Shown: one piece after another, positions 1 to 64,000 of the stretch | How the letters are laid out: each line of letters starts with the position of its first letter | How positions within the stretch are numbered: position 1 is the stretch's first letter | Origin: Candidatus Latescibacterota bacterium | GTDB taxonomy: Bacteria > Latescibacterota > UBA2968 | Length of the DNA stretch: 64,000 bases | Assembly (NCBI GenBank): GCA_965204375.1 | Contig: OZ241986.1 | Location: 4,096,001 to 4,160,000 of the forward strand | Direction of reading: 5' to 3' | Made by a program: the position numbers and the translations under genes | Notes under the pieces: generated by a model | Seen by the model: only the letters and a program-made list of their open reading frames with translations | Database searches by the model: none | Told to the model about the DNA's origin: nothing

Positions 1-11
1 AACATAATAAA

Positions 12-40
12 AATATACATTTATGAGTGTGTTTTGTCAA
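12..40 (-). promoter_or_regulatory. sigma70-type promoter pointing out of the window
   Basis: Minus strand TTGACA-N17-TATATT. Confidence 0.6.
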
Positions 41-199
41 CCCATTTTTCGTGGAACTATCGGACGAATCACAATGACTCACCGCCCACAATCCCTTGAT
101 GATTGTGCCCCAACGCTAAAGCACTACCCCATAAGCATGTCCCTGCGAAAGCAGGGATTCGTAGAGCCACTTGCAAAACAACGCTCGCTAACTCGCGTC

Positions 200-243
200 T
201 GCTTCCCATCGCTAAAGCCGATGGGTTTTACGGGCTATCTGAT
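200..243 (+). mobile_element. Possible IS200/IS605-type terminal hairpin remnant
   Basis: CCCATCG-CTAAAGC-CGATGGG hairpin followed by TTTTACGGG; no transposase nearby. Confidence 0.3.
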
Positions 244-307
244 AAAATCCAGATAGGCCTGCACCCGCCAGCGGGAGATAAGTATTGTCAATATTTTCAC
301 AATGTTT

Positions 308-373
308 AAACCTCCTGGATCGCGGTTACACCATGCCTGCCCCTGTATGATTTAAGCAGGGGCCGCGATGACG
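308..373 (+). repeat. Palindromic intergenic element (CTGGATCGCGG...GCCGCGATGACG) with nested hairpin insert
   Basis: Related copies at 42032-42073 and 45193-45213 (partial); extra CCTGCCCCTG..TAAGCAGGGG at 336-362. Confidence 0.7.
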
Positions 374-397
374 GGCGAGGCATGCCTCGCCCCTACA
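373..397 (-). repeat. GTAG-family REP element
   Basis: Minus strand TGTAGGGGCGAGGCATGCCTCGCCC: GTAG tetranucleotide plus palindrome. Confidence 0.7.
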
Positions 398-410
398 GTT
401 GTTCCCACTC

Positions 411-438
411 CTCACTTCACACTTCACACTTCACACTT
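411..438. repeat. Heptamer tandem array (CTCACTT)(CACACTT)3 abutting the hemY stop
   Basis: Direct reading; ends at the TAG codon 439-441. Confidence 0.9.
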
Positions 439-1818
439 CTACACTTCCCCAAAAATCCGATCCACTGTATCCACCGCCTGCACAACACAATCGGGAATCG
501 CCGACCCGCGATACGCACTCCCCGTCAAAAACAACCCATCCACCTGCGCGGCGAGACGATCCATTTCAGCCACGCGATCCAGATGCCCCACATCGAACTG
601 GGGGCGCCCTCTTCTCCAGCGAAAAACGCGCGCAAACAGAGGATCAGCCGTCAACCCCATCAAATCTTCCAACTCCTCGCGCGACAGTGCAATCAGCGCC
701 TCATCATCCAGATCCACCAGATCTTCCTGCCCTGTTCCCCCCACAAAAGTACGCACCAGAACCCCATCGTCTGGCGCGCGAAAATTCAGCTTTGTCGAAA
801 CATAGGTACACGCCGTAATCCGCCGCCCCTCGTGTTTCGGCGACAAAAATCCAAACCCCTCAAAATCGTGTTGACCCTCAACATCTCTCTTCCGATACGC
901 CAGCGAAACCGTCGCCGTTGAAACATAGCGAATATCGCGCAACAAAAGACTCAAATCAGGCGCAAAATCCGCCACCAGATCAGCACTCACATAAGCCGGC
1001 GTCGCCATCACCACGGCATCTGTCCCGATCACCTCATCGCCAGCGACAACCTCAAATCCACCATCCACCTTTCGCACAGCCCCAACAGCAACCCCCAGAC
1101 GCAAATCCCCATTTAGGCGCGCGACCAGAGCATCGACCAACTCACCCATCCCGCCAATTGGCGTTTGAAACATCGCAGCCCCCGTAGAAGCGCGCGTCTT
1201 CCTCATCGCCCGCACCCCCTTAATCAAACTCCCATAACGCTGCTCCATCGCCACATACATCGGAAACGCACACCGCATACTCAAACGCTCTGCATCTGCA
1301 CTGTGGATACCAGCCAGCATTGCCCCGCCAATACTCACAGCCTCCCTGCCCAAACGCCGCCGAATAAAACTCGCCAGACTCTCATCGCCCTCGTCTCTCC
1401 GCCGCGGAACAAACACCTCCAGCCCCATCCTCACCTTTCCGAAAAACGAATACAAAGGTGACGTCACCAGAGACCAAAATCTCGCGGGCACCAGAGAAAA
1501 ATCCTCCGGAAAAGCCACCAGTTCCCCATCCCGCACCAGAAATGTCCGCTGCCGATCATTATTCGTCGAAATCAACCGATCCGCCAACCCCAGATCCTTA
1601 CACAACTGAATACCCGCGGGCTTTTGCGTCAGCAGCAAATCCGGACCGCCCTCAATCAAAAAACCATCCACCGACTCCGTCGCGATCATTCCCCCCCACC
1701 GGTCACTGCGCTCCAGCAAGGAATACTGGACATCCCGCCCCTGTTCTCGTGCTCTTTTTTCCAAATAAAAAGCGGTCGCAAGACCCGCTATGCCACCGCC
1801 AATAATAGTTATATGCAT
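439..1818 (-). CDS. hemY: Protoporphyrinogen/coproporphyrinogen III oxidase (HemY/CgoX type)
   Basis: GGGIAGL FAD motif, E-G-P-D motif, C-terminal GSAYRGSAIPDC; follows hemE and hemH; ATG at 1818 with GAGGGG RBS. Confidence 0.9.
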   Translation of the reverse strand: MHITIIGGGIAGLATAFYLEKRAREQGRDVQYSLLERSDRWGGMIATESVDGFLIEGGPDLLLTQKPAGIQLCKDLGLADRLISTNNDRQRTFLVRDGELVAFPEDFSLVPARFWSLVTSPLYSFFGKVRMGLEVFVPRRRDEGDESLASFIRRRLGREAVSIGGAMLAGIHSADAERLSMRCAFPMYVAMEQRYGSLIKGVRAMRKTRASTGAAMFQTPIGGMGELVDALVARLNGDLRLGVAVGAVRKVDGGFEVVAGDEVIGTDAVVMATPAYVSADLVADFAPDLSLLLRDIRYVSTATVSLAYRKRDVEGQHDFEGFGFLSPKHEGRRITACTYVSTKLNFRAPDDGVLVRTFVGGTGQEDLVDLDDEALIALSREELEDLMGLTADPLFARVFRWRRGRPQFDVGHLDRVAEMDRLAAQVDGLFLTGSAYRGSAIPDCVVQAVDTVDRIFGEV

Positions 1819-1832
1819 ATCGCTATCACCCC

Positions 1833-2765
1833 TCAAATCACCTCTTCCACCGCATCTGCAACCGCCTCGATAAACACGGAATCGCTATTCATCATCTCCG
1901 TGCGTTCGAGGCGAATCCCGCGTTGTTGTGCAATCTCCTGGCAACCGATATCAATATCGTAAAGCACCTCGACGTGATCGCACACAAAACCAATAGGCGC
2001 AACCAGAACATCGCGGTAATTCCCATCGGCCAGTGCCGGAATCACATCTTCAATCTGCGGACCCAACCATGGCTCGCCCGTATGTGCGGCACTCTGATAT
2101 GAAAACATCCAATCCACCGGACCCAATCGATCCACAATCGCCTGTGCATTGCGCTTTAATTCATCGTCATAGGGATCGCCCATCTTCAGCAACCGGGCCG
2201 GCAAACTATGCGCCGAAAAAACCACCTTTGCCTTCCGCCTCGCATCCTCCGGAAACCTCTCCAACCCCGCCCGTACCTTTGCCGCCTGCGCCTCAATCAA
2301 CCGGGGCTGATCCCACCACGAATTGACATAGACAAAATCAATAGCACTCCCCACCTCTTTTTGCGCATCCTCAACCTTCTGCTGATAAAGTCCAATACTC
2401 ATCCGCGAATAATGCGGCGCCATCACAATGCCCACAGCCTTTTCAACACCATCCCCTTGCATCTTCGCCACCGCCTCAACAATCCGCGGCTTCCAGTGAC
2501 GCATCCCCGTATATGCCTTCACATCCCGCCCGCGCTTCTTCAACACCGCCTCAACATGCCCTGCCTGCTCAAACGTGCGTTCATTCAGCGGCGACCTGCC
2601 ACCGATCTGCGCGTAGCGACTGCGAAACTCCGCAACAAATTCTGGCGACATCGGCCTACCACCCCGAATATCGCTCAAATAAGCCGCCATATCATCCAGC
2701 GAATCGGGGCTGCCATAAGCCATCAAAAGCACACCGATTGTCTTCTCATCGCGCCGTATATTCAT
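1833..2765 (-). CDS. hemH: Ferrochelatase
   Basis: LLMAYGSP, GGRSPL, FSAHSLP, WLGP, PIGFVCDHVEVLYDID motifs. Confidence 0.93.
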   Translation of the reverse strand: MNIRRDEKTIGVLLMAYGSPDSLDDMAAYLSDIRGGRPMSPEFVAEFRSRYAQIGGRSPLNERTFEQAGHVEAVLKKRGRDVKAYTGMRHWKPRIVEAVAKMQGDGVEKAVGIVMAPHYSRMSIGLYQQKVEDAQKEVGSAIDFVYVNSWWDQPRLIEAQAAKVRAGLERFPEDARRKAKVVFSAHSLPARLLKMGDPYDDELKRNAQAIVDRLGPVDWMFSYQSAAHTGEPWLGPQIEDVIPALADGNYRDVLVAPIGFVCDHVEVLYDIDIGCQEIAQQRGIRLERTEMMNSDSVFIEAVADAVEEVI

Positions 2766-3786
2766 GCACAAAATCAACCAATCTCCGCACATTCTCCACA
2801 GGTGTGCGCTGTAAAATCCCATGACCCAGATTAAAAATATGCCCCGGCTTTCCCCTCACCGAATCCAATATCCGCCTCGTCTGCCGCTCAATCTCCTCAA
2901 AAGGCGCGAACAACACAACGGGATCCAGATTGCCCTGCACACCCACATCATCGCCCAAACGGCGCCACGCCACATCTATATCAATGCGCCAATCAACGCC
3001 AATAACATCGCCCCCCGCCTCCTTCAACAACTCGAGAATACCCGCCGTACCCGTACCAAAGTGAATAAGCGGCACATCCATCTCTTCTTTCGCAATCGCA
3101 ATCGCCTTTTGCGAATGCGGCAACACGTACTCGCGATAATCTGCCGAACTCAACGCACCGACCCAGCTATCAAACACCTGCAACACCCGGGCACCCGCCC
3201 TGACCTGGGCGATGAGATAATCGCCAATCGCCGTCGCCATCATATCCATCAAACGATGCCATTGCGCTGGCTCGCCGTACATCAACCCCTTGGCAATCTC
3301 GTAATTGCGCGACGAACCGCCCTCCACCGCATAACAAACCAGCGTAAAAGGCGCACCTGCAAAACCGATCAGCGGAACGCGACCATCGAGTTCTGCAACA
3401 GCCATCCGAATGGCATCACCCGCATAAGGCATCGCCTCTTCGGCGGGTCTCATGGTCAACGCATCGATATCTGCCACCGTGCGAATCGGATTGTGAATAA
3501 CCGGACCCTCGCCCGTTACATAGTCCAGATCCAAACCCATCGACTCCAGAATCGGCAGCAAATCCTGAAAAATAATCGCAGCATCCACATCATAAGCATT
3601 CACAGGTTGCATCGTAATCGCCGTAGAGATCTCGGGCGTCTTCACCATATCGAGAAAACGGTAGCGATCGCGATACGTCCAGTACTCCTTCATATACCGC
3701 CCGGCCTGACGCATAAACCAGACAGGCGTCGCATCCACACACTCGCGGCGACACGCCTTTAAAAAACGATCTGAACCATCACCCAT
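2746..3786 (-). CDS. hemE: Uroporphyrinogen decarboxylase
   Basis: PVWFMRQAGRY, LIGFAGAPFTL, IFNLGHGI signatures. Confidence 0.96.
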   Translation of the reverse strand: MGDGSDRFLKACRRECVDATPVWFMRQAGRYMKEYWTYRDRYRFLDMVKTPEISTAITMQPVNAYDVDAAIIFQDLLPILESMGLDLDYVTGEGPVIHNPIRTVADIDALTMRPAEEAMPYAGDAIRMAVAELDGRVPLIGFAGAPFTLVCYAVEGGSSRNYEIAKGLMYGEPAQWHRLMDMMATAIGDYLIAQVRAGARVLQVFDSWVGALSSADYREYVLPHSQKAIAIAKEEMDVPLIHFGTGTAGILELLKEAGGDVIGVDWRIDIDVAWRRLGDDVGVQGNLDPVVLFAPFEEIERQTRRILDSVRGKPGHIFNLGHGILQRTPVENVRRLVDFVHEYTAR

Positions 3787-4024
3787 CGTCCATTCCCTCC
3801 AGCACCCGCATCAAATCTTCCAGCGATACAATTTCTTCGCCAGTTCTGAGAGCCTCTGGCGCGGCATCTTCCCCAGAAGTACCAAACACAAACCACTCAA
3901 ACTCGCGCAAAAACTTCAGACAATGCCACTCACCTGTGCGCGCGTAATCTTCGCTACACAACTCCCGCGGAATCGGGCACCCGTCGTATAAACCTCGGGG
4001 ACATGGTCTGCGTTTTTTACCCAT
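3779..4024 (-). CDS. Small Cys-rich hypothetical protein
   Basis: 81 aa ORF filling the glnA-hemE gap, 9 bp after the glnA stop, overlapping the hemE start; 4 Cys. Confidence 0.6.
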   Translation of the reverse strand: MGKKRRPCPRGLYDGCPIPRELCSEDYARTGEWHCLKFLREFEWFVFGTSGEDAAPEALRTGEEIVSLEDLMRVLEGMDDG

Positions 4025-4033
4025 CCCTGTACC

Positions 4034-5368
4034 TCACAAAATTTTAAGATGTTGATCCAATTCATAACCCGTCACCTGCGCCCTATAATTGGCCCACTCG
4101 ATCTTCTTATTCGCAATAAACTTCTCAAAAATATGATCGCCCAGGGCATTGCGAAGCAAATCGCTACGCTCGGCCAGATCAATAGCCTGCGACAGATCCA
4201 GAGGCAAAGTCTTAATACCCGCACGCTCCCGTTCCACACGGGACATCTCAGCCACATTTTTTTCCATAGGCGGCGGCACCTCATACTGTTTTTCAACGCC
4301 CTCCAATCCCGCAGATAGCATAATAGCGAATGCCAGATAGGGATTGCAAGCCGGATCGGGCGACCGGTATTCGATGCGCGTCGTACTCTCCTTATCCAGA
4401 GAATAGGCCGGCACGCGCACCAGATCCGATCGATTGACCACCGACCACGTCGTGTACAAAGGCGCCTCGTAACCCGGCACCAACCGCTTATACGAATTGA
4501 CCCACTGATTCGTCACCAGCGTAATCTCACAGGCATGTTTGAGCAAACCCGCGATAAAATACCGCGCCGTATCCGACAGATGGTATTCATCTTCAGCATC
4601 GTAAAACGCATTATTCTCCCCCTTAAACAGCGACATATTCGTATGCATACCATTGCCATTGACACCAAAAAGGGGCTTGGGCATAAACGTCGCCCAAACG
4701 CCGTGTTTCACGGCAATCTCCTTCACCACCAAACGATAAGTCATCGCATTATCCGCCATCGTCAGCGCATCGGTATAAAGCAAATCGATCTCGTGCTGGC
4801 TCGGCGCATCCTCGTGATGGCTGGACGCCACCTCAATCCCCATCTTCTCCAGCGTCAACACCGTATCCCGGCGCAAATCACTCGCCACATCCAGAGACGT
4901 CTGATCAAAATACCCCCCCTCATCCAAACCCGTGAGAGGAACCTCGGGTTTCTCAAAATAGAAAAACTCCATCTCTGGACTCACGTAAAACGCAAAACCC
5001 ATATCGCCTGCGCGTCTCAAATTCTTTTTCAGCACCCAGCGCGGATCTCCCCGATATGGGTTCCCCCCCGGCTGGAGAATATCGCAAAACATACGCGCAA
5101 CCGTACCGCCTTCTTGCGGGCGAAAAGGCAGCACCTGAAAAGTATTGGGATCGGGCATAGCGATCATATCGCTCTCGTCAATGCGTGCAAAACCCTCTAC
5201 GGACGACCCATCAAAACCGATCCCCTCGGTCAAAGCACCATCGAGTTGCTCAACGGGAATTGCGACACTCTTTAGAAAACCCAAAATATCCGTAAACCAG
5301 AGCCTGATAAATTTGACCCCGTGTTCTGACGCGGCATTCAGCACGTATTCGCGGCTTCCTTCATTCAT
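4034..5368 (-). CDS. glnA: Glutamine synthetase type I
   Basis: FDGSSVEGF, HHEDAPSQHEI, TFMPKP, NGNGMH, NSYKRLVPGYEAP, RIEYRSPDPACNPY. Confidence 0.96.
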   Translation of the reverse strand: MNEGSREYVLNAASEHGVKFIRLWFTDILGFLKSVAIPVEQLDGALTEGIGFDGSSVEGFARIDESDMIAMPDPNTFQVLPFRPQEGGTVARMFCDILQPGGNPYRGDPRWVLKKNLRRAGDMGFAFYVSPEMEFFYFEKPEVPLTGLDEGGYFDQTSLDVASDLRRDTVLTLEKMGIEVASSHHEDAPSQHEIDLLYTDALTMADNAMTYRLVVKEIAVKHGVWATFMPKPLFGVNGNGMHTNMSLFKGENNAFYDAEDEYHLSDTARYFIAGLLKHACEITLVTNQWVNSYKRLVPGYEAPLYTTWSVVNRSDLVRVPAYSLDKESTTRIEYRSPDPACNPYLAFAIMLSAGLEGVEKQYEVPPPMEKNVAEMSRVERERAGIKTLPLDLSQAIDLAERSDLLRNALGDHIFEKFIANKKIEWANYRAQVTGYELDQHLKIL

Positions 5369-5575
5369 AGTTCTATCCCGTATTTTAACCTGTGAAACAA
5401 CGCGGAAATAACAGTCAAACGTACGCTTATTACATTTCCAGCAGGTTTCATAAGTGTTTCGCCAATATTAAAAGCAATGGAATTTATGCATAGAAAATTG
5501 ATTTGCTGATCAAAATATTCTTCACTATCTTCTCTGCGCCTATTCCTTACCATCCATTCCAAGAGGGAGGACCGT

Positions 5576-7402
5576 ATGAAAACTCGAACATCATTCACGA
5601 TTCCCATTGTCGGCCTGCTCCTGCTGGCCGGTGCCTTTTCCAATGCGCCTCCCGCCCTGGCAGATTGTCCACTCCCTCCCGGCGTGTCGCCTCCTGCGGC
5701 CCCGGCTGTGACGGCACAACAGGTGGAAGACGGCAGCGCTACCCTGCAGGAATTCGCGCTGGTGACGAGAGATCAATTCAAGCAGGGACAAGCGACTCCG
5801 GAAGAATCGTTTTACTTTGGATGTCTCATCAGGCAAGACGGGAGCTATTGGCATTCCGGTTCCACCTACATCGTGTCACTGCTGGCCGACGGCAGGATAT
5901 TCGTTCACGCAAAGGATATGGCATTGTCGGGCAGGTTGCTCAACCCGGTGATCTATGGAACGATCCTTTCTGCGTTGGGAGTATCCTTAACCGATCTGGC
6001 CAACCTGGCTTCTCCCGATCCTGCTGTCGCCGCCCAGGCTTTTGGCGCCGTCTTTAACACATTGTTGCAAGAACCGGATGCCCCATTCGATGCGACCACC
6101 CCTATTCCGGGTCTAAGTCCGGGGATACCAGGTGCCTCCGGCTATGCCACCGTACATCTCTCGGGCAATTTCGGGGTCCCGATCATAATGCTCGTCGGGT
6201 TCGATCTCAATGAATCTCACGTGGTTGAGGAAGAAATCGATTACGGCGACCCGGCCGTTACCGCCGAGGACGTGGTAGATCGAGAAACTCTGAAGGCATT
6301 CGTCACGCAAGCAGGGGAATTCATGCTCGAACTCCAGAAGAGCGGCGACCTGGCCGCTTCCTCGAAACTCAGAATCGCCTTGCGGGATCCGAACGGACCC
6401 TATAGACACGGTAACGTGTACCTCTACGTCCTGGATCTTACCAGCAACATAGTCCTATTGCACGCCGCGTTTCCAAACCGATTCGAGCTTCGGCCTCTGG
6501 TAGGGATTGCCCGAGACGGCGTTACCGGAGAACTCATACTACCGCAGGTCATCGAAGCGGCGAAAAGTGATCCGGAAGGCGGCTTCGTGGAGTATTTCTA
6601 CGACGATCCCACCGACGACACAGACAGGGCCGATATCCCCAAGGTGGGATACGCACGCCAGTTCACCGGTGAACTCAGTTTAAGCGGACGCATGGTCCCA
6701 TACAACTTCATCATTGGGTCGGGTTTTTATGGGCGCGCACCCGATGTTATCCCGGACGGTCCCCTTACACAAGTGGAGGCCACGGTCTCAGGCGACGCCG
6801 TCGAAGGATTGACCGTCGCGTTTGCTCAATCCATCGCCGGCCAGCCTGCCGACTACGCCCATAACGCTGTCACAGATGCCAATGGCTATTTGTCCCTCAC
6901 CATCTCCAACCCAGATGGCGTGAGTGGTTACTATACAGCCCGCGCCAGCAACGCCGATGGCGAAATCGTCGGCCAGTGGCACTCCATTCCCCTCAATCAC
7001 AATCAGCGCCAGATATTAGAACTGACGCTGGGCGGCGGTATGAAGATCGTACGCGTCGAACCACTCGCCGCAGCCAAGCCAGTGGTCACAGCCGAGACAG
7101 AGACCGTATCCGAGACAGTACCGGAAGTTAGTGGTCTGGCACCCAACTTTCCCAACCCGTTCAACAGCGCCACCCTGATAACCTACCATCTATCCACCCC
7201 CGGCCCGGTGCAGTTGGTGATCTACAATGTGCTGGGTCAGCCCGTACGCACATTGGTGGATCAGTCCCAGGCCGCTGGCACCTACCAGATTCGGTGGGAT
7301 GTCCTCGACCAGCGGGGCGTCTCGCTATCGACGGGGATCTATATCGCACGTTTGAGCTATCCCGGCGGGGTGCAGACGCAACGGCTGCTCTACCTCAAGT
7401 AG
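5576..7402 (+). CDS. Secreted Cache-like domain protein with FlgD-Ig/T9SS-like C-terminal domain
   Basis: Signal peptide; Cache-like segments (YLYVLD..HAAFP, GGFVEYFYDDP..KVGYA); PNFPNPFNS..IYNVLGQ.VRTLV..GIYIARL tail. Confidence 0.75.
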   Translation: MKTRTSFTIPIVGLLLLAGAFSNAPPALADCPLPPGVSPPAAPAVTAQQVEDGSATLQEFALVTRDQFKQGQATPEESFYFGCLIRQDGSYWHSGSTYIVSLLADGRIFVHAKDMALSGRLLNPVIYGTILSALGVSLTDLANLASPDPAVAAQAFGAVFNTLLQEPDAPFDATTPIPGLSPGIPGASGYATVHLSGNFGVPIIMLVGFDLNESHVVEEEIDYGDPAVTAEDVVDRETLKAFVTQAGEFMLELQKSGDLAASSKLRIALRDPNGPYRHGNVYLYVLDLTSNIVLLHAAFPNRFELRPLVGIARDGVTGELILPQVIEAAKSDPEGGFVEYFYDDPTDDTDRADIPKVGYARQFTGELSLSGRMVPYNFIIGSGFYGRAPDVIPDGPLTQVEATVSGDAVEGLTVAFAQSIAGQPADYAHNAVTDANGYLSLTISNPDGVSGYYTARASNADGEIVGQWHSIPLNHNQRQILELTLGGGMKIVRVEPLAAAKPVVTAETETVSETVPEVSGLAPNFPNPFNSATLITYHLSTPGPVQLVIYNVLGQPVRTLVDQSQAAGTYQIRWDVLDQRGVSLSTGIYIARLSYPGGVQTQRLLYLK

Positions 7403-7420
7403 CACCGATTTCTCATAGCT

Positions 7421-7462
7421 AAAAAAAAGGCCCCTGACTGAAAATTCAGGGGCCTTTTTTTT
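7421..7462. terminator. Bidirectional intrinsic terminator
   Basis: A8-GGCCCCTGA..TCAGGGGCC-T8. Confidence 0.9.
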
Positions 7463-7608
7463 ACGCCGATATTCCGTTTGCGTGCTGTCAAGCGCAAAAA
7501 AGCAATGGAATTTATGCATAGAAAATTGATTTGCTGATCAAAATATTCTTCATTATCTTCTCTGCACTTATTCCTTACCACCCATTCCTTAAAGGGAGGA
7601 CCATCGCG

Positions 7609-9372
7609 ATGAAAACTCGAACATTACTCACGATTCCCATTGTCGGACTGCTCGTGCTGGCCGGCGTCTTTTCCAATGCGCCGCCCGCCCTGGCAGATTG
7701 TCCACCTCCTCCCGGCATGACGCCACCTGCGGGTCCGAGCGTGACGGCGCAACAGGTGGAAAACGGAAGCGCGAGCCTGCAGGCGTTCGCGCTGGCCGCG
7801 AAAGATCGATACATAGCCCTGCACGGTGAAGTCACGGATTTTGCAGAGATACTGTACATTCAATGTCTCACCAGGCAGGAGGGAACCCCCTGGCGTTCCG
7901 GTTCCACCTACCTTGTGTACGTTACACCCGACGGCAGGGTGTTCCAACACGCGAAGAGTATGTCACTGTCGGCCAGGCTACTTAACCCCGTGATTTACGG
8001 CGCGATCCTTCAGGCCTTGGGAATCAACCCGGCGGATCTGGCTGACCCTGCTGCGGCCCACGCCGCCTTCATTGCCGCCGCAGCCGGGAATGGCGGGTAC
8101 TTCGACGTCCCCAGCATCCCGGACGCCTCCGGCTATGCCGTCATGTTTGCGCCCCATGTGATCTGGCTGGCCGGGTTCGATCTCGGTGAGGCTCACCTGG
8201 TTCCCATCGGTGATGAAGATATCGATTATGGCGACCCGTCCGTCACTGCCAGAGACGTGGTGGACCGGGAAAGCCTGAAGGCCTTCGTCACGGAAGCGAT
8301 AAATCATATTATCTCATTGTCCGGGGACAATCTCGCGCTCTCGACAGTAAGGATCGCCTTTCGGGATGAGAACGGGCCCTGGAGACACGGTTCCGTGTAC
8401 CTCTACATCCTGGAAACGACCAGCAACCTCGTCATGTTTCACGCCGCGTTCCCGGACAGATTCGAGCTTCAGCCTCTGGTGGGGATTGCCCGAGACGGCG
8501 TTACCGGAGAGCTCATTCTGCCGCAGGTCCTCGAAGCGGCGAGGAGTGACCCGGAAGGTGGCTTCGTGGAGTATTTCTACGACGACCCCGCTGACGACAC
8601 CGACAGGGCCGACATCCCCAAGGTAGGCTACGCCCGCGAGTTCACCCTTACGGGCATAAATGAAAGACCCCAAACCTTCATCATTGGGTCGGGTTATTAT
8701 GGGCGCGCACCCGACGTTGTCCCGGACGGTCCCCTTACACAAGTGGAGGCCACGGTCTCAGGCGACGCCGTCGAAGGATTGACCGTCGCGTTTGCTCAAT
8801 CCATCGCCGGCCAACAGCCCGACTACGCCTATAGTGCTGTCACCGATGCCAATGGCTATTTGTCCCTCACCATCTCCAACGCAGATGGGGTGAATGGTTA
8901 CTATACAGCCCGCGCCAGCAACGCCGATGGCGAAATCGTCGGTCAGTGGCACTCCATTCCCCTCAATCACAATCAGCGCCAGGTCCTGGAACTGCCCCTG
9001 GGCGGCGGTATGAAGATCGTAAGCGTCGGACCACTCGCCGCATCCAAGCCAATGGTCGTATCCGAGACAGAGACCGTATCCGAGACAGTACCGGAAGTTA
9101 GTGGTCTGGCACCCAACTTTCCCAACCCTTTCAACAGCGCCACCCTGATAACCTACCACCTGTCCAACCCCGGTCCGGTGCAGTTGGTGATCTACAATGT
9201 GCTGGGTCAGCCGGTACGCACGTTGGTGGATCAGTCTCAGGCCGCAGGCTCCTACCAGATTCGGTGGGATGTCCTCGACCAGCAAGGCGTCTCGCTATCG
9301 ACGGGGATCTATATCGCACGTCTGAGCTATCCCGGCGGGGTGCAGACGCAACGGCTACTCTACCTCAAGTAG
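7609..9372 (+). CDS. Paralogous secreted Cache-like/FlgD-Ig protein
   Basis: Same architecture as 5576-7402; GGAGG RBS before ATG 7609. Confidence 0.75.
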   Translation: MKTRTLLTIPIVGLLVLAGVFSNAPPALADCPPPPGMTPPAGPSVTAQQVENGSASLQAFALAAKDRYIALHGEVTDFAEILYIQCLTRQEGTPWRSGSTYLVYVTPDGRVFQHAKSMSLSARLLNPVIYGAILQALGINPADLADPAAAHAAFIAAAAGNGGYFDVPSIPDASGYAVMFAPHVIWLAGFDLGEAHLVPIGDEDIDYGDPSVTARDVVDRESLKAFVTEAINHIISLSGDNLALSTVRIAFRDENGPWRHGSVYLYILETTSNLVMFHAAFPDRFELQPLVGIARDGVTGELILPQVLEAARSDPEGGFVEYFYDDPADDTDRADIPKVGYAREFTLTGINERPQTFIIGSGYYGRAPDVVPDGPLTQVEATVSGDAVEGLTVAFAQSIAGQQPDYAYSAVTDANGYLSLTISNADGVNGYYTARASNADGEIVGQWHSIPLNHNQRQVLELPLGGGMKIVSVGPLAASKPMVVSETETVSETVPEVSGLAPNFPNPFNSATLITYHLSNPGPVQLVIYNVLGQPVRTLVDQSQAAGSYQIRWDVLDQQGVSLSTGIYIARLSYPGGVQTQRLLYLK

Positions 9373-9390
9373 CACCGATTTCTCATAGCT

Positions 9391-9425
9391 AAAAAAATGC
9401 CCCTGAAAATTCAGGGGCTTTTTTT
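9391..9425. terminator. Bidirectional intrinsic terminator
   Basis: GCCCCTGAA..TTCAGGGGC-T7. Confidence 0.85.
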
Positions 9426-9448
9426 GTACGCCTCTTTTTTACAACACC

Positions 9449-9955
9449 CTACTGAACCCGCATCCATGTATCAACCCATGCCCCCTCATAAGATGCCGTC
9501 ATCGTATTGCCTTCAAAAACCCACTGCTGCTCATCGTGTGCAATCTCAATTTTATCGCCCTCAACCGTAATTTTGCCCTTCACACTTTTGCCTTTGGGAT
9601 AAATCGACATCGGTGCTTCGGCAGAAGAGCGATACCCCTGGCGAACCAGCACATGCCTGGCTCGCGTAATCGCCGATGTAGAAATTTCATACGTACTGGC
9701 AGCGTAATTAAATCGCCTGGGCGTACCGTCTTTTAAGTCTTCGAGAAGATTGAGCGTAATATGTGCTTTGCGAGAACTGATTGGCACCCAAAAAAGTGAT
9801 CCTTTTATATGCGGGGCACGCAACACAGTCCCATCTTGCAACTGGCGAGTTTGCAAGACCCAGGTACCTGATAGTTGTGTTTGCATATCTGACAAACGAT
9901 CACTACAGCCCTGCAGCGCGAACGCGGATAAAAGACATATCATCAGGCGTTTCAT
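9449..9955 (-). CDS. Lipoprotein, lipocalin-like
   Basis: Lipobox LQGC after hydrophobic leader; LSGTWVL lipocalin GxW motif. Confidence 0.6.
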   Translation of the reverse strand: MKRLMICLLSAFALQGCSDRLSDMQTQLSGTWVLQTRQLQDGTVLRAPHIKGSLFWVPISSRKAHITLNLLEDLKDGTPRRFNYAASTYEISTSAITRARHVLVRQGYRSSAEAPMSIYPKGKSVKGKITVEGDKIEIAHDEQQWVFEGNTMTASYEGAWVDTWMRVQ

Positions 9956-9998
9956 TTCGATCTCCCAGCAAGTTATCATCCGAAAAACGAACAACTAC

Positions 9999-10027
9999 AG
10001 TATATTTTTCGATTTGCGCGCTGTCAA
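9999..10027 (-). promoter_or_regulatory. sigma70 promoter of the lipoprotein gene
   Basis: TTGACA-N17-TATACT. Confidence 0.75.
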
Positions 10028-10040
10028 GCCAAAAAAGGGA

Positions 10041-10067
10041 AAAAAAAGAGCACCAAAAGGTGCTCTT
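10041..10067 (-). terminator. Intrinsic terminator after the sigma factor gene
   Basis: AAGAGCACC-TTTT-GGTGCTCTT followed by a T tract on the minus strand. Confidence 0.7.
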
Positions 10068-10073
10068 AAAAAA

Positions 10074-10925
10074 TCAGGTCACTTCCAGCAACGGCTCAAG
10101 CCGTGAGCGACGGCGCGGATGGCGCAACCTGCGAAGTGCTTTCTCCTTAATTTGCCGCACGCGCTCTCGGGTCAAATTGAACCGAACGCCGATCTCTTCG
10201 AGCGTAAGCGGCTCTTCACCGCCCAGACCAAAATACAGGCGCAAAACCTCGGTCTCGCGGTCATCCAGAGACGTGAGCACATCTTTTACCTGTTCGCGCA
10301 CTGAATCCTCTACAACTTCCTCATCCGGTGCCTTTTGCGTCTTATCGGGCAACACATGCAACAAACTGTGGTCATCCTCCTCGCGGAAAGACGCATCCAG
10401 AGACCAGACATCGCGCGCGCGCATCAGCGTATCCTGAACCATCTCCACCGACACGCCGAGTTCTTTGGCCACAGTTTCGGGTTCTGGTTCGGTCTCACTC
10501 GACTGCCTCAACTCGCGCGACACCTTTGAAATATTGTGCAACAAATCAATGCGGTTAATAGGCAACCGCACAACCCGCGAATCCTGTGCCAGACTCTGGT
10601 GAATCGCCTGTCGGATCCACCATACCGCATAAGAAATAAACTTAAAGCCCCGCGTGCCATCAAAGCGCTCGGCAGCTGTCATCAGGCCCATATTGCCCGC
10701 GCTGATCAAATCCGCCAGAGGCACCCCGTGATTTTGATATTCGCGCGCCACACTCACCACAAAACGGAGATTGGCTGCAACCAGTTTATCTCTGGACCTC
10801 TGACAACCTTTGTGGATTTTCTTTGCCAGCTCAATCTCTTCTGCACTCGAAAGGGGTTCAGACGAGGCAATGTCTCGCAGATACAAATCCAGAGACTCAC
10901 TATCTTGTATCATAATTCCAGGCAA
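10074..10925 (-). CDS. RNA polymerase sigma70 factor, RpoD/SigA-like, lacking region 1.1
   Basis: ANLRFVVSVA, DLISAGNMGL, KFISYAVWWIRQAI, TLEEIG..LTRERVRQIKEKAL. Confidence 0.92.
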   Translation of the reverse strand: MPGIMIQDSESLDLYLRDIASSEPLSSAEEIELAKKIHKGCQRSRDKLVAANLRFVVSVAREYQNHGVPLADLISAGNMGLMTAAERFDGTRGFKFISYAVWWIRQAIHQSLAQDSRVVRLPINRIDLLHNISKVSRELRQSSETEPEPETVAKELGVSVEMVQDTLMRARDVWSLDASFREEDDHSLLHVLPDKTQKAPDEEVVEDSVREQVKDVLTSLDDRETEVLRLYFGLGGEEPLTLEEIGVRFNLTRERVRQIKEKALRRLRHPRRRSRLEPLLEVT

Positions 10926-10956
10926 GGGGAACCTCCTGTAAAAAATGGGGGAGCTA

Positions 10957-11523
10957 CTATAAAACAGAATGGGGAGCCGACACCTTGCGAATTTGCGCCA
11001 GGTGTTTCGTCATAAACTGATACATACTCATCGATGTGTCGCAAGCCATCAAACCCGCTCGCACATCTGAATCTTTAAACAACAGAGCCAAATTGCTCAA
11101 CACCGATAGATAAGGCACAGGAGCCGCATCGGGTACTGCAACCATGCATATCACGTGAACGGGTTCTGCATCTGGGGGAAAAGCAATACCCGTCTGAGAA
11201 ATGCCCAACGCCACACCGGGCTGAGCAACGGAGCGGCATCGCGCATGGGGCAGTGCAACACCCCTGCCCAAAACAGTACTCATCTGATCTTCTCGATCCA
11301 AAATAGTTTGCAAAAACTTCAGACTATCGACCACCTTCCTGCGCCCATAGAGCCGATCGACCAATTCTTTGATCGCCCCCAGGCGATCTTGTGATTGCAA
11401 CTCGGGTACAAGAAGCGAAACGTCAAAATGAAAAACATCGTCTTCCGGTAAAATTGTCGTTTGAGTCACCTGGCCCCCACACGCAACAAAATGCAGAATT
11501 TGCACCTTCAAACTATAAAACAT
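10957..11523 (-). CDS. PTS EIIA (fructose/nitrogen-regulatory type) domain protein
   Basis: DRE.QMSTVLGRGVALPHAR phospho-His motif; start uncertain. Confidence 0.8.
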   Translation of the reverse strand: MFYSLKVQILHFVACGGQVTQTTILPEDDVFHFDVSLLVPELQSQDRLGAIKELVDRLYGRRKVVDSLKFLQTILDREDQMSTVLGRGVALPHARCRSVAQPGVALGISQTGIAFPPDAEPVHVICMVAVPDAAPVPYLSVLSNLALLFKDSDVRAGLMACDTSMSMYQFMTKHLAQIRKVSAPHSVL

Positions 11524-11618
11524 TTCCTATAAAGGGAAAACAACGCATTAACATCAATAAAAACAAAATGTTAATCCCAAATATCAAAAATCCGCGATAA
11601 ACGCACTCCAAATATTAT

Positions 11619-11634
11619 AGCAATATCCGTGCCA
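11619..11634 (-). promoter_or_regulatory. sigma54 -24/-12 promoter
   Basis: Minus strand TGGCACGGATATTGCT matches the TGGCAC-N5-TTGC consensus. Confidence 0.85.
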
Positions 11635-11721
11635 AAAAATTGCCTATATACATAACTTATTGTTTATATTGAACAAAAATCAGAAAACCCGATCTCCATA
11701 TTCTTTTTTTTTCATTTAGCC

Positions 11722-11766
11722 TGCAAAAATTGCACCCTATTTTATAACCAAAATGCAAAAATTGCG
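11722..11766. promoter_or_regulatory. Paired enhancer sites for an NtrC/AtoC-type activator
   Basis: TGCAAAAATTGCA (11722-11734) and TGCAAAAATTGCG (11754-11766), 32 bp apart, ~90-130 bp upstream of the sigma54 site. Confidence 0.65.
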
Positions 11767-11776
11767 TTTTTAAAAA

Positions 11777-13135
11777 TTAGCGCAGATTATACGCCTTAAT
11801 TTTGTATTGCAACGCGCGCACACTGATCCCCAACAGAGCCGCGGCCTCTTTGCGATTTGCCGTCACATGTGCAAGTGTTTTTTCGATCAACGCGCGTTCC
11901 ACGTCTGCAAGCGAAGAACCGAGTTCAACCGTTATGGTATCTGTCGCATTCTGGGCATCGCGTATTCGAGAAGGCAAATGATCGACATCCACCTTTTGAT
12001 CTGCGCAGGTTACCACAATGCGCTCAACCGTATTTTTTAACTCGCGCACATTGCCGGGCCAGAAATAAGCCAGAACCCTGTCCATCGCATCCGGAGTCAA
12101 CTCCTTGCGCGCTTTGTGGTGCAACGCACACAGATTGTCAAAAAACACATCGATCAAAAGCGGAATATCTTCGACGCGCTCGCGAAGCGGTGGCAGGCGA
12201 ATGGGCACCACATTGATGCGATAATACAAATCTTCTCTAAACCGTCCTTCTGCCACTTCTCGCTCGAGATCGCGATTCGTGACAAAAATAGTTCGCACAT
12301 CTGCGACCACCGCTTTGGTACTCCCCACCGGGCGATAGGCTTTTTCTTCTAATACGCGGAGCAAATCGACTTGATTGGGCAATGGGATCTCACCCACCTC
12401 ATCAAAAAAAAGCGTCCCGCCTTCAGCCGCGGCAAAAAAACCCGCCTTATCCGCTGTCGCGCCCGTAAACGCGCCTTTGACATAACCGAACAACTCGCTA
12501 CCAAATAACGCCTCGGCAAACGCCCCACAATTCATCGCCACCAGAGGCGCATTCCGCCGCGCACTCGCCTGATGAATTGCACGCGCCACGAGTTCTTTCC
12601 CCGTCCCCGTTTCCCCGGTAATCAAAACCGGCACATCGGTCATTGCCGCCTGCGCTAAGGTATCACAGACCTGTTCCATCGCAGCACTTCGATGCACAAT
12701 CTCTCCATTTTCGCCATTGGAATCCAGCCGCGCCCGCAATACGCGATTCTCCGCGACCAGTGCCTGGTGATCCAGCAAACGCTCCAAAGACAGGCGCAAC
12801 CGCTTCAAATCTACGGGCTTGGTCAAATAATCATAAGCCCCTCGCCGCATGGCTTCAACAGCCGTCTCCACTTCTCCATAAGCCGTAATCACAATAACGC
12901 CAATTTCGCGATTTGCACCGCGCACCCACTTCAAAAGTGATAGACCATCCTGCCCCGGCATCTTGAGATCAAAAATTGCGGCATCGTACTCATGGGCTTC
13001 CATAAGCGCTTTTGCCTGATTCCCATCATAAGCCACATCAACCCGATAACCGTCTTTGGTCATCGCCTCCCGCAGACCCTCGCAGATATAGTACTCATCA
13101 TCTGCAATTAAAATCCGAATCTCACTCGCGTCCAT
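11777..13135 (-). CDS. sigma54-dependent response regulator (NtrC/AtoC family)
   Basis: REC domain, GETGTGKE, GAFTGA, FREDLYYRIN, WPGNVREL, Fis-type HTH. Confidence 0.93.
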   Translation of the reverse strand: MDASEIRILIADDEYYICEGLREAMTKDGYRVDVAYDGNQAKALMEAHEYDAAIFDLKMPGQDGLSLLKWVRGANREIGVIVITAYGEVETAVEAMRRGAYDYLTKPVDLKRLRLSLERLLDHQALVAENRVLRARLDSNGENGEIVHRSAAMEQVCDTLAQAAMTDVPVLITGETGTGKELVARAIHQASARRNAPLVAMNCGAFAEALFGSELFGYVKGAFTGATADKAGFFAAAEGGTLFFDEVGEIPLPNQVDLLRVLEEKAYRPVGSTKAVVADVRTIFVTNRDLEREVAEGRFREDLYYRINVVPIRLPPLRERVEDIPLLIDVFFDNLCALHHKARKELTPDAMDRVLAYFWPGNVRELKNTVERIVVTCADQKVDVDHLPSRIRDAQNATDTITVELGSSLADVERALIEKTLAHVTANRKEAAALLGISVRALQYKIKAYNLR

Positions 13136-13138
13136 AAG

Positions 13139-14191
13139 TTACCTCTCAGGCACGGGCAAATACACCCGGAAAGTCGTTCCCAGTTCGGGGCGGCTCTCGA
13201 CATCGATATGCCCTCCGTGCTGATAAATGATGCGCTGGGCAATAGACAGCCCCAACCCGGTACCCTCATCCTTCGTCGTATAATAAAACTCGAAAATGCG
13301 ATCCACCTCTTCTTCCGGAATCCCGCAACCCGTATCTGTAAGCATCAAACACACCTGCCCCGACTCGGTTTGTGTTTGGGCAACCAAATCCCCACCAGCG
13401 GCCATAGACTGAAAAGCATTCACCACAATATTGAGCACAGCTTGACCGAGTTGGTCTTCATCTCCATTAATCGCGGGCAGACCGTCGGAAAGCTCCAGAC
13501 GCAACACAATGCCGCGCTCGCGTGCTTCGGGCGAAACCAGCTCAAAAACGCGGCGAACCACATCGTTGAGAGACACCTGCCGCAAATGAAGTTTGGGCGT
13601 ACGCGAAAAACGCAAAAAATTATACACGAGGCGGTCGAGACGTTTCATCTCTGTCTGCGCGATATTGAGCCGTCCCACAAGGCGTTCTTTTAACGCACTT
13701 GACAACGCGCTGAGATCCTCCTCCAACAACTGCAACTGAATATCAATCGCCCCCAGAGGATTGCGCACTTCATGGGCAACAGAAGCGGCCAAACGCCCCA
13801 ATGCCGTCATCTTTTCAACCTGAAAGATCTCCCACTCCATCCGCTTTATCTCAGACACATCGCGCACTGCCAGCACCAGACCGCCCTGCGTATTCAAAAA
13901 CGACGTACTCACGCGCAAATGTTGCAATCCACCATCGGCATTGTGGTGTACCAGATCCGTATCTGACACCAGCACCTTGTTTTTCATACCCTCGTTCAAA
14001 ATCCGCAACAACTCAGGGCGTTGGGCAAATAGCACCTCTGGCGAAGCGCCACAAACAGCCTGTTTGTCCCACCCCATCAACGCAATCAGATGTGCATTGG
14101 CCATCACGGCCCGATGTGTTTTGTCAAAAGCCACGATGCCCTCCCCCAGACCCTCCAGAATCGAAGCACTATAATCCGTAGCCATGTCCAT
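13139..14191 (-). CDS. PAS sensor histidine kinase
   Basis: AHEVRNPL H-box; N, G1, F and G2 boxes (GTGLGL). Confidence 0.9.
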   Translation of the reverse strand: MDMATDYSASILEGLGEGIVAFDKTHRAVMANAHLIALMGWDKQAVCGASPEVLFAQRPELLRILNEGMKNKVLVSDTDLVHHNADGGLQHLRVSTSFLNTQGGLVLAVRDVSEIKRMEWEIFQVEKMTALGRLAASVAHEVRNPLGAIDIQLQLLEEDLSALSSALKERLVGRLNIAQTEMKRLDRLVYNFLRFSRTPKLHLRQVSLNDVVRRVFELVSPEARERGIVLRLELSDGLPAINGDEDQLGQAVLNIVVNAFQSMAAGGDLVAQTQTESGQVCLMLTDTGCGIPEEEVDRIFEFYYTTKDEGTGLGLSIAQRIIYQHGGHIDVESRPELGTTFRVYLPVPER

Positions 14192-14234
14192 GTGTGTCCT
14201 CTAAAGACGGAACGGGGTACAACTGCGTCAGCAG

Positions 14235-14275
14235 TTCATCTGCGTTCATCTGCGTTCATCTGCGTTCATCTGTGG
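14235..14275. repeat. Decamer tandem repeat (TTCATCTGCG)n
   Basis: About 4 copies; relatives at 38888-38920 and 61074-61103. Confidence 0.85.
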
Positions 14276-14323
14276 ATTAATCTTAATTTGGGGATTTATA
14301 TCCAAAGCGCAAGCCCAAATATC

Positions 14324-14353
14324 TTGACACTTATACATTTGGCGTGATATTAT
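14324..14353 (+). promoter_or_regulatory. sigma70 promoter of the HK-RR-glgC-glnD operon
   Basis: TTGACA-N18-TATTAT with TG. Confidence 0.55.
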
Positions 14354-14389
14354 TAACGGTTATAGGTTAACAACCCTCCTTTTATCTCA

Positions 14390-16057
14390 ATGAAAAACAC
14401 AAAACAAAACCTGCATCACATACTCACCACCCAGCGCGCAAGCCTGCTATCTGAATGGCAAAAGCGCGTACACCGCACATCTGTCTTGCAACTGCGCGAA
14501 GATTTTGACGGTCACACGCCCGACAATGTGCTCGAAGAGTTCTTTGATCTAATCGTCAAACAGATCACCACCAAACAGGATTATCACGTGCTCCGCCAGC
14601 GCATCTTTTCAGGCGAAATCAACGCTTTTACCCCCGATGCGGCTTGTCGATTGCTCATTGCCTTGAAGAAAACCGTTCTGAGACGCCTGAAAAATTTTAC
14701 GCACAACGCCGAAGCCATATTTGACGAAATCTTGCTGCGCATATCGGCGTACTACCACGAAATGCGTTATCGAAACCTGGCGCAAAGACAATCTCAAAAT
14801 CTGCGCCAGCGCAACATCGAAATCGCCCGCCTCCTCGCAGTGGAAAAACAGCGCGCCGCGCACCTGACCACCAACAATCGCATTGCACAAATGGCCCTAT
14901 CAACCCTCGACCCATCTGAAATTTTCAGACGCATCGTACACGAAGTACAACAGAGTTTCAATTACCAGCACGTCTCACTTTATTTTGTCGAAACGCATTC
15001 CAACCAGATGATCATGAAAGCCAGAGCCGGTGTTTATGAAAAGCACTTCCCCGAGGGATATCGCCAAAATGTGGGCGAAGGCATCGTAGGCCATGTCGTC
15101 GCATCTGGCAATCCCATCATGGCCAATGACGTGGCCAATGATCTCAGGCGTATCATTGCTTTTCCACAAGAAAAAAACACGCGCTCAGAACTCTGTGTGC
15201 CAATCAAAACAGCAGACCGTGTATTGGGCGCACTCGATGTGCTCAGTCGAAAAAAAAATGGCTTTAACTGGACCGATGTACAATCGCTCATGGTCTTGAC
15301 CGATCAACTGGCATGGGTCATCCACAACGCGCATCTCTTTCAGGAAACGCGAGAGCTCCAGGACGAACTCGTACAATCGGAACGCCTCGCTGTAATCGGC
15401 GAAATGTCTGCGCGCATAGCACACGAGATTCGCAATCCACTCGCGACAATTGGCGGCTTTGCGCGCGCGCTTCAGCGCGCCCCAACACCCGACCGCATCG
15501 ACACGGCATCGCGCATCATATCTTGTGAAGTCACGCGCCTGGAAGAACTACTGACCGACATACTCAACTACACGCGACCGCGCAAGCTCGAACTCGAACC
15601 CATCAATCTCCCGGACCTCATCACCGACATTTATCATCAGGTTGGCGAGGGCCTCGAAGGCCGGGGCATCGCCTATCGACAAAACGCACCACCTGACCTG
15701 CCTGAAATACCCTTAGATCCCGCACAATTTAAACAAGTACTCATCAACATCTTCAAAAACGCATTTCAAGCAATGCCCAATGGCGGCAAATTGCACGTCC
15801 ATATTCGAAAAAAAGAGGATCAGCCACATATCGAAATAGAAGTACGAGATACGGGACCGGGGATCCCCGCCGAAATTCAGGACGAAATTTTCAAGCCCTA
15901 TTTCACCACCAAAACCACTGGTACAGGTCTCGGATTGGTCATCAGCAAACAAATCGTCGAACGCCACGGCGGAACCCTCTCATTCACGAGCCACAGCGAC
16001 TCTGGCACCTCCCTTTTCATCCATCTCCCCGATCTCTCCCCAAGGAAATCATTATGA
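14390..16057 (+). CDS. GAF-domain histidine kinase with RsbRD_N-like helical N-terminus
   Basis: GAF (GEGIVGHV, SELCVPI), AHEIRNPL, GTGLGL. Confidence 0.88.
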   Translation: MKNTKQNLHHILTTQRASLLSEWQKRVHRTSVLQLREDFDGHTPDNVLEEFFDLIVKQITTKQDYHVLRQRIFSGEINAFTPDAACRLLIALKKTVLRRLKNFTHNAEAIFDEILLRISAYYHEMRYRNLAQRQSQNLRQRNIEIARLLAVEKQRAAHLTTNNRIAQMALSTLDPSEIFRRIVHEVQQSFNYQHVSLYFVETHSNQMIMKARAGVYEKHFPEGYRQNVGEGIVGHVVASGNPIMANDVANDLRRIIAFPQEKNTRSELCVPIKTADRVLGALDVLSRKKNGFNWTDVQSLMVLTDQLAWVIHNAHLFQETRELQDELVQSERLAVIGEMSARIAHEIRNPLATIGGFARALQRAPTPDRIDTASRIISCEVTRLEELLTDILNYTRPRKLELEPINLPDLITDIYHQVGEGLEGRGIAYRQNAPPDLPEIPLDPAQFKQVLINIFKNAFQAMPNGGKLHVHIRKKEDQPHIEIEVRDTGPGIPAEIQDEIFKPYFTTKTTGTGLGLVISKQIVERHGGTLSFTSHSDSGTSLFIHLPDLSPRKSL

Positions 16058-16416
16058 AAAACATCCTCATTGCCGACGACGACCAAAATCTGGCATTGCT
16101 CTACGAGCAAGAACTCACCGATGAAGGGTATCGCGTCGATGTGGTCCACGACGCGCAAACCGCGATTGAGCGCGTCAAAGAAAATCCGCCAGACCTCTTA
16201 ATACTCGACATTCGAATGCCCGGCATGGACGGCATTGAAGCCCTCAACCACATTCTGGGGATAAACAACCAGTTACCCGTTATTCTCAACACCGCCTATA
16301 GCAATCACAAAGACAACTATCTCACCTGGTCGGCCAATGCGTATGTGGTCAAATCATCGGACCTGTCTAAACTCAAAACCGCCATAAGCAATGTGCTGAC
16401 CGGTGAAAGGTCTTGA
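16054..16416 (+). CDS. Single-domain response regulator
   Basis: ILIADDD, LDIRMPGMDG, TAY; ATGA overlap with the kinase. Confidence 0.9.
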   Translation: MKNILIADDDQNLALLYEQELTDEGYRVDVVHDAQTAIERVKENPPDLLILDIRMPGMDGIEALNHILGINNQLPVILNTAYSNHKDNYLTWSANAYVVKSSDLSKLKTAISNVLTGERS

Positions 16417-16417
16417 C

Positions 16418-17626
16418 ATGCCCGATGAACTGCAAAATACGCTAACCATGATCCTCGCCGGAGGCCAGGGATCGCGGCTTTATCCCCTCACGCGCAATCA
16501 GGCCAAACCCGCCGTGCCCTTCGGCGGCATGTACCGCATCATTGACTTTACCCTTTCCAACTGCCTCAACTCCAACTTGCGCCGGATATATGTTCTCACG
16601 CAATACATGTCAACATCTCTCGACCGGCATTTGCAACGCGGTTGGTCCATTTTTAATCCCGAACTCGACGAATTTATCTTTGAAGTCCCGCCTCAATTCC
16701 GCCTTGCCGGCAACTGGTATCGCGGCACAGCCGATGCCATTTTTCAAAATATCGACATCCTCGAACGCGAGCGTCCCGACCGCGTCCTCATCCTGGGCGG
16801 CGACCACGTGTACAAAATGGATTACAGCAAGATGCTCGCCTTTCACAACAACGCAAATGCCGACCTCACGGTAGCCTGCATTGAAGTACCCATCAAAAAT
16901 GCCACCGAATTGGGCGTCATGGCAATCGACGATGAATCTCGCATTGTCGGCTTTGAGGAAAAACCCGACCACCCCAAACCCACACCACACAATCCCAATC
17001 TCGCCCTGGCCTCAATGGGCATCTACATCTTCAGCACAGAAGTTCTCGTGCGCCAGCTCTCCGAAGATGCCAAACGCGACACAGCCCACGACTTTGGGCA
17101 AAACATCATCCCCTCAATGGTCGATTCGGGGCGCGTCTTTGCCTACAACTTCAAGCACGGCAATCGCAATTCGACCGTGTACTGGCGCGACATCGGCCTC
17201 CTCGACGCGTATTGGGAAGCCAACATGGACCTCGTTTCTGAAACCCCCGAATTTGACCTGCACGACCCGAACTGGCCCATCCGCACACACGCACACCCGT
17301 ATCCGCCTTCGCGCCTGCACATTCGACCGCAAAACAGTTCTCTTCTCGTCGTCGCCCAGGGATGTGTTATTGCCAATGCGCGGGTCGAGCGCTCAGTCAT
17401 CTCTGCAGGGGTTCACATAGACTCCGGCGCACAAATTACCGATTCGGTGCTCATGGAAGGCGTCAAAGTCGGTGCCAATGCCCAACTCCACCGCGTCATA
17501 GCCGACGAAGGCGTCGTCATTCCGTCCGGTACACAAATCGGGATGAACCGCGAAGACGACCGCCGGCGTTTCACTGTAACAGATGGTGGCGTCATAGCCA
17601 TTTCCCAAGGACTGCCCATTGAATAA
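16418..17626 (+). CDS. glgC: Glucose-1-phosphate adenylyltransferase
   Basis: LAGGQGSRLYPLT..AKPAVPFGG, WYRGTADA, ASMGIYIF, HDFG. Confidence 0.95.
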   Translation: MPDELQNTLTMILAGGQGSRLYPLTRNQAKPAVPFGGMYRIIDFTLSNCLNSNLRRIYVLTQYMSTSLDRHLQRGWSIFNPELDEFIFEVPPQFRLAGNWYRGTADAIFQNIDILERERPDRVLILGGDHVYKMDYSKMLAFHNNANADLTVACIEVPIKNATELGVMAIDDESRIVGFEEKPDHPKPTPHNPNLALASMGIYIFSTEVLVRQLSEDAKRDTAHDFGQNIIPSMVDSGRVFAYNFKHGNRNSTVYWRDIGLLDAYWEANMDLVSETPEFDLHDPNWPIRTHAHPYPPSRLHIRPQNSSLLVVAQGCVIANARVERSVISAGVHIDSGAQITDSVLMEGVKVGANAQLHRVIADEGVVIPSGTQIGMNREDDRRRFTVTDGGVIAISQGLPIE

Positions 17627-20288
17627 ACAAATCTCTATATGCGATACCCTCTCACGCGATCTGCTCAACGAAAAAAAAAGATTCGACACCTGGCCCACCG
17701 AACGCCTGTCGTACCTGCGAACCTATCTCGACACTGCCTGGGAAACGATTTATGCACACCACCAGAGCGGGGCATCGGGCAACGCTGTGGTGGCAGCACT
17801 CACACAGCGCGTCGATACACTCATCCAGGCACTGTATGCCGAAGCGATAGAAGAACACGGTGAGCCAACCGGATTTGCCGTAATCGCGCAAGGGGGATAT
17901 GGCCGAGGTGCGCTCAATCCCCACTCGGATATCGACCTGTTATTTCTCTTTCAAAAAAAAGTCCACGAAGGCGACCCCATAACGCGCGCGATTCTCCACA
18001 CCCTGTGGGATCTGCGATTTGACGTGGGATACGGCACACGCACCCTTTCCGATTGCATCACTGCAGCGCAAGACGATACCGATTCCATGACTGCAATGCT
18101 CGAAACCCGCCATCTCGCGGGCGATCCCTCCCTGAAGACCCAACTGCAAGACGCCCTTGCGCGGCGGTTTTTTGGTCGGCGCGCGCGCGGTTTTGTGGAA
18201 AAAAAATATCAGGAACGCATCCAGCGACACAGCAGATCCAAATTTTCGGTCCAACTCCTCGAACCCAATGTCAAAGAAAGCCCGGGGGGATTGCGAGATA
18301 TTCACACAGCGGGCTGGTTTTTGATGGCGCGCCGCGGCCTTCGCGCGCCCGAGGGTTTGGTAGAAGGCCATGTGCTCACGCGCAGAAATTATCAGAACTA
18401 TATTAAAGCCTTTGATTTCATGCTGCGCACGCGCAGCGAACTGCACTTTCACACGGGCAAACCCTTCGATGTACTCGAGCACGAATTGCAGCCCGCTATT
18501 GCCAAAAATCTGGGCTACAAAGACCGGGACAATGAACTGGGTGTGGAACACTTTATGCGAGACTACTACACCCATGCGCGTGCAATCAAACACCTCAGCG
18601 ACCTGATATGTGAACGCCTCAAAGGCCAATCTTCCACCGGTCGGGCTGTGGGATTGCTCACGCGCCGTCAACTCGATGACGGCACCGTGCTACACCACAC
18701 GCACATTGCCCTGCCCCAAAAGCGACGCCATTTTTTTGACAACACGCCCCATCGCCTCCTCTCCCTTTTCCTCAATTCACAGCGATTCGGCGTTCCCCTC
18801 AATGAAGCCGCCAAACAGGGAATAAAAGACCACATCCACCTCATTGACGACAGCTTCAGGTCTTCTGAGCGCGCCAGTCGCATTTTTCTCGACCTCTTCC
18901 GCGCACCCGTCGGCATTGGCACCACCCTTCGCACCATGCACGAACTCGACGTTTTGGGCACTTACGTACCCGAATTCGGCAGCCTGACCTGTTTGGTACA
19001 ATACAATCGCTATCACATCTACACAGCAGACGAACACACCCTGGTCGCTGTGGAGCGCCTCGACCATCTCGCGCGATCTCCTTCTTTACCCCACGATTTG
19101 CAGCACCTCAGACGCGTGTACAATGAAATCCCGAGAAAAGAGCTGCTCTATCTCGCACTGATGATGCACGACGTGGGAAAATCTGTTCGCGACAAAGATC
19201 ACAGCATTGTCGGCGCAGAAATGACACGGGACTTTCTCAAACGCCTTCAATTGCCCGATGACCAGATAGAAACCGTTGTTTTTCTCGTGCGCCACCACCT
19301 CTCAATGTCTGCCATTGCCCAGCGCCGCGACCTGTCAGATCAGCGCATGATCGTCGAATTTGCCAATACATTTTCACACCCCGATACTTTGCGCATGCTC
19401 TATGTCCTCACTTATGCCGACCTGTCTGCCGTCACACAAACTGCGTGGACCGCCTGGAAAGGTCACCTCTTGCGAGAACTCTACGAAAACACCTTTTATC
19501 TCCTCACCCAAAGCACCCTGCCCGACCGCGAGCAACCCGAACTACAAGACATTCAAAAAATCCTCGCTGCTCTGGAATCGCGCATCCCATATCAGACCCT
19601 TATCGAACACCTCAACAACATGCCCCCGCGCTATCCCGAGCAAAACAGCCCGGAAGAAATTGCACAGCACCTGCAACTCATCGACGCAATGGGATCCTCG
19701 CTGGTCGCCGTTAGCGTACAACCCGGCGAACTCTTTTTGGAAATCACCATCTGTACGCACGACCAATCCTTTCGCCTATCTGAAATTTGTGGTGTACTGG
19801 CAACCCACGACATCAACATCTTCAGCGCCCATGCTTATACGCGCAACGACGGCACAGTCATAGACATCTTCCAGGTCACTTCCGATATGGATGACGACGC
19901 TGCATTACGAGAAAAAATTCAACAAACCCTGACCGATGTCTTTCAAAAAAAAGAGCGCGTATCAGACCTGTTTGCCAGCTACAGTCAAAGGTGGTCCCTG
20001 AGGCGGAAGCCCACCGTTCCCATTTCTCCCAAAATCACATACGACAACAATGTTTCCATGCGCTCCACCGTCATCGATATCACGGCACAAGACGCAACAG
20101 GCCTCCTGTATCGCATCGCGCGCACCTTATCAGACCTTGGCCTCGACATCTACACCGCTCGCATTGGCACACAGGCAGATCGCGCTGTGGATGCCTTTTA
20201 CGTGCGTAAAAATGGCGATAAAATCACAGATACCGCATTGCTCGAACACATCACCCGCGAACTCACGCACGCGATTGAAAATCCTTGA
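17619..20288 (+). CDS. glnD: [Protein-PII] uridylyltransferase
   Basis: GGYGRG..PHSDIDL, EPNVKESPGGLRD, HIYTADEH, HD domain, two ACT domains. Confidence 0.95.
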   Translation: MNKQISICDTLSRDLLNEKKRFDTWPTERLSYLRTYLDTAWETIYAHHQSGASGNAVVAALTQRVDTLIQALYAEAIEEHGEPTGFAVIAQGGYGRGALNPHSDIDLLFLFQKKVHEGDPITRAILHTLWDLRFDVGYGTRTLSDCITAAQDDTDSMTAMLETRHLAGDPSLKTQLQDALARRFFGRRARGFVEKKYQERIQRHSRSKFSVQLLEPNVKESPGGLRDIHTAGWFLMARRGLRAPEGLVEGHVLTRRNYQNYIKAFDFMLRTRSELHFHTGKPFDVLEHELQPAIAKNLGYKDRDNELGVEHFMRDYYTHARAIKHLSDLICERLKGQSSTGRAVGLLTRRQLDDGTVLHHTHIALPQKRRHFFDNTPHRLLSLFLNSQRFGVPLNEAAKQGIKDHIHLIDDSFRSSERASRIFLDLFRAPVGIGTTLRTMHELDVLGTYVPEFGSLTCLVQYNRYHIYTADEHTLVAVERLDHLARSPSLPHDLQHLRRVYNEIPRKELLYLALMMHDVGKSVRDKDHSIVGAEMTRDFLKRLQLPDDQIETVVFLVRHHLSMSAIAQRRDLSDQRMIVEFANTFSHPDTLRMLYVLTYADLSAVTQTAWTAWKGHLLRELYENTFYLLTQSTLPDREQPELQDIQKILAALESRIPYQTLIEHLNNMPPRYPEQNSPEEIAQHLQLIDAMGSSLVAVSVQPGELFLEITICTHDQSFRLSEICGVLATHDINIFSAHAYTRNDGTVIDIFQVTSDMDDDAALREKIQQTLTDVFQKKERVSDLFASYSQRWSLRRKPTVPISPKITYDNNVSMRSTVIDITAQDATGLLYRIARTLSDLGLDIYTARIGTQADRAVDAFYVRKNGDKITDTALLEHITRELTHAIENP

Positions 20289-20313
20289 CAAGCCACATTG
20301 TTTGTTTTAGGTT
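20285..20313 (+). promoter_or_regulatory. sigma70 promoter upstream of rho
   Basis: TTGACA-N17-TAGGTT. Confidence 0.5.
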
Positions 20314-20502
20314 AACTTCAAAATGCATTCCCTCGCACTAATGCTCCGCATCCTGCCCCACAATCTTCCAAAACATTGTTCTCCGCAGGCTTCGCAGTAA
20401 TCCTAATGATTTCGCATAGCGTCTGTTTTGCGCCCCACATGGCATGGTGTCGTCCGGGCATGTATTTCATCTCCCCTTCCAACCCATCAGGAACCCTCAA
20501 AA

Positions 20503-21786
20503 ATGGCAATCACCGAAGAAAAATTGAACATGTTTGAGTTGCAAGAATGCAGCATACCCGAACTCAACAAACACGCACAAGCACTCAATATACAAGGCTA
20601 TAGCAGCCTGCGAAGACAAGAGCTTATCTTCGCTATTCTCCAGAGCCAAACCGCCAAAAGTGGGCGTATCTTCGCACAGGGTGTTCTCGACATCCTCGAA
20701 GACGGATTTGGCTTCCTCAGATCACCAAAGTACAATTATTTGCCCGGTCCCGACGACATTTATGTGGGCCACTCGCAAATCAAACGCTTCAACCTGCGAA
20801 CTGGAGACACCATATCGGGACATATTCGTCCACCGAGAGGCGACGAAAAATACTTCGCACTCATTCGCGTTGAAGCCGTCAATTTTGAAGATCCTGAAGT
20901 CGCAAAACAAAAAATCCTATTTGACAATCTCACACCACTACACCCGGACGAACGCATCGATCTCGAGTACGACTCCCAGGACATCTCTACTCGCATCATG
21001 AATCTCCTCACCCCAATAGGCAAAGGTCAACGCGGCATGATTGTCGCGCCCCCATTTACGGGCAAAACCATGCTCTTGCAAAAAATTGCCAATGCCATTA
21101 CCCAAAACCATCCCGAAATCACGCTCATTGTCCTCCTCATTGACGAGCGCCCCGAAGAAGTCACAGACATGCTCCGTTCGGTCGAAGGCGAAGTCGTCAG
21201 CTCCACCTTTGACGAACCCCCACCCCGACATGTCCAGGTAGCCGACATGGTCATAGAAAAAGCCAAGCGATTGGTCGAACACCAGCAGGATGTCGTCATC
21301 TTGCTCGACAGCATCACCCGCTTAGCCCGAGCCTATAACACCGTAGCCCCCCACAGTGGGCGCGTTCTCACCGGGGGCCTCGACTCGACGGCCATGCAGT
21401 GGCCCAAGCGATTTTTTGGCGCAGCGCGCAATATCGAAGAAGGGGGTAGCCTGACCATCCTGGCAACGGCCCTCGTCGAAACCGGAAGCCGTATGGATGA
21501 AGTCATCTTCGAAGAATTTAAAGGCACGGGCAACATGGAACTCAAACTGGACCGTCGGCTCTCCAACCGCCGCATCTTTCCCGCCATTGACGTATCCATG
21601 TCCAGCACGCGCAAAGAAGAACTCCTGCTCAAAGAAAAAGAACTCAATCGCGTTTGGGTCTTGCGAAAACTACTCAACCAGATGCAACCTCTGGAAGCGA
21701 TGGAATTCTTCACAGAACGCACCAAAGAAAACAAAACCAACGAAGACTTTCTCAATGCCATGAGCGAACCGGTCCACGCCTTCTAA
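20503..21786 (+). CDS. rho: Transcription termination factor Rho
   Basis: [46 protein letters not shown]. Confidence 0.97.
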
Positions 21787-21796
21787 GCTCTGCAAC

Positions 21797-21825
21797 TTGA
21801 TTATTTTTGGGCATTTTGGTATATT
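21797..21825 (+). promoter_or_regulatory. sigma70 promoter upstream of rpmE2
   Basis: TTGATT-N17-TATATT with extended -10 TG. Confidence 0.55.
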
Positions 21826-21900
21826 CTTTGGCCCGCGGAAGTCTCGCAACCTGTTTTACTTTTTCAACATACTGAAATTGAACAACTTGAGGATAATCTC

Positions 21901-22191
21901 ATGAAACCCGATATTCATCCAGAATACCGCGACGTGATCTTTGAAGACGTCAGTGCCAACCCACCATTTCGGGTCAAAACGCGATCGACGCGCACCTCTG
22001 AAGAAACCATCGAATGGGAAGACGGCAACACCTATCCACTGATCAAAATGGAAATCAGTTCGGCTACCCATCCCTTCTTCACGGGCAAGATGATGCTCGT
22101 TGACACCGCCGGTATGGTCGAGCGCTATCGCCGCCGGTATGGTATTGAAAGCGACGAAGAAGAAAACGCAGAAGAAAAAACGGACAGTTAG
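21901..22191 (+). CDS. rpmE2: 50S ribosomal protein L31 type B (Cys-free)
   Basis: [34 protein letters not shown]; no CxxC. Confidence 0.92.
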
Positions 22192-22208
22192 CAACGCAAT
22201 CCACATTC

Positions 22209-22252
22209 AAAAGGGTGAAACGGCCGCATGCCGCGACTGTTTCGCCCTTTTT
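22209..22252 (+). terminator. Hairpin/terminator between rpmE2 and prfA
   Basis: AAAAGGGTGAAACGG...CTGTTTCGCCCTTTTT. Confidence 0.55.
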
Positions 22253-22284
22253 GTATAGCTATCGGCTTTTAGCTTCCCGCCCTT

Positions 22285-22305
22285 CACACTTCTCACTTCA
22301 CACTT
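22285..22305. repeat. Heptamer array directly before the prfA ATG
   Basis: CACACTT CTCACTT CACACTT, 5 nt before the start. Confidence 0.8.
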
Positions 22306-22310
22306 CTAAA

Positions 22311-23378
22311 ATGTTTGAACAACTCAAAACCATTGAAACCCGCTATTTCAAACTCGGCGAAGAAATGGCCAGGCCCGAAGTCGCCTCAAACCCCAACCGC
22401 CTTCGCAAACTCGGCAAAGAATACCGCGACCTCGAAGAAATCGTCACAACTTACCGAAACTACAACAACGTGCGCGAAGAACTGGGCGATATAAATGACA
22501 TCATCAGCACTTCCGATGATGCCGAACTCGTCGATATGGCCCAAATGGAAAAAGAGGACCTCGATCAACGGGAATCGGACCTGTCCAACACGCTCAAAAT
22601 GCTCTTAATCCCCAAAGACCCCAACGACGACAAAGACACCGTCGTCGAAATACGCGCAGGCGCGGGAGGAGAAGAAGCCGCCCTCTTTGCCGCCGACCTC
22701 CACCGCATGTATTCGCGCTATGCAGAACACACCGGGGGACGCTGTGAAATCCTCAGCTCAAACCCCACGGGAATTGGTGGATACAAAGAGATCATATTCT
22801 TAGCCGTTGGCAACGGCATCTACGGCAGATTAAAATACGAAAGCGGCGTACACCGGGTCCAGCGCATACCCGAAACCGAATCCAGCGGTCGCATCCACAC
22901 CTCGACAGCTACCGTAGCCGTTCTTCCCGATGCAGAAGACGTCGATATAGACATCGACCTCAACGACCTCAAAATAGATGTCTTTCGCTCATCAGGTCCC
23001 GGAGGCCAAAGCGTCAACACCACCGACTCGGCCGTGCGCATCACCCACCTGCCATCGGGACTCGTCGTTACGTGTCAGGACGAAAAATCCCAGCACAAAA
23101 ACAGAGCCAAAGCACTCAAAGTCTTGCGCTCGCGCCTGCTGGATCAGGCCATCCGCGAACAACAGGCCAAAACCGCCGCCGACCGCCGCTCACAAATTGG
23201 CAGCGGCGACCGAAGCGCGAAAATTCGCACCTACAATTTCCCACAGGGACGCGTAACCGACCACCGCATCAAACTCACCCTGCACAGACTCGAAGACATT
23301 CTGGACGGCAACATCGCAGAATTCATCGAAGCCCTTCGCCTCTCTGACCAAACGGAAAAACTCAAACAGCAAGAATAA
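22311..23378 (+). CDS. prfA: Peptide chain release factor 1
   Basis: PET motif (RIPETE), [21 protein letters not shown]. Confidence 0.97.
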
Positions 23379-23398
23379 ATCTTCTAATCCCCACCCCC

Positions 23399-24265
23399 AT
23401 GTCCTCCTCCATTCCCCACCTCCTGACCTGGGCCAGAGACATCCTCATCAAAGCGGGTGTACCCAGTCCACAGGCAGATGCCGAATGGACACTCGCCCAT
23501 GTGCTCGAATGCGCGCGTTCAGAACTGCTTATGCGGGCGCACCAGCCGCTCACACCTGCACAAAACGCGACCTTTCGCAATTTGATACACCGCCGCGCCA
23601 ATCGCATCCCCCTGCAACACCTTTTGGGCAACACCGAATTTTACGGCCTCCCATTTCACACCTCGCCCGATGCCCTGATCCCTCGGCCGGAAACAGAAAC
23701 CCTTGTCGAAGTAGTCCTCAACCAATTAAACACCTGCACAAATCCCCGCATCCTCGACATTGGCACCGGATCGGGAATCATCGCCATCACCCTGGGCAAA
23801 ACACTCACAGGATCGCATGTAATCGCCACAGACATATCGCGCAAAGCACTCCACCTCGCCCGCCAAAACGCCCATCTCAATGGCATTGCCGACCGCATTT
23901 CCTTTCTCCAAACCGACCTCCTCGCACCCTTTGCAACGCCAGAAAGCTTCAATGCCATCCTCTCCAACCCCCCCTATATTCCCAGCAACGCAATCGACGC
24001 GCTACAACCCGAAGTCCGCGACTTTGATCCTCGCCTCGCCCTGGACGGAGGCAGAGACGGCCTCGACTTCTATCGCAAAATCATACCCACAAGCGTCCCC
24101 TTGCTCGCGCGGGGCGGGCTATTGGGTTTGGAAATCGGCCACGACCAGGCTCGCGCCGTCGCCCAACTGCTCAACCGACAAATTGGCCTCACCCACATCA
24201 CGACCCACACCGACCTGAGTGGATATCCCCGCGTTGTGCTTGCACGAGCAACCGCCAATTGCTAA
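23399..24265 (+). CDS. prmC: Release factor glutamine methyltransferase
   Basis: LIPRPETE, LDIGTGSG, SNPPY. Confidence 0.95.
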   Translation: MSSSIPHLLTWARDILIKAGVPSPQADAEWTLAHVLECARSELLMRAHQPLTPAQNATFRNLIHRRANRIPLQHLLGNTEFYGLPFHTSPDALIPRPETETLVEVVLNQLNTCTNPRILDIGTGSGIIAITLGKTLTGSHVIATDISRKALHLARQNAHLNGIADRISFLQTDLLAPFATPESFNAILSNPPYIPSNAIDALQPEVRDFDPRLALDGGRDGLDFYRKIIPTSVPLLARGGLLGLEIGHDQARAVAQLLNRQIGLTHITTHTDLSGYPRVVLARATANC

Positions 24266-24355
24266 TCATTGACTTTTACGACCTTTTTTGTTAATTTCTC
24301 ACGCCTTAAACCCATCGTTTTTTATACGTTTGTCTCACCCCTTGATAAACGCGCC

Positions 24356-25324
24356 ATGTTAGACCAAATTTTCGCGCCTATCCAATATCAGATCGCACGC
24401 TTTGAAACCCGTCTCGAAGAAATTATGACGGCCTCTGATGTCGGAGGCATACAAGAAATGGCCTATCACGTTGTTAAAAACAGGGGCAGGCGTTTTCGAC
24501 CTGCTCTTGCATTCTTAACAGCGCAGGCCGTGGGCGAGTGTTCAGACGCGGTAATCGATGCTGCTGTAGGCGTTGAAATTATACAAACGGCATCGCTCAT
24601 TCACGATGACGTAATCGACAACGCAGAAACGCGCCGGGGAGACGACGTCCTGCATCTGCAATGGGGCAACCGCGCAGCCATTTTGATGGGCGATTTTCTC
24701 TTTGCCAAATCAATGCAAGTGCTCGTTGGCCTCAACTCTCTACCGGTCATGAACGCCACGACCCACGCGATTCAGCGCGTCGTTGAAGGAGAAATCCTCG
24801 AGGGCGAAGTATCTTCTGCAGGTGAAGCCGCGCTCTATTTCCGCATGATCAACCAAAAAACGGCATCTCTGCTCGCGCTGGCTTGCGAATTGGGTGCTAT
24901 TTTGGGAAAAGGATCGCCCAACCAGATCGCTCGCATGGCGTCTTTCGGCAGCGAAATAGGCGTCGCCTTCCAGATTACCGACGACGTCCTCGACCTGATG
25001 GGCAGTGCAAATAACATGGGCAAGCCTACGGGAAATGACCTTCGAGAAAAAAAATTGACCTTGCCCTTAATTCGGGCACTGTCAAATTGCAAAAATGGCG
25101 AAGCTGCCCACATTCGCAACAAAGTACTCAATGGTGTAGAAAGCGACAGCGACTGGCGAGAAATCATTCGCTTTGTCCAGCGCTATCGGGGCGTAGAAGC
25201 CGCGCGAGAAGAAGCGCGTTCTTATGCCCAATCCGCCCTCAAAAACCTGAACGCACTACACACCTCCCGCGCGCGCGACGCGCTCGTATTGGCGGTTCAA
25301 CACGTAGTTGAACGCGACCGATAA
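24356..25324 (+). CDS. Polyprenyl diphosphate synthase
   Basis: LIHDDVID..RRG and FQITDDVLD aspartate-rich motifs. Confidence 0.92.
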   Translation: MLDQIFAPIQYQIARFETRLEEIMTASDVGGIQEMAYHVVKNRGRRFRPALAFLTAQAVGECSDAVIDAAVGVEIIQTASLIHDDVIDNAETRRGDDVLHLQWGNRAAILMGDFLFAKSMQVLVGLNSLPVMNATTHAIQRVVEGEILEGEVSSAGEAALYFRMINQKTASLLALACELGAILGKGSPNQIARMASFGSEIGVAFQITDDVLDLMGSANNMGKPTGNDLREKKLTLPLIRALSNCKNGEAAHIRNKVLNGVESDSDWREIIRFVQRYRGVEAAREEARSYAQSALKNLNALHTSRARDALVLAVQHVVERDR

Positions 25325-25354
25325 ATCACACTATAAACGGAGTAACCCCCTGCG

Positions 25355-27883
25355 ATGACCCGAGAATACTGGCGTTTGTTAATTATAGGTGCGACCATAG
25401 TGCTCGCACTTTTTTATCTCTATCCCACCTACCAATTTTACTACGCACCTCCAGAAAATTTAGACCAACGAGAGCGCGTAAAACAGCAAGCCATCAACCT
25501 CGGATTAGACTTACAAGGGGGCATCCACCTCGTTCTCGAAGTGGATCAAACCAATCTATCAGAAGATGAAAAAACAGACGTGGTTGCGCGCGCCCTCGAA
25601 ATTATCCGCAATCGCATTGACCAATTTGGCGTCTCTGAACCCATTATTCACCGCGAAGGCGATTGGCGCCTCGTGGTCGAATTGCCGGGTGTGCAAGACA
25701 TCGAACGCGCCAAGGGCCTGATCGGCAAAACCGCGCGCCTCGAATTCAAAATCCTCAAATCCGACGCCGACCGCGTTGGCATAATTGAAAAAATCGACCG
25801 ACACCTTGCCGTACAAGCACCTGTTGACAGCGCGCAAGCCGCAGACCCGCTCCTCGGACAAACAGCCGAAGACACCCCCTCTCTCGCCCGCTATGTGCGC
25901 GCTTATGGGCCGGACCTCGTGGTCATGGAAGACAACATCCTGACCGTGCGGGAACTTCTGAGTCGCCCGGACATACAAAAGCTCCTGCCACCCGACGCGC
26001 AATTCCTGTGGAATTCCAAAGTCGAAGAAATGGGCGATGGTCAACTCTATCGCGCGCTCTATTATCTCAAAACGCGCATAGAAATGACGGGTGAAATCCT
26101 CTCTGATGCCTCTGTCACAACCGGGCAATCCTTTGAAAACGCCGGTCAACCCATTGTCAACTTTACCACCACCAGCCAGGGCGTGCGCCTCTTTGGACGG
26201 GTCACGGGCGCCAATGTGGGCGAACGCATGGCCATCATCCTCGACGATCAGGTCTATTCCGCGCCCACAATCCGCTCCAAAATCAGCCAGGGATCGGGCA
26301 TTATCGAAGGCACTGGCACGGTTGATGAAGCCAAAGACCTCGCCATAGTCCTGCGCGCAGGTGCGCTACCCGCCGACGTCAACATCGTCGAAGACCGCAC
26401 CGTGGGACCATCGCTTGGGCGCGACTCCATAGAACAGGGCAGAAATGCAGCCCTCATTGGCCTCGTCATCGTCATCATCTTCATGGTCATCTACTACGGT
26501 TTTTCGGGCCTTGTCGCAGACCTCGCGCTCGTACTCAACCTCGTCTTTGTCCTGGCCGTACTCGCGGCATTTCAAGGCACGCTCACCCTGCCCGGCATAG
26601 CGGGTATTATCCTGACCATAGGTATGGCAGTAGATGCCAACGTGCTGATCCTCGAACGCATCCGCGAGGAACTGCGCGCGGAAAAAACCCTGCGAGTAGC
26701 CATTGAAAATGGTTATGCGCGCGCCGTACAGACCATTGTAGATGCCAACGTAACCACCATCATCACAGCCATCGTGCTCTACCAATACGGCACCGGTCCC
26801 ATCAAGGGATTTGCACTCACCCTGATGATCGGTATCATCTCCTCGATGTTCACCGCCATCTTTGTCACGCGCACCATTTACGACACCATTGTCTCGCGCC
26901 AGGTCAATCCCCGCCTCAGCATCGGCAGGCTGCGCGTATTTGGCGACACCAGCATCAACTTTCTCGGTGTTCGACGGGGCGCTTTCATCTTATCGGCTGT
27001 TCTCATCCTGTTCGGCCTGGGATCCACCATCACCAAAGGCGGTTATAACCTGGGCATCGACTTTGCCGGCGGCACATTGCTCGAACTGCACTTTGATCCC
27101 CCGGCCACTGTCGGCGACATCCGCCAATCTCTGGGCGACGTCCGCGTTGAGGACCAGAGCATGGACCTGCGCAACAGCGAAATCAAAGAATTCGGCTCGG
27201 TCAACGACATCCTCATTCGCGTTGAAGAAGAAGCCGAAGGCACAGCCATTGCAGATGCCATAAAAACCAGACTCAAATCCGATTTTGCCGGCAATATTCA
27301 AGACGAGACCGAGTGGTTGCGGCGGCAGGAAGCCGTCGGACCCAAAATTGGCGAAGAACTCAAAAACAATGCCGTATATGCCATCCTCGTCGCAATGATA
27401 CTCATTATCATTTACGTGTGGTGGCGCTTCAGACAGATCGAATTTGGGATTGCAGCCGTCATCGCCCTATTCCACGACGTCATGATCACCCTCGGAATCT
27501 TTTCAGTTCTAAATTGGGAGATCTCCCTGGCCATTGTGGCGGCCTTGCTCACCATTGTGGGATACTCCCTCAACGATACAATCGTGGTCTATGACCGCAT
27601 CCGCGAAGACATCAAATTGTATCGCCGAGATACATTTACCACCGTAATCAACCGCGCCATCAACGAGTGTCTCAACCGCACAGTACTCACCTCGGGCACC
27701 ACTATGCTCGTCGTCCTCTCCCTCATCTTCCTGGGCGGAGAAGTAATCCGCGACTTTGCATTCGCCCTGCTCATCGGCGTCATCGTGGGAACCTACTCCT
27801 CGGCATTTGTCGCATCGCCCATCGTGGTCGAATGGCACAACCGCCGGGAGGCAAAAGCGAGACAGGGACGGAGTGCGGCGTAG
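25355..27883 (+). CDS. secDF: Fused protein translocase subunit SecDF
   Basis: NLGLDLQGG, GMAVDANV..ERIREE, LGIDFAGG, GYSLNDTIVVYDRIRE. Confidence 0.95.
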   Translation: MTREYWRLLIIGATIVLALFYLYPTYQFYYAPPENLDQRERVKQQAINLGLDLQGGIHLVLEVDQTNLSEDEKTDVVARALEIIRNRIDQFGVSEPIIHREGDWRLVVELPGVQDIERAKGLIGKTARLEFKILKSDADRVGIIEKIDRHLAVQAPVDSAQAADPLLGQTAEDTPSLARYVRAYGPDLVVMEDNILTVRELLSRPDIQKLLPPDAQFLWNSKVEEMGDGQLYRALYYLKTRIEMTGEILSDASVTTGQSFENAGQPIVNFTTTSQGVRLFGRVTGANVGERMAIILDDQVYSAPTIRSKISQGSGIIEGTGTVDEAKDLAIVLRAGALPADVNIVEDRTVGPSLGRDSIEQGRNAALIGLVIVIIFMVIYYGFSGLVADLALVLNLVFVLAVLAAFQGTLTLPGIAGIILTIGMAVDANVLILERIREELRAEKTLRVAIENGYARAVQTIVDANVTTIITAIVLYQYGTGPIKGFALTLMIGIISSMFTAIFVTRTIYDTIVSRQVNPRLSIGRLRVFGDTSINFLGVRRGAFILSAVLILFGLGSTITKGGYNLGIDFAGGTLLELHFDPPATVGDIRQSLGDVRVEDQSMDLRNSEIKEFGSVNDILIRVEEEAEGTAIADAIKTRLKSDFAGNIQDETEWLRRQEAVGPKIGEELKNNAVYAILVAMILIIIYVWWRFRQIEFGIAAVIALFHDVMITLGIFSVLNWEISLAIVAALLTIVGYSLNDTIVVYDRIREDIKLYRRDTFTTVINRAINECLNRTVLTSGTTMLVVLSLIFLGGEVIRDFAFALLIGVIVGTYSSAFVASPIVVEWHNRREAKARQGRSAA

Positions 27884-27900
27884 GTTGAGCTGAATACAAT

Positions 27901-27943
27901 AAAAAAAGCACCTGATCAGATGAGATTGATCGGGTGCTTTTTT
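27901..27943. terminator. Bidirectional terminator between convergent genes
   Basis: A7-GCACCTGATCA..TGATCGGGTGC-T6. Confidence 0.85.
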
Positions 27944-27961
27944 ATTCGCGTATATCCTTAT

Positions 27962-29044
27962 TTATCCCCCATCCGCATACGCCCGTGTAATATCGATAAT
28001 CAACGCGATATCATACCGCGCATCTTCCACGGGTGTGCGGCACGGCTCGCCATCTGTAATACACGCGTGAAAATGCCGAAGTTCTCGCACAAACGGACTC
28101 TCCCAATCAATCTCGGGACTGCGCGTACCGTGAGACCCATTGGCGTGGATCTCCAGCACATCGAGCGTTGACAAAATCCCCCGTGCAAAACCCGTGGGAT
28201 ACGACAGAATAACGCGCTTATCGTCCTTGTGGACCTCGAGCGTCTCCTTAAAATGCCACAAATCGGGCAAATCGATCCACGTAGCCACACACCGCGCCCC
28301 CGATGCATATTGCAAAATCGTCGTCATCGCCCGCCCGCCTTGCCACACCTCGGTACTCACCACGCGCGTCGGATTCCCCAGCATCAGACGCAAACCGTAC
28401 AAATCGTGAATCATACTCCCCGACAGCGTAAAAAACGCCCGCGCGACATCATCCGACACATCGCCCACCGCCTGTTTCAAAGCCGCCTGCCGCGCTTTGT
28501 TTCTCTCAACTGCCGCTTCGGGTGGCAAATCGTCAAAATAGGTCAACTCAAACTGCTTCAAATGCAAATTATTATTCGGATGCAAATGATTCACCTGCAC
28601 AAAACGCACATCGCCCGCAACCCCCACCTCCTCCCGTGCCAACTCATACGCCGGATCATAAACCTTCATATATCCCACCTGTCCCACTGTACCCGCTCGC
28701 TCTCTCGCAGCACATATCGCATCGACCTCCTCGAGCGAATAACACATCGGCTTCTCAATAAACACATGCTTGCCCGCCTCAAAAGCCGCCACCGCCAATT
28801 CCGTCTTCGGATCCGCATGGCACAAAATCACCGCATCCACATCCCGCGCCTGTAACAACTCCTGCGGATCCGTCGTAAAATTCGGCACGCCAAAAACCTC
28901 TGCCAGCCACCTCGCCAACCCCGGCGAAATATCGCACACCCACGTCACCTCATAAAGCGCGTGCAAAATCCCCAAATTCGGCATATGCTGCACCTGAGCA
29001 ATCGCCCCGCAACCAATAACTCCCATCCTGATTTTTGCCATCAC
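27962..29044 (-). CDS. Gfo/Idh/MocA family oxidoreductase
   Basis: GVIGCGAIA, GKHVFIEKP, IHD. Confidence 0.88.
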   Translation of the reverse strand: MMAKIRMGVIGCGAIAQVQHMPNLGILHALYEVTWVCDISPGLARWLAEVFGVPNFTTDPQELLQARDVDAVILCHADPKTELAVAAFEAGKHVFIEKPMCYSLEEVDAICAARERAGTVGQVGYMKVYDPAYELAREEVGVAGDVRFVQVNHLHPNNNLHLKQFELTYFDDLPPEAAVERNKARQAALKQAVGDVSDDVARAFFTLSGSMIHDLYGLRLMLGNPTRVVSTEVWQGGRAMTTILQYASGARCVATWIDLPDLWHFKETLEVHKDDKRVILSYPTGFARGILSTLDVLEIHANGSHGTRSPEIDWESPFVRELRHFHACITDGEPCRTPVEDARYDIALIIDITRAYADGG

Positions 29045-29059
29045 ATCCTCCTGAGAAGC

Positions 29060-29252
29060 AAGTTAGAAGGAAGAAGTGAGAAGTGAGAAGGCCCCGCCCA
29101 ACCCTTCTCACGTCTCACATTTTGCGTTTCACCTGCCTTTCCTACTTCACACTTCCTACTTCACACTTCCTACTTCACACTTCCTACTTCACACTTCCTA
29201 CTTCACACTTCCTACTTCACACTTCCTACTTCACACTTCCTACTTCACACTT
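29060..29252. repeat. Composite heptamer element: (GAAGTGA)n arm, core, (CCTACTTCACACTT)8 arm
   Basis: 8 exact 14-mers at 29141-29252 ending at the pcp stop; core shared with 45218-45305. Confidence 0.92.
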
Positions 29253-29837
29253 CTATATGTTTTCCACCACAGCCGCAACCCCGGCAACCACACCTGTCCG
29301 AATCGTCTCCAACGCCATACTCGGCTGCGACCTGCCCAGTTCTGTAACAAGCTCCGGCGTAGGCGGCACATGAATAAACCCCGCAGGCAAATCATCCTCA
29401 GCAACCAGATGCAACACAGAATACATAATATGATTGCACAAAAACGTACCCGCCGAATACGTCAACCGCGCCGGCACCCCGGCATCCGCCATCCGCTGAA
29501 TCATAGCTCGGGTCGGCAACGTGGAAAAATAGGCATTCGGACCCCCTTCAACAATAGGATAATCAACCCCATCTATCACCTTCAAATTAATCCCAACGCG
29601 CTCGACATGCAGCGCAGACGCAGAACCGTGCAACCCCAAACACACCACCGCCACCGGCTCGTGCGCTGCAATCAGCGGAGCAACCCGATCAATATCCGCC
29701 CCGTGAACAACCGGTAACACAGCAGAAACAACCTCGCATCCCGCAATCGAAGACCCATTTAGAGACTCCGCCACAGTACCCGATGGATTGGACGACCACT
29801 CCGCCCAGGGTTCAAAACCCGTCAGTAAAATCTTCAC
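29253..29837 (-). CDS. pcp: Pyroglutamyl-peptidase I
   Basis: ILLTGFEP..NPS, VER, SAGTFLCN (catalytic Cys), GFIHVP; GTG start overlaps the upstream stop. Confidence 0.9.
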   Translation of the reverse strand: MKILLTGFEPWAEWSSNPSGTVAESLNGSSIAGCEVVSAVLPVVHGADIDRVAPLIAAHEPVAVVCLGLHGSASALHVERVGINLKVIDGVDYPIVEGGPNAYFSTLPTRAMIQRMADAGVPARLTYSAGTFLCNHIMYSVLHLVAEDDLPAGFIHVPPTPELVTELGRSQPSMALETIRTGVVAGVAAVVENI

Positions 29838-31894
29838 GCGCCCTCCTCCGCTGTAATACAAGAAACCACACGCCCCCCCGTAATCTTGACACCCGCGCAC
29901 TGGACAGCTTCGATGGTAACATCCCCCTTATCCCAGACAACAGTACCCGTCCCCATCGCTTCGATATGGGCCTCACCTCCCGGCACCGTCAGCGTCAGCG
30001 GCTCTGGCTCCACCCCATAAAAAGCCGCCACATAGCGGTCGGTCTGAGAACATGCAAAAAGCCATGCGGGCTGTCTGCCGCAGATCAGCGTAGCATTCTC
30101 AACCGAAATCTCGCCCGCACTGCTTTGACGGGCGACCGGCGACTCGAGCGCGGGCCAGCCCAGAACACCCTTGTGAGTCCAGCGCTTCTGCAGAACCCAC
30201 GCCAGCAAATCGATCTCAATCCCGAGACGCTCCCCATCCCGGGTATATTCCACAGACCACGGCCGCGTCCTCCCCGCATCATAAGTCACAGGCGGCGCAG
30301 CATCATCCTTAAGAGCACCGCCAGCAACCACCCGCACAAAAGACTGCACATCGGGATAATCCGAACGCTCAACCATCTCCGCGAAAAAACCGCACCGGGG
30401 CTTACCCTGAAAAAAAGACCCGGGATGCCCCTGTTCCCAGAACGTCTTGGACGGACCGAGATAATTGTAGAGTTCGAGAAAAAGATGGGTATCGTATGCC
30501 ACCAGACGCAGAGGCGCATTGCGCCCCAGATCCGTACGCGCCAGCGGACGAATCGCGGAAAGAACGGGACCAATCGCAACACCAACCGTAGCACCTTCCG
30601 GAACATCGAACGGAAGGGACTCTACCTTCTCATCACCAACCCAAATCTCATCCACCAAACTGCGATCGTGCCAGCACACAACGGCTTTGGCACTGCTCCG
30701 CGGCGCCATTGCGCCCAGATCTTTCGGCGAATAGAGCACAATCGCCTGGGAACCATCCTGAACATTGTGACACTGCCCCTCCTCAAAAAGAATCTGATCA
30801 TTAGATCGCGCAGGCGTTGACCGAAACGAACCGAGCCAGTGGTCATCCAGCACATACCGGGAATAAAGAACACCCGGTTGACCCGTATCCGTCTTGTGAT
30901 GCGCGATAAAAACACTCGACTGCCCGGTAATAAAGCGATTCGTCTGACTGCGAAGCTCCTGAGACGAAACCCCCAGCGCAAACGAAGGACTGTGATACGT
31001 AGAGATCCCCACGCCATTCTGCGAATCCGCAGTCTCCGAAAGAAAAAACGTCTCCGGCCGGTAATCGAGTGCATCGGACAACCAGGCGGGCAAAAGACCC
31101 GTCTCAATATACGCACGAAAATCATCGATCTCCGGCGGCGACTGACAAAAAAGCGCGTGCCGGTACGCCCGGCTAAAAGGACCTGCCCAGCGACCCGTAG
31201 GCGGATGAATATGCAGCGCAGCGGAAAGGCCTATACGCGCGCACATCACCCTGGCACCAATGCGCGTGGGCTTGTGCTGGACAAGCTCACCCAGCCTGTG
31301 CAACACGCGCATCGCCACATTCGCGTAATTCGGACTATTAAACTCGTACGCACAGCCATTTCGAGTCGTAAAATCCATCCACGCCTGAAACTTCTGATAC
31401 CCCCGGCTCTTGAACCCTTCATCCTCAAGCAACTCTCCACCCAAACACGTATTGGTAATATCCTTAACCACAATATTCGTATAGCGAAAATGAACATCAA
31501 TCCGGCGAACCTCCTCCAGCCCCAGGCGAATACTCTGGCGAACGCGGTCTTGCAAACCCGCAGAAAGCGCATCCCCATAGTTAATCATCAACGGAATAAG
31601 CTGAAAAAGACAAAACTGCACCGCATTCAAATCTTCCACCACCTCGTCCTCGCGCTCCCAGAGAAAATTTCCCAAATGGGGATCGCCCTCGCGGGTCTCC
31701 TGGCATGCCAGCATCGCATCGAGAACCTTCTCAGCCAAATCGACATCCTCGCGCGCACCATTCGCCAGAAGATCGTTGGCAAACTCAGCCGCCAGACGCG
31801 GCGCGTGATACGTCTTGCCCTCCTCTTGTCGAGCCAGCATAAAAGTATCGGGATTAAAATTCGGGGGAAGTGGTAGGGGTTGAGCTTTAGACAT
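29834..31894 (-). CDS. Hypothetical protein, possible alpha/alpha-toroid plus beta-sandwich (lyase/heparinase-like)
   Basis: Long ORF with YTNI..., EFNSPNY and WAGPFSRAY motifs; function unassigned. Confidence 0.7.
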   Translation of the reverse strand: MSKAQPLPLPPNFNPDTFMLARQEEGKTYHAPRLAAEFANDLLANGAREDVDLAEKVLDAMLACQETREGDPHLGNFLWEREDEVVEDLNAVQFCLFQLIPLMINYGDALSAGLQDRVRQSIRLGLEEVRRIDVHFRYTNIVVKDITNTCLGGELLEDEGFKSRGYQKFQAWMDFTTRNGCAYEFNSPNYANVAMRVLHRLGELVQHKPTRIGARVMCARIGLSAALHIHPPTGRWAGPFSRAYRHALFCQSPPEIDDFRAYIETGLLPAWLSDALDYRPETFFLSETADSQNGVGISTYHSPSFALGVSSQELRSQTNRFITGQSSVFIAHHKTDTGQPGVLYSRYVLDDHWLGSFRSTPARSNDQILFEEGQCHNVQDGSQAIVLYSPKDLGAMAPRSSAKAVVCWHDRSLVDEIWVGDEKVESLPFDVPEGATVGVAIGPVLSAIRPLARTDLGRNAPLRLVAYDTHLFLELYNYLGPSKTFWEQGHPGSFFQGKPRCGFFAEMVERSDYPDVQSFVRVVAGGALKDDAAPPVTYDAGRTRPWSVEYTRDGERLGIEIDLLAWVLQKRWTHKGVLGWPALESPVARQSSAGEISVENATLICGRQPAWLFACSQTDRYVAAFYGVEPEPLTLTVPGGEAHIEAMGTGTVVWDKGDVTIEAVQCAGVKITGGRVVSCITAEEGA

Positions 31895-31951
31895 AATGCA
31901 CTCCGATAGTATTGACACTTCATTGAAAGATGTGTAAAATGCGGTCAGAAA

Positions 31952-32060
31952 AAGTTAGAAGTTAGAAGTTAGAAGTTAGAAGTTAGAAGTTAGAAGTTAG
32001 AAGTTAGAAGTTAGAAGTTAGAAGTTAGAAGTTAGAAGTTAGAAGTTAGAAGTTAGAAGT
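31952..32060. repeat. (AAGTTAG)15 tandem repeat
   Basis: 15 perfect units plus AAGT. Confidence 0.97.
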
Positions 32061-32100
32061 CCACCCAACACCGCCCTAAAGCTGGTGCCTCATCCCATTT

Positions 32101-32170
32101 CACACTTCCTACTTCCTACTTCACACTTCACACTTCACACTTCACACTTCACACTTCCTACTTCACACTT
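32101..32170. repeat. Mixed (CACACTT/CCTACTT)10 array
   Basis: 10 heptamers ending just before the AGGAG RBS. Confidence 0.95.
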
Positions 32171-32184
32171 CACAGGAGCCTCTC

Positions 32185-33027
32185 ATGGCAACCGCCGAAA
32201 CACCCATCGCGATACATGAACCATCCCTCTACGACACAACCAGACGGGCCGACTATCTCGACACCCTCGCCGACATCGACGACCGTCAAATCGCCCGATT
32301 CCACGAACAGGGATACCTCGCCATACGGCGGGCATTTACGCCACAACAAATCGAATCCGCGGGCCAGGCCATGTGGGACCTCATCGACGGCAAAAGCCAG
32401 GACTTCAAAGGCGTAATGGCCGAAGCCGCCAAACGCGGACAATTTTCCGAACTCATAGGCGAAGCCAAACGCGACAGCGTGCGCAAAATCTGGAAATTCG
32501 TCGATTATGACACCCGGCTCAACGACCTCGCCCATGACCCAAATATCCTCTCCGTCCTCTCCCGCATGATGGACGACACACCCGTACTCTTTCAGGACAT
32601 GGGACTGATCAAACCTCCGCACATCGGCCGCGAAAAACCCTGGCATCAGGACTGCGCGTACTTCAACTACCCCGTCGGCACCACCGTCGTCGGCGTATGG
32701 ATCGCCATTGACGCCGCAACAGAAGAAAACGGATGCTTGCACATCATCCCCGGTTCCCATCGCGAAGGACCCATCCCGCATTTCAGGCGACGCGACTGGC
32801 AAATATGCGACACAGACGTCGCCGTACCCAGAAACGTCACCGTCCCCCTCGACCCCGGCGGCTGCCTCTTCTGGCACGGCATGACCCACCACGGCAGCCC
32901 AACCAACCGATCATCCCACCGCCGCAGGGCACTGCAATACCACTACCGCCCCGAAAGCACTGAAGAAATGACCACAAAAGAACGCCTCGCCATCTACGGC
33001 GGCGACGAACTCGGGGTAACGTGCTGA
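32185..33027 (+). CDS. PhyH-family Fe(II)/2OG dioxygenase (canonical HXD)
   Basis: PWHQD, VWIAID.AT.ENGCL.IIPGSH, HGS.TNRS..RR. Confidence 0.92.
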   Translation: MATAETPIAIHEPSLYDTTRRADYLDTLADIDDRQIARFHEQGYLAIRRAFTPQQIESAGQAMWDLIDGKSQDFKGVMAEAAKRGQFSELIGEAKRDSVRKIWKFVDYDTRLNDLAHDPNILSVLSRMMDDTPVLFQDMGLIKPPHIGREKPWHQDCAYFNYPVGTTVVGVWIAIDAATEENGCLHIIPGSHREGPIPHFRRRDWQICDTDVAVPRNVTVPLDPGGCLFWHGMTHHGSPTNRSSHRRRALQYHYRPESTEEMTTKERLAIYGGDELGVTC

Positions 33028-33121
33028 ACCAACTTTAGATATTGTTAAGATCAGTATTTTGGGTATATTTGATTGTCCTCACCCTTCTCCTTGCGTATAA
33101 GACAATAAGAGGATAACGCCC

Positions 33122-33931
33122 ATGCCAAATGCTACGTACTCTATTACGCTTAGAAATGCGACGCCAGAGACTACCCCTTTGGGCGAATTGGCAAAATTGA
33201 TTGAAAAATTAGATGTTGCCATCATTGAAACAGCTCGTGACCGCAACATAGAGTTGCCCGAAGATGAAGCTGCTGTTTCATTGGTAAACATTGAAGAGGG
33301 TAGCAATCGCCTCGTTTTTACTCTGGCACCTTTCATGTGTCCAGTTCTCGCTGAATTAACCCATTCGATTGAAGAAGGAGATTTTGTCGCACTCCCCGCA
33401 AAAGCACATAATGCACTGTATGATATATCTCGTCAGGCAAAAAAACAACACTGGGACGTTTTGTTTCCAGAGCAACAGGGCCACAAGAACCAGGACCAGA
33501 TGTATCATATTCAGAAAACCGAAATATCGACACAACGACCAATAACGCCTCCAAAACCTCAATTCATTAAAGGCACAACCACGATTTTTGGTATGTGTGT
33601 GAGAGTTGGAGGAAAAACACCTAAGGTGGATCTATCATTGGCCAATCGCGATCGGTTGCTCCACTGTGAAACGACCAGAGAGATTGCAGTTCGTTTGTCG
33701 CGCAGCCTCTATAAAAATGTCGCTTTATTCGGACAAGCTTTGTGGCATCCCGACACCTGGGAATTGGTCGAGTTCAAAGCTACAAAGATCGCCAATCAGG
33801 TATATGATGATTCACCTGTAAACGCTCTTGAAGAAGTTTCTAAAGTCGTTGGCGATCAGTGGAAAGATGTTGATGTCGTGGAATTTGTCAATAATGTTCG
33901 TTCGGGTGATACGGGTCGGGATGGTGCTTAG
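33122..33931 (+). CDS. Hypothetical protein paired with the PIN gene
   Basis: 269 aa ORF, GAGGA RBS, AT-richer codon usage. Confidence 0.75.
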   Translation: MPNATYSITLRNATPETTPLGELAKLIEKLDVAIIETARDRNIELPEDEAAVSLVNIEEGSNRLVFTLAPFMCPVLAELTHSIEEGDFVALPAKAHNALYDISRQAKKQHWDVLFPEQQGHKNQDQMYHIQKTEISTQRPITPPKPQFIKGTTTIFGMCVRVGGKTPKVDLSLANRDRLLHCETTREIAVRLSRSLYKNVALFGQALWHPDTWELVEFKATKIANQVYDDSPVNALEEVSKVVGDQWKDVDVVEFVNNVRSGDTGRDGA

Positions 33932-33934
33932 ATT

Positions 33935-34412
33935 ATGGTTTGTCTTGACACACGTTATTATTTGGGGCATTAAAGAGGAGGCAGCACCGGGTCAAGAAAA
34001 TATGGTGCAACGTGCCAAAAGTTACATCAAACATCAGGTTAGTCAGGGGGTCGATTTAATGCTCCCTGCACCCGTTGTAGCCGAAGCACTGATACGTGGT
34101 GAAGTGGATCACTTGCGAACCATCCGAACCATTATTGAGAAATCTTTTTTTATTGCTGCTTTTGATTCTCCCGCTGCTTTTTTGGCTGCAGAATTAGAAC
34201 GAAGCCGGGGAGTCGTTGAATTACTCGAAGAGGGACAAGTTCCACGTAGCCATATAAGAATTGACACCCAAATTGCTGCAATAGCGATCACCCAGAACGC
34301 GGATATGATCATATCTCATGACCCACATATGCGTACGGTCGCACAGGATCGCATTCAAGTGGTTGAAATACCAGATATTCCCGAGCAAGAAAATTTGCAA
34401 TTTGAGCAGTAG
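33935..34412 (+). pseudogene. PIN-domain nuclease, frameshifted after codon 6
   Basis: ATG GTT TGT CTT GAC ACA (MVCLDT) is out of frame with HVIIWG..PVVAE..D.QIAAIA..IISHD; restoring one AC unit in GACACAC repairs it. Confidence 0.7.
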
Positions 34413-34426
34413 TGCCCTCCTACCCT

Positions 34427-35767
34427 CTATCCTACAGCCCACCCCTCTGAAAGCATCTCTGCCTGTTTCAAAACCGTAAGCGTCGCGCCATCCGCTTTAT
34501 CCGGCGGATACCCGTGTTTGCGCAAAATCCGCTTAACCAACCGGCGCAAATTCGCGCGCACATTCTCTCGCAACGTCCAATCAATCGTCACATTTTCTCG
34601 CACAGTCCGCACCAATTCGCGTGCGATCGTGCGAAGCGTCTCATCGCCCAGAATTTGAACCGCACTATCATTGGTCTCAAGCGCGTCGTAAAAAGCCAAT
34701 TCCTCCTCGGTCATACCAAGGTCTTTACCCCGCGCCTGGGCCTCGCGCATCTCCTTCCCCAGCGCAATCAATTCCTCAATAATATACGCCGCCTCAATCG
34801 TACGATTCTGGTAGCGTAGAATGGTCTGCTCCAGCATATCGGCAAACGACCGCGCCTGCACCACATTCTTCCGCAAGCGACTGGAAATCTCGCCCTTGAG
34901 CAACTGCCGCGTCTCACCCACCGCCACCCGCACTGCGTGAAACTGGTGATAACCCGCCATCTTCTTCATCAACACACCACTACCATCATCCTCAAAAACA
35001 ACAAAATCGCGCACCAGAAAAAGAAAACGCCCGAAATCGCAGACGCCTTCGAGCATCACCTGCAATTCGGGCATATTGGAATCAGCCACATCCTTACCAG
35101 AAATCGTACGCCAGGGCTTAAACCACTCGCGCCCGGCAGTCAGCGTACCAACCCGTGCCTCCATCCCATCTGAAACCATCAAAGCCGCATTCATCGCAAA
35201 CAGAGACTGCAACTCCGCCTTATACGTCTGAAGTTGCTGCCACGCCGTCCATATCGTCGCATCCTCATCCACCGGATTCTTAAGCTCGATAATCCCCAGA
35301 GGCAAACCATTCACGAACAGCACAACATCTGGACGTCGGGTATTCTTATTCTCAGTAACAGTGAATTGATTGACCGCGAGCCAGTCATTATTGGAGGGAT
35401 CGTCAAAATCAATAACCTTCACCTGCGCCCCGCGCACACCCCCACCTACATCCCGGTACTCCACCGTAACACCATCCACCACCAAACGATGAAAAACGCG
35501 ATTGCGAAACGCCAGCGATGTACCTTCAAGCCGGGTCAGCTTGCGAAAAGCATCATCCAACGCGCCCGCGGGAAGATCAGAATTGAGCCGCACAAGCGCA
35601 TCCTGCAACCGCCCTGCCAGAACCACATCTCCATAATCCCTCCGCTCTGCACCCGGCGTATCAGGCGCTATATCGGGACCATGGGCAACGCCCCAGCCGA
35701 GACGCTCCAAATAGGCGAGCGCAGCGTCTTCTACGGTGGATTCATTCAAGCTACTCACGCCATTCAT
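34427..35767 (-). CDS. hsdR: Type I restriction subunit R with in-frame loss of the helicase/motor region
   Basis: HSDR_N ([26 protein letters not shown]) joined directly to a DUF3387-like C-terminus ([18 protein letters not shown]-like HGYPPD); only 446 aa. Confidence 0.85.
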
Positions 35768-36432
35768 GCCGGGACCACCATGTGAACCACACCCCGTTCG
35801 TCCGGATGTATTGATTCCGCAAACGAGCCACTCTGGGCAAAGAGACCATCAGTATATCGCTCATCCGCAGTGTTGTAGAAATTTCTAAGAATAAAATCAA
35901 TAAACCATAGAGGCGTCATTGGGGCTGTCACCGGGATTCGGCAGTCCTCATATTGACCGAGCGTCAAGTGAGATTTGGGATGTACCAACTTCTGGTGGAG
36001 ACTATCCCGGGCATTATAGTCAAAACGCACCGGGAATGGAACGATGTTTCTGGCGATCACATCGGCATAGATTTCATCATCTCGATAGACATCCGGGTTA
36101 TTCTGGTACTCTTCAAGATGGGGTGCAGGGAAAAATGCAAGGCGGTGACTTTGAAGCGTTCCATCAGCGAATGCATACATCATCTGAATCAACGCACCAT
36201 CAAGCATTTTCACATTGTAAGCATCTGATTCCACCAGACGCTTATAAATCTCATTATAGGGAAGATCCTTTAAAGCTATTGGAACATGTCCAGCGTTGTC
36301 AAAAGTGATCTCCACAACGTTACCACTCTCCTGTCGTTGGAATGCATAATATTGAATGTTCGAGAGACTAACTTTTACCAGGTATCCGATGAGTTTGTTG
36401 ATCTGCTCTTCAATCTCGTTGGGTGTGAGCAT
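35764..36432 (-). CDS. DUF2290 domain protein
   Basis: [51 protein letters not shown]. Confidence 0.8.
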
Positions 36433-36437
36433 AGTTG

Positions 36438-38606
36438 TTATCTCTTCTGCATTAAAAATTCTCTAAGCCTATCAACTGCTGTCTCATCCAGATCTTCAAT
36501 ATGTATATTACCGGATTCAATGTCCTTGATCAGACCAAATAAACTCTTCTGGCGTTGTTCTAACCGCCTGCGCTCTGCCGTTGTCATGTCTCGATGAACG
36601 ACCCGCAACTGCTCGCGCTGCTTCTCAGTCGGATAGGTGAATTGCAGATCGAAATTTTGAGATTTCAATTTGTCATATTCTTTTATGATTTCTTTCATTC
36701 TGTTACCAACACCGAGTACGCGAATCCAGGCTTTACTTCTCGTGATGGCCGTGAAAAGTTGGTTGCGAATACTTGCCAAATTTCGTAATGACGAGTGACA
36801 ATCCTGAGCATTGATGATGTAAACCATTCCAGCCTCGTTGCCCTTGGCGCGATAAATCCCGGTAAAGGTCACTAAATCTTGGCCCGTTTGAAAAAAGGTG
36901 TCGGGAGTAGTGTCAACTCCGGCAAGATGAGAGTTGATGTTCATTTCGAATAAACGACTGCGTATAGGCGCAACGCTCGACCGCGTCGTGCGAGGATCGG
37001 GATTGATTACAATAATGTCTTCGGATCGCAGTTCATCTATCTTCAAATTTTTTTTAATCTCACTTGACAGCCAATCGGCTTGTTCCTCCTGGCTGTCGAA
37101 GGAAGTGAACTGTATCAAGTCGTCGATATGCGAATGGTCTTCGAGAAATTTTGGGCTTGTCTCTTCCGGCCTGTAGAGGGTTACGGAGGAGCCTTCTTCC
37201 AATTTCCCGTCTCGTCTCTGATAACCAATCTCCTCCCACAACTCCGGATGGTCGAACATCTGGATAAGTCCCGTTCCACCTGGCGGAAGTGCATCTCGAT
37301 ATATCCCAAACCCGAGCGCGTGAGCTGTTACGAGAACGGGACGCGAATTGCGGTAGCATTTCTTTAGAATGATATCGCGTTGCGCCTCATTACCGCTTAC
37401 ATCGTCAAACCGCACTTTGGGAGACCCATCAACCTTCTTCCCAAAAATCTCCTCCGGTGAAGGTAGGGAATCTCCAGAGAGGTTTTGCAACTCATCGTAG
37501 GCGTAAACCAGTCTTTTGGAGTCTTTCCCCCTTAATAATTCATAACAAAGCCGGAGAAAAGCCGGAGAAAAATCCTGTGCCTCATCTACCAGAATTACAT
37601 CGTAGAGTTGTATGTTTTCACGAGCCTGACCAAGCGCGTGTTCGCACGCTCCGGTAAATGCATTTTCCCGACCGAATTTGTCACTCGCCATCCCGAAATC
37701 GAAATATGTAATATCGTGGATACGACAATATTGATAATAGATGCCATCACGATCACGGCTACCTGGAGCCCCCCAGGCGTGTATAATCTGCAGATAGTCC
37801 CAGTCCGGCTCCTCACCTGTCTTTTCGAGGGTAAATCTTTCGATCAAACGACGGAAATGCCCCTTGAGCGAACGTGTATTAAAGGTAACACCAATACGCC
37901 AATCGGGATGTTGGGCGTGCAGATAAGCCGCCTTCAGTGCCAGAACAATCGTCTTACCCGAGCCAGCCAACCCGCGAATGCGTTGCACCCCTTCGACGGT
38001 TTCGATAACAGCTCTACGCTGATCATTGTCCAGTGTAGCGATTGAGTCTTCTAAATTTTGCAGCTTATTACCTCGAGAGTTTTTTTTCTTAATTGTTCTT
38101 CTCACCCCACTCTGGCGAATCGTAGAAATGCTCTCAATCGCCGATAGAGCTTTTTCATATACCTTCTTATTAGGCTCTTCCCACGTAAGATTTTGCAGTT
38201 TTGGCATTAGTGACGAGGCATTCACAATCGAATAAACCTCTTGATCTTCTGAGTTTAGATTAAGGATTCCCGGCGCAAACGAAATCGTATGAATATCGAT
38301 CAAGAGTTTTCTGCGATCCATCAATTCACGATGAGTCTTGAGCCGGGCTTCGAGAATATTGGCCGAGTCATCTTGTCGTGACCTATAGTCGCCAGTATTG
38401 GATCCTTCGATCAGATCGAATAAGATGATTCCCTTATCTGCGGATATTAGGAGAGCGTCAATCAGATGTGGGCCGCCGGGTGTAGCCATGACTGGAAATC
38501 CAATAAGTAATTGACCGGAAAAACCGGTCTCACGAGACATGAGTTTAGTCAAGCTGTCACTGGATACAGGTTTATCATTGGTGCCTCGAACGATATCAAT
38601 GCTCAT
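36438..38606 (-). CDS. SF1 (UvrD-like) helicase with N-terminal nuclease-like domain
   Basis: RGLAGSGKT, VDEAQD, YDELQ, YRN, YRAKGNE, LFTAITRSK. Confidence 0.88.
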   Translation of the reverse strand: MSIDIVRGTNDKPVSSDSLTKLMSRETGFSGQLLIGFPVMATPGGPHLIDALLISADKGIILFDLIEGSNTGDYRSRQDDSANILEARLKTHRELMDRRKLLIDIHTISFAPGILNLNSEDQEVYSIVNASSLMPKLQNLTWEEPNKKVYEKALSAIESISTIRQSGVRRTIKKKNSRGNKLQNLEDSIATLDNDQRRAVIETVEGVQRIRGLAGSGKTIVLALKAAYLHAQHPDWRIGVTFNTRSLKGHFRRLIERFTLEKTGEEPDWDYLQIIHAWGAPGSRDRDGIYYQYCRIHDITYFDFGMASDKFGRENAFTGACEHALGQARENIQLYDVILVDEAQDFSPAFLRLCYELLRGKDSKRLVYAYDELQNLSGDSLPSPEEIFGKKVDGSPKVRFDDVSGNEAQRDIILKKCYRNSRPVLVTAHALGFGIYRDALPPGGTGLIQMFDHPELWEEIGYQRRDGKLEEGSSVTLYRPEETSPKFLEDHSHIDDLIQFTSFDSQEEQADWLSSEIKKNLKIDELRSEDIIVINPDPRTTRSSVAPIRSRLFEMNINSHLAGVDTTPDTFFQTGQDLVTFTGIYRAKGNEAGMVYIINAQDCHSSLRNLASIRNQLFTAITRSKAWIRVLGVGNRMKEIIKEYDKLKSQNFDLQFTYPTEKQREQLRVVHRDMTTAERRRLEQRQKSLFGLIKDIESGNIHIEDLDETAVDRLREFLMQKR

Positions 38607-38887
38607 GATTAATTCTCCGTAATTTTAATTTTTTGTTTTATAACGTATGAATATGATTTTTTTTATTTAATCCGGAGCGAACTACAGTCCGCAATATACA
38701 ATAATAGACGATATTGACCCTTCGTGCAAGGCCGGTATTACTATAGACACTCACGGTGGAACGACCAGTCTAAACTGTGGATAAATCACTGACATTACGC
38801 AAGAACCACCGAGGCAGTCACACCGGCAAGCGGTACATATCTTTCACATAACCGCCCACTCATCGCTCAAAATGTACCCTTTCGCCT

Positions 38888-38920
38888 TTCATCTGTGCCC
38901 ATCTGCGTCCATCTGCGGAT
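38888..38920. repeat. Decamer repeat (CCATCTGCG-type)
   Basis: TTCATCTGTGCCCATCTGCGTCCATCTGCGGAT. Confidence 0.75.
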
Positions 38921-39024
38921 TTAAATTCAGGTTGTAAACAAGTGTATAATACAGCATATTTAAAGCACAATGCGGTGTTTAGACGTCTGCCAACGCAAAA
39001 TATCGCTCAATTTTTGGAGGCATC

Positions 39025-39378
39025 ATGGACATCTTGCGCGAATCATCACTTTTTCAATCCCTTACTCAACAAAGCAGAGAGGAAGCCAGAGAGAAGGGCC
39101 TTGAGGAGGGTCTTGAGCAGGGTCTTGAGCAGGGTCTTGAGCAGGGTCTTGAGCAGGGCCTTGAGCAGGGCCTTGAGCAGGGCCTTGAGCAGGGGGTCAG
39201 GCAACGTGCCATCGAAGATATCCTCGAAGTGTTGGAGATTCGATTTGACTTGAGCGAAGCGCACCCCCTATCCACACGTATTACCGCCATTGACGATTTG
39301 CAACACCTCAAGCAGTTGCACCGTGCGGCAATACAGGTACCCAATATCGAGGCATTTCAGCGCGTGTTAGATGCGTGA
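39025..39378 (+). CDS. Stand-alone Rpn/DUF4351-like C-terminal protein with (GLEQ)n repeat
   Basis: GGAGG RBS; MDILRESS..; eight 12-bp units at 39097-39192; ILEVLEIRF..I.DLQ.LKQLHRAA. Confidence 0.7.
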   Translation: MDILRESSLFQSLTQQSREEAREKGLEEGLEQGLEQGLEQGLEQGLEQGLEQGLEQGVRQRAIEDILEVLEIRFDLSEAHPLSTRITAIDDLQHLKQLHRAAIQVPNIEAFQRVLDA

Positions 39379-39395
39379 CGTGATTGCCCAATGGA

Positions 39396-40618
39396 TCATG
39401 TGTCATCGGCGTCGAGACCTCGCAAACGTTGCTCCGCCAAATTTGCGAGGCTGTCATTGCCAGCCTCTCGTGCCAAGTCTCGTGCGTTCCCGAAATCCTG
39501 CCGCGCTTCGTCTATTAGATCTAACTCGCCTTTTGCAACACCCTTGTGGATGTATGCTTCCGCGTAGTCTGGTTTCAACCGAATCGCCTCGTCAAAATCG
39601 GCAATAGCGTCCTCATGCTGGCCTAATTCGCCTTTCGCAACACCCCTGTCGTAGTATGCATCGGCGTAGTCTGGTTTCAACCGAATCGCCTCGTCAAAAT
39701 TAGCGATGGCGTCTTCATAGTGGCCTAATTCGCCTTTCGCAACACCCCTGTCGTAGTATGCATCGGCGTAGTCTGGTTTCAGGGAGATTGCTCGGTCATA
39801 GGCCGAAATGCTGTCTTTCGAGTTCCCGAGCAAATAACCGACGGAGAACCACGCTCTTGCTGCGAACTCATTATCGCTTTCTTCCGCGACGTGAGCAACA
39901 GCGCGCCATTTCTCGATTGCCTCTTTTCTCTTGCCTTGCTGCTGGAAAAAAATGGCCTGAGCAATTGCCTTATGTATCAGCGATGCAGTGGGGTTTACAC
40001 GGATGTTCACGACTGCCTGCTTTGCTTCTTCAGGGTCATCGGCAACCTTTTCAGCGTCCATTCGTCGGAGGATCTCTTCAGTGTTATCTTCGATCTTATT
40101 AATCTTTTCTTCAAGGTGGCCCTGATCTCGCGTCTTGATCTCATCAATACTACCTTCGAGGGCTACCGAAATAGGGCTTTCCAGACTTGATGAACTTTCC
40201 TCAAGAGATTGAATTTGTCTTTTAATTTCGGTTTTGGCTTCTTCAACGCTATCGAGGTCTTGGTGATCAACTTGTATTGTTCTCATAGAGCCGACATCAA
40301 AAGGAATGTCCTCAACTTTGTTAATAATCTGAATGAGCGACTTGCCGATGTAATGCCGAATGGCTAATAAAAAATGTTGGCATTCTGTCCTGTTAAATCG
40401 GCTATGACCAAAGGAGCGTCAACAACATGTTGAATGATCTGATTAGTAATCATACCGGGCTGAGGGATATCGTCGGCACGAACAGCTTTGTAACCGCACG
40501 ACTCTACTACCGGACGAATAATGTGTTCTAAAACCTGATCAGATCGTTTGCGGATATCCGATCTCGGTTCACCGATGGGCGCAATGACGAAACAAATCTT
40601 CTCGCTATTATCTGCCAT
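39396..40618 (-). pseudogene. Nucleoside deoxyribosyltransferase/TIR-like domain fused to TPRs, frameshifted
   Basis: CFVIAPIG..VIADLTGQNANIFY* continues in another frame as LAIRH..IPFDVGSMRTI into the TPR ORF (39396-40286); 102-bp TPR repeats. Confidence 0.8.
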
Positions 40619-40620
40619 GT

Positions 40621-42009
<1,389 letters not shown>

Positions 42010-42031
42010 TTTGTTTTAATCGCGTGTAGTC

Positions 42032-42073
42032 AAAAACCTCTGGATCGCGGCTCAACACCATGCCGCGATGACG
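42032..42073 (+). repeat. Palindromic intergenic element (copy of 308-373 without the insert)
   Basis: CTGGATCGCGGCTCAACACCATGCCGCGATGACG. Confidence 0.75.
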
Positions 42074-42127
42074 ATTTAGTTGATAGATCGGGACGAATGT
42101 CAACATTTTCTTGCTTATCGTCGTCCT

Positions 42128-42433
42128 CTACACCATCACTTGCCGGGGTTTCACGCGCTTAGCAATGCGCTCGCCCACATCGATCTCAGCTTGACGAAGC
42201 TCGTAGGTCTTCTGCAGATTCAACCAGACCTGCGGCGTCGTTCCGAAATAGCGTGCTAACCTGAGTGCGATGTCGGCAGTTACGCTCTGCTGACCATTGA
42301 GGATCGCGGTGACGCAGCCTGGCGATACATCGAGTGCTTTAGCCAGCGCGTTAGCCGACAGACCGAGTGTGTCGAGTTCCTCGCTCAGTATCTCACCAGG
42401 ATGCACAGGTCTCATACCGTTTTTGACGTCCAT
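42128..42433 (-). CDS. higA: HigA family antitoxin
   Basis: MRPVHPGEIL, ALRLARYFGTTPQVWLNLQ..YEL. Confidence 0.92.
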   Translation of the reverse strand: MDVKNGMRPVHPGEILSEELDTLGLSANALAKALDVSPGCVTAILNGQQSVTADIALRLARYFGTTPQVWLNLQKTYELRQAEIDVGERIAKRVKPRQVMV

Positions 42434-42450
42434 GTTCTTACTCCCTGTGA

Positions 42451-42477
42451 GTGATAGTCCACGATCTCCACATCAAC
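42451..42477 (-). pseudogene. C-terminal remnant of HigB toxin
   Basis: Encodes VDVEIVDYH just upstream of higA. Confidence 0.7.
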
Positions 42478-42492
42478 AGATAAATCTGATAA

Positions 42493-44232
42493 TCATGGCT
42501 TAAACGGCCGGTACTCGACCAGTGCTGATCGGCCTACGATATCGACAATGCGAACGAGCATCTCCGTTCCATCCGCATCAGTTAATCGCAGATCTTCACC
42601 GGGAAGAAAGTGAACTGGCGGCTGTTCGCCTTGATTGATGGCAATATTGGAAGCGTACAGATAGGTTCTATCGAGATTATCGCGTTTAGGATTCAGCCTA
42701 CCTTTAAGCCCCGGAAGGGAACCAGTCGCCTCTGGGAAAATGACCGCACCACCGTCGGGAAGCGGCTTCAATTCAACTGTGAGCGCACCTTCTGAGGGCA
42801 TCCACTCTTGTTCGCAGTGCGCGGCAAAGCCGCGGGCAGCGACGAACACAGTCATCGGCAAATCAACCGTATGCAGACCAACAACGGCCTCGCCCAACGT
42901 ATCCGTCGTAGCCTGTCTCCAGGTCTTGTTCGGAAACAGTACCAGTACTTCCGCATCGGCAAGCGGTTGCTCGTCGGCACGCACGGTAATGAGCACGCGG
43001 GCCGGGCTCGGCTCAGTAGAGGCCGCCGGTAGCGTAACGCGAAGATCTGCTCTCCCAACCAGATCGAATCGCGGTAGGCGCCCGGCGAGTTCGCGTGTTT
43101 CTCGTCGAATGATGGGGACACCATCCCCGCGCCTTTCCATGATGAAAATCCGACCACCAGCCCCCTGGATACTGCTGGTCGGCATCCGGCCTAAAACCGA
43201 GGCAAGCACCTCGTTGCGCGTCGCCTGCCGATATTCCAACTCATCTACTGTCAGACGATTGGCTAATGTACCCGGCGACTGGATTTCCACTCGATCGGCG
43301 AACATCGACAGACGAATCCGGCTACCGCGCATCGAATAGTCGCGATGGACCACAGCATTGGTGAGAGCTTCAAATAAGGCTTCTGCGCTGTACTGCGGCA
43401 AATCCATGCGAGCCGGATCTTTGTAAGCACCGACACGCATATTACGCACGGCAAAGGCGACCGCTTCGGCAATTTGTCGGTTGAGGGGACCAGTAATCGT
43501 CTGGGTGTCGAGTTGTCCGGAGGCGCGATCAGTGCCGCGGTAATGGGTGGCTGTAATACAGGCATTGGGAAACCATTCCTCCGGGGTATGACTACAAAAG
43601 AGGAGGCCAGCAACAGTCGCTCGCACCGTGCCGTGTTCGTCCTGTCCAAGAAGACCCATTTTTTCCAATGCCGTTTCTGGATCATCCCTGCCTTCCGCAC
43701 TCAACAACGGTTTCCACAGGGCTTCGTCCAGCGTTCCCAATCCTGTATTGGACACCGGCTGCTTGTCGAACCAGAGGAACCTCGCTTGTCCCCGCAGTTG
43801 CGCCAAACGCAGTCGCTCATCACTCGTCATCCTCCGCTTTGACCCGCCTACCCGAACATAACTACCACCCGGACTATCATGCTGCGATTCTCCCTGCGGC
43901 ACTTCGACCAGCAGCAACCGCTTGCCATCCAGTTCTCTGTGATAAGTGTTGATGCGAACAGCTGGTTTGATGGCATCAGAGCTAACCTCAACCAGAACAG
44001 AATCCAGCGCGACGATCTGTTCACGCGACAGGCCCTGAATCTCACCTGCGTCGGTAACGCCGCAGAGCAGCATACCGCCGTTCGCATTGGCAAAAGCCGC
44101 GATCTCATCGGCCAAATCATCGCGGCTCGGACTTCTGGGCCGATTCCCGGAAAACGCGATCTGCTTAAATTCCCATAAACTATCCTCACCCAGACGCAGT
44201 TGGCGTGCAATATCCTGGTCGCTATAGTTCAT
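42493..44232 (-). CDS. AlbA_2/Schlafen-like domain plus HATPase_c_4 (RecG-C-like) protein with C-terminal extension
   Basis: GED..WEFK, IAAFANANGG.LLCGV.D, EALTNAVVHRDY, VEIQSPG, RNEVL, MERRGDG. Confidence 0.85.
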   Translation of the reverse strand: MNYSDQDIARQLRLGEDSLWEFKQIAFSGNRPRSPSRDDLADEIAAFANANGGMLLCGVTDAGEIQGLSREQIVALDSVLVEVSSDAIKPAVRINTYHRELDGKRLLLVEVPQGESQHDSPGGSYVRVGGSKRRMTSDERLRLAQLRGQARFLWFDKQPVSNTGLGTLDEALWKPLLSAEGRDDPETALEKMGLLGQDEHGTVRATVAGLLFCSHTPEEWFPNACITATHYRGTDRASGQLDTQTITGPLNRQIAEAVAFAVRNMRVGAYKDPARMDLPQYSAEALFEALTNAVVHRDYSMRGSRIRLSMFADRVEIQSPGTLANRLTVDELEYRQATRNEVLASVLGRMPTSSIQGAGGRIFIMERRGDGVPIIRRETRELAGRLPRFDLVGRADLRVTLPAASTEPSPARVLITVRADEQPLADAEVLVLFPNKTWRQATTDTLGEAVVGLHTVDLPMTVFVAARGFAAHCEQEWMPSEGALTVELKPLPDGGAVIFPEATGSLPGLKGRLNPKRDNLDRTYLYASNIAINQGEQPPVHFLPGEDLRLTDADGTEMLVRIVDIVGRSALVEYRPFKP

Positions 44233-44263
44233 CGGACACCTCCAAAATCAGCACTCGTTCTAT

Positions 44264-45100
44264 TCATCCTTCACCCCTCTTCACCTGCGGCTCTCTCGGA
44301 AGCAGTACTTGCGGTTGAACGATCCGGCGGCGTTGTGGCGTAAGGCGTTCCAGCAACTCGGGTGAAGGCTGGTACCCGTGCCGGAAATTCCCCCACGAAG
44401 GCCCGTACCGATACACCACGACACGCCGCGTCCCCTCATTCACCCGCTTCGCCGACCCGTGTGAAATCCCATCCACAAAAACCAGCGCATCGCCCGCCTT
44501 CATAAACACCTCAATCGCACCCACCGTACCCTCCACAGACCTGTCTTCCCCCATCCTCTGCTTATCGTAGTACGGATGTCTGAAATTCGCCTTGTGACTC
44601 CCCGGAATCAACATCGTCCCCCCGTCGCCCGGACCGATATCCGTCAGCGCCATCAGCACATTCACCTGCCCGCACATAAACCGCCCGCCGTGAAACCGGA
44701 ACTGATTCCTCGTAATCGGCGGAAACCCGCCCGAATGCAACCCAATCGCCTCGCCCGGCTCGCGAAAATTGGCAAAACACTCATCGATAAACATCGGACC
44801 GTGATGGTGATCAAACGACCCCTCCGCGCCGATAAAAAGCTTCACATGCTCAAACCACGACGGATGATCAATCAAATCTTCAAACGGCTCGCCCGCCTCG
44901 TAAATCTGCTGATAATTGATCCCCGACGTCACATCGCCATACGAATGTCCCTGAACATACCCGAACCACTCCCCCGGCCTCAGCGCGGGAATCTCATCCA
45001 AACCATCATTCAACGCCTGAACCTCATCCGAAGTCAGTGCCCCTTCCAAATGCAAGTACCCCCGCAGGTCAAACAAATAAACATCGAGATCTGGAACCAT
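44264..45100 (-). CDS. PhyH-family Fe/2OG enzyme with HXG motif
   Basis: YLFDLRGYL, GLHSGG, LTDIGPGDGGT.LIPGSHK, ISHGS, RR. Confidence 0.85.
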   Translation of the reverse strand: MVPDLDVYLFDLRGYLHLEGALTSDEVQALNDGLDEIPALRPGEWFGYVQGHSYGDVTSGINYQQIYEAGEPFEDLIDHPSWFEHVKLFIGAEGSFDHHHGPMFIDECFANFREPGEAIGLHSGGFPPITRNQFRFHGGRFMCGQVNVLMALTDIGPGDGGTMLIPGSHKANFRHPYYDKQRMGEDRSVEGTVGAIEVFMKAGDALVFVDGISHGSAKRVNEGTRRVVVYRYGPSWGNFRHGYQPSPELLERLTPQRRRIVQPQVLLPREPQVKRGEG

Positions 45101-45192
45101 TGTCACGCTCCTTGTCAACATGATCTATTCATATCGCAAGTTATGATAAACTCTTACACGCTTAAAAGCCATATCATTTTTTGGCAGTCAAC

Positions 45193-45305
45193 AAAACCCT
45201 CCTGGATCGCGGCCATAAGAAGTGAGAAGGCCACCCAACACCTCTCACGTCTCGCGTTTTACGTTTCACCTGCCTTTCACACTTCACACTTCCTACTTCA
45301 CACTT
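45193..45305. repeat. Partial palindromic element plus composite heptamer element
   Basis: CTGGATCGCGG then GAAGTGAGAAGG-CCACCCAACACC...TTTCACCTGCCTTT-(CACACTT/CCTACTT)4. Confidence 0.8.
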
Positions 45306-45363
45306 GCCTCATTCCCCTCCACACTATATAATTTGGAAACATCGTGAAAACGGATACTCAAAC

Positions 45364-46209
45364 ATGGAACGACAAAACCCAAAAAACATGCGTGAACGCA
45401 CACCTGAAACCATGCGCGGTGAAGAAACCGAAGAAGAAACGCTCATCGAGGAAGAAGAAGAAACGCAACCCCTGCTCGAAGAACGGCTCACCTTGCGAAA
45501 ACCGCTCGGCTTATTATTTGACCTGGGCGACACCCTCTTAACATACCTCAGATTTGATCCAGAAGCCGGGCATGCGGCCACACTTAACATCGCCAACAAC
45601 CCATTGGGTTACACAGTCGCAGACATTGACAACCACATAAAAAAACTCAACCGCGACCTCATACCCCGCAGGGAAAAAGCACAAGTAGAATTTCATCCCC
45701 ACATCATCCAGCGCCACGTCTATGAAGCCCTGCACATCACCTTTGACCGCACCCCTGAAGAAGTCGAACGCGTATTCTGGCGTGCGGCAACATCGTGGCA
45801 GCCCGAACCGGGCGTAGAATACGTCCTCGAAATATTGCGAAACAAAAACATACCCATGGGCATCGTCAGCAACGCCGCATTTTGCGGCAACACATTGATA
45901 TGGGAAATCGAACAACAGGGAATCGCGGACTACTTCCGCTTTCTCATGTCCAGCGCCGACTACTGGGTGCGCAAACCCCATCCCCTCCTGTTGGAAACCG
46001 CCGCCGCCAAACTCGGATTCAAACCCGCAGACGTATGGTATGTGGGCAACTCACCACAATACGATATCGCAGCCGCGCACAACGCCGGCATGGGCGCCGT
46101 ATGGTACAACCGTTTGGACGCCCCTCTCGATGGACCCGACCCCCATGTCGAAATCAAAAGCTGGCGCGAATTTTTAGAACTGGTCGAAGGCTTTTATTTA
46201 AAAATATAA
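45364..46209 (+). CDS. HAD family hydrolase
   Basis: FDLGDTL, VSN, RKP, YVGNS..YDI; start uncertain. Confidence 0.85.
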   Translation: MERQNPKNMRERTPETMRGEETEEETLIEEEEETQPLLEERLTLRKPLGLLFDLGDTLLTYLRFDPEAGHAATLNIANNPLGYTVADIDNHIKKLNRDLIPRREKAQVEFHPHIIQRHVYEALHITFDRTPEEVERVFWRAATSWQPEPGVEYVLEILRNKNIPMGIVSNAAFCGNTLIWEIEQQGIADYFRFLMSSADYWVRKPHPLLLETAAAKLGFKPADVWYVGNSPQYDIAAAHNAGMGAVWYNRLDAPLDGPDPHVEIKSWREFLELVEGFYLKI

Positions 46210-46222
46210 AGGGAGAACCACG

Positions 46223-47458
46223 ATGTCCGATTTTTCAATCGCAGAAGCCGTACACAACGCATTTCAAAACCACGCCATCGTCGATATACACACCCACCTC
46301 TATCCCGCCTCCATGGGCGAACTCTACCTCGCGGGACCCGACGAACTATTGACCTATCACTACCTCAAAGCCGAATGCTCGCGCATGTTGCCCGAAGGCA
46401 TCGCAGTTGACACATTCAACAACATGCCCACCACAGAACAAGCCGACATCATCTGGCAACAACTCTTCGTCGGCAACAGCTCCCCAATATCCGAAGCCCA
46501 ACTCGGCGTCGTCACCGTCATGAACCGCCTGGGACTAAATCCCCGCGCAAAAGACCTGTCCGAATTTCGCGCCTTCCACAAATCAAAAACACCCGAAGAA
46601 TACACCGACATGGTCTTTGAAAGCGCTGGCGTCGCCTGTGTCTATATGACCAACGACCCCCTCGACGACACCGAAGGACCCATGTGGCAACAGGACATCG
46701 ACATCGACCCGCGCTTCAGAGCAGTCCTGCGCCTGGACAGCGCACTCATGAACTGGCCCGCCCCCGCCGACAAACTCCGCGCGTTGGGATACGATGTAGA
46801 AGACTGCCTATCCGACAAAACCTTCTCGGAACTGCGGCGCTACCTCACCGACTGGGCACAAAAAATGAACGCCCGATACATGGCCATATCGCTCCCCCCG
46901 GACTTTGCTTATCCCTCTGAAGACAGCATCTCACAAATGATGGGCAACGTCGTATATCCCACAGCCCGGGAATTGCAAATCCCCTCGGCAATGATGATCG
47001 GCGTCACGCGGCAAGTCAACCCAACCCTCAAAGACGGCGGCGACAGCCTGGGCAAATGGGACATCGCCAACCTCGAACGCATCGCGCGCGACTGGCCCGA
47101 CGTCAACTTCCTCATCACCCTCCTCTCGCGCGAAAACCAGCACGAACTCTGCGTCACCGGACGCAAATTCCCCAACGTACACCCCTTTGGCTGCTGGTGG
47201 TTCTTGAACAACCCCAGCATCATCCGGGAAATCACAGCCGAACGCCTCGAACTCCTCGGCACCAGCTTTGTACCTCAGCACTCCGACGCCCGCATCCTGG
47301 ACCAGCTACTCTACAAATGGACCCACTCCATCGGCGTCATAGCACCCGTCTTCATCGACAAATACGAATCGCTTCGCGCCGCGGGCTGGCCCCTCACCCC
47401 GGCGGATATTCAGCGCGACATCTCCACCATGTTTGGAGGCGGCAAATTACTGGACTGA
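46223..47458 (+). CDS. Uronate (glucuronate) isomerase-like amidohydrolase
   Basis: DIHTHL, MTNDP, GCWWFLNNP, PQHSDARILDQL.YKW.H. Confidence 0.85.
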   Translation: MSDFSIAEAVHNAFQNHAIVDIHTHLYPASMGELYLAGPDELLTYHYLKAECSRMLPEGIAVDTFNNMPTTEQADIIWQQLFVGNSSPISEAQLGVVTVMNRLGLNPRAKDLSEFRAFHKSKTPEEYTDMVFESAGVACVYMTNDPLDDTEGPMWQQDIDIDPRFRAVLRLDSALMNWPAPADKLRALGYDVEDCLSDKTFSELRRYLTDWAQKMNARYMAISLPPDFAYPSEDSISQMMGNVVYPTARELQIPSAMMIGVTRQVNPTLKDGGDSLGKWDIANLERIARDWPDVNFLITLLSRENQHELCVTGRKFPNVHPFGCWWFLNNPSIIREITAERLELLGTSFVPQHSDARILDQLLYKWTHSIGVIAPVFIDKYESLRAAGWPLTPADIQRDISTMFGGGKLLD

Positions 47459-47566
47459 TGGAGGACCAGCCAGCCAAAACAATGAGGATACCACTTTGGG
47501 CATCAAAAAAGCGCCATCCTAACAGGACGACGCGCTTTCAATCATATTTCTATTAGAGGTTTCAAA

Positions 47567-48328
47567 ATGTCACCTGTCAATCCAGGAAGTACATTAGGTC
47601 AAGCAATTGGCAATCTCTTTGAGAGCAAACTTGAAGAAATTCTGAGAAAAGTTGTAGAAAATTCTGGATATGTATATCACAGCGGTCGCGATCCTTTACC
47701 GGATTACACCGGAAAGACCTTGAGAGCAAAAGACAAAAATGGCAAATTCTGGAGCATTGATTCAGCAGTAACGGACGAAAACGGCCATCTCATCATCTTG
47801 GGAGAAATGAAATATATCCAGAGGGCAAAACATGCCACCGATAAAGGAAGTTGGATCTGTAATTGTCATACACTGCTTCGCCAAACTTATCCCACCATAC
47901 GCGCATCCATAGCAATGCTGGCAGGTGGATGGACTGAAAATGTGCGCGAAATGATACGAGATACCGGAACAGATATCTTTTTTGTACCTTATGAGGAGGT
48001 TGTGAACACATTTTCGCAAAAAGGAATCGCGATTAACTGGACCGATGCCACAAGCGATGTGGCTTCTCAAATTGCCTGGGAAGCATTTGGTCATCTTGAT
48101 GAACAAGCGTTAGATGAAATTAAGGACTCTATAATCCAAAAAATCGCAGAACCTTTGAAAATGCACGTCGAGAACATATTAAACGACAAACAAGAACGAA
48201 AGATCACTAAAATCGAGATCAATATTCAAACCAACAAAGGCGAAACAATTAACGTGCAACATTCCAATGCAGAAGAAGCGCAAGCTGCTCTTAAAAATCT
48301 ACAGTCTCATCCTTTTTTTGAAAACTGA
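47567..48328 (+). CDS. Putative type II restriction endonuclease (PD-(D/E)xK)
   Basis: GQAIGNLFE, ID..x12..GEMK; convergent with a DNA methyltransferase. Confidence 0.65.
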   Translation: MSPVNPGSTLGQAIGNLFESKLEEILRKVVENSGYVYHSGRDPLPDYTGKTLRAKDKNGKFWSIDSAVTDENGHLIILGEMKYIQRAKHATDKGSWICNCHTLLRQTYPTIRASIAMLAGGWTENVREMIRDTGTDIFFVPYEEVVNTFSQKGIAINWTDATSDVASQIAWEAFGHLDEQALDEIKDSIIQKIAEPLKMHVENILNDKQERKITKIEINIQTNKGETINVQHSNAEEAQAALKNLQSHPFFEN

Positions 48329-48330
48329 AG

Positions 48331-49653
48331 TCATTTGATTAGCGTCAAAATACCTTCGCTCAATTTGACCGAATGACGCTGAGGGTTATTTTTCCATTTT
48401 CCACCTCTTGTTCTTAAAAGTTCGAAATCGTAATCAGAAAAGCCGATAGCTAAGCCCAATTTGCCAATATATTCATAGATGGGAATATATACGCCATACG
48501 GTGCTGAATCACCCAATACGAGATGGAATTTTGCTCCTTTTTTCATGGTTCGATACGTATCGCTTAAAACGCGAAACATATCATTATGGTAACCAGCAAC
48601 CATAAGATCATAACTCTTCTTACCTCCCCTAACGAGTCTCAATTCGGAAAGCTTATGAATCTTCTCAAGGAGGCCATTATATACTTCTCGGTTCCCCTGT
48701 TGGATGGCATCGTCCAAAGGATTAGCTTCAAAATCACCCCGGTTAATTTGAGTCGTTGCAGAGGTAATAAGCTGTGTTCTAACTTTTTTTGTGATCTCAC
48801 CCCAAGTTCTTGCAAACCCCCAAAAATAGGTCTCAAAACGCGTTCTATCAGCATAATCGTAATTGTTTAAATAGGGGGGCGATGTAAAGACACAATCAAA
48901 AATACCATCTTCGAGTATCCCCATTGTATTTCGACTATCTCCTTTAATCGGATGAGCACTGGCGAGTCCCTTTTGATGTGCATAAAGATATAGATCGTCA
49001 TACATCATCCACAGAACTTGCTTGAAAGAGACCAAACCATCCGTTTCTCGAATTTTCTTTTTAGGAGCAATATAGGGCCATCCTGTTGCCGCTCCTGAAG
49101 AAATACGCAGAGCACACGTCAACGCTGTTTTAAAAAATGCGTGATAAGGTTCTCGCTTTTTCTTTATTATTTCTCGAATAATGTGGAGGCGGGCGAGATT
49201 CGTGTCTGACAGACATTTCCGAATCAATTCGGGATATTCTGATAGATCAATTTGTTCAAGGTTGGCTGCATTGATTAAATCACTTGCTTTATTGATAACC
49301 TCTTGAATCTTAAAATAGAGCTTTTCATAGTCGAAATCCCAATACAATTTAGAAGAAGCAATTTCGTAAACAAAAGGATGAGCTTCTACACCATAAGATT
49401 CAATACCCTGGAGCTTGGCTACAATCAAAGTTGTACCTGTGCCCATAAAGGGATCATAGATAGTCTTGCCTGGACAAAGACCATCTTGGCGTATAATTTC
49501 TTCTACGGCCTTATAAGAAAAGCCTGCAGGATACTGGAACCATCTGTGTATCGGTGCTGTCTTGCTGTCTCGAAACGTCCCATAATTAGCCTTCAAACTC
49601 CCATTGACCGGTATACTTTTTTCTGTTTTTAAGGAAAGACCAAGCTGTGCCAT
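48331..49653 (-). CDS. Amino-DNA methyltransferase (likely N4-cytosine)
   Basis: IHRWFQYPAGFS, DPFMGTGTT (motif I) before TSPPY (motif IV). Confidence 0.9.
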   Translation of the reverse strand: MAQLGLSLKTEKSIPVNGSLKANYGTFRDSKTAPIHRWFQYPAGFSYKAVEEIIRQDGLCPGKTIYDPFMGTGTTLIVAKLQGIESYGVEAHPFVYEIASSKLYWDFDYEKLYFKIQEVINKASDLINAANLEQIDLSEYPELIRKCLSDTNLARLHIIREIIKKKREPYHAFFKTALTCALRISSGAATGWPYIAPKKKIRETDGLVSFKQVLWMMYDDLYLYAHQKGLASAHPIKGDSRNTMGILEDGIFDCVFTSPPYLNNYDYADRTRFETYFWGFARTWGEITKKVRTQLITSATTQINRGDFEANPLDDAIQQGNREVYNGLLEKIHKLSELRLVRGGKKSYDLMVAGYHNDMFRVLSDTYRTMKKGAKFHLVLGDSAPYGVYIPIYEYIGKLGLAIGFSDYDFELLRTRGGKWKNNPQRHSVKLSEGILTLIK

Positions 49654-49819
49654 TGTTATCTCCCTTGGTAAAGAGTGAGGAGTGCTACAGAAAAGGTGAA
49701 TAGGGCAAGGGGAGAAATAAACTCTTGTCTGCCGAAAAAACGACATAAGTAGATAAGACAAAGTTGATATACTCACAAAAATTGAGTGTGTCAACCCTAA
49801 AACAGGACATTGATTCCCC

Positions 49820-50344
49820 ATGAATTGGCGTTATAATATCACGGTTATAATTAGTGTATGTTTTTTCCTTTCAGGATCGGGGTTGTGTGCGCCGTATAAA
49901 ATTTATATCTTTATGGGAGAAACCTGTCCGGTCTCGCGGCATTACACCTTAACGCTCAAAAAATTGCACGCAGAATACGCATCTGAAAAACTCGAATTCA
50001 TCGGCGTATTCCCCAATCGGCTCTCCACACCAGCCACAATTGCCGCGTTCAAAGAAAAATACGCCTTGCCATTCACCTGCATCGGGGACGCCACCCACAC
50101 ATGGGTGAACCGCCTGGGGGCAACCATCACGCCAGAAGTCGTCGTCACCGACACATCGCACACCGCCATCTATCGGGGTCGCATTGACAACACCTTTGCG
50201 AGCCTGGGCAAAAGACGCCGCATCATCACCGAACACGACCTCACAGAGATACTGAACGCCCTCAAAAACGAAAAACCCCCGGCATTTCGCCAAACCCGGG
50301 CCATTGGCTGCATCATAACCTCATGGCAAAATACAAAGGAATAA
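49820..50344 (+). CDS. Secreted redoxin/thioredoxin-like protein
   Basis: Signal peptide, CPVS, GATITPEV, YRGRID, AIGC. Confidence 0.8.
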   Translation: MNWRYNITVIISVCFFLSGSGLCAPYKIYIFMGETCPVSRHYTLTLKKLHAEYASEKLEFIGVFPNRLSTPATIAAFKEKYALPFTCIGDATHTWVNRLGATITPEVVVTDTSHTAIYRGRIDNTFASLGKRRRIITEHDLTEILNALKNEKPPAFRQTRAIGCIITSWQNTKE

Positions 50345-50348
50345 AGCC

Positions 50349-51890
50349 ATGCGACCACTTATCCTCTCCATACTCGCGCTCCTCCTCGCCGTTGCCTCGC
50401 CGCACGCGAAAACCCCCACCTTTAGCGAACACGTCTCGTCCATCATATACAACAACTGCACATCGTGCCATCGAAACGGTGAAATAGGGCCTATGCCCCT
50501 CACAAATTACAGCGAAATCGCGGCATATGCAGACATGATCAAATACGTCACAGAAACCCAGTACATGCCCCCGTGGAAACCCGATTACAACTACAGCCAG
50601 CACATCGGCGCGAGAACACTCACCAAAACAGAAATCAACACCATCGCAAACTGGGCCAACGCGGGCTTTCCCCAGGGCGATATCGCCCTTGAAGCACCCA
50701 TGCCGGAATTCCCAACAGGCTCTGTACTCGGCACCCCCGACCTCGTACTCACCATGGCAGAACCCTTTACCATCCGCGGCGACAATGAGGACCAGTACCA
50801 GGTCTTCGTCATCCCAACCCACCTCACAGAAGACCGGGAAATCGAAGCCGTTGAATTTCGACCTGGCAACAGCAGAATCGTCCACCACGCCCTCATCGGC
50901 GCCGACATCACGGGCACTGGTCGCCAAAGAGACCTCGAAACCCCGGAATACGGCTACGAATCCTTTGGTGCATTCGGCGCGCCAACCGCTGTCGTCCTGC
51001 CCGGATATACACCCGGCGCAAAACCCTCGATATATCCCAAAGGCGTTGGACACATCCTCCCCAAAAACTCCGACTTATTGATCCAGGTACACTACGCACC
51101 CTGGCCGCTTGCAGAATCCGATCAATCCAGCGTCAACATATTCTTCAAAAAAGAACCCATCGAAAGAGAAGTGGGCTTTATCAGCTTTGCACCGCTCACC
51201 ACCGACGGTAAAACACTGAGCAGAATATTCAGGGTCCTGCTCGGAGAGGAACGACACGGCGGCACCCCCGTAGAAAAAATCCAAATCAACGACCTCTTTG
51301 TCATCCCGAAAGACCAGATCAAAACATTTCGCACAACGCTCTTCATCAATCGGGACATCAGCCTCCTGTCCATCTATCCCCACATGCACTTGCTGGGCAA
51401 ATCCTGGGAAATCTATGCCACGGACCCACAGGGCAACCGCACCAACCTCATCCGTATTGAAGACTGGGATTTTAACTGGCAGGGCAATTACACCTTCACC
51501 CAATATCAAAAAATAGCTGCGGGATCCCAAATCCACGCCATTGCCACCTACGACAACACCTCAAACAACCCGGTCAACCCCAACCATCCCCCCCGCAACT
51601 CGACCTGGGGCGAAAAAACCACCGATGAAATGCTCTTAGCGGTCATGGAATACATACCCTACCGACAGGGCGATGAAAACATCGCCCTCACCGTTGGCAA
51701 AGGCGGCGAAATGAGCATAGACTTCAACGGCAATGGACAACGGGACTTTGCCGACTTCCTCTTATTCATCCAGAACTTTGGCCTGAACCGAGGCGACACC
51801 AGCTATCAGCGTCACTTTGACCTCAACGGAGATGGACACATCAACTTTACCGACTTTATCATCTTCGCCAATCAATACGCAACGCAATAA
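50349..51890 (+). CDS. Secreted c-type heme plus copper type II monooxygenase-like protein with EF-hand/dockerin-like tail
   Basis: CTSCH, MPPW, IVHH, QVHY, PHMHLLG, WDFNWQ, DEM; DFNGNG..DFADF / DLNGDG..NFTDF. Confidence 0.8.
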   Translation: MRPLILSILALLLAVASPHAKTPTFSEHVSSIIYNNCTSCHRNGEIGPMPLTNYSEIAAYADMIKYVTETQYMPPWKPDYNYSQHIGARTLTKTEINTIANWANAGFPQGDIALEAPMPEFPTGSVLGTPDLVLTMAEPFTIRGDNEDQYQVFVIPTHLTEDREIEAVEFRPGNSRIVHHALIGADITGTGRQRDLETPEYGYESFGAFGAPTAVVLPGYTPGAKPSIYPKGVGHILPKNSDLLIQVHYAPWPLAESDQSSVNIFFKKEPIEREVGFISFAPLTTDGKTLSRIFRVLLGEERHGGTPVEKIQINDLFVIPKDQIKTFRTTLFINRDISLLSIYPHMHLLGKSWEIYATDPQGNRTNLIRIEDWDFNWQGNYTFTQYQKIAAGSQIHAIATYDNTSNNPVNPNHPPRNSTWGEKTTDEMLLAVMEYIPYRQGDENIALTVGKGGEMSIDFNGNGQRDFADFLLFIQNFGLNRGDTSYQRHFDLNGDGHINFTDFIIFANQYATQ

Positions 51891-51944
51891 AAAGCGGGCT
51901 GGTACGGGGGAGAGAAACTTTCAATCTTTACTGGAGTATTTGTT

Positions 51945-52151
51945 ATGCAACTCCCAACAGTGGAAAACAAACTTTCCGAGTTTGACGCCCGCTTGAGTCG
52001 TATTGAAGGTGTCATTGAGCAGATGAACACGCGCTTGAATGGTGTTGAGCAAGGCCAGCGTGAAATTTTGTCATGGATTCGCTGGCTTGTTGGAATCCAG
52101 ATCACAACCTTGTTGACCCTCGGAACGCTCATTCTGTTCAAACTCGGATAA
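51945..52151 (+). CDS. Small coiled-coil protein with C-terminal TM anchor
   Basis: GGAG RBS; paralog of 58067-58354. Confidence 0.7.
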   Translation: MQLPTVENKLSEFDARLSRIEGVIEQMNTRLNGVEQGQREILSWIRWLVGIQITTLLTLGTLILFKLG

Positions 52152-52157
52152 TAGCAG

Positions 52158-52197
52158 AAAAAAAAGGCTCCTGAAGATATGATCTCCAGGAGCCTTT
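52158..52197. terminator. Bidirectional terminator
   Basis: AAAGGCTCCTG..CAGGAGCCTTT. Confidence 0.75.
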
Positions 52198-52210
52198 ATA
52201 CATTCCATTT

Positions 52211-52273
52211 CCTCCTTCACACTTCCTCCTTCACACTTCCTCCTTCACACTTCCTACTTCACACTTCTCACTT
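52211..52273. repeat. Heptamer array (CCTCCTT/CACACTT/CCTACTT) running into a stop codon
   Basis: About 9 units; the last unit contains the TGA of 52268-53146. Confidence 0.9.
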
Positions 52274-53146
52274 CACCACCCGCGTTGTCTCGCCATCGGA
52301 CTCCAGCAGGGGCAACTGGCCCCCGTGATGGACCCCGGGACCGTACAAAACCGCTTGTTGTTCTGCCGTCAACTCACTCACCCAATCGCCATAGCGTTCC
52401 TGGGGCGTAAAATACTTGCCCACAGCGCGCGCCGCTGCGCGAGAAGCGTACTTATAAAGCACAGAACGCCGCTCCCCATCGCTGCGCCACGGCAGCGTGC
52501 CATGCGTCATCGTCTCCGCAAAAAAGAGCACATCGCCCGCTTGCATCACAGGTTGATAAACCAGACCCATATCGTCCTCTACAGAACGCACCTCAGCGGG
52601 TGTAGGCTCGGCTGTCTTATGACTCCCCGGCACACAGGCAAAACCACCATCGCCCTCATTCACATCCGTCAATTGCCACGCCACAGTAATACCCCGACAG
52701 AAAATCTTTCCATTCTGCTGGTGATACCACACCGACTGGCTAAACGGCTCGCCACCGCCGTGCAGTGTATGGCCCTCTGCACCCTTATGCGCGCTAATCA
52801 ACAGCGGACCGTGATCCAGGCGAAAACCCTTGCCACTAAACTCATTCAAACGACTCACCACAACCGGATGAACGAGCAACTTCCGAAACGGCTCGCGATA
52901 GGGTTCGGGCCAGCCCAACATACCCGTAAGCTCGCGCCGCCCCTCCTTCCCAGTAAGCGCGGACGAACCCCGCGCCAAACCGCCATCTTCAATAGACCGC
53001 GTCCTGATCTCATCGCCATAGTGATCAATCACATCATTACACGCCTTGACCTCATCCGCAGACAGAGCACCTCGCACGACCAGATAACCGCGCAGGTCAA
53101 AAAAGTACTTCTCCTCTTCACTCACTGTATAAAGGCTATTACCCAT
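52268..53146 (-). CDS. PhyH-family Fe/2OG enzyme with HXG motif
   Basis: YFFDLRGYL, TLHGGG, LTDV..GDGGFACVPGSHK, MTHGT, ERRS. Confidence 0.85.
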   Translation of the reverse strand: MGNSLYTVSEEEKYFFDLRGYLVVRGALSADEVKACNDVIDHYGDEIRTRSIEDGGLARGSSALTGKEGRRELTGMLGWPEPYREPFRKLLVHPVVVSRLNEFSGKGFRLDHGPLLISAHKGAEGHTLHGGGEPFSQSVWYHQQNGKIFCRGITVAWQLTDVNEGDGGFACVPGSHKTAEPTPAEVRSVEDDMGLVYQPVMQAGDVLFFAETMTHGTLPWRSDGERRSVLYKYASRAAARAVGKYFTPQERYGDWVSELTAEQQAVLYGPGVHHGGQLPLLESDGETTRVVK

Positions 53147-53175
53147 GGTAAAACGCTCCTGTTCTTATACTACGC

Positions 53176-54033
53176 TTACGCCTCTATTTTCACACGCCCA
53201 TCTTCACAGACCTCCAGAGATGGCACGCGGCCCCTGTGATTGGAATAAGGACCATACATAACCGACAACTGCTCGGGCGTCATATCCTCGACAATCTCTC
53301 GATCCCAATAAATCTCCGGCGGCGACACCTCCTGAGAAGGACCGCCCCGCGCACATGTGCGAGCTGTGTATTTGAACAAAATGGACCGCCGCGTTGAATC
53401 CAACTTCCACGGCGTTGCACCGTGTGATTGCGCGCTATCCATAAAAAAGACGACATCGCCAGCCTCCACCACCGGCTGCTTGATCAAACCCATATCGTCA
53501 TCTCCTGTACGCACACCATTTGGCATCGGAAACATCGCCTTATGGCTCGATGGCACACAGGCAAATCCACCCATCCCCTCCTTGCAATCGTGCAACTGCC
53601 ACGCCACAGTCACACCACCCACCCACGGCTTGCCATTCTGATGGTGATACGCGACATACGGCCGATGTGGCTCGCCATTACCGTGCATCGTATGGCCTGC
53701 AGTACCCTTATTGCTCACAATAAACATCGGACCGTGATCCAGCCGAAACCCCGTGCCACACATCACATTGAGATACTTCACCAGCACCGGGTGTGCCAGC
53801 ATCTCCCGGAAAGGTTCACAATCCGGTTTTGGAAATTCCAGAATACCGGGCAACATAGGACGTCCCGTACCGGCAAAAGTAACCGAATCCCTCGCCGTGG
53901 AACCGCCAACCTGAACCCGACCCCAGTAGCGATCCACAATATCATTCGCCCGCGCAACCTCCTCTGTTGACAACACACCTTTCACGACGAGGTATCCCGT
54001 CAAATCCCAGAAATATCGCTCGCGCGCATCCAT
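53176..54033 (-). CDS. PhyH-family Fe/2OG enzyme with HXN motif
   Basis: YFWDLTGYL, TMHGNG, GGFACVPSSHK, QSHGA, TRRS. Confidence 0.85.
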   Translation of the reverse strand: MDARERYFWDLTGYLVVKGVLSTEEVARANDIVDRYWGRVQVGGSTARDSVTFAGTGRPMLPGILEFPKPDCEPFREMLAHPVLVKYLNVMCGTGFRLDHGPMFIVSNKGTAGHTMHGNGEPHRPYVAYHHQNGKPWVGGVTVAWQLHDCKEGMGGFACVPSSHKAMFPMPNGVRTGDDDMGLIKQPVVEAGDVVFFMDSAQSHGATPWKLDSTRRSILFKYTARTCARGGPSQEVSPPEIYWDREIVEDMTPEQLSVMYGPYSNHRGRVPSLEVCEDGRVKIEA

Positions 54034-54272
54034 AAGGCATCTCCTTTTGAGACAGGTGAATATTTTTTAACATGAATATCAATGAACCTAAAATTTAAAA
54101 AAGTCAATTTTTTTCGACAGAGCGCGGAGAGAAAATTACGGCACAGGAGATACATTCTATTTTAAACTGAACTTTGAAACCAAATTTTATTCAAAGAAAT
54201 CCTTGATGGTGTACAGAATTGTGCATACATTTTGGGTAATTATTTGGTATAATTTTGTGAAAGGAGATAGAT

Positions 54273-54521
54273 ATGGCAACCACAACCGTGAGAATTGACG
54301 AAGCAACCCGGGATAAACTCAGAATCATTGCGAACAGCGAAAACGAGCCTATACACGTTATTCTGGAGCGTGCAATTGAAGATTATCGCCGCAAGCGTTT
54401 CTTGGAAGATGCGAATCGCGCTTACAACGCGCTCCGTCAGAATCAAAAGGCCTGGGCAGAAGAATTAGAAGAGCGTGCAGTATGGGATGCAACACTTTCA
54501 GACAACCTTGAGGATGAGTAA
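54273..54521 (+). CDS. Ribbon-helix-helix antitoxin
   Basis: TTTVRI, AIE.YRR..FL..AN.AY, W.EE..ER..WD.TL.D; directly upstream of PemK. Confidence 0.8.
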   Translation: MATTTVRIDEATRDKLRIIANSENEPIHVILERAIEDYRRKRFLEDANRAYNALRQNQKAWAEELEERAVWDATLSDNLEDE

Positions 54522-54546
54522 ACATCTACACCATGAGAAATTAAGA

Positions 54547-54888
54547 ATGCCAGAAATATTAAGAGGAGAAATTTGGTTGGTTGACTTGAATCCAACCCGA
54601 GGCCATGAACAAGCAGGTACACGTCCTTGTTTAATTGTATCAGTAGATATTTTTAATCAGGGACCAGCAGGTATAGTTGTCGTTCTTCCACTCACTACTC
54701 AAAATAAAAGAATTCCCTTCCATGTGGAAGTATCTCCACCAGAAGGTGGAATAAAAACAATGAGTTTTATCAAGTGCGAAGACATCCGAGCCGTTAGCAC
54801 AGGACGGCTAAAAAATAGATGGGGTGCGGTTTCCGTAGAAACTCTAACAGCTATTGAGGATCGACTACGCATTTTGCTCAATATCTAA
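54547..54888 (+). CDS. PemK/MazF family toxin
   Basis: RGEIWLVDLNPTRGHEQAGTRPCLIVS.D.FN. Confidence 0.92.
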   Translation: MPEILRGEIWLVDLNPTRGHEQAGTRPCLIVSVDIFNQGPAGIVVVLPLTTQNKRIPFHVEVSPPEGGIKTMSFIKCEDIRAVSTGRLKNRWGAVSVETLTAIEDRLRILLNI

Positions 54889-54899
54889 ATTCATCATTT

Positions 54900-55067
54900 T
54901 TAAGTCAAAACAAATCCATAAAAAGTGGTATTGCCCTCCACGGTATTAAACACAGAAGCGTACTGGCTCAAAAAATCTTTCTGTTTAACATCGGGCGCAA
55001 ACAACTCGCCCACCCACGCTTTATTGCCCCAAATCGGACAGCCCAAAAAATACCGTTCAATGCTCAT
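54900..55067 (-). pseudogene. DUF72 (YecE-like) N-terminal fragment
   Basis: [27 protein letters not shown] then premature end. Confidence 0.75.
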
Positions 55068-55155
55068 GACCGCCCCAGACATGCCAACCACCTATTGGGT
55101 GATTGACTCTTAAATAAATAAACCGTATTTTGAATAAAATGATAGGAACCCGACA

Positions 55156-55401
55156 ATGCTTGATCTACCTTATTCCTTGATCATTGAAGCCACAGAAGAG
55201 CCGGATTTTTTTGGCTTTTACTCCCCAGAACTCGAAGGTTTTACAGGTATTGGACATTCCATCGAAGATTGCATGTTCAAAGCAAAATGGGGAATGGAAG
55301 AACACGTTGAACTCTTGAAAGAACAGGGCCTTCCGGTACCCGATAAAAACCCCAATCCGAATATCCTCATCCAAAACCAACAGGCACTTTCTACCGTATA
55401 G
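55156..55401 (+). CDS. HicB-family antitoxin (orphan)
   Basis: Y.LIIE..FGFYSPELEGFTGIGHSIED..L.EQGLPVP. Confidence 0.8.
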   Translation: MLDLPYSLIIEATEEPDFFGFYSPELEGFTGIGHSIEDCMFKAKWGMEEHVELLKEQGLPVPDKNPNPNILIQNQQALSTV

Positions 55402-55402
55402 A

Positions 55403-56962
55403 TCACTTTCCTCCCACCCACAACCCCACAACACATGGCTGATCTTTATCCTCAAACGGATTGATCAAATCGGTATTAAACCCGCCCCAATCACTCGATT
55501 TTCTCATCTTACTACTGCTCCGTTCACCCGTCAAAATCGCCATCCAATCCACCGTTATCGGCATCTCCCCACCCACAACAGACAAATCAATACGCGTATC
55601 CCCGCCCTCGGGCAAATACACCAGATACGCATTCCCTGCCAGCGCCAGACAAAGACCCCGCTCCACATATTCATTATCCCCAACCATCTGATTAAACGGC
55701 AAACCCGCCAAAAAATCCCGCAACTCCCGATACCTCATCCAACTCTCTGGCACCGGCTCAAACTTAATCAAATCCCACGACGTATTATCGTAATAATAAC
55801 ACGGATACGCGCCCGCCGCGTAAATCGCCCACGTCCACTTTAAAATATCATCCCATTCGGCAGTCGTGCGCCCGCGATACGTCTTGAGCTGCTCCTCAGC
55901 AAGCTCATACCCGTATTCCACATTCACATACGGCGTACCCGAATTGCGCATCCTGCGAATCGCCTCCCGATTGTAGCGCGCAGCATCGGACAAATGCACC
56001 TGATCCGTCACAAAATCCGACTGGCGATCGGGTTCAGAAAGCGTACCCGCGTTTCGGATCTCAACATCGTGCACCGTCAGCAAATGCCCATACGCATCTG
56101 CCTTGCGAATAATATCCATACGATCCAGAACATAATCGTGATCGCCCATCTCTCGATACAGATTCTTGCTCTCCTTGCCCACATCCCAGACCACATTGCC
56201 AAAAGCCTGGTACCGCGCAACCGCATAGCGCCAGAACCGATCATCTGCTTCTGTCTCGCGCGCCGGCCAATTCACCTGCTTATTTTGCACCTGCAGCATC
56301 AGATGAACCACAATCCCCTTCCCGTGCAAATAGCGCATCAACCGGTCAAAATCGCGAAAAAAAACGATATTCATCCGCTCGTGATCCGGCGCATCATTTG
56401 TGCCCTCAAACAAATACATCTTCGGCGGCCCAAAAATATACTCCGGCAACATCGGGCGCGTATCGTCATTCGGCCGCGAACCAAAACCCGTATGGGCGTA
56501 CAAATTCATCACAAAACAATTGAACCCCCGGCTCGCGACCAGATCGACATGCCGATAACACCGCGCCGCATCTGCCTGGTGATAACTAAACAACCAGTCG
56601 CACTCAAAACCCAAATATAAAAACGGCGTACCATCAGACCACGCAAACCGCTGTGGGTACTCTGGATCAATACCCACCAGACCATGCACATCGGGATTCT
56701 CATTCCCCACACATTGTACAGACCACTCAGCCCCATCCAGATCCAAATGCTCAGACCGAGAACATCCCCTCCAAACACCTTCTACACTTGGACTAAACCG
56801 GACAACCCACTTATCCCCATCAAAAAAACCGGGCAAATTTTCAACCACCTCGCCCAGTTCGTGTGTAAAAGTTGCGGTCACCTCGACCGCAAATGGATTT
56901 TTATCACCCACATCCGCATACAATTCAAAATCGCACACCGCGTATTGCTGCACTTCTAACAT
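55403..56962 (-). CDS. DUF5060/DUF4038 (apiosidase-like) glycoside hydrolase-fold protein
   Basis: NPF.VEV.ATF..GFFDG..W.VRFSP..EG.W, DGTPF.YLG, VARY.AF.NV.W, EYGYE. Confidence 0.75.
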   Translation of the reverse strand: MLEVQQYAVCDFELYADVGDKNPFAVEVTATFTHELGEVVENLPGFFDGDKWVVRFSPSVEGVWRGCSRSEHLDLDGAEWSVQCVGNENPDVHGLVGIDPEYPQRFAWSDGTPFLYLGFECDWLFSYHQADAARCYRHVDLVASRGFNCFVMNLYAHTGFGSRPNDDTRPMLPEYIFGPPKMYLFEGTNDAPDHERMNIVFFRDFDRLMRYLHGKGIVVHLMLQVQNKQVNWPARETEADDRFWRYAVARYQAFGNVVWDVGKESKNLYREMGDHDYVLDRMDIIRKADAYGHLLTVHDVEIRNAGTLSEPDRQSDFVTDQVHLSDAARYNREAIRRMRNSGTPYVNVEYGYELAEEQLKTYRGRTTAEWDDILKWTWAIYAAGAYPCYYYDNTSWDLIKFEPVPESWMRYRELRDFLAGLPFNQMVGDNEYVERGLCLALAGNAYLVYLPEGGDTRIDLSVVGGEMPITVDWMAILTGERSSSKMRKSSDWGGFNTDLINPFEDKDQPCVVGLWVGGK

Positions 56963-57088
56963 CGACCTTATCCTCTCTCACTTGTAAGATTTGATCACAT
57001 AATACAACAGCACACCCAGCACAATAATTACAACCCCCACCCAGATCAGTGCCCAAAATTGAACATCCATCTGGTAGCCCTCCGCCTG

Positions 57089-57898
57089 TCATTCCCCATC
57101 CTCAATCGACACATCCCGCACATCATCTGTCCAATCGATCCAGATATCATCTCCCGGGGGTTCTTCCTGAAGCTGGGGCATATCGTTCAGCTTAAAATCG
57201 TACAACACCGCCTTTCGAATCTGCCGCGAATAATTGGCCGACGCCATATGCCCGATGCGGTGGTGCCAAAAAACAATATCGCCGGGTTCGCCATGCGTCT
57301 GATATGAATTCTCGTCACAAGATTGAAACGCTTCCCTATGCTTCTCCATCCGGGGCAATGGTTCCCTGAGATATCGCGTCTGGTAATCGAAAAAAAACGT
57401 GCGATGACTCTTAGGCCACACCGTAAAACCACCGCCATCCTCGGGAACGTGATCGATATAACCCACCACTGCAAAATTGAACGCATGGGCATCCACATGC
57501 AAATGGCGCGGTTGGCGCTCCACATCGCCATAGGGCAACGTGCAATAAATACCGCGCACACCTGCAGGCTCAGGAAAATTCCCCTTGCCCAGCATCTGCT
57601 CCGCAGCACCCCACACAACCGGATTTTTTGCCAGCAACTCAATCATCCAGGGTTCTCTGCCCACCTTGCGGTATTGCCAGCGGTAACCGCGCTTGTAATT
57701 GCTGCTATCCATTGATTCCTCTTCCGGCTTAATAGGACCGACCCACGTATCGGGATCGTCTTTCTTCAGACTCGGCGGCGGATCGTCCCACAGGCGTTCT
57801 CGCGCGCGGGCGCACAACTCGGGATCCAGAGCACCCTTCTTCACCAGATAGCCCTCGCGTTTGAAAAAACGGATCTCATCTTCCGTAAGCACAGACAT
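57089..57898 (-). CDS. PhyH-family dioxygenase (canonical HXD)
   Basis: FFKREGYL, HLHVD, GGGFTVWPKSH, GDIVFWHH.IGH. Confidence 0.85.
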   Translation of the reverse strand: MSVLTEDEIRFFKREGYLVKKGALDPELCARARERLWDDPPPSLKKDDPDTWVGPIKPEEESMDSSNYKRGYRWQYRKVGREPWMIELLAKNPVVWGAAEQMLGKGNFPEPAGVRGIYCTLPYGDVERQPRHLHVDAHAFNFAVVGYIDHVPEDGGGFTVWPKSHRTFFFDYQTRYLREPLPRMEKHREAFQSCDENSYQTHGEPGDIVFWHHRIGHMASANYSRQIRKAVLYDFKLNDMPQLQEEPPGDDIWIDWTDDVRDVSIEDGE

Positions 57899-57989
57899 GA
57901 CTCTCTCCTCTTTTATGCGAGTTGATACTGTCAATCCAATTATAGGCACTTACGCATCGGCAATAAAGTATAAAGTGAAGTGATACAAC

Positions 57990-58020
57990 AAAAAACCCGG
58001 TCTTAAACTGAGACCGGGGG
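57990..58020 (-). terminator. Intrinsic terminator
   Basis: CCCGGTCTC..AAGACCGGG followed by a T tract on the minus strand. Confidence 0.7.
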
Positions 58021-58066
58021 AGAAATTTCATATTTGTAGTGGCGCATTCGAGAAGCCCTTTTCTGT

Positions 58067-58354
58067 TCAGGGCTTAGCAAAGGTCATAATGATTGAAACG
58101 GTTGTACCGACATTTGCAAGCAACACAACGACCAGCAGGCCAATAAGCCACCTGAAATTGCTGTTATTGCGAATGTCCATGTTGGCCAATCGGGTGTCCA
58201 TATTGGTCAACCGGGTGTCCATATTGGAAAAGCCGTTGTCAACGCGGGTTTCAAGGCCAGTCAAGCGCGTGTTCATTTGTTCAGCAATTCCCTCGACGCG
58301 CGCCAGGCGGGCGTCCATTTCGGCCAGTTTGTCTTGTGGTGTCGGAATCTGCAT
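58067..58354 (-). CDS. Small coiled-coil protein with heptad repeats and C-terminal TM
   Basis: (NMDTRL[T/A]) 21-bp repeats; FRWLIG TM; paralog of 51945-52151. Confidence 0.75.
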   Translation of the reverse strand: MQIPTPQDKLAEMDARLARVEGIAEQMNTRLTGLETRVDNGFSNMDTRLTNMDTRLANMDIRNNSNFRWLIGLLVVVLLANVGTTVSIIMTFAKP

Positions 58355-58467
58355 GGGTTTCTTTCTTCGTGTGTGGTAGTCTATACTCCGTCTATGGAAT
58401 TATACCAGACCTTTTAGACTTAAGCAAGTCCTATGGGCTTTTTTTTCGTAAATCTGACACATGACGC

Positions 58468-58554
58468 CTATCTTTGTGAACGGACATCAAAATCAAAGAT
58501 CCCCTTGAGAATCACATACCCCTGAGATTCAAACTGTTCTCGTAATGCACGCAT
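58468..58554 (-). pseudogene. PhyH N-terminal fragment
   Basis: MRALREQFESQGYVILKGIF then runs into a duplicated 43-bp segment and stops. Confidence 0.5.
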
Positions 58555-58584
58555 AGCTAACAGAAAACTCGGTCACGGACCAGA

Positions 58585-58962
58585 CTATTTAGCCTGAAAC
58601 GGTATTTGTATCTTTTTTCCTTTTTGCTTCATTTGTCGCCGTTTCAGATATGCGGCTATTGAAGTGATAAAAAATAAAACAAGGGATCCAATCCCGCAGA
58701 CTGTCAGTGAAAATGAGAAACCAGATTGTATAATTGCGACGAGGAAGGCTATGAAGGCACTGAAAAGTGTAGAAGATATGAGAGCCCATATCTCGTATTG
58801 ACTAAGGACAGATGAATCCACCATCTCTATTTCAATAGTCTCCGGCACGGAAACCATTATGTTCAAAGCCCTCGCAAAAGGGGCTGAACTTGGCTCAGAT
58901 GAATCGGCATCAACTTCATCATGATCTACAGCAGACTCTATGTCTTTGCTTTCGTCTTCCAT
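58585..58962 (-). CDS. Hypothetical 2-TM membrane protein
   Basis: Acidic N-terminus, two hydrophobic helices, basic tail; start overlaps the upstream stop. Confidence 0.7.
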   Translation of the reverse strand: MEDESKDIESAVDHDEVDADSSEPSSAPFARALNIMVSVPETIEIEMVDSSVLSQYEIWALISSTLFSAFIAFLVAIIQSGFSFSLTVCGIGSLVLFFITSIAAYLKRRQMKQKGKKIQIPFQAK

Positions 58963-59258
58963 CAGGCGGTTCTCTCTCTTATTTTTGACCAGGCCGTTTT
59001 GGGCAACCAGCCATCGTATTGGCCTCCATACATTAAGGGGCTAATGACGAAGTAGGTCGTAGCAGTAGAACTCTCGGCTACTGCTTGAAGGTTTTCCCTA
59101 ATCCCTTCCCATGCTTCCTGACTGGGCACGCTGACGATGTAAAAAGTGCTGAGAGGTCGTACCCAAGAGTAACCTTCTAAACACTCTAGTAGTCGGGAGT
59201 TGATCTCGTCCCACTCTTTGTCTTCCGATTGAATATCCCACGACACTATAAAGTGCAT
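58962..59258 (-). CDS. Cas2/VapD-like ferredoxin-fold small protein
   Basis: FIVSWDI N-terminal strand with Asp, W.RPLSTFYIV, GWLP..AW; AGGAGAGG RBS. Confidence 0.55.
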   Translation of the reverse strand: MHFIVSWDIQSEDKEWDEINSRLLECLEGYSWVRPLSTFYIVSVPSQEAWEGIRENLQAVAESSTATTYFVISPLMYGGQYDGWLPKTAWSKIRERTA

Positions 59259-59374
59259 GACCCTCTCCTTATTTATAAAGCACCTGTCATGTTATGCACG
59301 GCAAGCTAAGTTAAGAGAGTATTGATCCCCATTTTTTGGCTATTGAGAAAATATGATGTAATAGTAATCTATTG

Positions 59375-60697
59375 TCAAGATGCTCGGCTCTGTTTATCCA
59401 GATAAACCGTAACCTGTCCATCAGTTTCATCCACGGTTGCGTTGGTGAATTGGCCGGTCAGACCAGACCCAGAAATATTCACCACCCCACCGTCAGACAC
59501 CACATCTAATGTATCAAGCCCCGCTATCGTCAACCTCAGAACGCCATTCATCAGCGGATGAGGACCCACTGCCACAGTCAGCGCCACAACATCATCCATC
59601 CTATCCGTCAGCATCTCCAGTTGACCACTCTCGTGATGGATGTGAACGAACCGCGAGTGAAGAACACCCCCTTCTACAATCACGAGATTACTGGGATCCG
59701 TACCACTTACCCACAGTGGCTCCGTATCAGGTGCGATAACAGACAAGCGCATGCCCACCTGTGAATCAAACGCTCGCCTTTGCTCAGATCGCTGTGCAAG
59801 CAGGTCTTGCACATCTACTCTTGCAACAGCCTCAAAATGCGCGATCTCCGATTCGGTAAATTCTCCACACTGACCCCCGCTCTTTTCGAGAACCTCTAAA
59901 AGATATACATCCAACGCCTGCGCATCATCCGCCTCAAATGCCGTCTTCCACATTGGCGCAAACGCATCGAGCAAAACCGCAAGCGCATGCCCTATCTCGT
60001 AGCAGCGTCCGCGCACCTCATTCGCGGCATAACCCTCCCGTGGCAAATCCACGCGCGTCCGGCCCACAGACATCGCCTCCACATAAGAGGCAAGCCCTTC
60101 CAGCAACTCTGTCCCCCGTTCATAGGTAGAAAACTCCAGCGCCATCCCCGCATATCGGTCCTGCCGCGCCCTCAGCGCCCTCAGCGTCCAGCATCGCTTC
60201 TCCTCGGACCCATTCGCAGCAAGCGCCCGTCGCAATGCCTCTGTCTCCATCCGCCGAAGAAATAGCAAATTCGCATCATCCACCGGAAAAAGATAACGTA
60301 CAACTTCGTTTCCCTGCCAGGTGGGATGGCAAGCCTGTTGATAGACGTGGAACGCCTCGTGAATTGCTACAGAAGCCAGAACTGTCGGCGCTTGATTTGC
60401 CGACCTATCGAACATAACGCTGGCCGTGGGCGTTCCCGCAATCTCAACAACACTGCTGGCCGTCACGACTGGATAGCGTCCATCGTACACAAGCACATCG
60501 CATTCACCAACCCGCATCTCCCTAAAACCCTCGGGAACCTCCGAACATCGAAAAAGATATGTATCCTCGCCATCATAGAAAACAAGAGGAATCGCGAGCG
60601 GATCAAAGCCCGGCCACAGTTCACCCTGTGCAACCAGACGCTCAATCTCACGCGCCAAATCTGACACATGACGCCTATCCTTGAAAACGGACATCAA
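59375..60697 (-). CDS. Hypothetical protein with zincin-like HExxH motif
   Basis: IHEAFHVYQ and downstream EGLASYVE. Confidence 0.7.
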   Translation of the reverse strand: MMSVFKDRRHVSDLAREIERLVAQGELWPGFDPLAIPLVFYDGEDTYLFRCSEVPEGFREMRVGECDVLVYDGRYPVVTASSVVEIAGTPTASVMFDRSANQAPTVLASVAIHEAFHVYQQACHPTWQGNEVVRYLFPVDDANLLFLRRMETEALRRALAANGSEEKRCWTLRALRARQDRYAGMALEFSTYERGTELLEGLASYVEAMSVGRTRVDLPREGYAANEVRGRCYEIGHALAVLLDAFAPMWKTAFEADDAQALDVYLLEVLEKSGGQCGEFTESEIAHFEAVARVDVQDLLAQRSEQRRAFDSQVGMRLSVIAPDTEPLWVSGTDPSNLVIVEGGVLHSRFVHIHHESGQLEMLTDRMDDVVALTVAVGPHPLMNGVLRLTIAGLDTLDVVSDGGVVNISGSGLTGQFTNATVDETDGQVTVYLDKQSRAS

Positions 60698-61056
60698 AAA
60701 GACACTCCCTCATCCTCCCGCTGATACGACGCTGTAATCTCGTGATCGATACCACCGCGAATATTGAAGCGGCTGATCACCTCCATCTCAACCGGATCGC
60801 ACAGATCTACCAGATCGTTCAAAATCTGATTCGTCACAGGCTCCATATAAATCCCCTGATCTCGGAACGACCAGAAATAGTGCTTCAGCGACCGCAACTC
60901 CACGCACCGCGGACCCGGAACATACCAGATCACAATCGTCGCAAAATCCGGCTGCCCCGTCTTGGGACACAGCGACGTAAACTCCGGAAACGTAAACTCA
61001 ATCGTATAACGCCGTTCTGGATTCGGATTATCAAACGCCTCTAAGATCGAACTCAT
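60694..61056 (-). CDS. queF: NADPH-dependent preQ0 reductase (unimodular)
   Basis: PEFTSLCPKTGQPDFA, VELRSLK.Y, E..TN.IL.DL, RGGI. Confidence 0.92.
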   Translation of the reverse strand: MSSILEAFDNPNPERRYTIEFTFPEFTSLCPKTGQPDFATIVIWYVPGPRCVELRSLKHYFWSFRDQGIYMEPVTNQILNDLVDLCDPVEMEVISRFNIRGGIDHEITASYQREDEGVSF

Positions 61057-61073
61057 ACCTCATCCTCGCGCCC

Positions 61074-61103
61074 TATCTGCGTCCATCTGCGTCCATCTGC
61101 GGA
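61074..61103. repeat. Decamer repeat between the two queF copies
   Basis: TATCTGCGTCCATCTGCGTCCATCTGCGGA abutting the TGA at 61104. Confidence 0.8.
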
Positions 61104-61445
61104 TCACGCCTCGCGCTCATACGCTACAGACACCCGCGTCTCAATACCACCTCGCACTGTAAAATCACCCGTCACATCCAACGTCACAGGATCGCACGCC
61201 GCTACAAAATCATCCACAATTTTATTAACCACACCCTCGTAAAACACCTTCTCATCCCGAAACGACCCCAAATACCGCTTCAACGACATCTGCTCCACAC
61301 ACACCTCTCCCGGCACATAAGAAATCGAAACCGCGGCAAAAATCGGCTGCCCCGTCACCGCGTACAGCGCCGTAAACTCCGACGTCTCAAATTCAATCGT
61401 ATAATCTCGCTCGCGCTCGGGATTTTCAACGCACTTTATTTTCAT
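61104..61445 (-). CDS. QueF paralog lacking catalytic Cys and Asp
   Basis: EFTALYAVTGQPIFA, VEQMSLKRYL.SFR, YE.VVN.I.DD, RGGI. Confidence 0.85.
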   Translation of the reverse strand: MKIKCVENPERERDYTIEFETSEFTALYAVTGQPIFAAVSISYVPGEVCVEQMSLKRYLGSFRDEKVFYEGVVNKIVDDFVAACDPVTLDVTGDFTVRGGIETRVSVAYEREA

Positions 61446-61451
61446 AACACC

Positions 61452-62618
61452 TCACTCAAACGGCACCCGACTCGCGCCCACCGGATCGGGACTCGTGGGC
61501 CGAATCGGCATCTCCTCATAAGAACGATAAGCCACATCCAGATGCGGCGCCTCAACCCGCCTGTACCCCTCATACCGCGAATCTATCAACGCCTCCAGTG
61601 CGCCGGAAATCAGCAACGTGCGCTCAACCGGATACTGCGGCTTACCCGTCAAAAACATCTGCTGAATATTCAAACTCAAATAACTGAAATGCGCGTGCGG
61701 ATTATCCGGCAAAAAAACGCGCATATTATCCACCGCTCCATTGCGCCGCGCCGCAAAACCCCACCCCCGCGTGTACCCATTCAACATAAACGTCGCCGCC
61801 TTCAACCCATCTGCATACTCCAACAAAAAAACAGCCGGATTCTCGCAATGATCGCGCACATCGCCATCCTCCTTCGCCTCAATATGCGCCACCGCCGCCG
61901 CGTACAAATCGCGATCCCACGCACTCGACGCCCAGACATCATCCCCCTCCAGACACTGCACCGCCACAATCCCCGTCTCTCCACCTGTGCGGCGCTCAAC
62001 CATACACTGCAGCGTCTCCAGCGCGTGAAACCCATAAGAATCAAGCCCACCAAAAGCCACCGACACCGCCGTCTCAATCTCCGTATCCAACTCATACTCA
62101 AGCCACGGCTTGCGCCATGCAAGCGGCAGAGACGACCCCGCCATAAACGGCACATCGAGTTCCCGCGCGCGATCGCACATCCACTTTGCATCGTGCCAAT
62201 TATACGAAAGATGCTTATCGCTAAACACCGGCACAGACCGCCCCGACGAAGCGAACACCCCGCAAATCTGCTCAAAAAAATACTTGCGCGGATACATGTG
62301 TTGCTCCTTCTCATTCCACGGATAATCGCCGTGCTCCCCAATCAGCAACACCCCATCCACAGCAAGCTCATCACCCCCCAAAGTCAACGCCTGGTTAATA
62401 CTCCCGCACATCGGCACACCGTATTCCTCTGCAATCGCGCACCCGATATCATCTCTAAAATGCACCTGATCCAGATACATCGACACCACATCCACCTCTG
62501 GCGAAAGCAACCCGTCATCTGTTGGAAACCCCTTCAAAAACTTCGTCACAATCACATCGGCGTGTGACCGCGGAAAATACGACGTAATCACCGCTGCAAT
62601 TTTCTTTCGATCAGCCAT
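61452..62618 (-). CDS. Gfo/Idh/MocA-like hypothetical oxidoreductase
   Basis: SHADVI, LAVDGVLLIGEHGDYP, PVF.DKHLS, MAGSSLP, YGFHALE. Confidence 0.75.
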   Translation of the reverse strand: MADRKKIAAVITSYFPRSHADVIVTKFLKGFPTDDGLLSPEVDVVSMYLDQVHFRDDIGCAIAEEYGVPMCGSINQALTLGGDELAVDGVLLIGEHGDYPWNEKEQHMYPRKYFFEQICGVFASSGRSVPVFSDKHLSYNWHDAKWMCDRARELDVPFMAGSSLPLAWRKPWLEYELDTEIETAVSVAFGGLDSYGFHALETLQCMVERRTGGETGIVAVQCLEGDDVWASSAWDRDLYAAAVAHIEAKEDGDVRDHCENPAVFLLEYADGLKAATFMLNGYTRGWGFAARRNGAVDNMRVFLPDNPHAHFSYLSLNIQQMFLTGKPQYPVERTLLISGALEALIDSRYEGYRRVEAPHLDVAYRSYEEMPIRPTSPDPVGASRVPFE

Positions 62619-62774
62619 AGCTTTTCCCTCCAATTGCGTGCCTCGTTTTATAATCGTTAAATTATATCACAATTCGAGAAAAACCAATATCTAAATATTC
62701 TTACATCCTCACGCCCAAAATTTGGTATCTTAAACACCTGAAATATAACTCTAACCCTTACCAGGAGGAATCAC

Positions 62775-63380
62775 TTGACCGAAGTAAAAGCCACCAACAT
62801 CGTCTGGCACGAAGGCCATGTCGGGCGCAAACAGCGCGAAGACCTGCTCGAACAGAAAGGCGCACTCATCTGGCTCACCGGCCTGCCCAGCTCGGGCAAA
62901 AGCACCATCGCATTCACCACAGAACACGCCCTGATCGAACGCGGGCGCATGGCCTACGTACTCGACGGCGACAACATCCGCCACGGCCTCAACAAAAACC
63001 TCGGATTCTCAGCCGAAGACCGCGCTGAAAACATCCGCCGCATCGGCGAAGTCGGCAAACTCTTTGCCGACGCCGGCATCATCACCCTATCCAGTTTTGT
63101 AAGCCCCTATCGCATTGACCGCGACGGCGTGCGCGAACTCATGGAAGACAAAGACTTCATCGAAGTATTCATCGACACCCCGCTCGACGTATGCGAAGAA
63201 CGCGATCCCAAAGGCATGTACAAAAAAGCGCGCACAGGTGAAATACCCAACTTCACCGGCATCTCTGACCCTTATGAACCGCCCGAAAACCCCGAACTCG
63301 TCATACACACCGTTGACAGCACCCCACAAGAGGCCGCATTGCAAATCATCGCCCTGCTCGAAACGCGTGGAAACATCTAA
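62775..63380 (+). CDS. cysC: Adenylyl-sulfate kinase
   Basis: WLTGLPSSGKST, LDGDNIRHGL, RDPKG.Y, FTGISDPYE; AGGAGG RBS and TTG start. Confidence 0.95.
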   Translation: MTEVKATNIVWHEGHVGRKQREDLLEQKGALIWLTGLPSSGKSTIAFTTEHALIERGRMAYVLDGDNIRHGLNKNLGFSAEDRAENIRRIGEVGKLFADAGIITLSSFVSPYRIDRDGVRELMEDKDFIEVFIDTPLDVCEERDPKGMYKKARTGEIPNFTGISDPYEPPENPELVIHTVDSTPQEAALQIIALLETRGNI

Positions 63381-63382
63381 CA

Positions 63383-64000
63383 ATGCCCATCATCGACCTC
63401 ACCATGCCCATTGCCGACCACTTCCGCTGGCCCGTAGAGCGCAGCCTCAAAAGCAGTTTTGAAACAGGCGACATGGCGCAAGTGACCCACATGGGATGGG
63501 CAGTCCACGGATTTACGCACGTCGATGCGCCGCGCCACATGTTCCCGGAAGGACCCACCACCAGCGACACCGAACTCGACCAAATCGTGGGACAGGCCGC
63601 AGTCGTCGATCTCTCGGGCATCGCGCCAGAAACGCCGATCACCGAAGCGCAGATTCGCGCTGCCGGACAGCACATACGATCCGAAGACATCGTCGTCATG
63701 AAAACGCGGTGGGACGAAGTGGAATCACATCAAACCCCTGAATTCTGGACCCGCGCGCCCTACATGTCGCGCCCCGCCGCAAAATGGCTACACGCGCAAA
63801 ACATCCGCGCCATCGCATTTGACTTTCCGCAAGACTATCCCATCCGCCAATTGCTCAGTGGCCAGAGAGCACCCCTCTCCGAATTCGTTACCCACGACAT
63901 CCTCTTGCGCGAAGGCATCATCCTCATCGAATACATCTGCAACACGGGCATGCTCACTGAGGACCGCGTACCCTTCTTCGCCCTGCCCTTAAAAATCCCC
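63383..64000 (+). CDS. Cyclase/kynurenine formamidase family protein (runs off the window)
   Basis: IIDLT, HGFTHVDAPRH, HDILL.EGI.LIE, ALPLKI. Confidence 0.85.
   Translation, partial: MPIIDLTMPIADHFRWPVERSLKSSFETGDMAQVTHMGWAVHGFTHVDAPRHMFPEGPTTSDTELDQIVGQAAVVDLSGIAPETPITEAQIRAAGQHIRSEDIVVMKTRWDEVESHQTPEFWTRAPYMSRPAAKWLHAQNIRAIAFDFPQDYPIRQLLSGQRAPLSEFVTHDILLREGIILIEYICNTGMLTEDRVPFFALPLKIP

Follow-up and report, generated by a model that had tools for sequence, protein, structure and literature searches.

A conserved tandem of Cys-less and Cys-bearing QueF paralogues in Latescibacterota

A Latescibacterota contig encodes, next to each other, a QueF paralogue that has lost its catalytic residues (UP) and a QueF copy that keeps them (DN). 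The tandem of a dead and an active QueF gene proposed by the initial annotation is confirmed, and the minus strand of region 60694–62633 carries three genes in the order X393-UP-DN, a unit that is conserved in Latescibacterota. Purifying selection acts on UP. Because UP and DN are kept together, under selection and across the phylum, our analysis suggests that the dead copy is not a decaying duplicate but a working partner of the active one or a protein with a new function.

Results

Layout of the X393-UP-DN unit

Throughout, the window denotes the whole 64,000-nt (64-kb) stretch of DNA that was analyzed; the features of the unit are collected in Table 1. The GAGGTG element of UP overlaps the X393 stop codon (61452–61454), and 6 nt separate that stop from the UP ATG. 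The spacer between UP and DN contains a short tandem repeat together with a duplicated junction and ribosome-binding site, and it is missing in genomes in which the UP stop and the DN start share 4 nt. This 4-nt overlap, by which UP and DN are translationally coupled, was found in about 15 of 22 genomes, and inserts of 47–128 nt separate the two genes in 7 of 22. At the gathering threshold, Rfam gave no match anywhere in the window, and thus a preQ1 riboswitch is absent from it. A tRNA scan found no tRNA gene, and the count of promoter and terminator sites in 58000–63500 was not above that in shuffled sequence. Neither the window nor the 6 kb around the unit in six divergent loci showed a queC, queD, queE, or tgt gene.

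Table 1. Features of the X393-UP-DN unit (positions in the window)
Feature	Position	Strand	Description
X393	61452–62633	-	393-aa protein of an uncharacterized family; Gfo/Idh/MocA-like fold
GAGGTG ribosome-binding site of UP	61448–61453 (reverse complement)	-	read directly from the sequence
UP (Cys-less QueF paralogue)	61104–61445	-	113 aa; intact ORF
UP-DN spacer	61057–61103	-	47 nt
DN (Cys/Asp-bearing QueF)	60694–61056	-	120 aa; presumed preQ0 reductase

Conservation and selection

X393, UP, and DN are intact and in the same order in the window and in all 21 related genome loci found, every one of which is from Latescibacterota, whereas the flanks of the unit vary in the six divergent loci scanned. 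The UP reading frame is intact in 22 of 22 genomes. Median dN/dS was 0.267 for UP (179 usable of 231 pairs), 0.119 for DN, and 0.120 for X393, with deep pairs at 0.11–0.20. UP has evolved approximately twice as fast as DN, and 43 of its 108 positions are invariant versus 70 of 108 in DN. Constraint on UP is strongest in two segments, the loop that once held the catalytic Cys, with 14 of 23 positions invariant, and the motif helix, with 9 of 15. Within their respective subtrees, UP and DN sequences branch in a similar order. Neutral drift or confinement to one strain, either of which the initial annotation had set against a functional pair, was not what we found: the dead copy belongs to a conserved family, adjoins DN in 21 of 21 loci, and has a dN/dS below 1 (median 0.27), that is, purifying.

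Residues and fold of UP

Both proteins were recognized by the QueF family profile PF14489 (UP, E = 7.4e-27, 93.8 bits; DN, E = 5.1e-29, 100.8 bits; cut-off 27.3) and passed NCBIfam TIGR03139 (129.6 and 163.6 bits, respectively; cut-off 86.9). Neither matched FolE (PF01227, TIGR00063) at E ≤ 0.01. The two are 49% identical when gaps are excluded.

With residues numbered and mapped according to Bacillus subtilis QueF (4F8B), UP carries the substitutions Cys55 to Tyr, Asp62 to Ile, and His96 to Tyr. Beside Cys55 and Asp62, Phe33 and Lys80 of 4F8B are also missing, the corresponding positions reading Val33 and Met80; Ala56 and Gln79 are further residues of this copy. Retained are Glu78, Lys83, Tyr85, Arg90, Glu97, and Arg125-Gly-Gly (RGGI). 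What the initial annotation had read in the upstream gene (Cys to Tyr, Asp to Ile, an intact frame, the GAGGTG ribosome-binding site, the substrate Glu, and RGGI) is all seen in UP. Its further statement that UP keeps the QueF motif, as VEQMSLKRY, holds for Glu78, Lys83, and Tyr85, but the motif E-Q-M-S-L-K-R-Y fits the published consensus, for which we used E(S/L)K(S/A)hK(L/Y)(Y/F/W), at only 5 of 8 positions, deviating at Gln, Met, and Arg. The Met replaces Lys80, a residue found in 94% of 164 canonical representatives, versus Met in 97% of the UP family.

The AlphaFold2 model of UP (pLDDT 92.6) had B. subtilis QueF (4FGC/4F8B) as its top Foldseek match, with a TM score of 0.90, an rmsd of 1.3 Å, and 42% identity. 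As modeled, UP is a well-folded QueF T-fold subunit. Judged from its residues, it cannot reduce a nitrile, because the thiol nucleophile, Asp62, and Lys80 are all missing. In the available text of PMC13740343, the C190A/S substitution abolishes QueF activity, and the D197N/A/H variants are inactive.

The UP family

Tyr55 is present in 64 of 64 UP-family members, and at position 62, 61 members have Ile and the other 3 have Val, which argues that the UP substitutions are not due to chance. The family has further fixed replacements at Gln79 (98%) and Met80 (97%), and Glu78 and Glu97 are retained in 100%. Tyr55 is kept by 63 UP-family clusters at identities down to 57%. Position 32 is Cys in 59 of 64 UP members, versus 7 of the canonical representatives that have a residue at that column. 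The wider Tyr55 clade varies at position 62, with Cys in P0066, P0067, and P0217 and Val in P0062.

Three UP relatives (P0018, P0034, and P0046) are named "preQ(1) synthase" in their sources. A tblastn search of plasmids with UP returned 42 records, all below 60% identity and each matched in one place, with no tandem pairs; 13 of the 15 matches listed are annotated queF. The ESM Atlas, searched with UP, gave generic QueF clusters only, and no close fused form of UP was found among 78 candidate longer proteins.

The Cys/Asp-bearing copy

DN has Cys55 and Asp62, as the initial annotation had stated, and also Glu78 and Glu97; all four are present in 22 of 22 orthologues. Phe33, Lys83, and Tyr85 are retained too. 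The DN motif, E-L-R-S-L-K-H-Y, fits the consensus at 6 of 8 positions; Arg80 occurs in 5% of the 164 canonical representatives, and His84 is unusual. Lineage-specific changes comprise Arg80, His84, Tyr95, Met96, Pro98, and Asp129-His130-Glu131, of which Arg80, His84, Tyr95, and His130 occur in every one of the 22 DN orthologues. His130 was found in none of the 164 canonical representatives and, among the sequences compared, only in DN and the fused protein P0211 described below.

The YME sequence to which the initial annotation drew attention is indeed there, Tyr95-Met96 occupying the site of B. subtilis FHE, but it is unremarkable because His96 is found in only 71 of the 164 representatives with Cys and Asp, the others having Tyr (52), Met (21), Asn (15), Phe (3), or Gln (2) at this position. 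Neither of the known "backdoor" cysteines, Cys99 and Cys53, is present in DN; a role for these cysteines is described in the available part of PMC5372742. From its complement of residues, DN is presumed to be an NADPH-dependent nitrile reductase that converts preQ0 to preQ1, and it is probably able to work alone, without UP.

Fused two-module relatives

Two metagenomic proteins, P0211 (304 aa) and P0230 (282 aa), join a dead N-module and a Cys/Asp-bearing C-module in one chain, and all of their modules are of the unimodular TIGR03139 type. The N-module of P0211, which lacks Glu78 as well, falls inside the Cys-less clade (support 99/98), and its C-module groups with DN (support 97/90), with which it has Met96 and His130 in common. 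Both proteins are distant relatives (30–49% identity). Complementary loss between modules is seen in P0230 and is absent from UP and DN. An AU test, for which the P0211 group was chosen after inspection of the tree and in which both modules lie on long branches, did not reject a tree in which the two P0211 modules are sisters (p = 0.118), as they would be after an independent internal duplication. A common origin of P0211 and the UP/DN pair is not proven.

The accompanying gene X393

X393 matched no family in Pfam, even at E ≤ 10, or in NCBIfam, and it did not match PF01408 (Gfo/Idh/MocA oxidoreductases). Its AlphaFold2 model (pLDDT 93.6) had GenD2 (6NOR) and glucose-fructose oxidoreductase as top Foldseek matches, at a TM score of approximately 0.55, and a PDB profile search gave one marginal Gfo/Idh/MocA match (E = 0.98). 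The glycine-rich dinucleotide loop is missing, with residues 17–25 in its place. X393 lies directly upstream of UP in 21 of 21 loci, and no other gene accompanies UP and DN where the flanks differ. The X393 family is large, with at least 8000 candidates at E ≤ 1e-5 versus 63 UP-family clusters; because its clusters number in the thousands, far more than those of UP, the tie between X393 and QueF is lineage-specific.

Discussion

The tandem resembles bimodular, YqcD-type QueF (Escherichia coli, Vibrio cholerae) in that a Cys-less module with a motif helix precedes a module with Cys, Asp, and Glu. Unlike the modules of the YqcD type, UP and DN are encoded separately, each belongs by sequence to the unimodular type, and they score 48.3 and 50.4 bits against TIGR03138 (cut-off 293.45); furthermore, the active copy retains a motif of its own, and the motif of the dead copy lacks Lys80. 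In the available text of the respective sources, the QueF active site lies between subunits in unimodular enzymes and between the modules of one subunit in bimodular enzymes (PMC5699537, PMC5372742), and the bimodular N-module is Cys-less and motif-bearing (PMC5699537, PMC5372742, PMC13740343), in agreement with what the initial annotation gave as known. That division of labor, with the motif in the Cys-less module only, does not extend to our pair, in which the DN motif helix is present. Because DN keeps both half-sites and there is no complementary loss, the initial annotation's description of the pair as a split analogue of E. coli-type QueF does not hold in the strict sense. As for the proposal of an unfused intermediate, fused chains in which a dead N-module precedes a Cys-bearing C-module, both unimodular in type, do exist (P0211 and P0230), but no evidence connects the pair with how the YqcD family arose, given the low TIGR03138 scores and the restriction of all 21 loci to Latescibacterota.

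With the unimodular, YkvM-type QueF of B. subtilis (4F8B), the pair shares fold and length class, and DN has all of the essential residues; the known enzyme differs in being a homodecamer from a single gene. QueF-Like, the archaeosine synthase of Crenarchaeota, is, as UP appears to be, a unimodular QueF paralogue without nitrile reduction, and its nucleophile is a conserved Cys. According to the available portions of the sources, QueF-Like no longer reduces nitriles (PMC10516641, PMC5699537), has no NADPH site left (PMC5699537), and forms a covalent thioimide intermediate, hence keeping the nucleophile (PDB entry 5JYX). We ruled out UP as a QueF-Like protein, as it has no Cys and is 17% identical to 5JYX (Foldseek TM score 0.80). 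UP is instead the reverse of QueF-Like, with the Cys gone and most of the motif helix kept.

Retention of a dead paralogue as the partner of an active enzyme is known from the eukaryotic heteromeric tRNA-guanine transglycosylase. The trypanosome AdoMetDC/prozyme pair, as far as the available source text describes it, is a similar case. Those enzymes have other folds, and their binding has been demonstrated, whereas association of UP with DN is proposed.

We tentatively infer that UP could well be a noncatalytic subunit of a heteromeric nitrile reductase, co-assembling with DN into mixed T-fold oligomers. Because QueF sites form between neighboring modules, mixed rings would contain two kinds of site. 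A catalytic face would carry Cys55, Asp62, residues 95–97, and residue 130, and an opposite face would carry Val77-Glu78-residue 79, the motif helix, and probably residue 33; the subunit that donates Phe33 was deduced from the residue lists for the bimodular enzyme in the available text of PMC13740343. Composite sites would combine the catalytic face of DN with the Glu78 face of UP, and in the dead sites the nitrile pocket would be filled by Tyr55 and Ile62. In such an assembly, UP might stabilize, tune, or protect the reductase. The heteromer is supported by the fixed order X393-UP-DN, the 4-nt overlap, the purifying selection on UP, the QueF residues and modeled T-fold that UP retains, the similar branching of UP and DN, the groupings of the P0211 modules, and the position of known QueF active sites between subunits or modules. 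It is further supported by the fact that the best-kept segments of UP, the Cys loop and the motif helix, are the two site-forming faces, and the divergence of DN at Arg80, His84, Tyr95, and His130 is expected if the two proteins have co-adapted. Against it, DN needs no partner on paper because it keeps Phe33, Glu78, Lys83, Tyr85, Cys55, Asp62, and Glu97, and two subunits cannot alternate in an odd-numbered ring such as the pentamers that pair up in unimodular QueF (PMC5372742, available text). Moreover, the UP residues have been replaced and fixed, not merely lost, a pattern that a new function of the pocket explains no less well than a passive subunit would.

Such a new function is the core of the main rival to the heteromer, which we consider possible although somewhat unlikely: UP would be a stand-alone, neofunctionalized T-fold homo-oligomer whose pocket, remodeled at Tyr55, Ile62, Gln79, Met80, and Val33 but still with Glu97 and Glu78, is a noncovalent binding site for preQ0, preQ1, or a different purine or pterin. 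That it serves the pathway of DN and X393 as a carrier or buffer, as a sensor, or as an enzyme with new chemistry is similarly doubtful. A binding pocket of this kind is consistent with the invariance or near-invariance of the substituted residues inside the most constrained segments, with the complete conservation of the purine-anchoring Glu97 and Glu78, with the existence of a wider Tyr55 clade that differs at residue 62, and with the apparent self-sufficiency of DN. It also accords with the QueF Cys-to-Ala/Ser mutants, in which noncovalent preQ0 binding persists (PMC13740343, available text). However, a separate protein needs neither tight coupling to DN, as in the 4-nt overlap, nor co-divergence with it, and the loss of Lys80 speaks against NADPH-dependent chemistry.

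Improbable, in our assessment, is a non-queuosine pathway of X393, UP, and DN, in which DN would use its altered pocket (Tyr95, Met96, and His130) to act on another nitrile or 7-deazapurine, aided by the Gfo/Idh/MocA-fold protein, while a housekeeping QueF is encoded elsewhere in the genome. X393 as the sole companion of the pair, the lack of a preQ1 riboswitch in the window, the lack of queC, queD, queE, and tgt there and near the six divergent loci, and the finding that, in the set compared, His130 is confined to DN and P0211 would all suit this pathway. Yet bacterial que genes are frequently dispersed over the genome, DN keeps every essential residue proven by mutagenesis and scores nearly twice the cut-off of the TIGR03139 equivalog (163.6 versus 86.9 bits), and the association of X393 with QueF is lineage-specific in a family far larger than that of UP. 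A functionless, decaying duplicate is highly implausible. The missing catalytic residues of UP, its roughly twofold faster evolution, and its smaller share of invariant positions (43/108 versus 70/108) would be expected of decay, but the persistence of Tyr55 across 63 clusters (identity down to 57%) and the confident model (pLDDT 92.6) are not, and we rejected the idea on the strength of an ORF intact in 22 of 22 genomes and a purifying dN/dS well below 1.

It is a rather unlikely prospect that UP, DN, and perhaps X393 constitute an undescribed heteromeric T-fold nitrile reductase with altered specificity, cofactor use, or redox protection, or else that the Tyr55 clade is a new class of QueF fold that handles 7-deazaguanines noncovalently. 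As a heteromer, it would use the Tyr55/Ile62 pseudo-subunit to supply one face of each working site. Altered cofactor use would follow from the loss of Lys80; redox protection might involve Cys32 of UP, which adjoins the substrate-stacking position 33, DN being devoid of the backdoor cysteines Cys99 and Cys53. As a class of its own, the Tyr55 clade would bind or transform 7-deazaguanines without covalent catalysis.

To our knowledge, every QueF characterized so far is either a homo-oligomer or a chain of two fused modules. According to the available text of PMC13740343, no other biological enzyme is known to reduce a nitrile to an amine, and QueF is under study as a biocatalyst. An earlier survey discarded sequences without Cys55, Asp62, Glu97, or the motif as "non-QueF" (PMC5372742); because of this filter, as given in the available part of that paper, Cys-less paralogues were missed. 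The pair also exposes an annotation problem: UP passes the NCBI equivalog TIGR03139 and its relatives are called "preQ(1) synthase," yet by its residues it cannot be one. A conserved and translationally coupled pair of dead and active copies, kept by selection, would be a natural example of a homomeric T-fold enzyme turning heteromeric, the route by which bimodular QueF is assumed to have originated, and it would offer a handle on how subunit interfaces control specificity.

A conserved three-gene unit with two QueF paralogs

The window comes from a bacterial chromosome, has 51.7% G+C, and carries housekeeping genes of the usual kind; a genome scan placed its nearest relatives among Latescibacterota MAGs. 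Three closely packed ORFs occupy 60694–62633 of the reverse strand: X393, encoding a 393-residue protein, UP, a Cys-less QueF paralog, and DN, a QueF bearing the Cys and Asp residues. As read from the window sequence, the X393 stop codon lies 6 nt from the UP ATG, and the GAGGTG ribosome-binding site ascribed to UP by the initial annotation is present, sharing bases with that stop codon. The UP–DN gap is 47 nt.

Features of the window
Feature	Position	Strand	Description
X393	61452–62633	−	ORF, 393 aa
UP	61104–61445	−	ORF, 113 aa; Pfam QueF and TIGR03139 match
DN	60694–61056	−	ORF, 120 aa; Pfam QueF and TIGR03139 match
X440	59375–60697	−	ORF, 440 aa; TTG start overlapping DN stop; HExxH-type motif HEAFH
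Defence-type cluster	34427–49821		Type I restriction R, S, and methylase parts, DUF2290, UvrD-like helicase, Schlafen AlbA_2/HATPase_c_4 protein; scattered PhyH-family dioxygenases (four in whole window)
Paralogous pair	5576–9372	+	Two adjoining proteins, ~610 aa; sole recognized domain a C-terminal FlgD Ig-like domain

The scan returned 75 matching stretches, 21 of them with a UP relative, all from Latescibacterota MAGs. X393, UP, and DN have the same order and orientation and intact ORFs in all 21 loci, with identities to the window proteins of 75 to 96%, 64 to 93%, and 80 to 98%, respectively; the earlier suggestion that UP is a pseudoenzyme subunit thus withstands the check for strain specificity. 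A 4-nt overlap joins the UP stop to the DN start in about 15 of 22 genomes, L017 being ambiguous. This overlap is the ancestral state, split in seven genomes (61057–61103 in the window; about 6333–6471 in L001, L005, L007, L010, L013, and L021) by inserts of 47 to 128 nt that consist of a short tandem repeat or GC-rich palindromes, with the junction and ribosome-binding site doubled. X440, directly downstream of DN, had no family match; being full-length in 3, fragmentary in 7, and absent from 11 of the 21 loci, it looks like a gene undergoing loss in the window's clade. The wider flanks vary among six divergent loci examined and hold no queuosine genes there. With X440 patchy and these flanks variable, the conserved block is X393–UP–DN alone.

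The family of X393 is very large (at least 8000 candidates at E ≤ 1e-5) and matches no Pfam or NCBIfam model. The family is highly conserved across phyla at 65 to 70% identity, the range seen for matches with the source name Poribacteria, and its Atlas clusters include Planctomycetota and Chloroflexota. Since it is far broader than the UP family, its link to QueF is lineage-specific. A confident X393 model (pLDDT 93.6) resembles Gfo/Idh/MocA oxidoreductases (GenD2, glucose-fructose oxidoreductase; TM about 0.55) in fold, but the usual glycine-rich loop is replaced.

Active-site residues of UP and DN

Both proteins matched Pfam QueF (UP, E 7.4e-27; DN, E 5.1e-29). Against TIGR03139, the equivalog model for unimodular QueF, UP scored 129.6 and DN 163.6 bits, above the cut-off of 86.9; against TIGR03138, the model for bimodular QueF, they scored 48.3 and 50.4 bits, short of its cut-off of 293.45. 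They are 49% identical across 110 residues without gaps, and Bacillus subtilis QueF (4F8B, 4FGC, 5UDG) is the best solved relative of each. The alignments are ungapped, so that adding 27 to a UP residue number, or 25 to a DN one, gives its position in the literature numbering.

Residues at QueF positions (B. subtilis literature numbering)
Position	UP	DN
33	Val	Phe
55	Tyr	Cys
56	Ala	Pro
62	Ile	Asp
78	Glu	Glu
79	Gln	Leu
80	Met	Arg
83	Lys	Lys
85	Tyr	Tyr
95–97	Phe-Tyr-Glu	Tyr-Met-Glu
130	Thr	His

The initial annotation had correctly read the loss of Cys and Asp in UP and their retention in DN. It also held that UP keeps the QueF motif, of which only five of the eight published positions fit, and noted YME in place of FHE in DN; Met96 is in fact common among 164 canonical representatives carrying Cys55 and Asp62 (His 71, Tyr 52, Met 21, Asn 15, Phe 3, Gln 2). 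Compared with these representatives, the residues fixed in the DN lineage are Arg80, His84, Tyr95, Met96, Pro98, and Asp129-His130-Glu131. His130 occurs in 0/164, and position 130 is listed among the preQ0 contacts of B. subtilis QueF (PMC13740343). At positions read from the alignment, DN also lacks Cys99 and Cys53, described as "backdoor" cysteines (PMC5372742).

As reported for QueF, Glu97 and Glu78 anchor the base, O6 is bound through a backbone amide, and Cys and Asp variants are inactive, the Cys variants still binding preQ0 noncovalently (PMC13740343). Given these variant data and the residues tabulated, UP is predicted to be incapable of nitrile reduction and DN is very probably capable of it.

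Distribution and phylogeny

A word-indexed search with UP gave 90 matches: P0001–P0063 (93% down to 57% identity) have Tyr55 throughout, with position 62 occupied by Ile or Val; P0066 and P0067 pair Tyr55 with Cys62; and the remaining 25 comprise 24 canonical sequences and one truncated. When 1.84 billion representatives were searched with a profile, 4172 matched at E ≤ 1e-3, and the best 150 proteins yielded 153 aligned domains. Cys and Asp are present in 142 of these and five are truncated at one or both columns; P0337 retains Asp but shows Val in the column aligned with Cys, and P0350 is apparently a misaligned fragment. Clearly Cys-less are four: P0045 (the sole UP-family representative among the best 150), P0217 (Tyr55/Cys62), and the N-modules of the fused proteins P0211 and P0230. 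An earlier survey dropped as non-QueF any sequence without Cys55, Asp62, Glu97, or the motif (PMC5372742), and our literature searches listed none that describes a Cys-less unimodular QueF paralog among the papers they returned.

Within the UP family, Cys replaces Tyr96 in one subclade (L014–L017 orthologs, P0027–P0036; 9/64 members), and Cys32 occurs in 59/64 members versus 7 canonical representatives having a residue at that column. P0066, P0067, P0217 (Cys62), and P0062 (Val62) are further Tyr55 QueF-like types in one clade with UP, all with a hydrophobic residue at Lys80; one Cys62 type carries the source name Gemmatimonadetes. The Cys-less UP-type proteins P0018, P0034, and P0046 are publicly named "preQ(1) synthase" or "7-cyano-7-deazaguanine reductase," and UP itself exceeds the equivalog cut-off; such naming is probably systematic misannotation.

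Tyr55 sequences form one clade (support 96/97 in a first tree; 99/98 in a second that includes fused modules), and DN orthologs form another (100/99). A sister relation of the two is weak in the first tree (91/76) and unresolved in the second; their internal branching orders are alike. In L011 (5992–6339), the first ~19 residues of the UP ortholog are DN-like with Phe33 restored, an apparent gene conversion between the paralogs; P0021 is similar.

P0211 (304 aa) and P0230 (282 aa) each contain two TIGR03139-type modules and score only 75 to 83 bits against TIGR03138. P0230 divides labor as E. coli QueF does, with an intact motif and no Cys in the N-module and Cys, Asp, and FHE but a lost motif in the C-module. 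The C-module of P0211 is nearest DN (49% identity, 115 bits; Met96 and His130 in common) and its N-module nearest the Tyr clade (30–32% identity; merely 17.7 bits versus DN), and the second tree places them with DN (97/90) and inside the Cys-less clade (99/98). Because both branches are long and an AU test, on a group named after the tree was seen, did not reject sister status of the two modules (p = 0.118), this fusion is only suggestive for the UP/DN pair. A search for longer relatives found no close fused form of UP, and to call the pair a split analogue of bimodular QueF claims more than the evidence shows.

Selection on UP and its possible role

Nei–Gojobori dN/dS over 22 ortholog sets (231 pairs per gene) had medians of 0.267 for UP (179 usable pairs), 0.119 for DN (181), and 0.120 for X393 (202). 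The UP median and the deep window-to-locus pairs (0.11–0.20) show purifying selection on UP, with constraint about two times looser than on DN, and a pseudoenzyme subunit survives the neutrality check as well; simple decay is effectively excluded. Of 108 positions compared, 43 are invariant in UP and 70 in DN. The best-kept UP segments are the former Cys loop (41–63; 14/23 invariant) and the motif helix (76–90; 9/15). A confident AlphaFold2 model of UP (pLDDT 92.6) superposes on B. subtilis QueF with TM 0.90 and rmsd 1.3 Å.

QueF sites are described as forming between subunits in unimodular and between the two modules in bimodular enzymes (PMC5699537, PMC5372742). By the bimodular residue lists of PMC13740343, one face comprises Cys55, Asp62, residues 95–97, and residue 130, and the other residues 77–79 and the motif helix; from these lists, residue 33 probably lies on the motif-helix face. 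UP keeps much of the motif-helix face, and its Cys55/Asp62 face is remodelled and fixed. Our best reading, held tentatively, is that UP would be a noncatalytic subunit co-assembling with DN. Counting against co-assembly, DN appears complete on paper, two subunits cannot alternate in a pentameric ring, and the fixed replacement residues of UP would suit a new pocket function equally well. The last point fits the main rival, UP as a stand-alone binding protein or neo-enzyme, which we judge rather unlikely. A non-queuosine pathway joining UP/DN with X393 seems improbable. The UP/DN pair is real and conserved, and represents a variant, not remarked on before, within an enzyme family already known.
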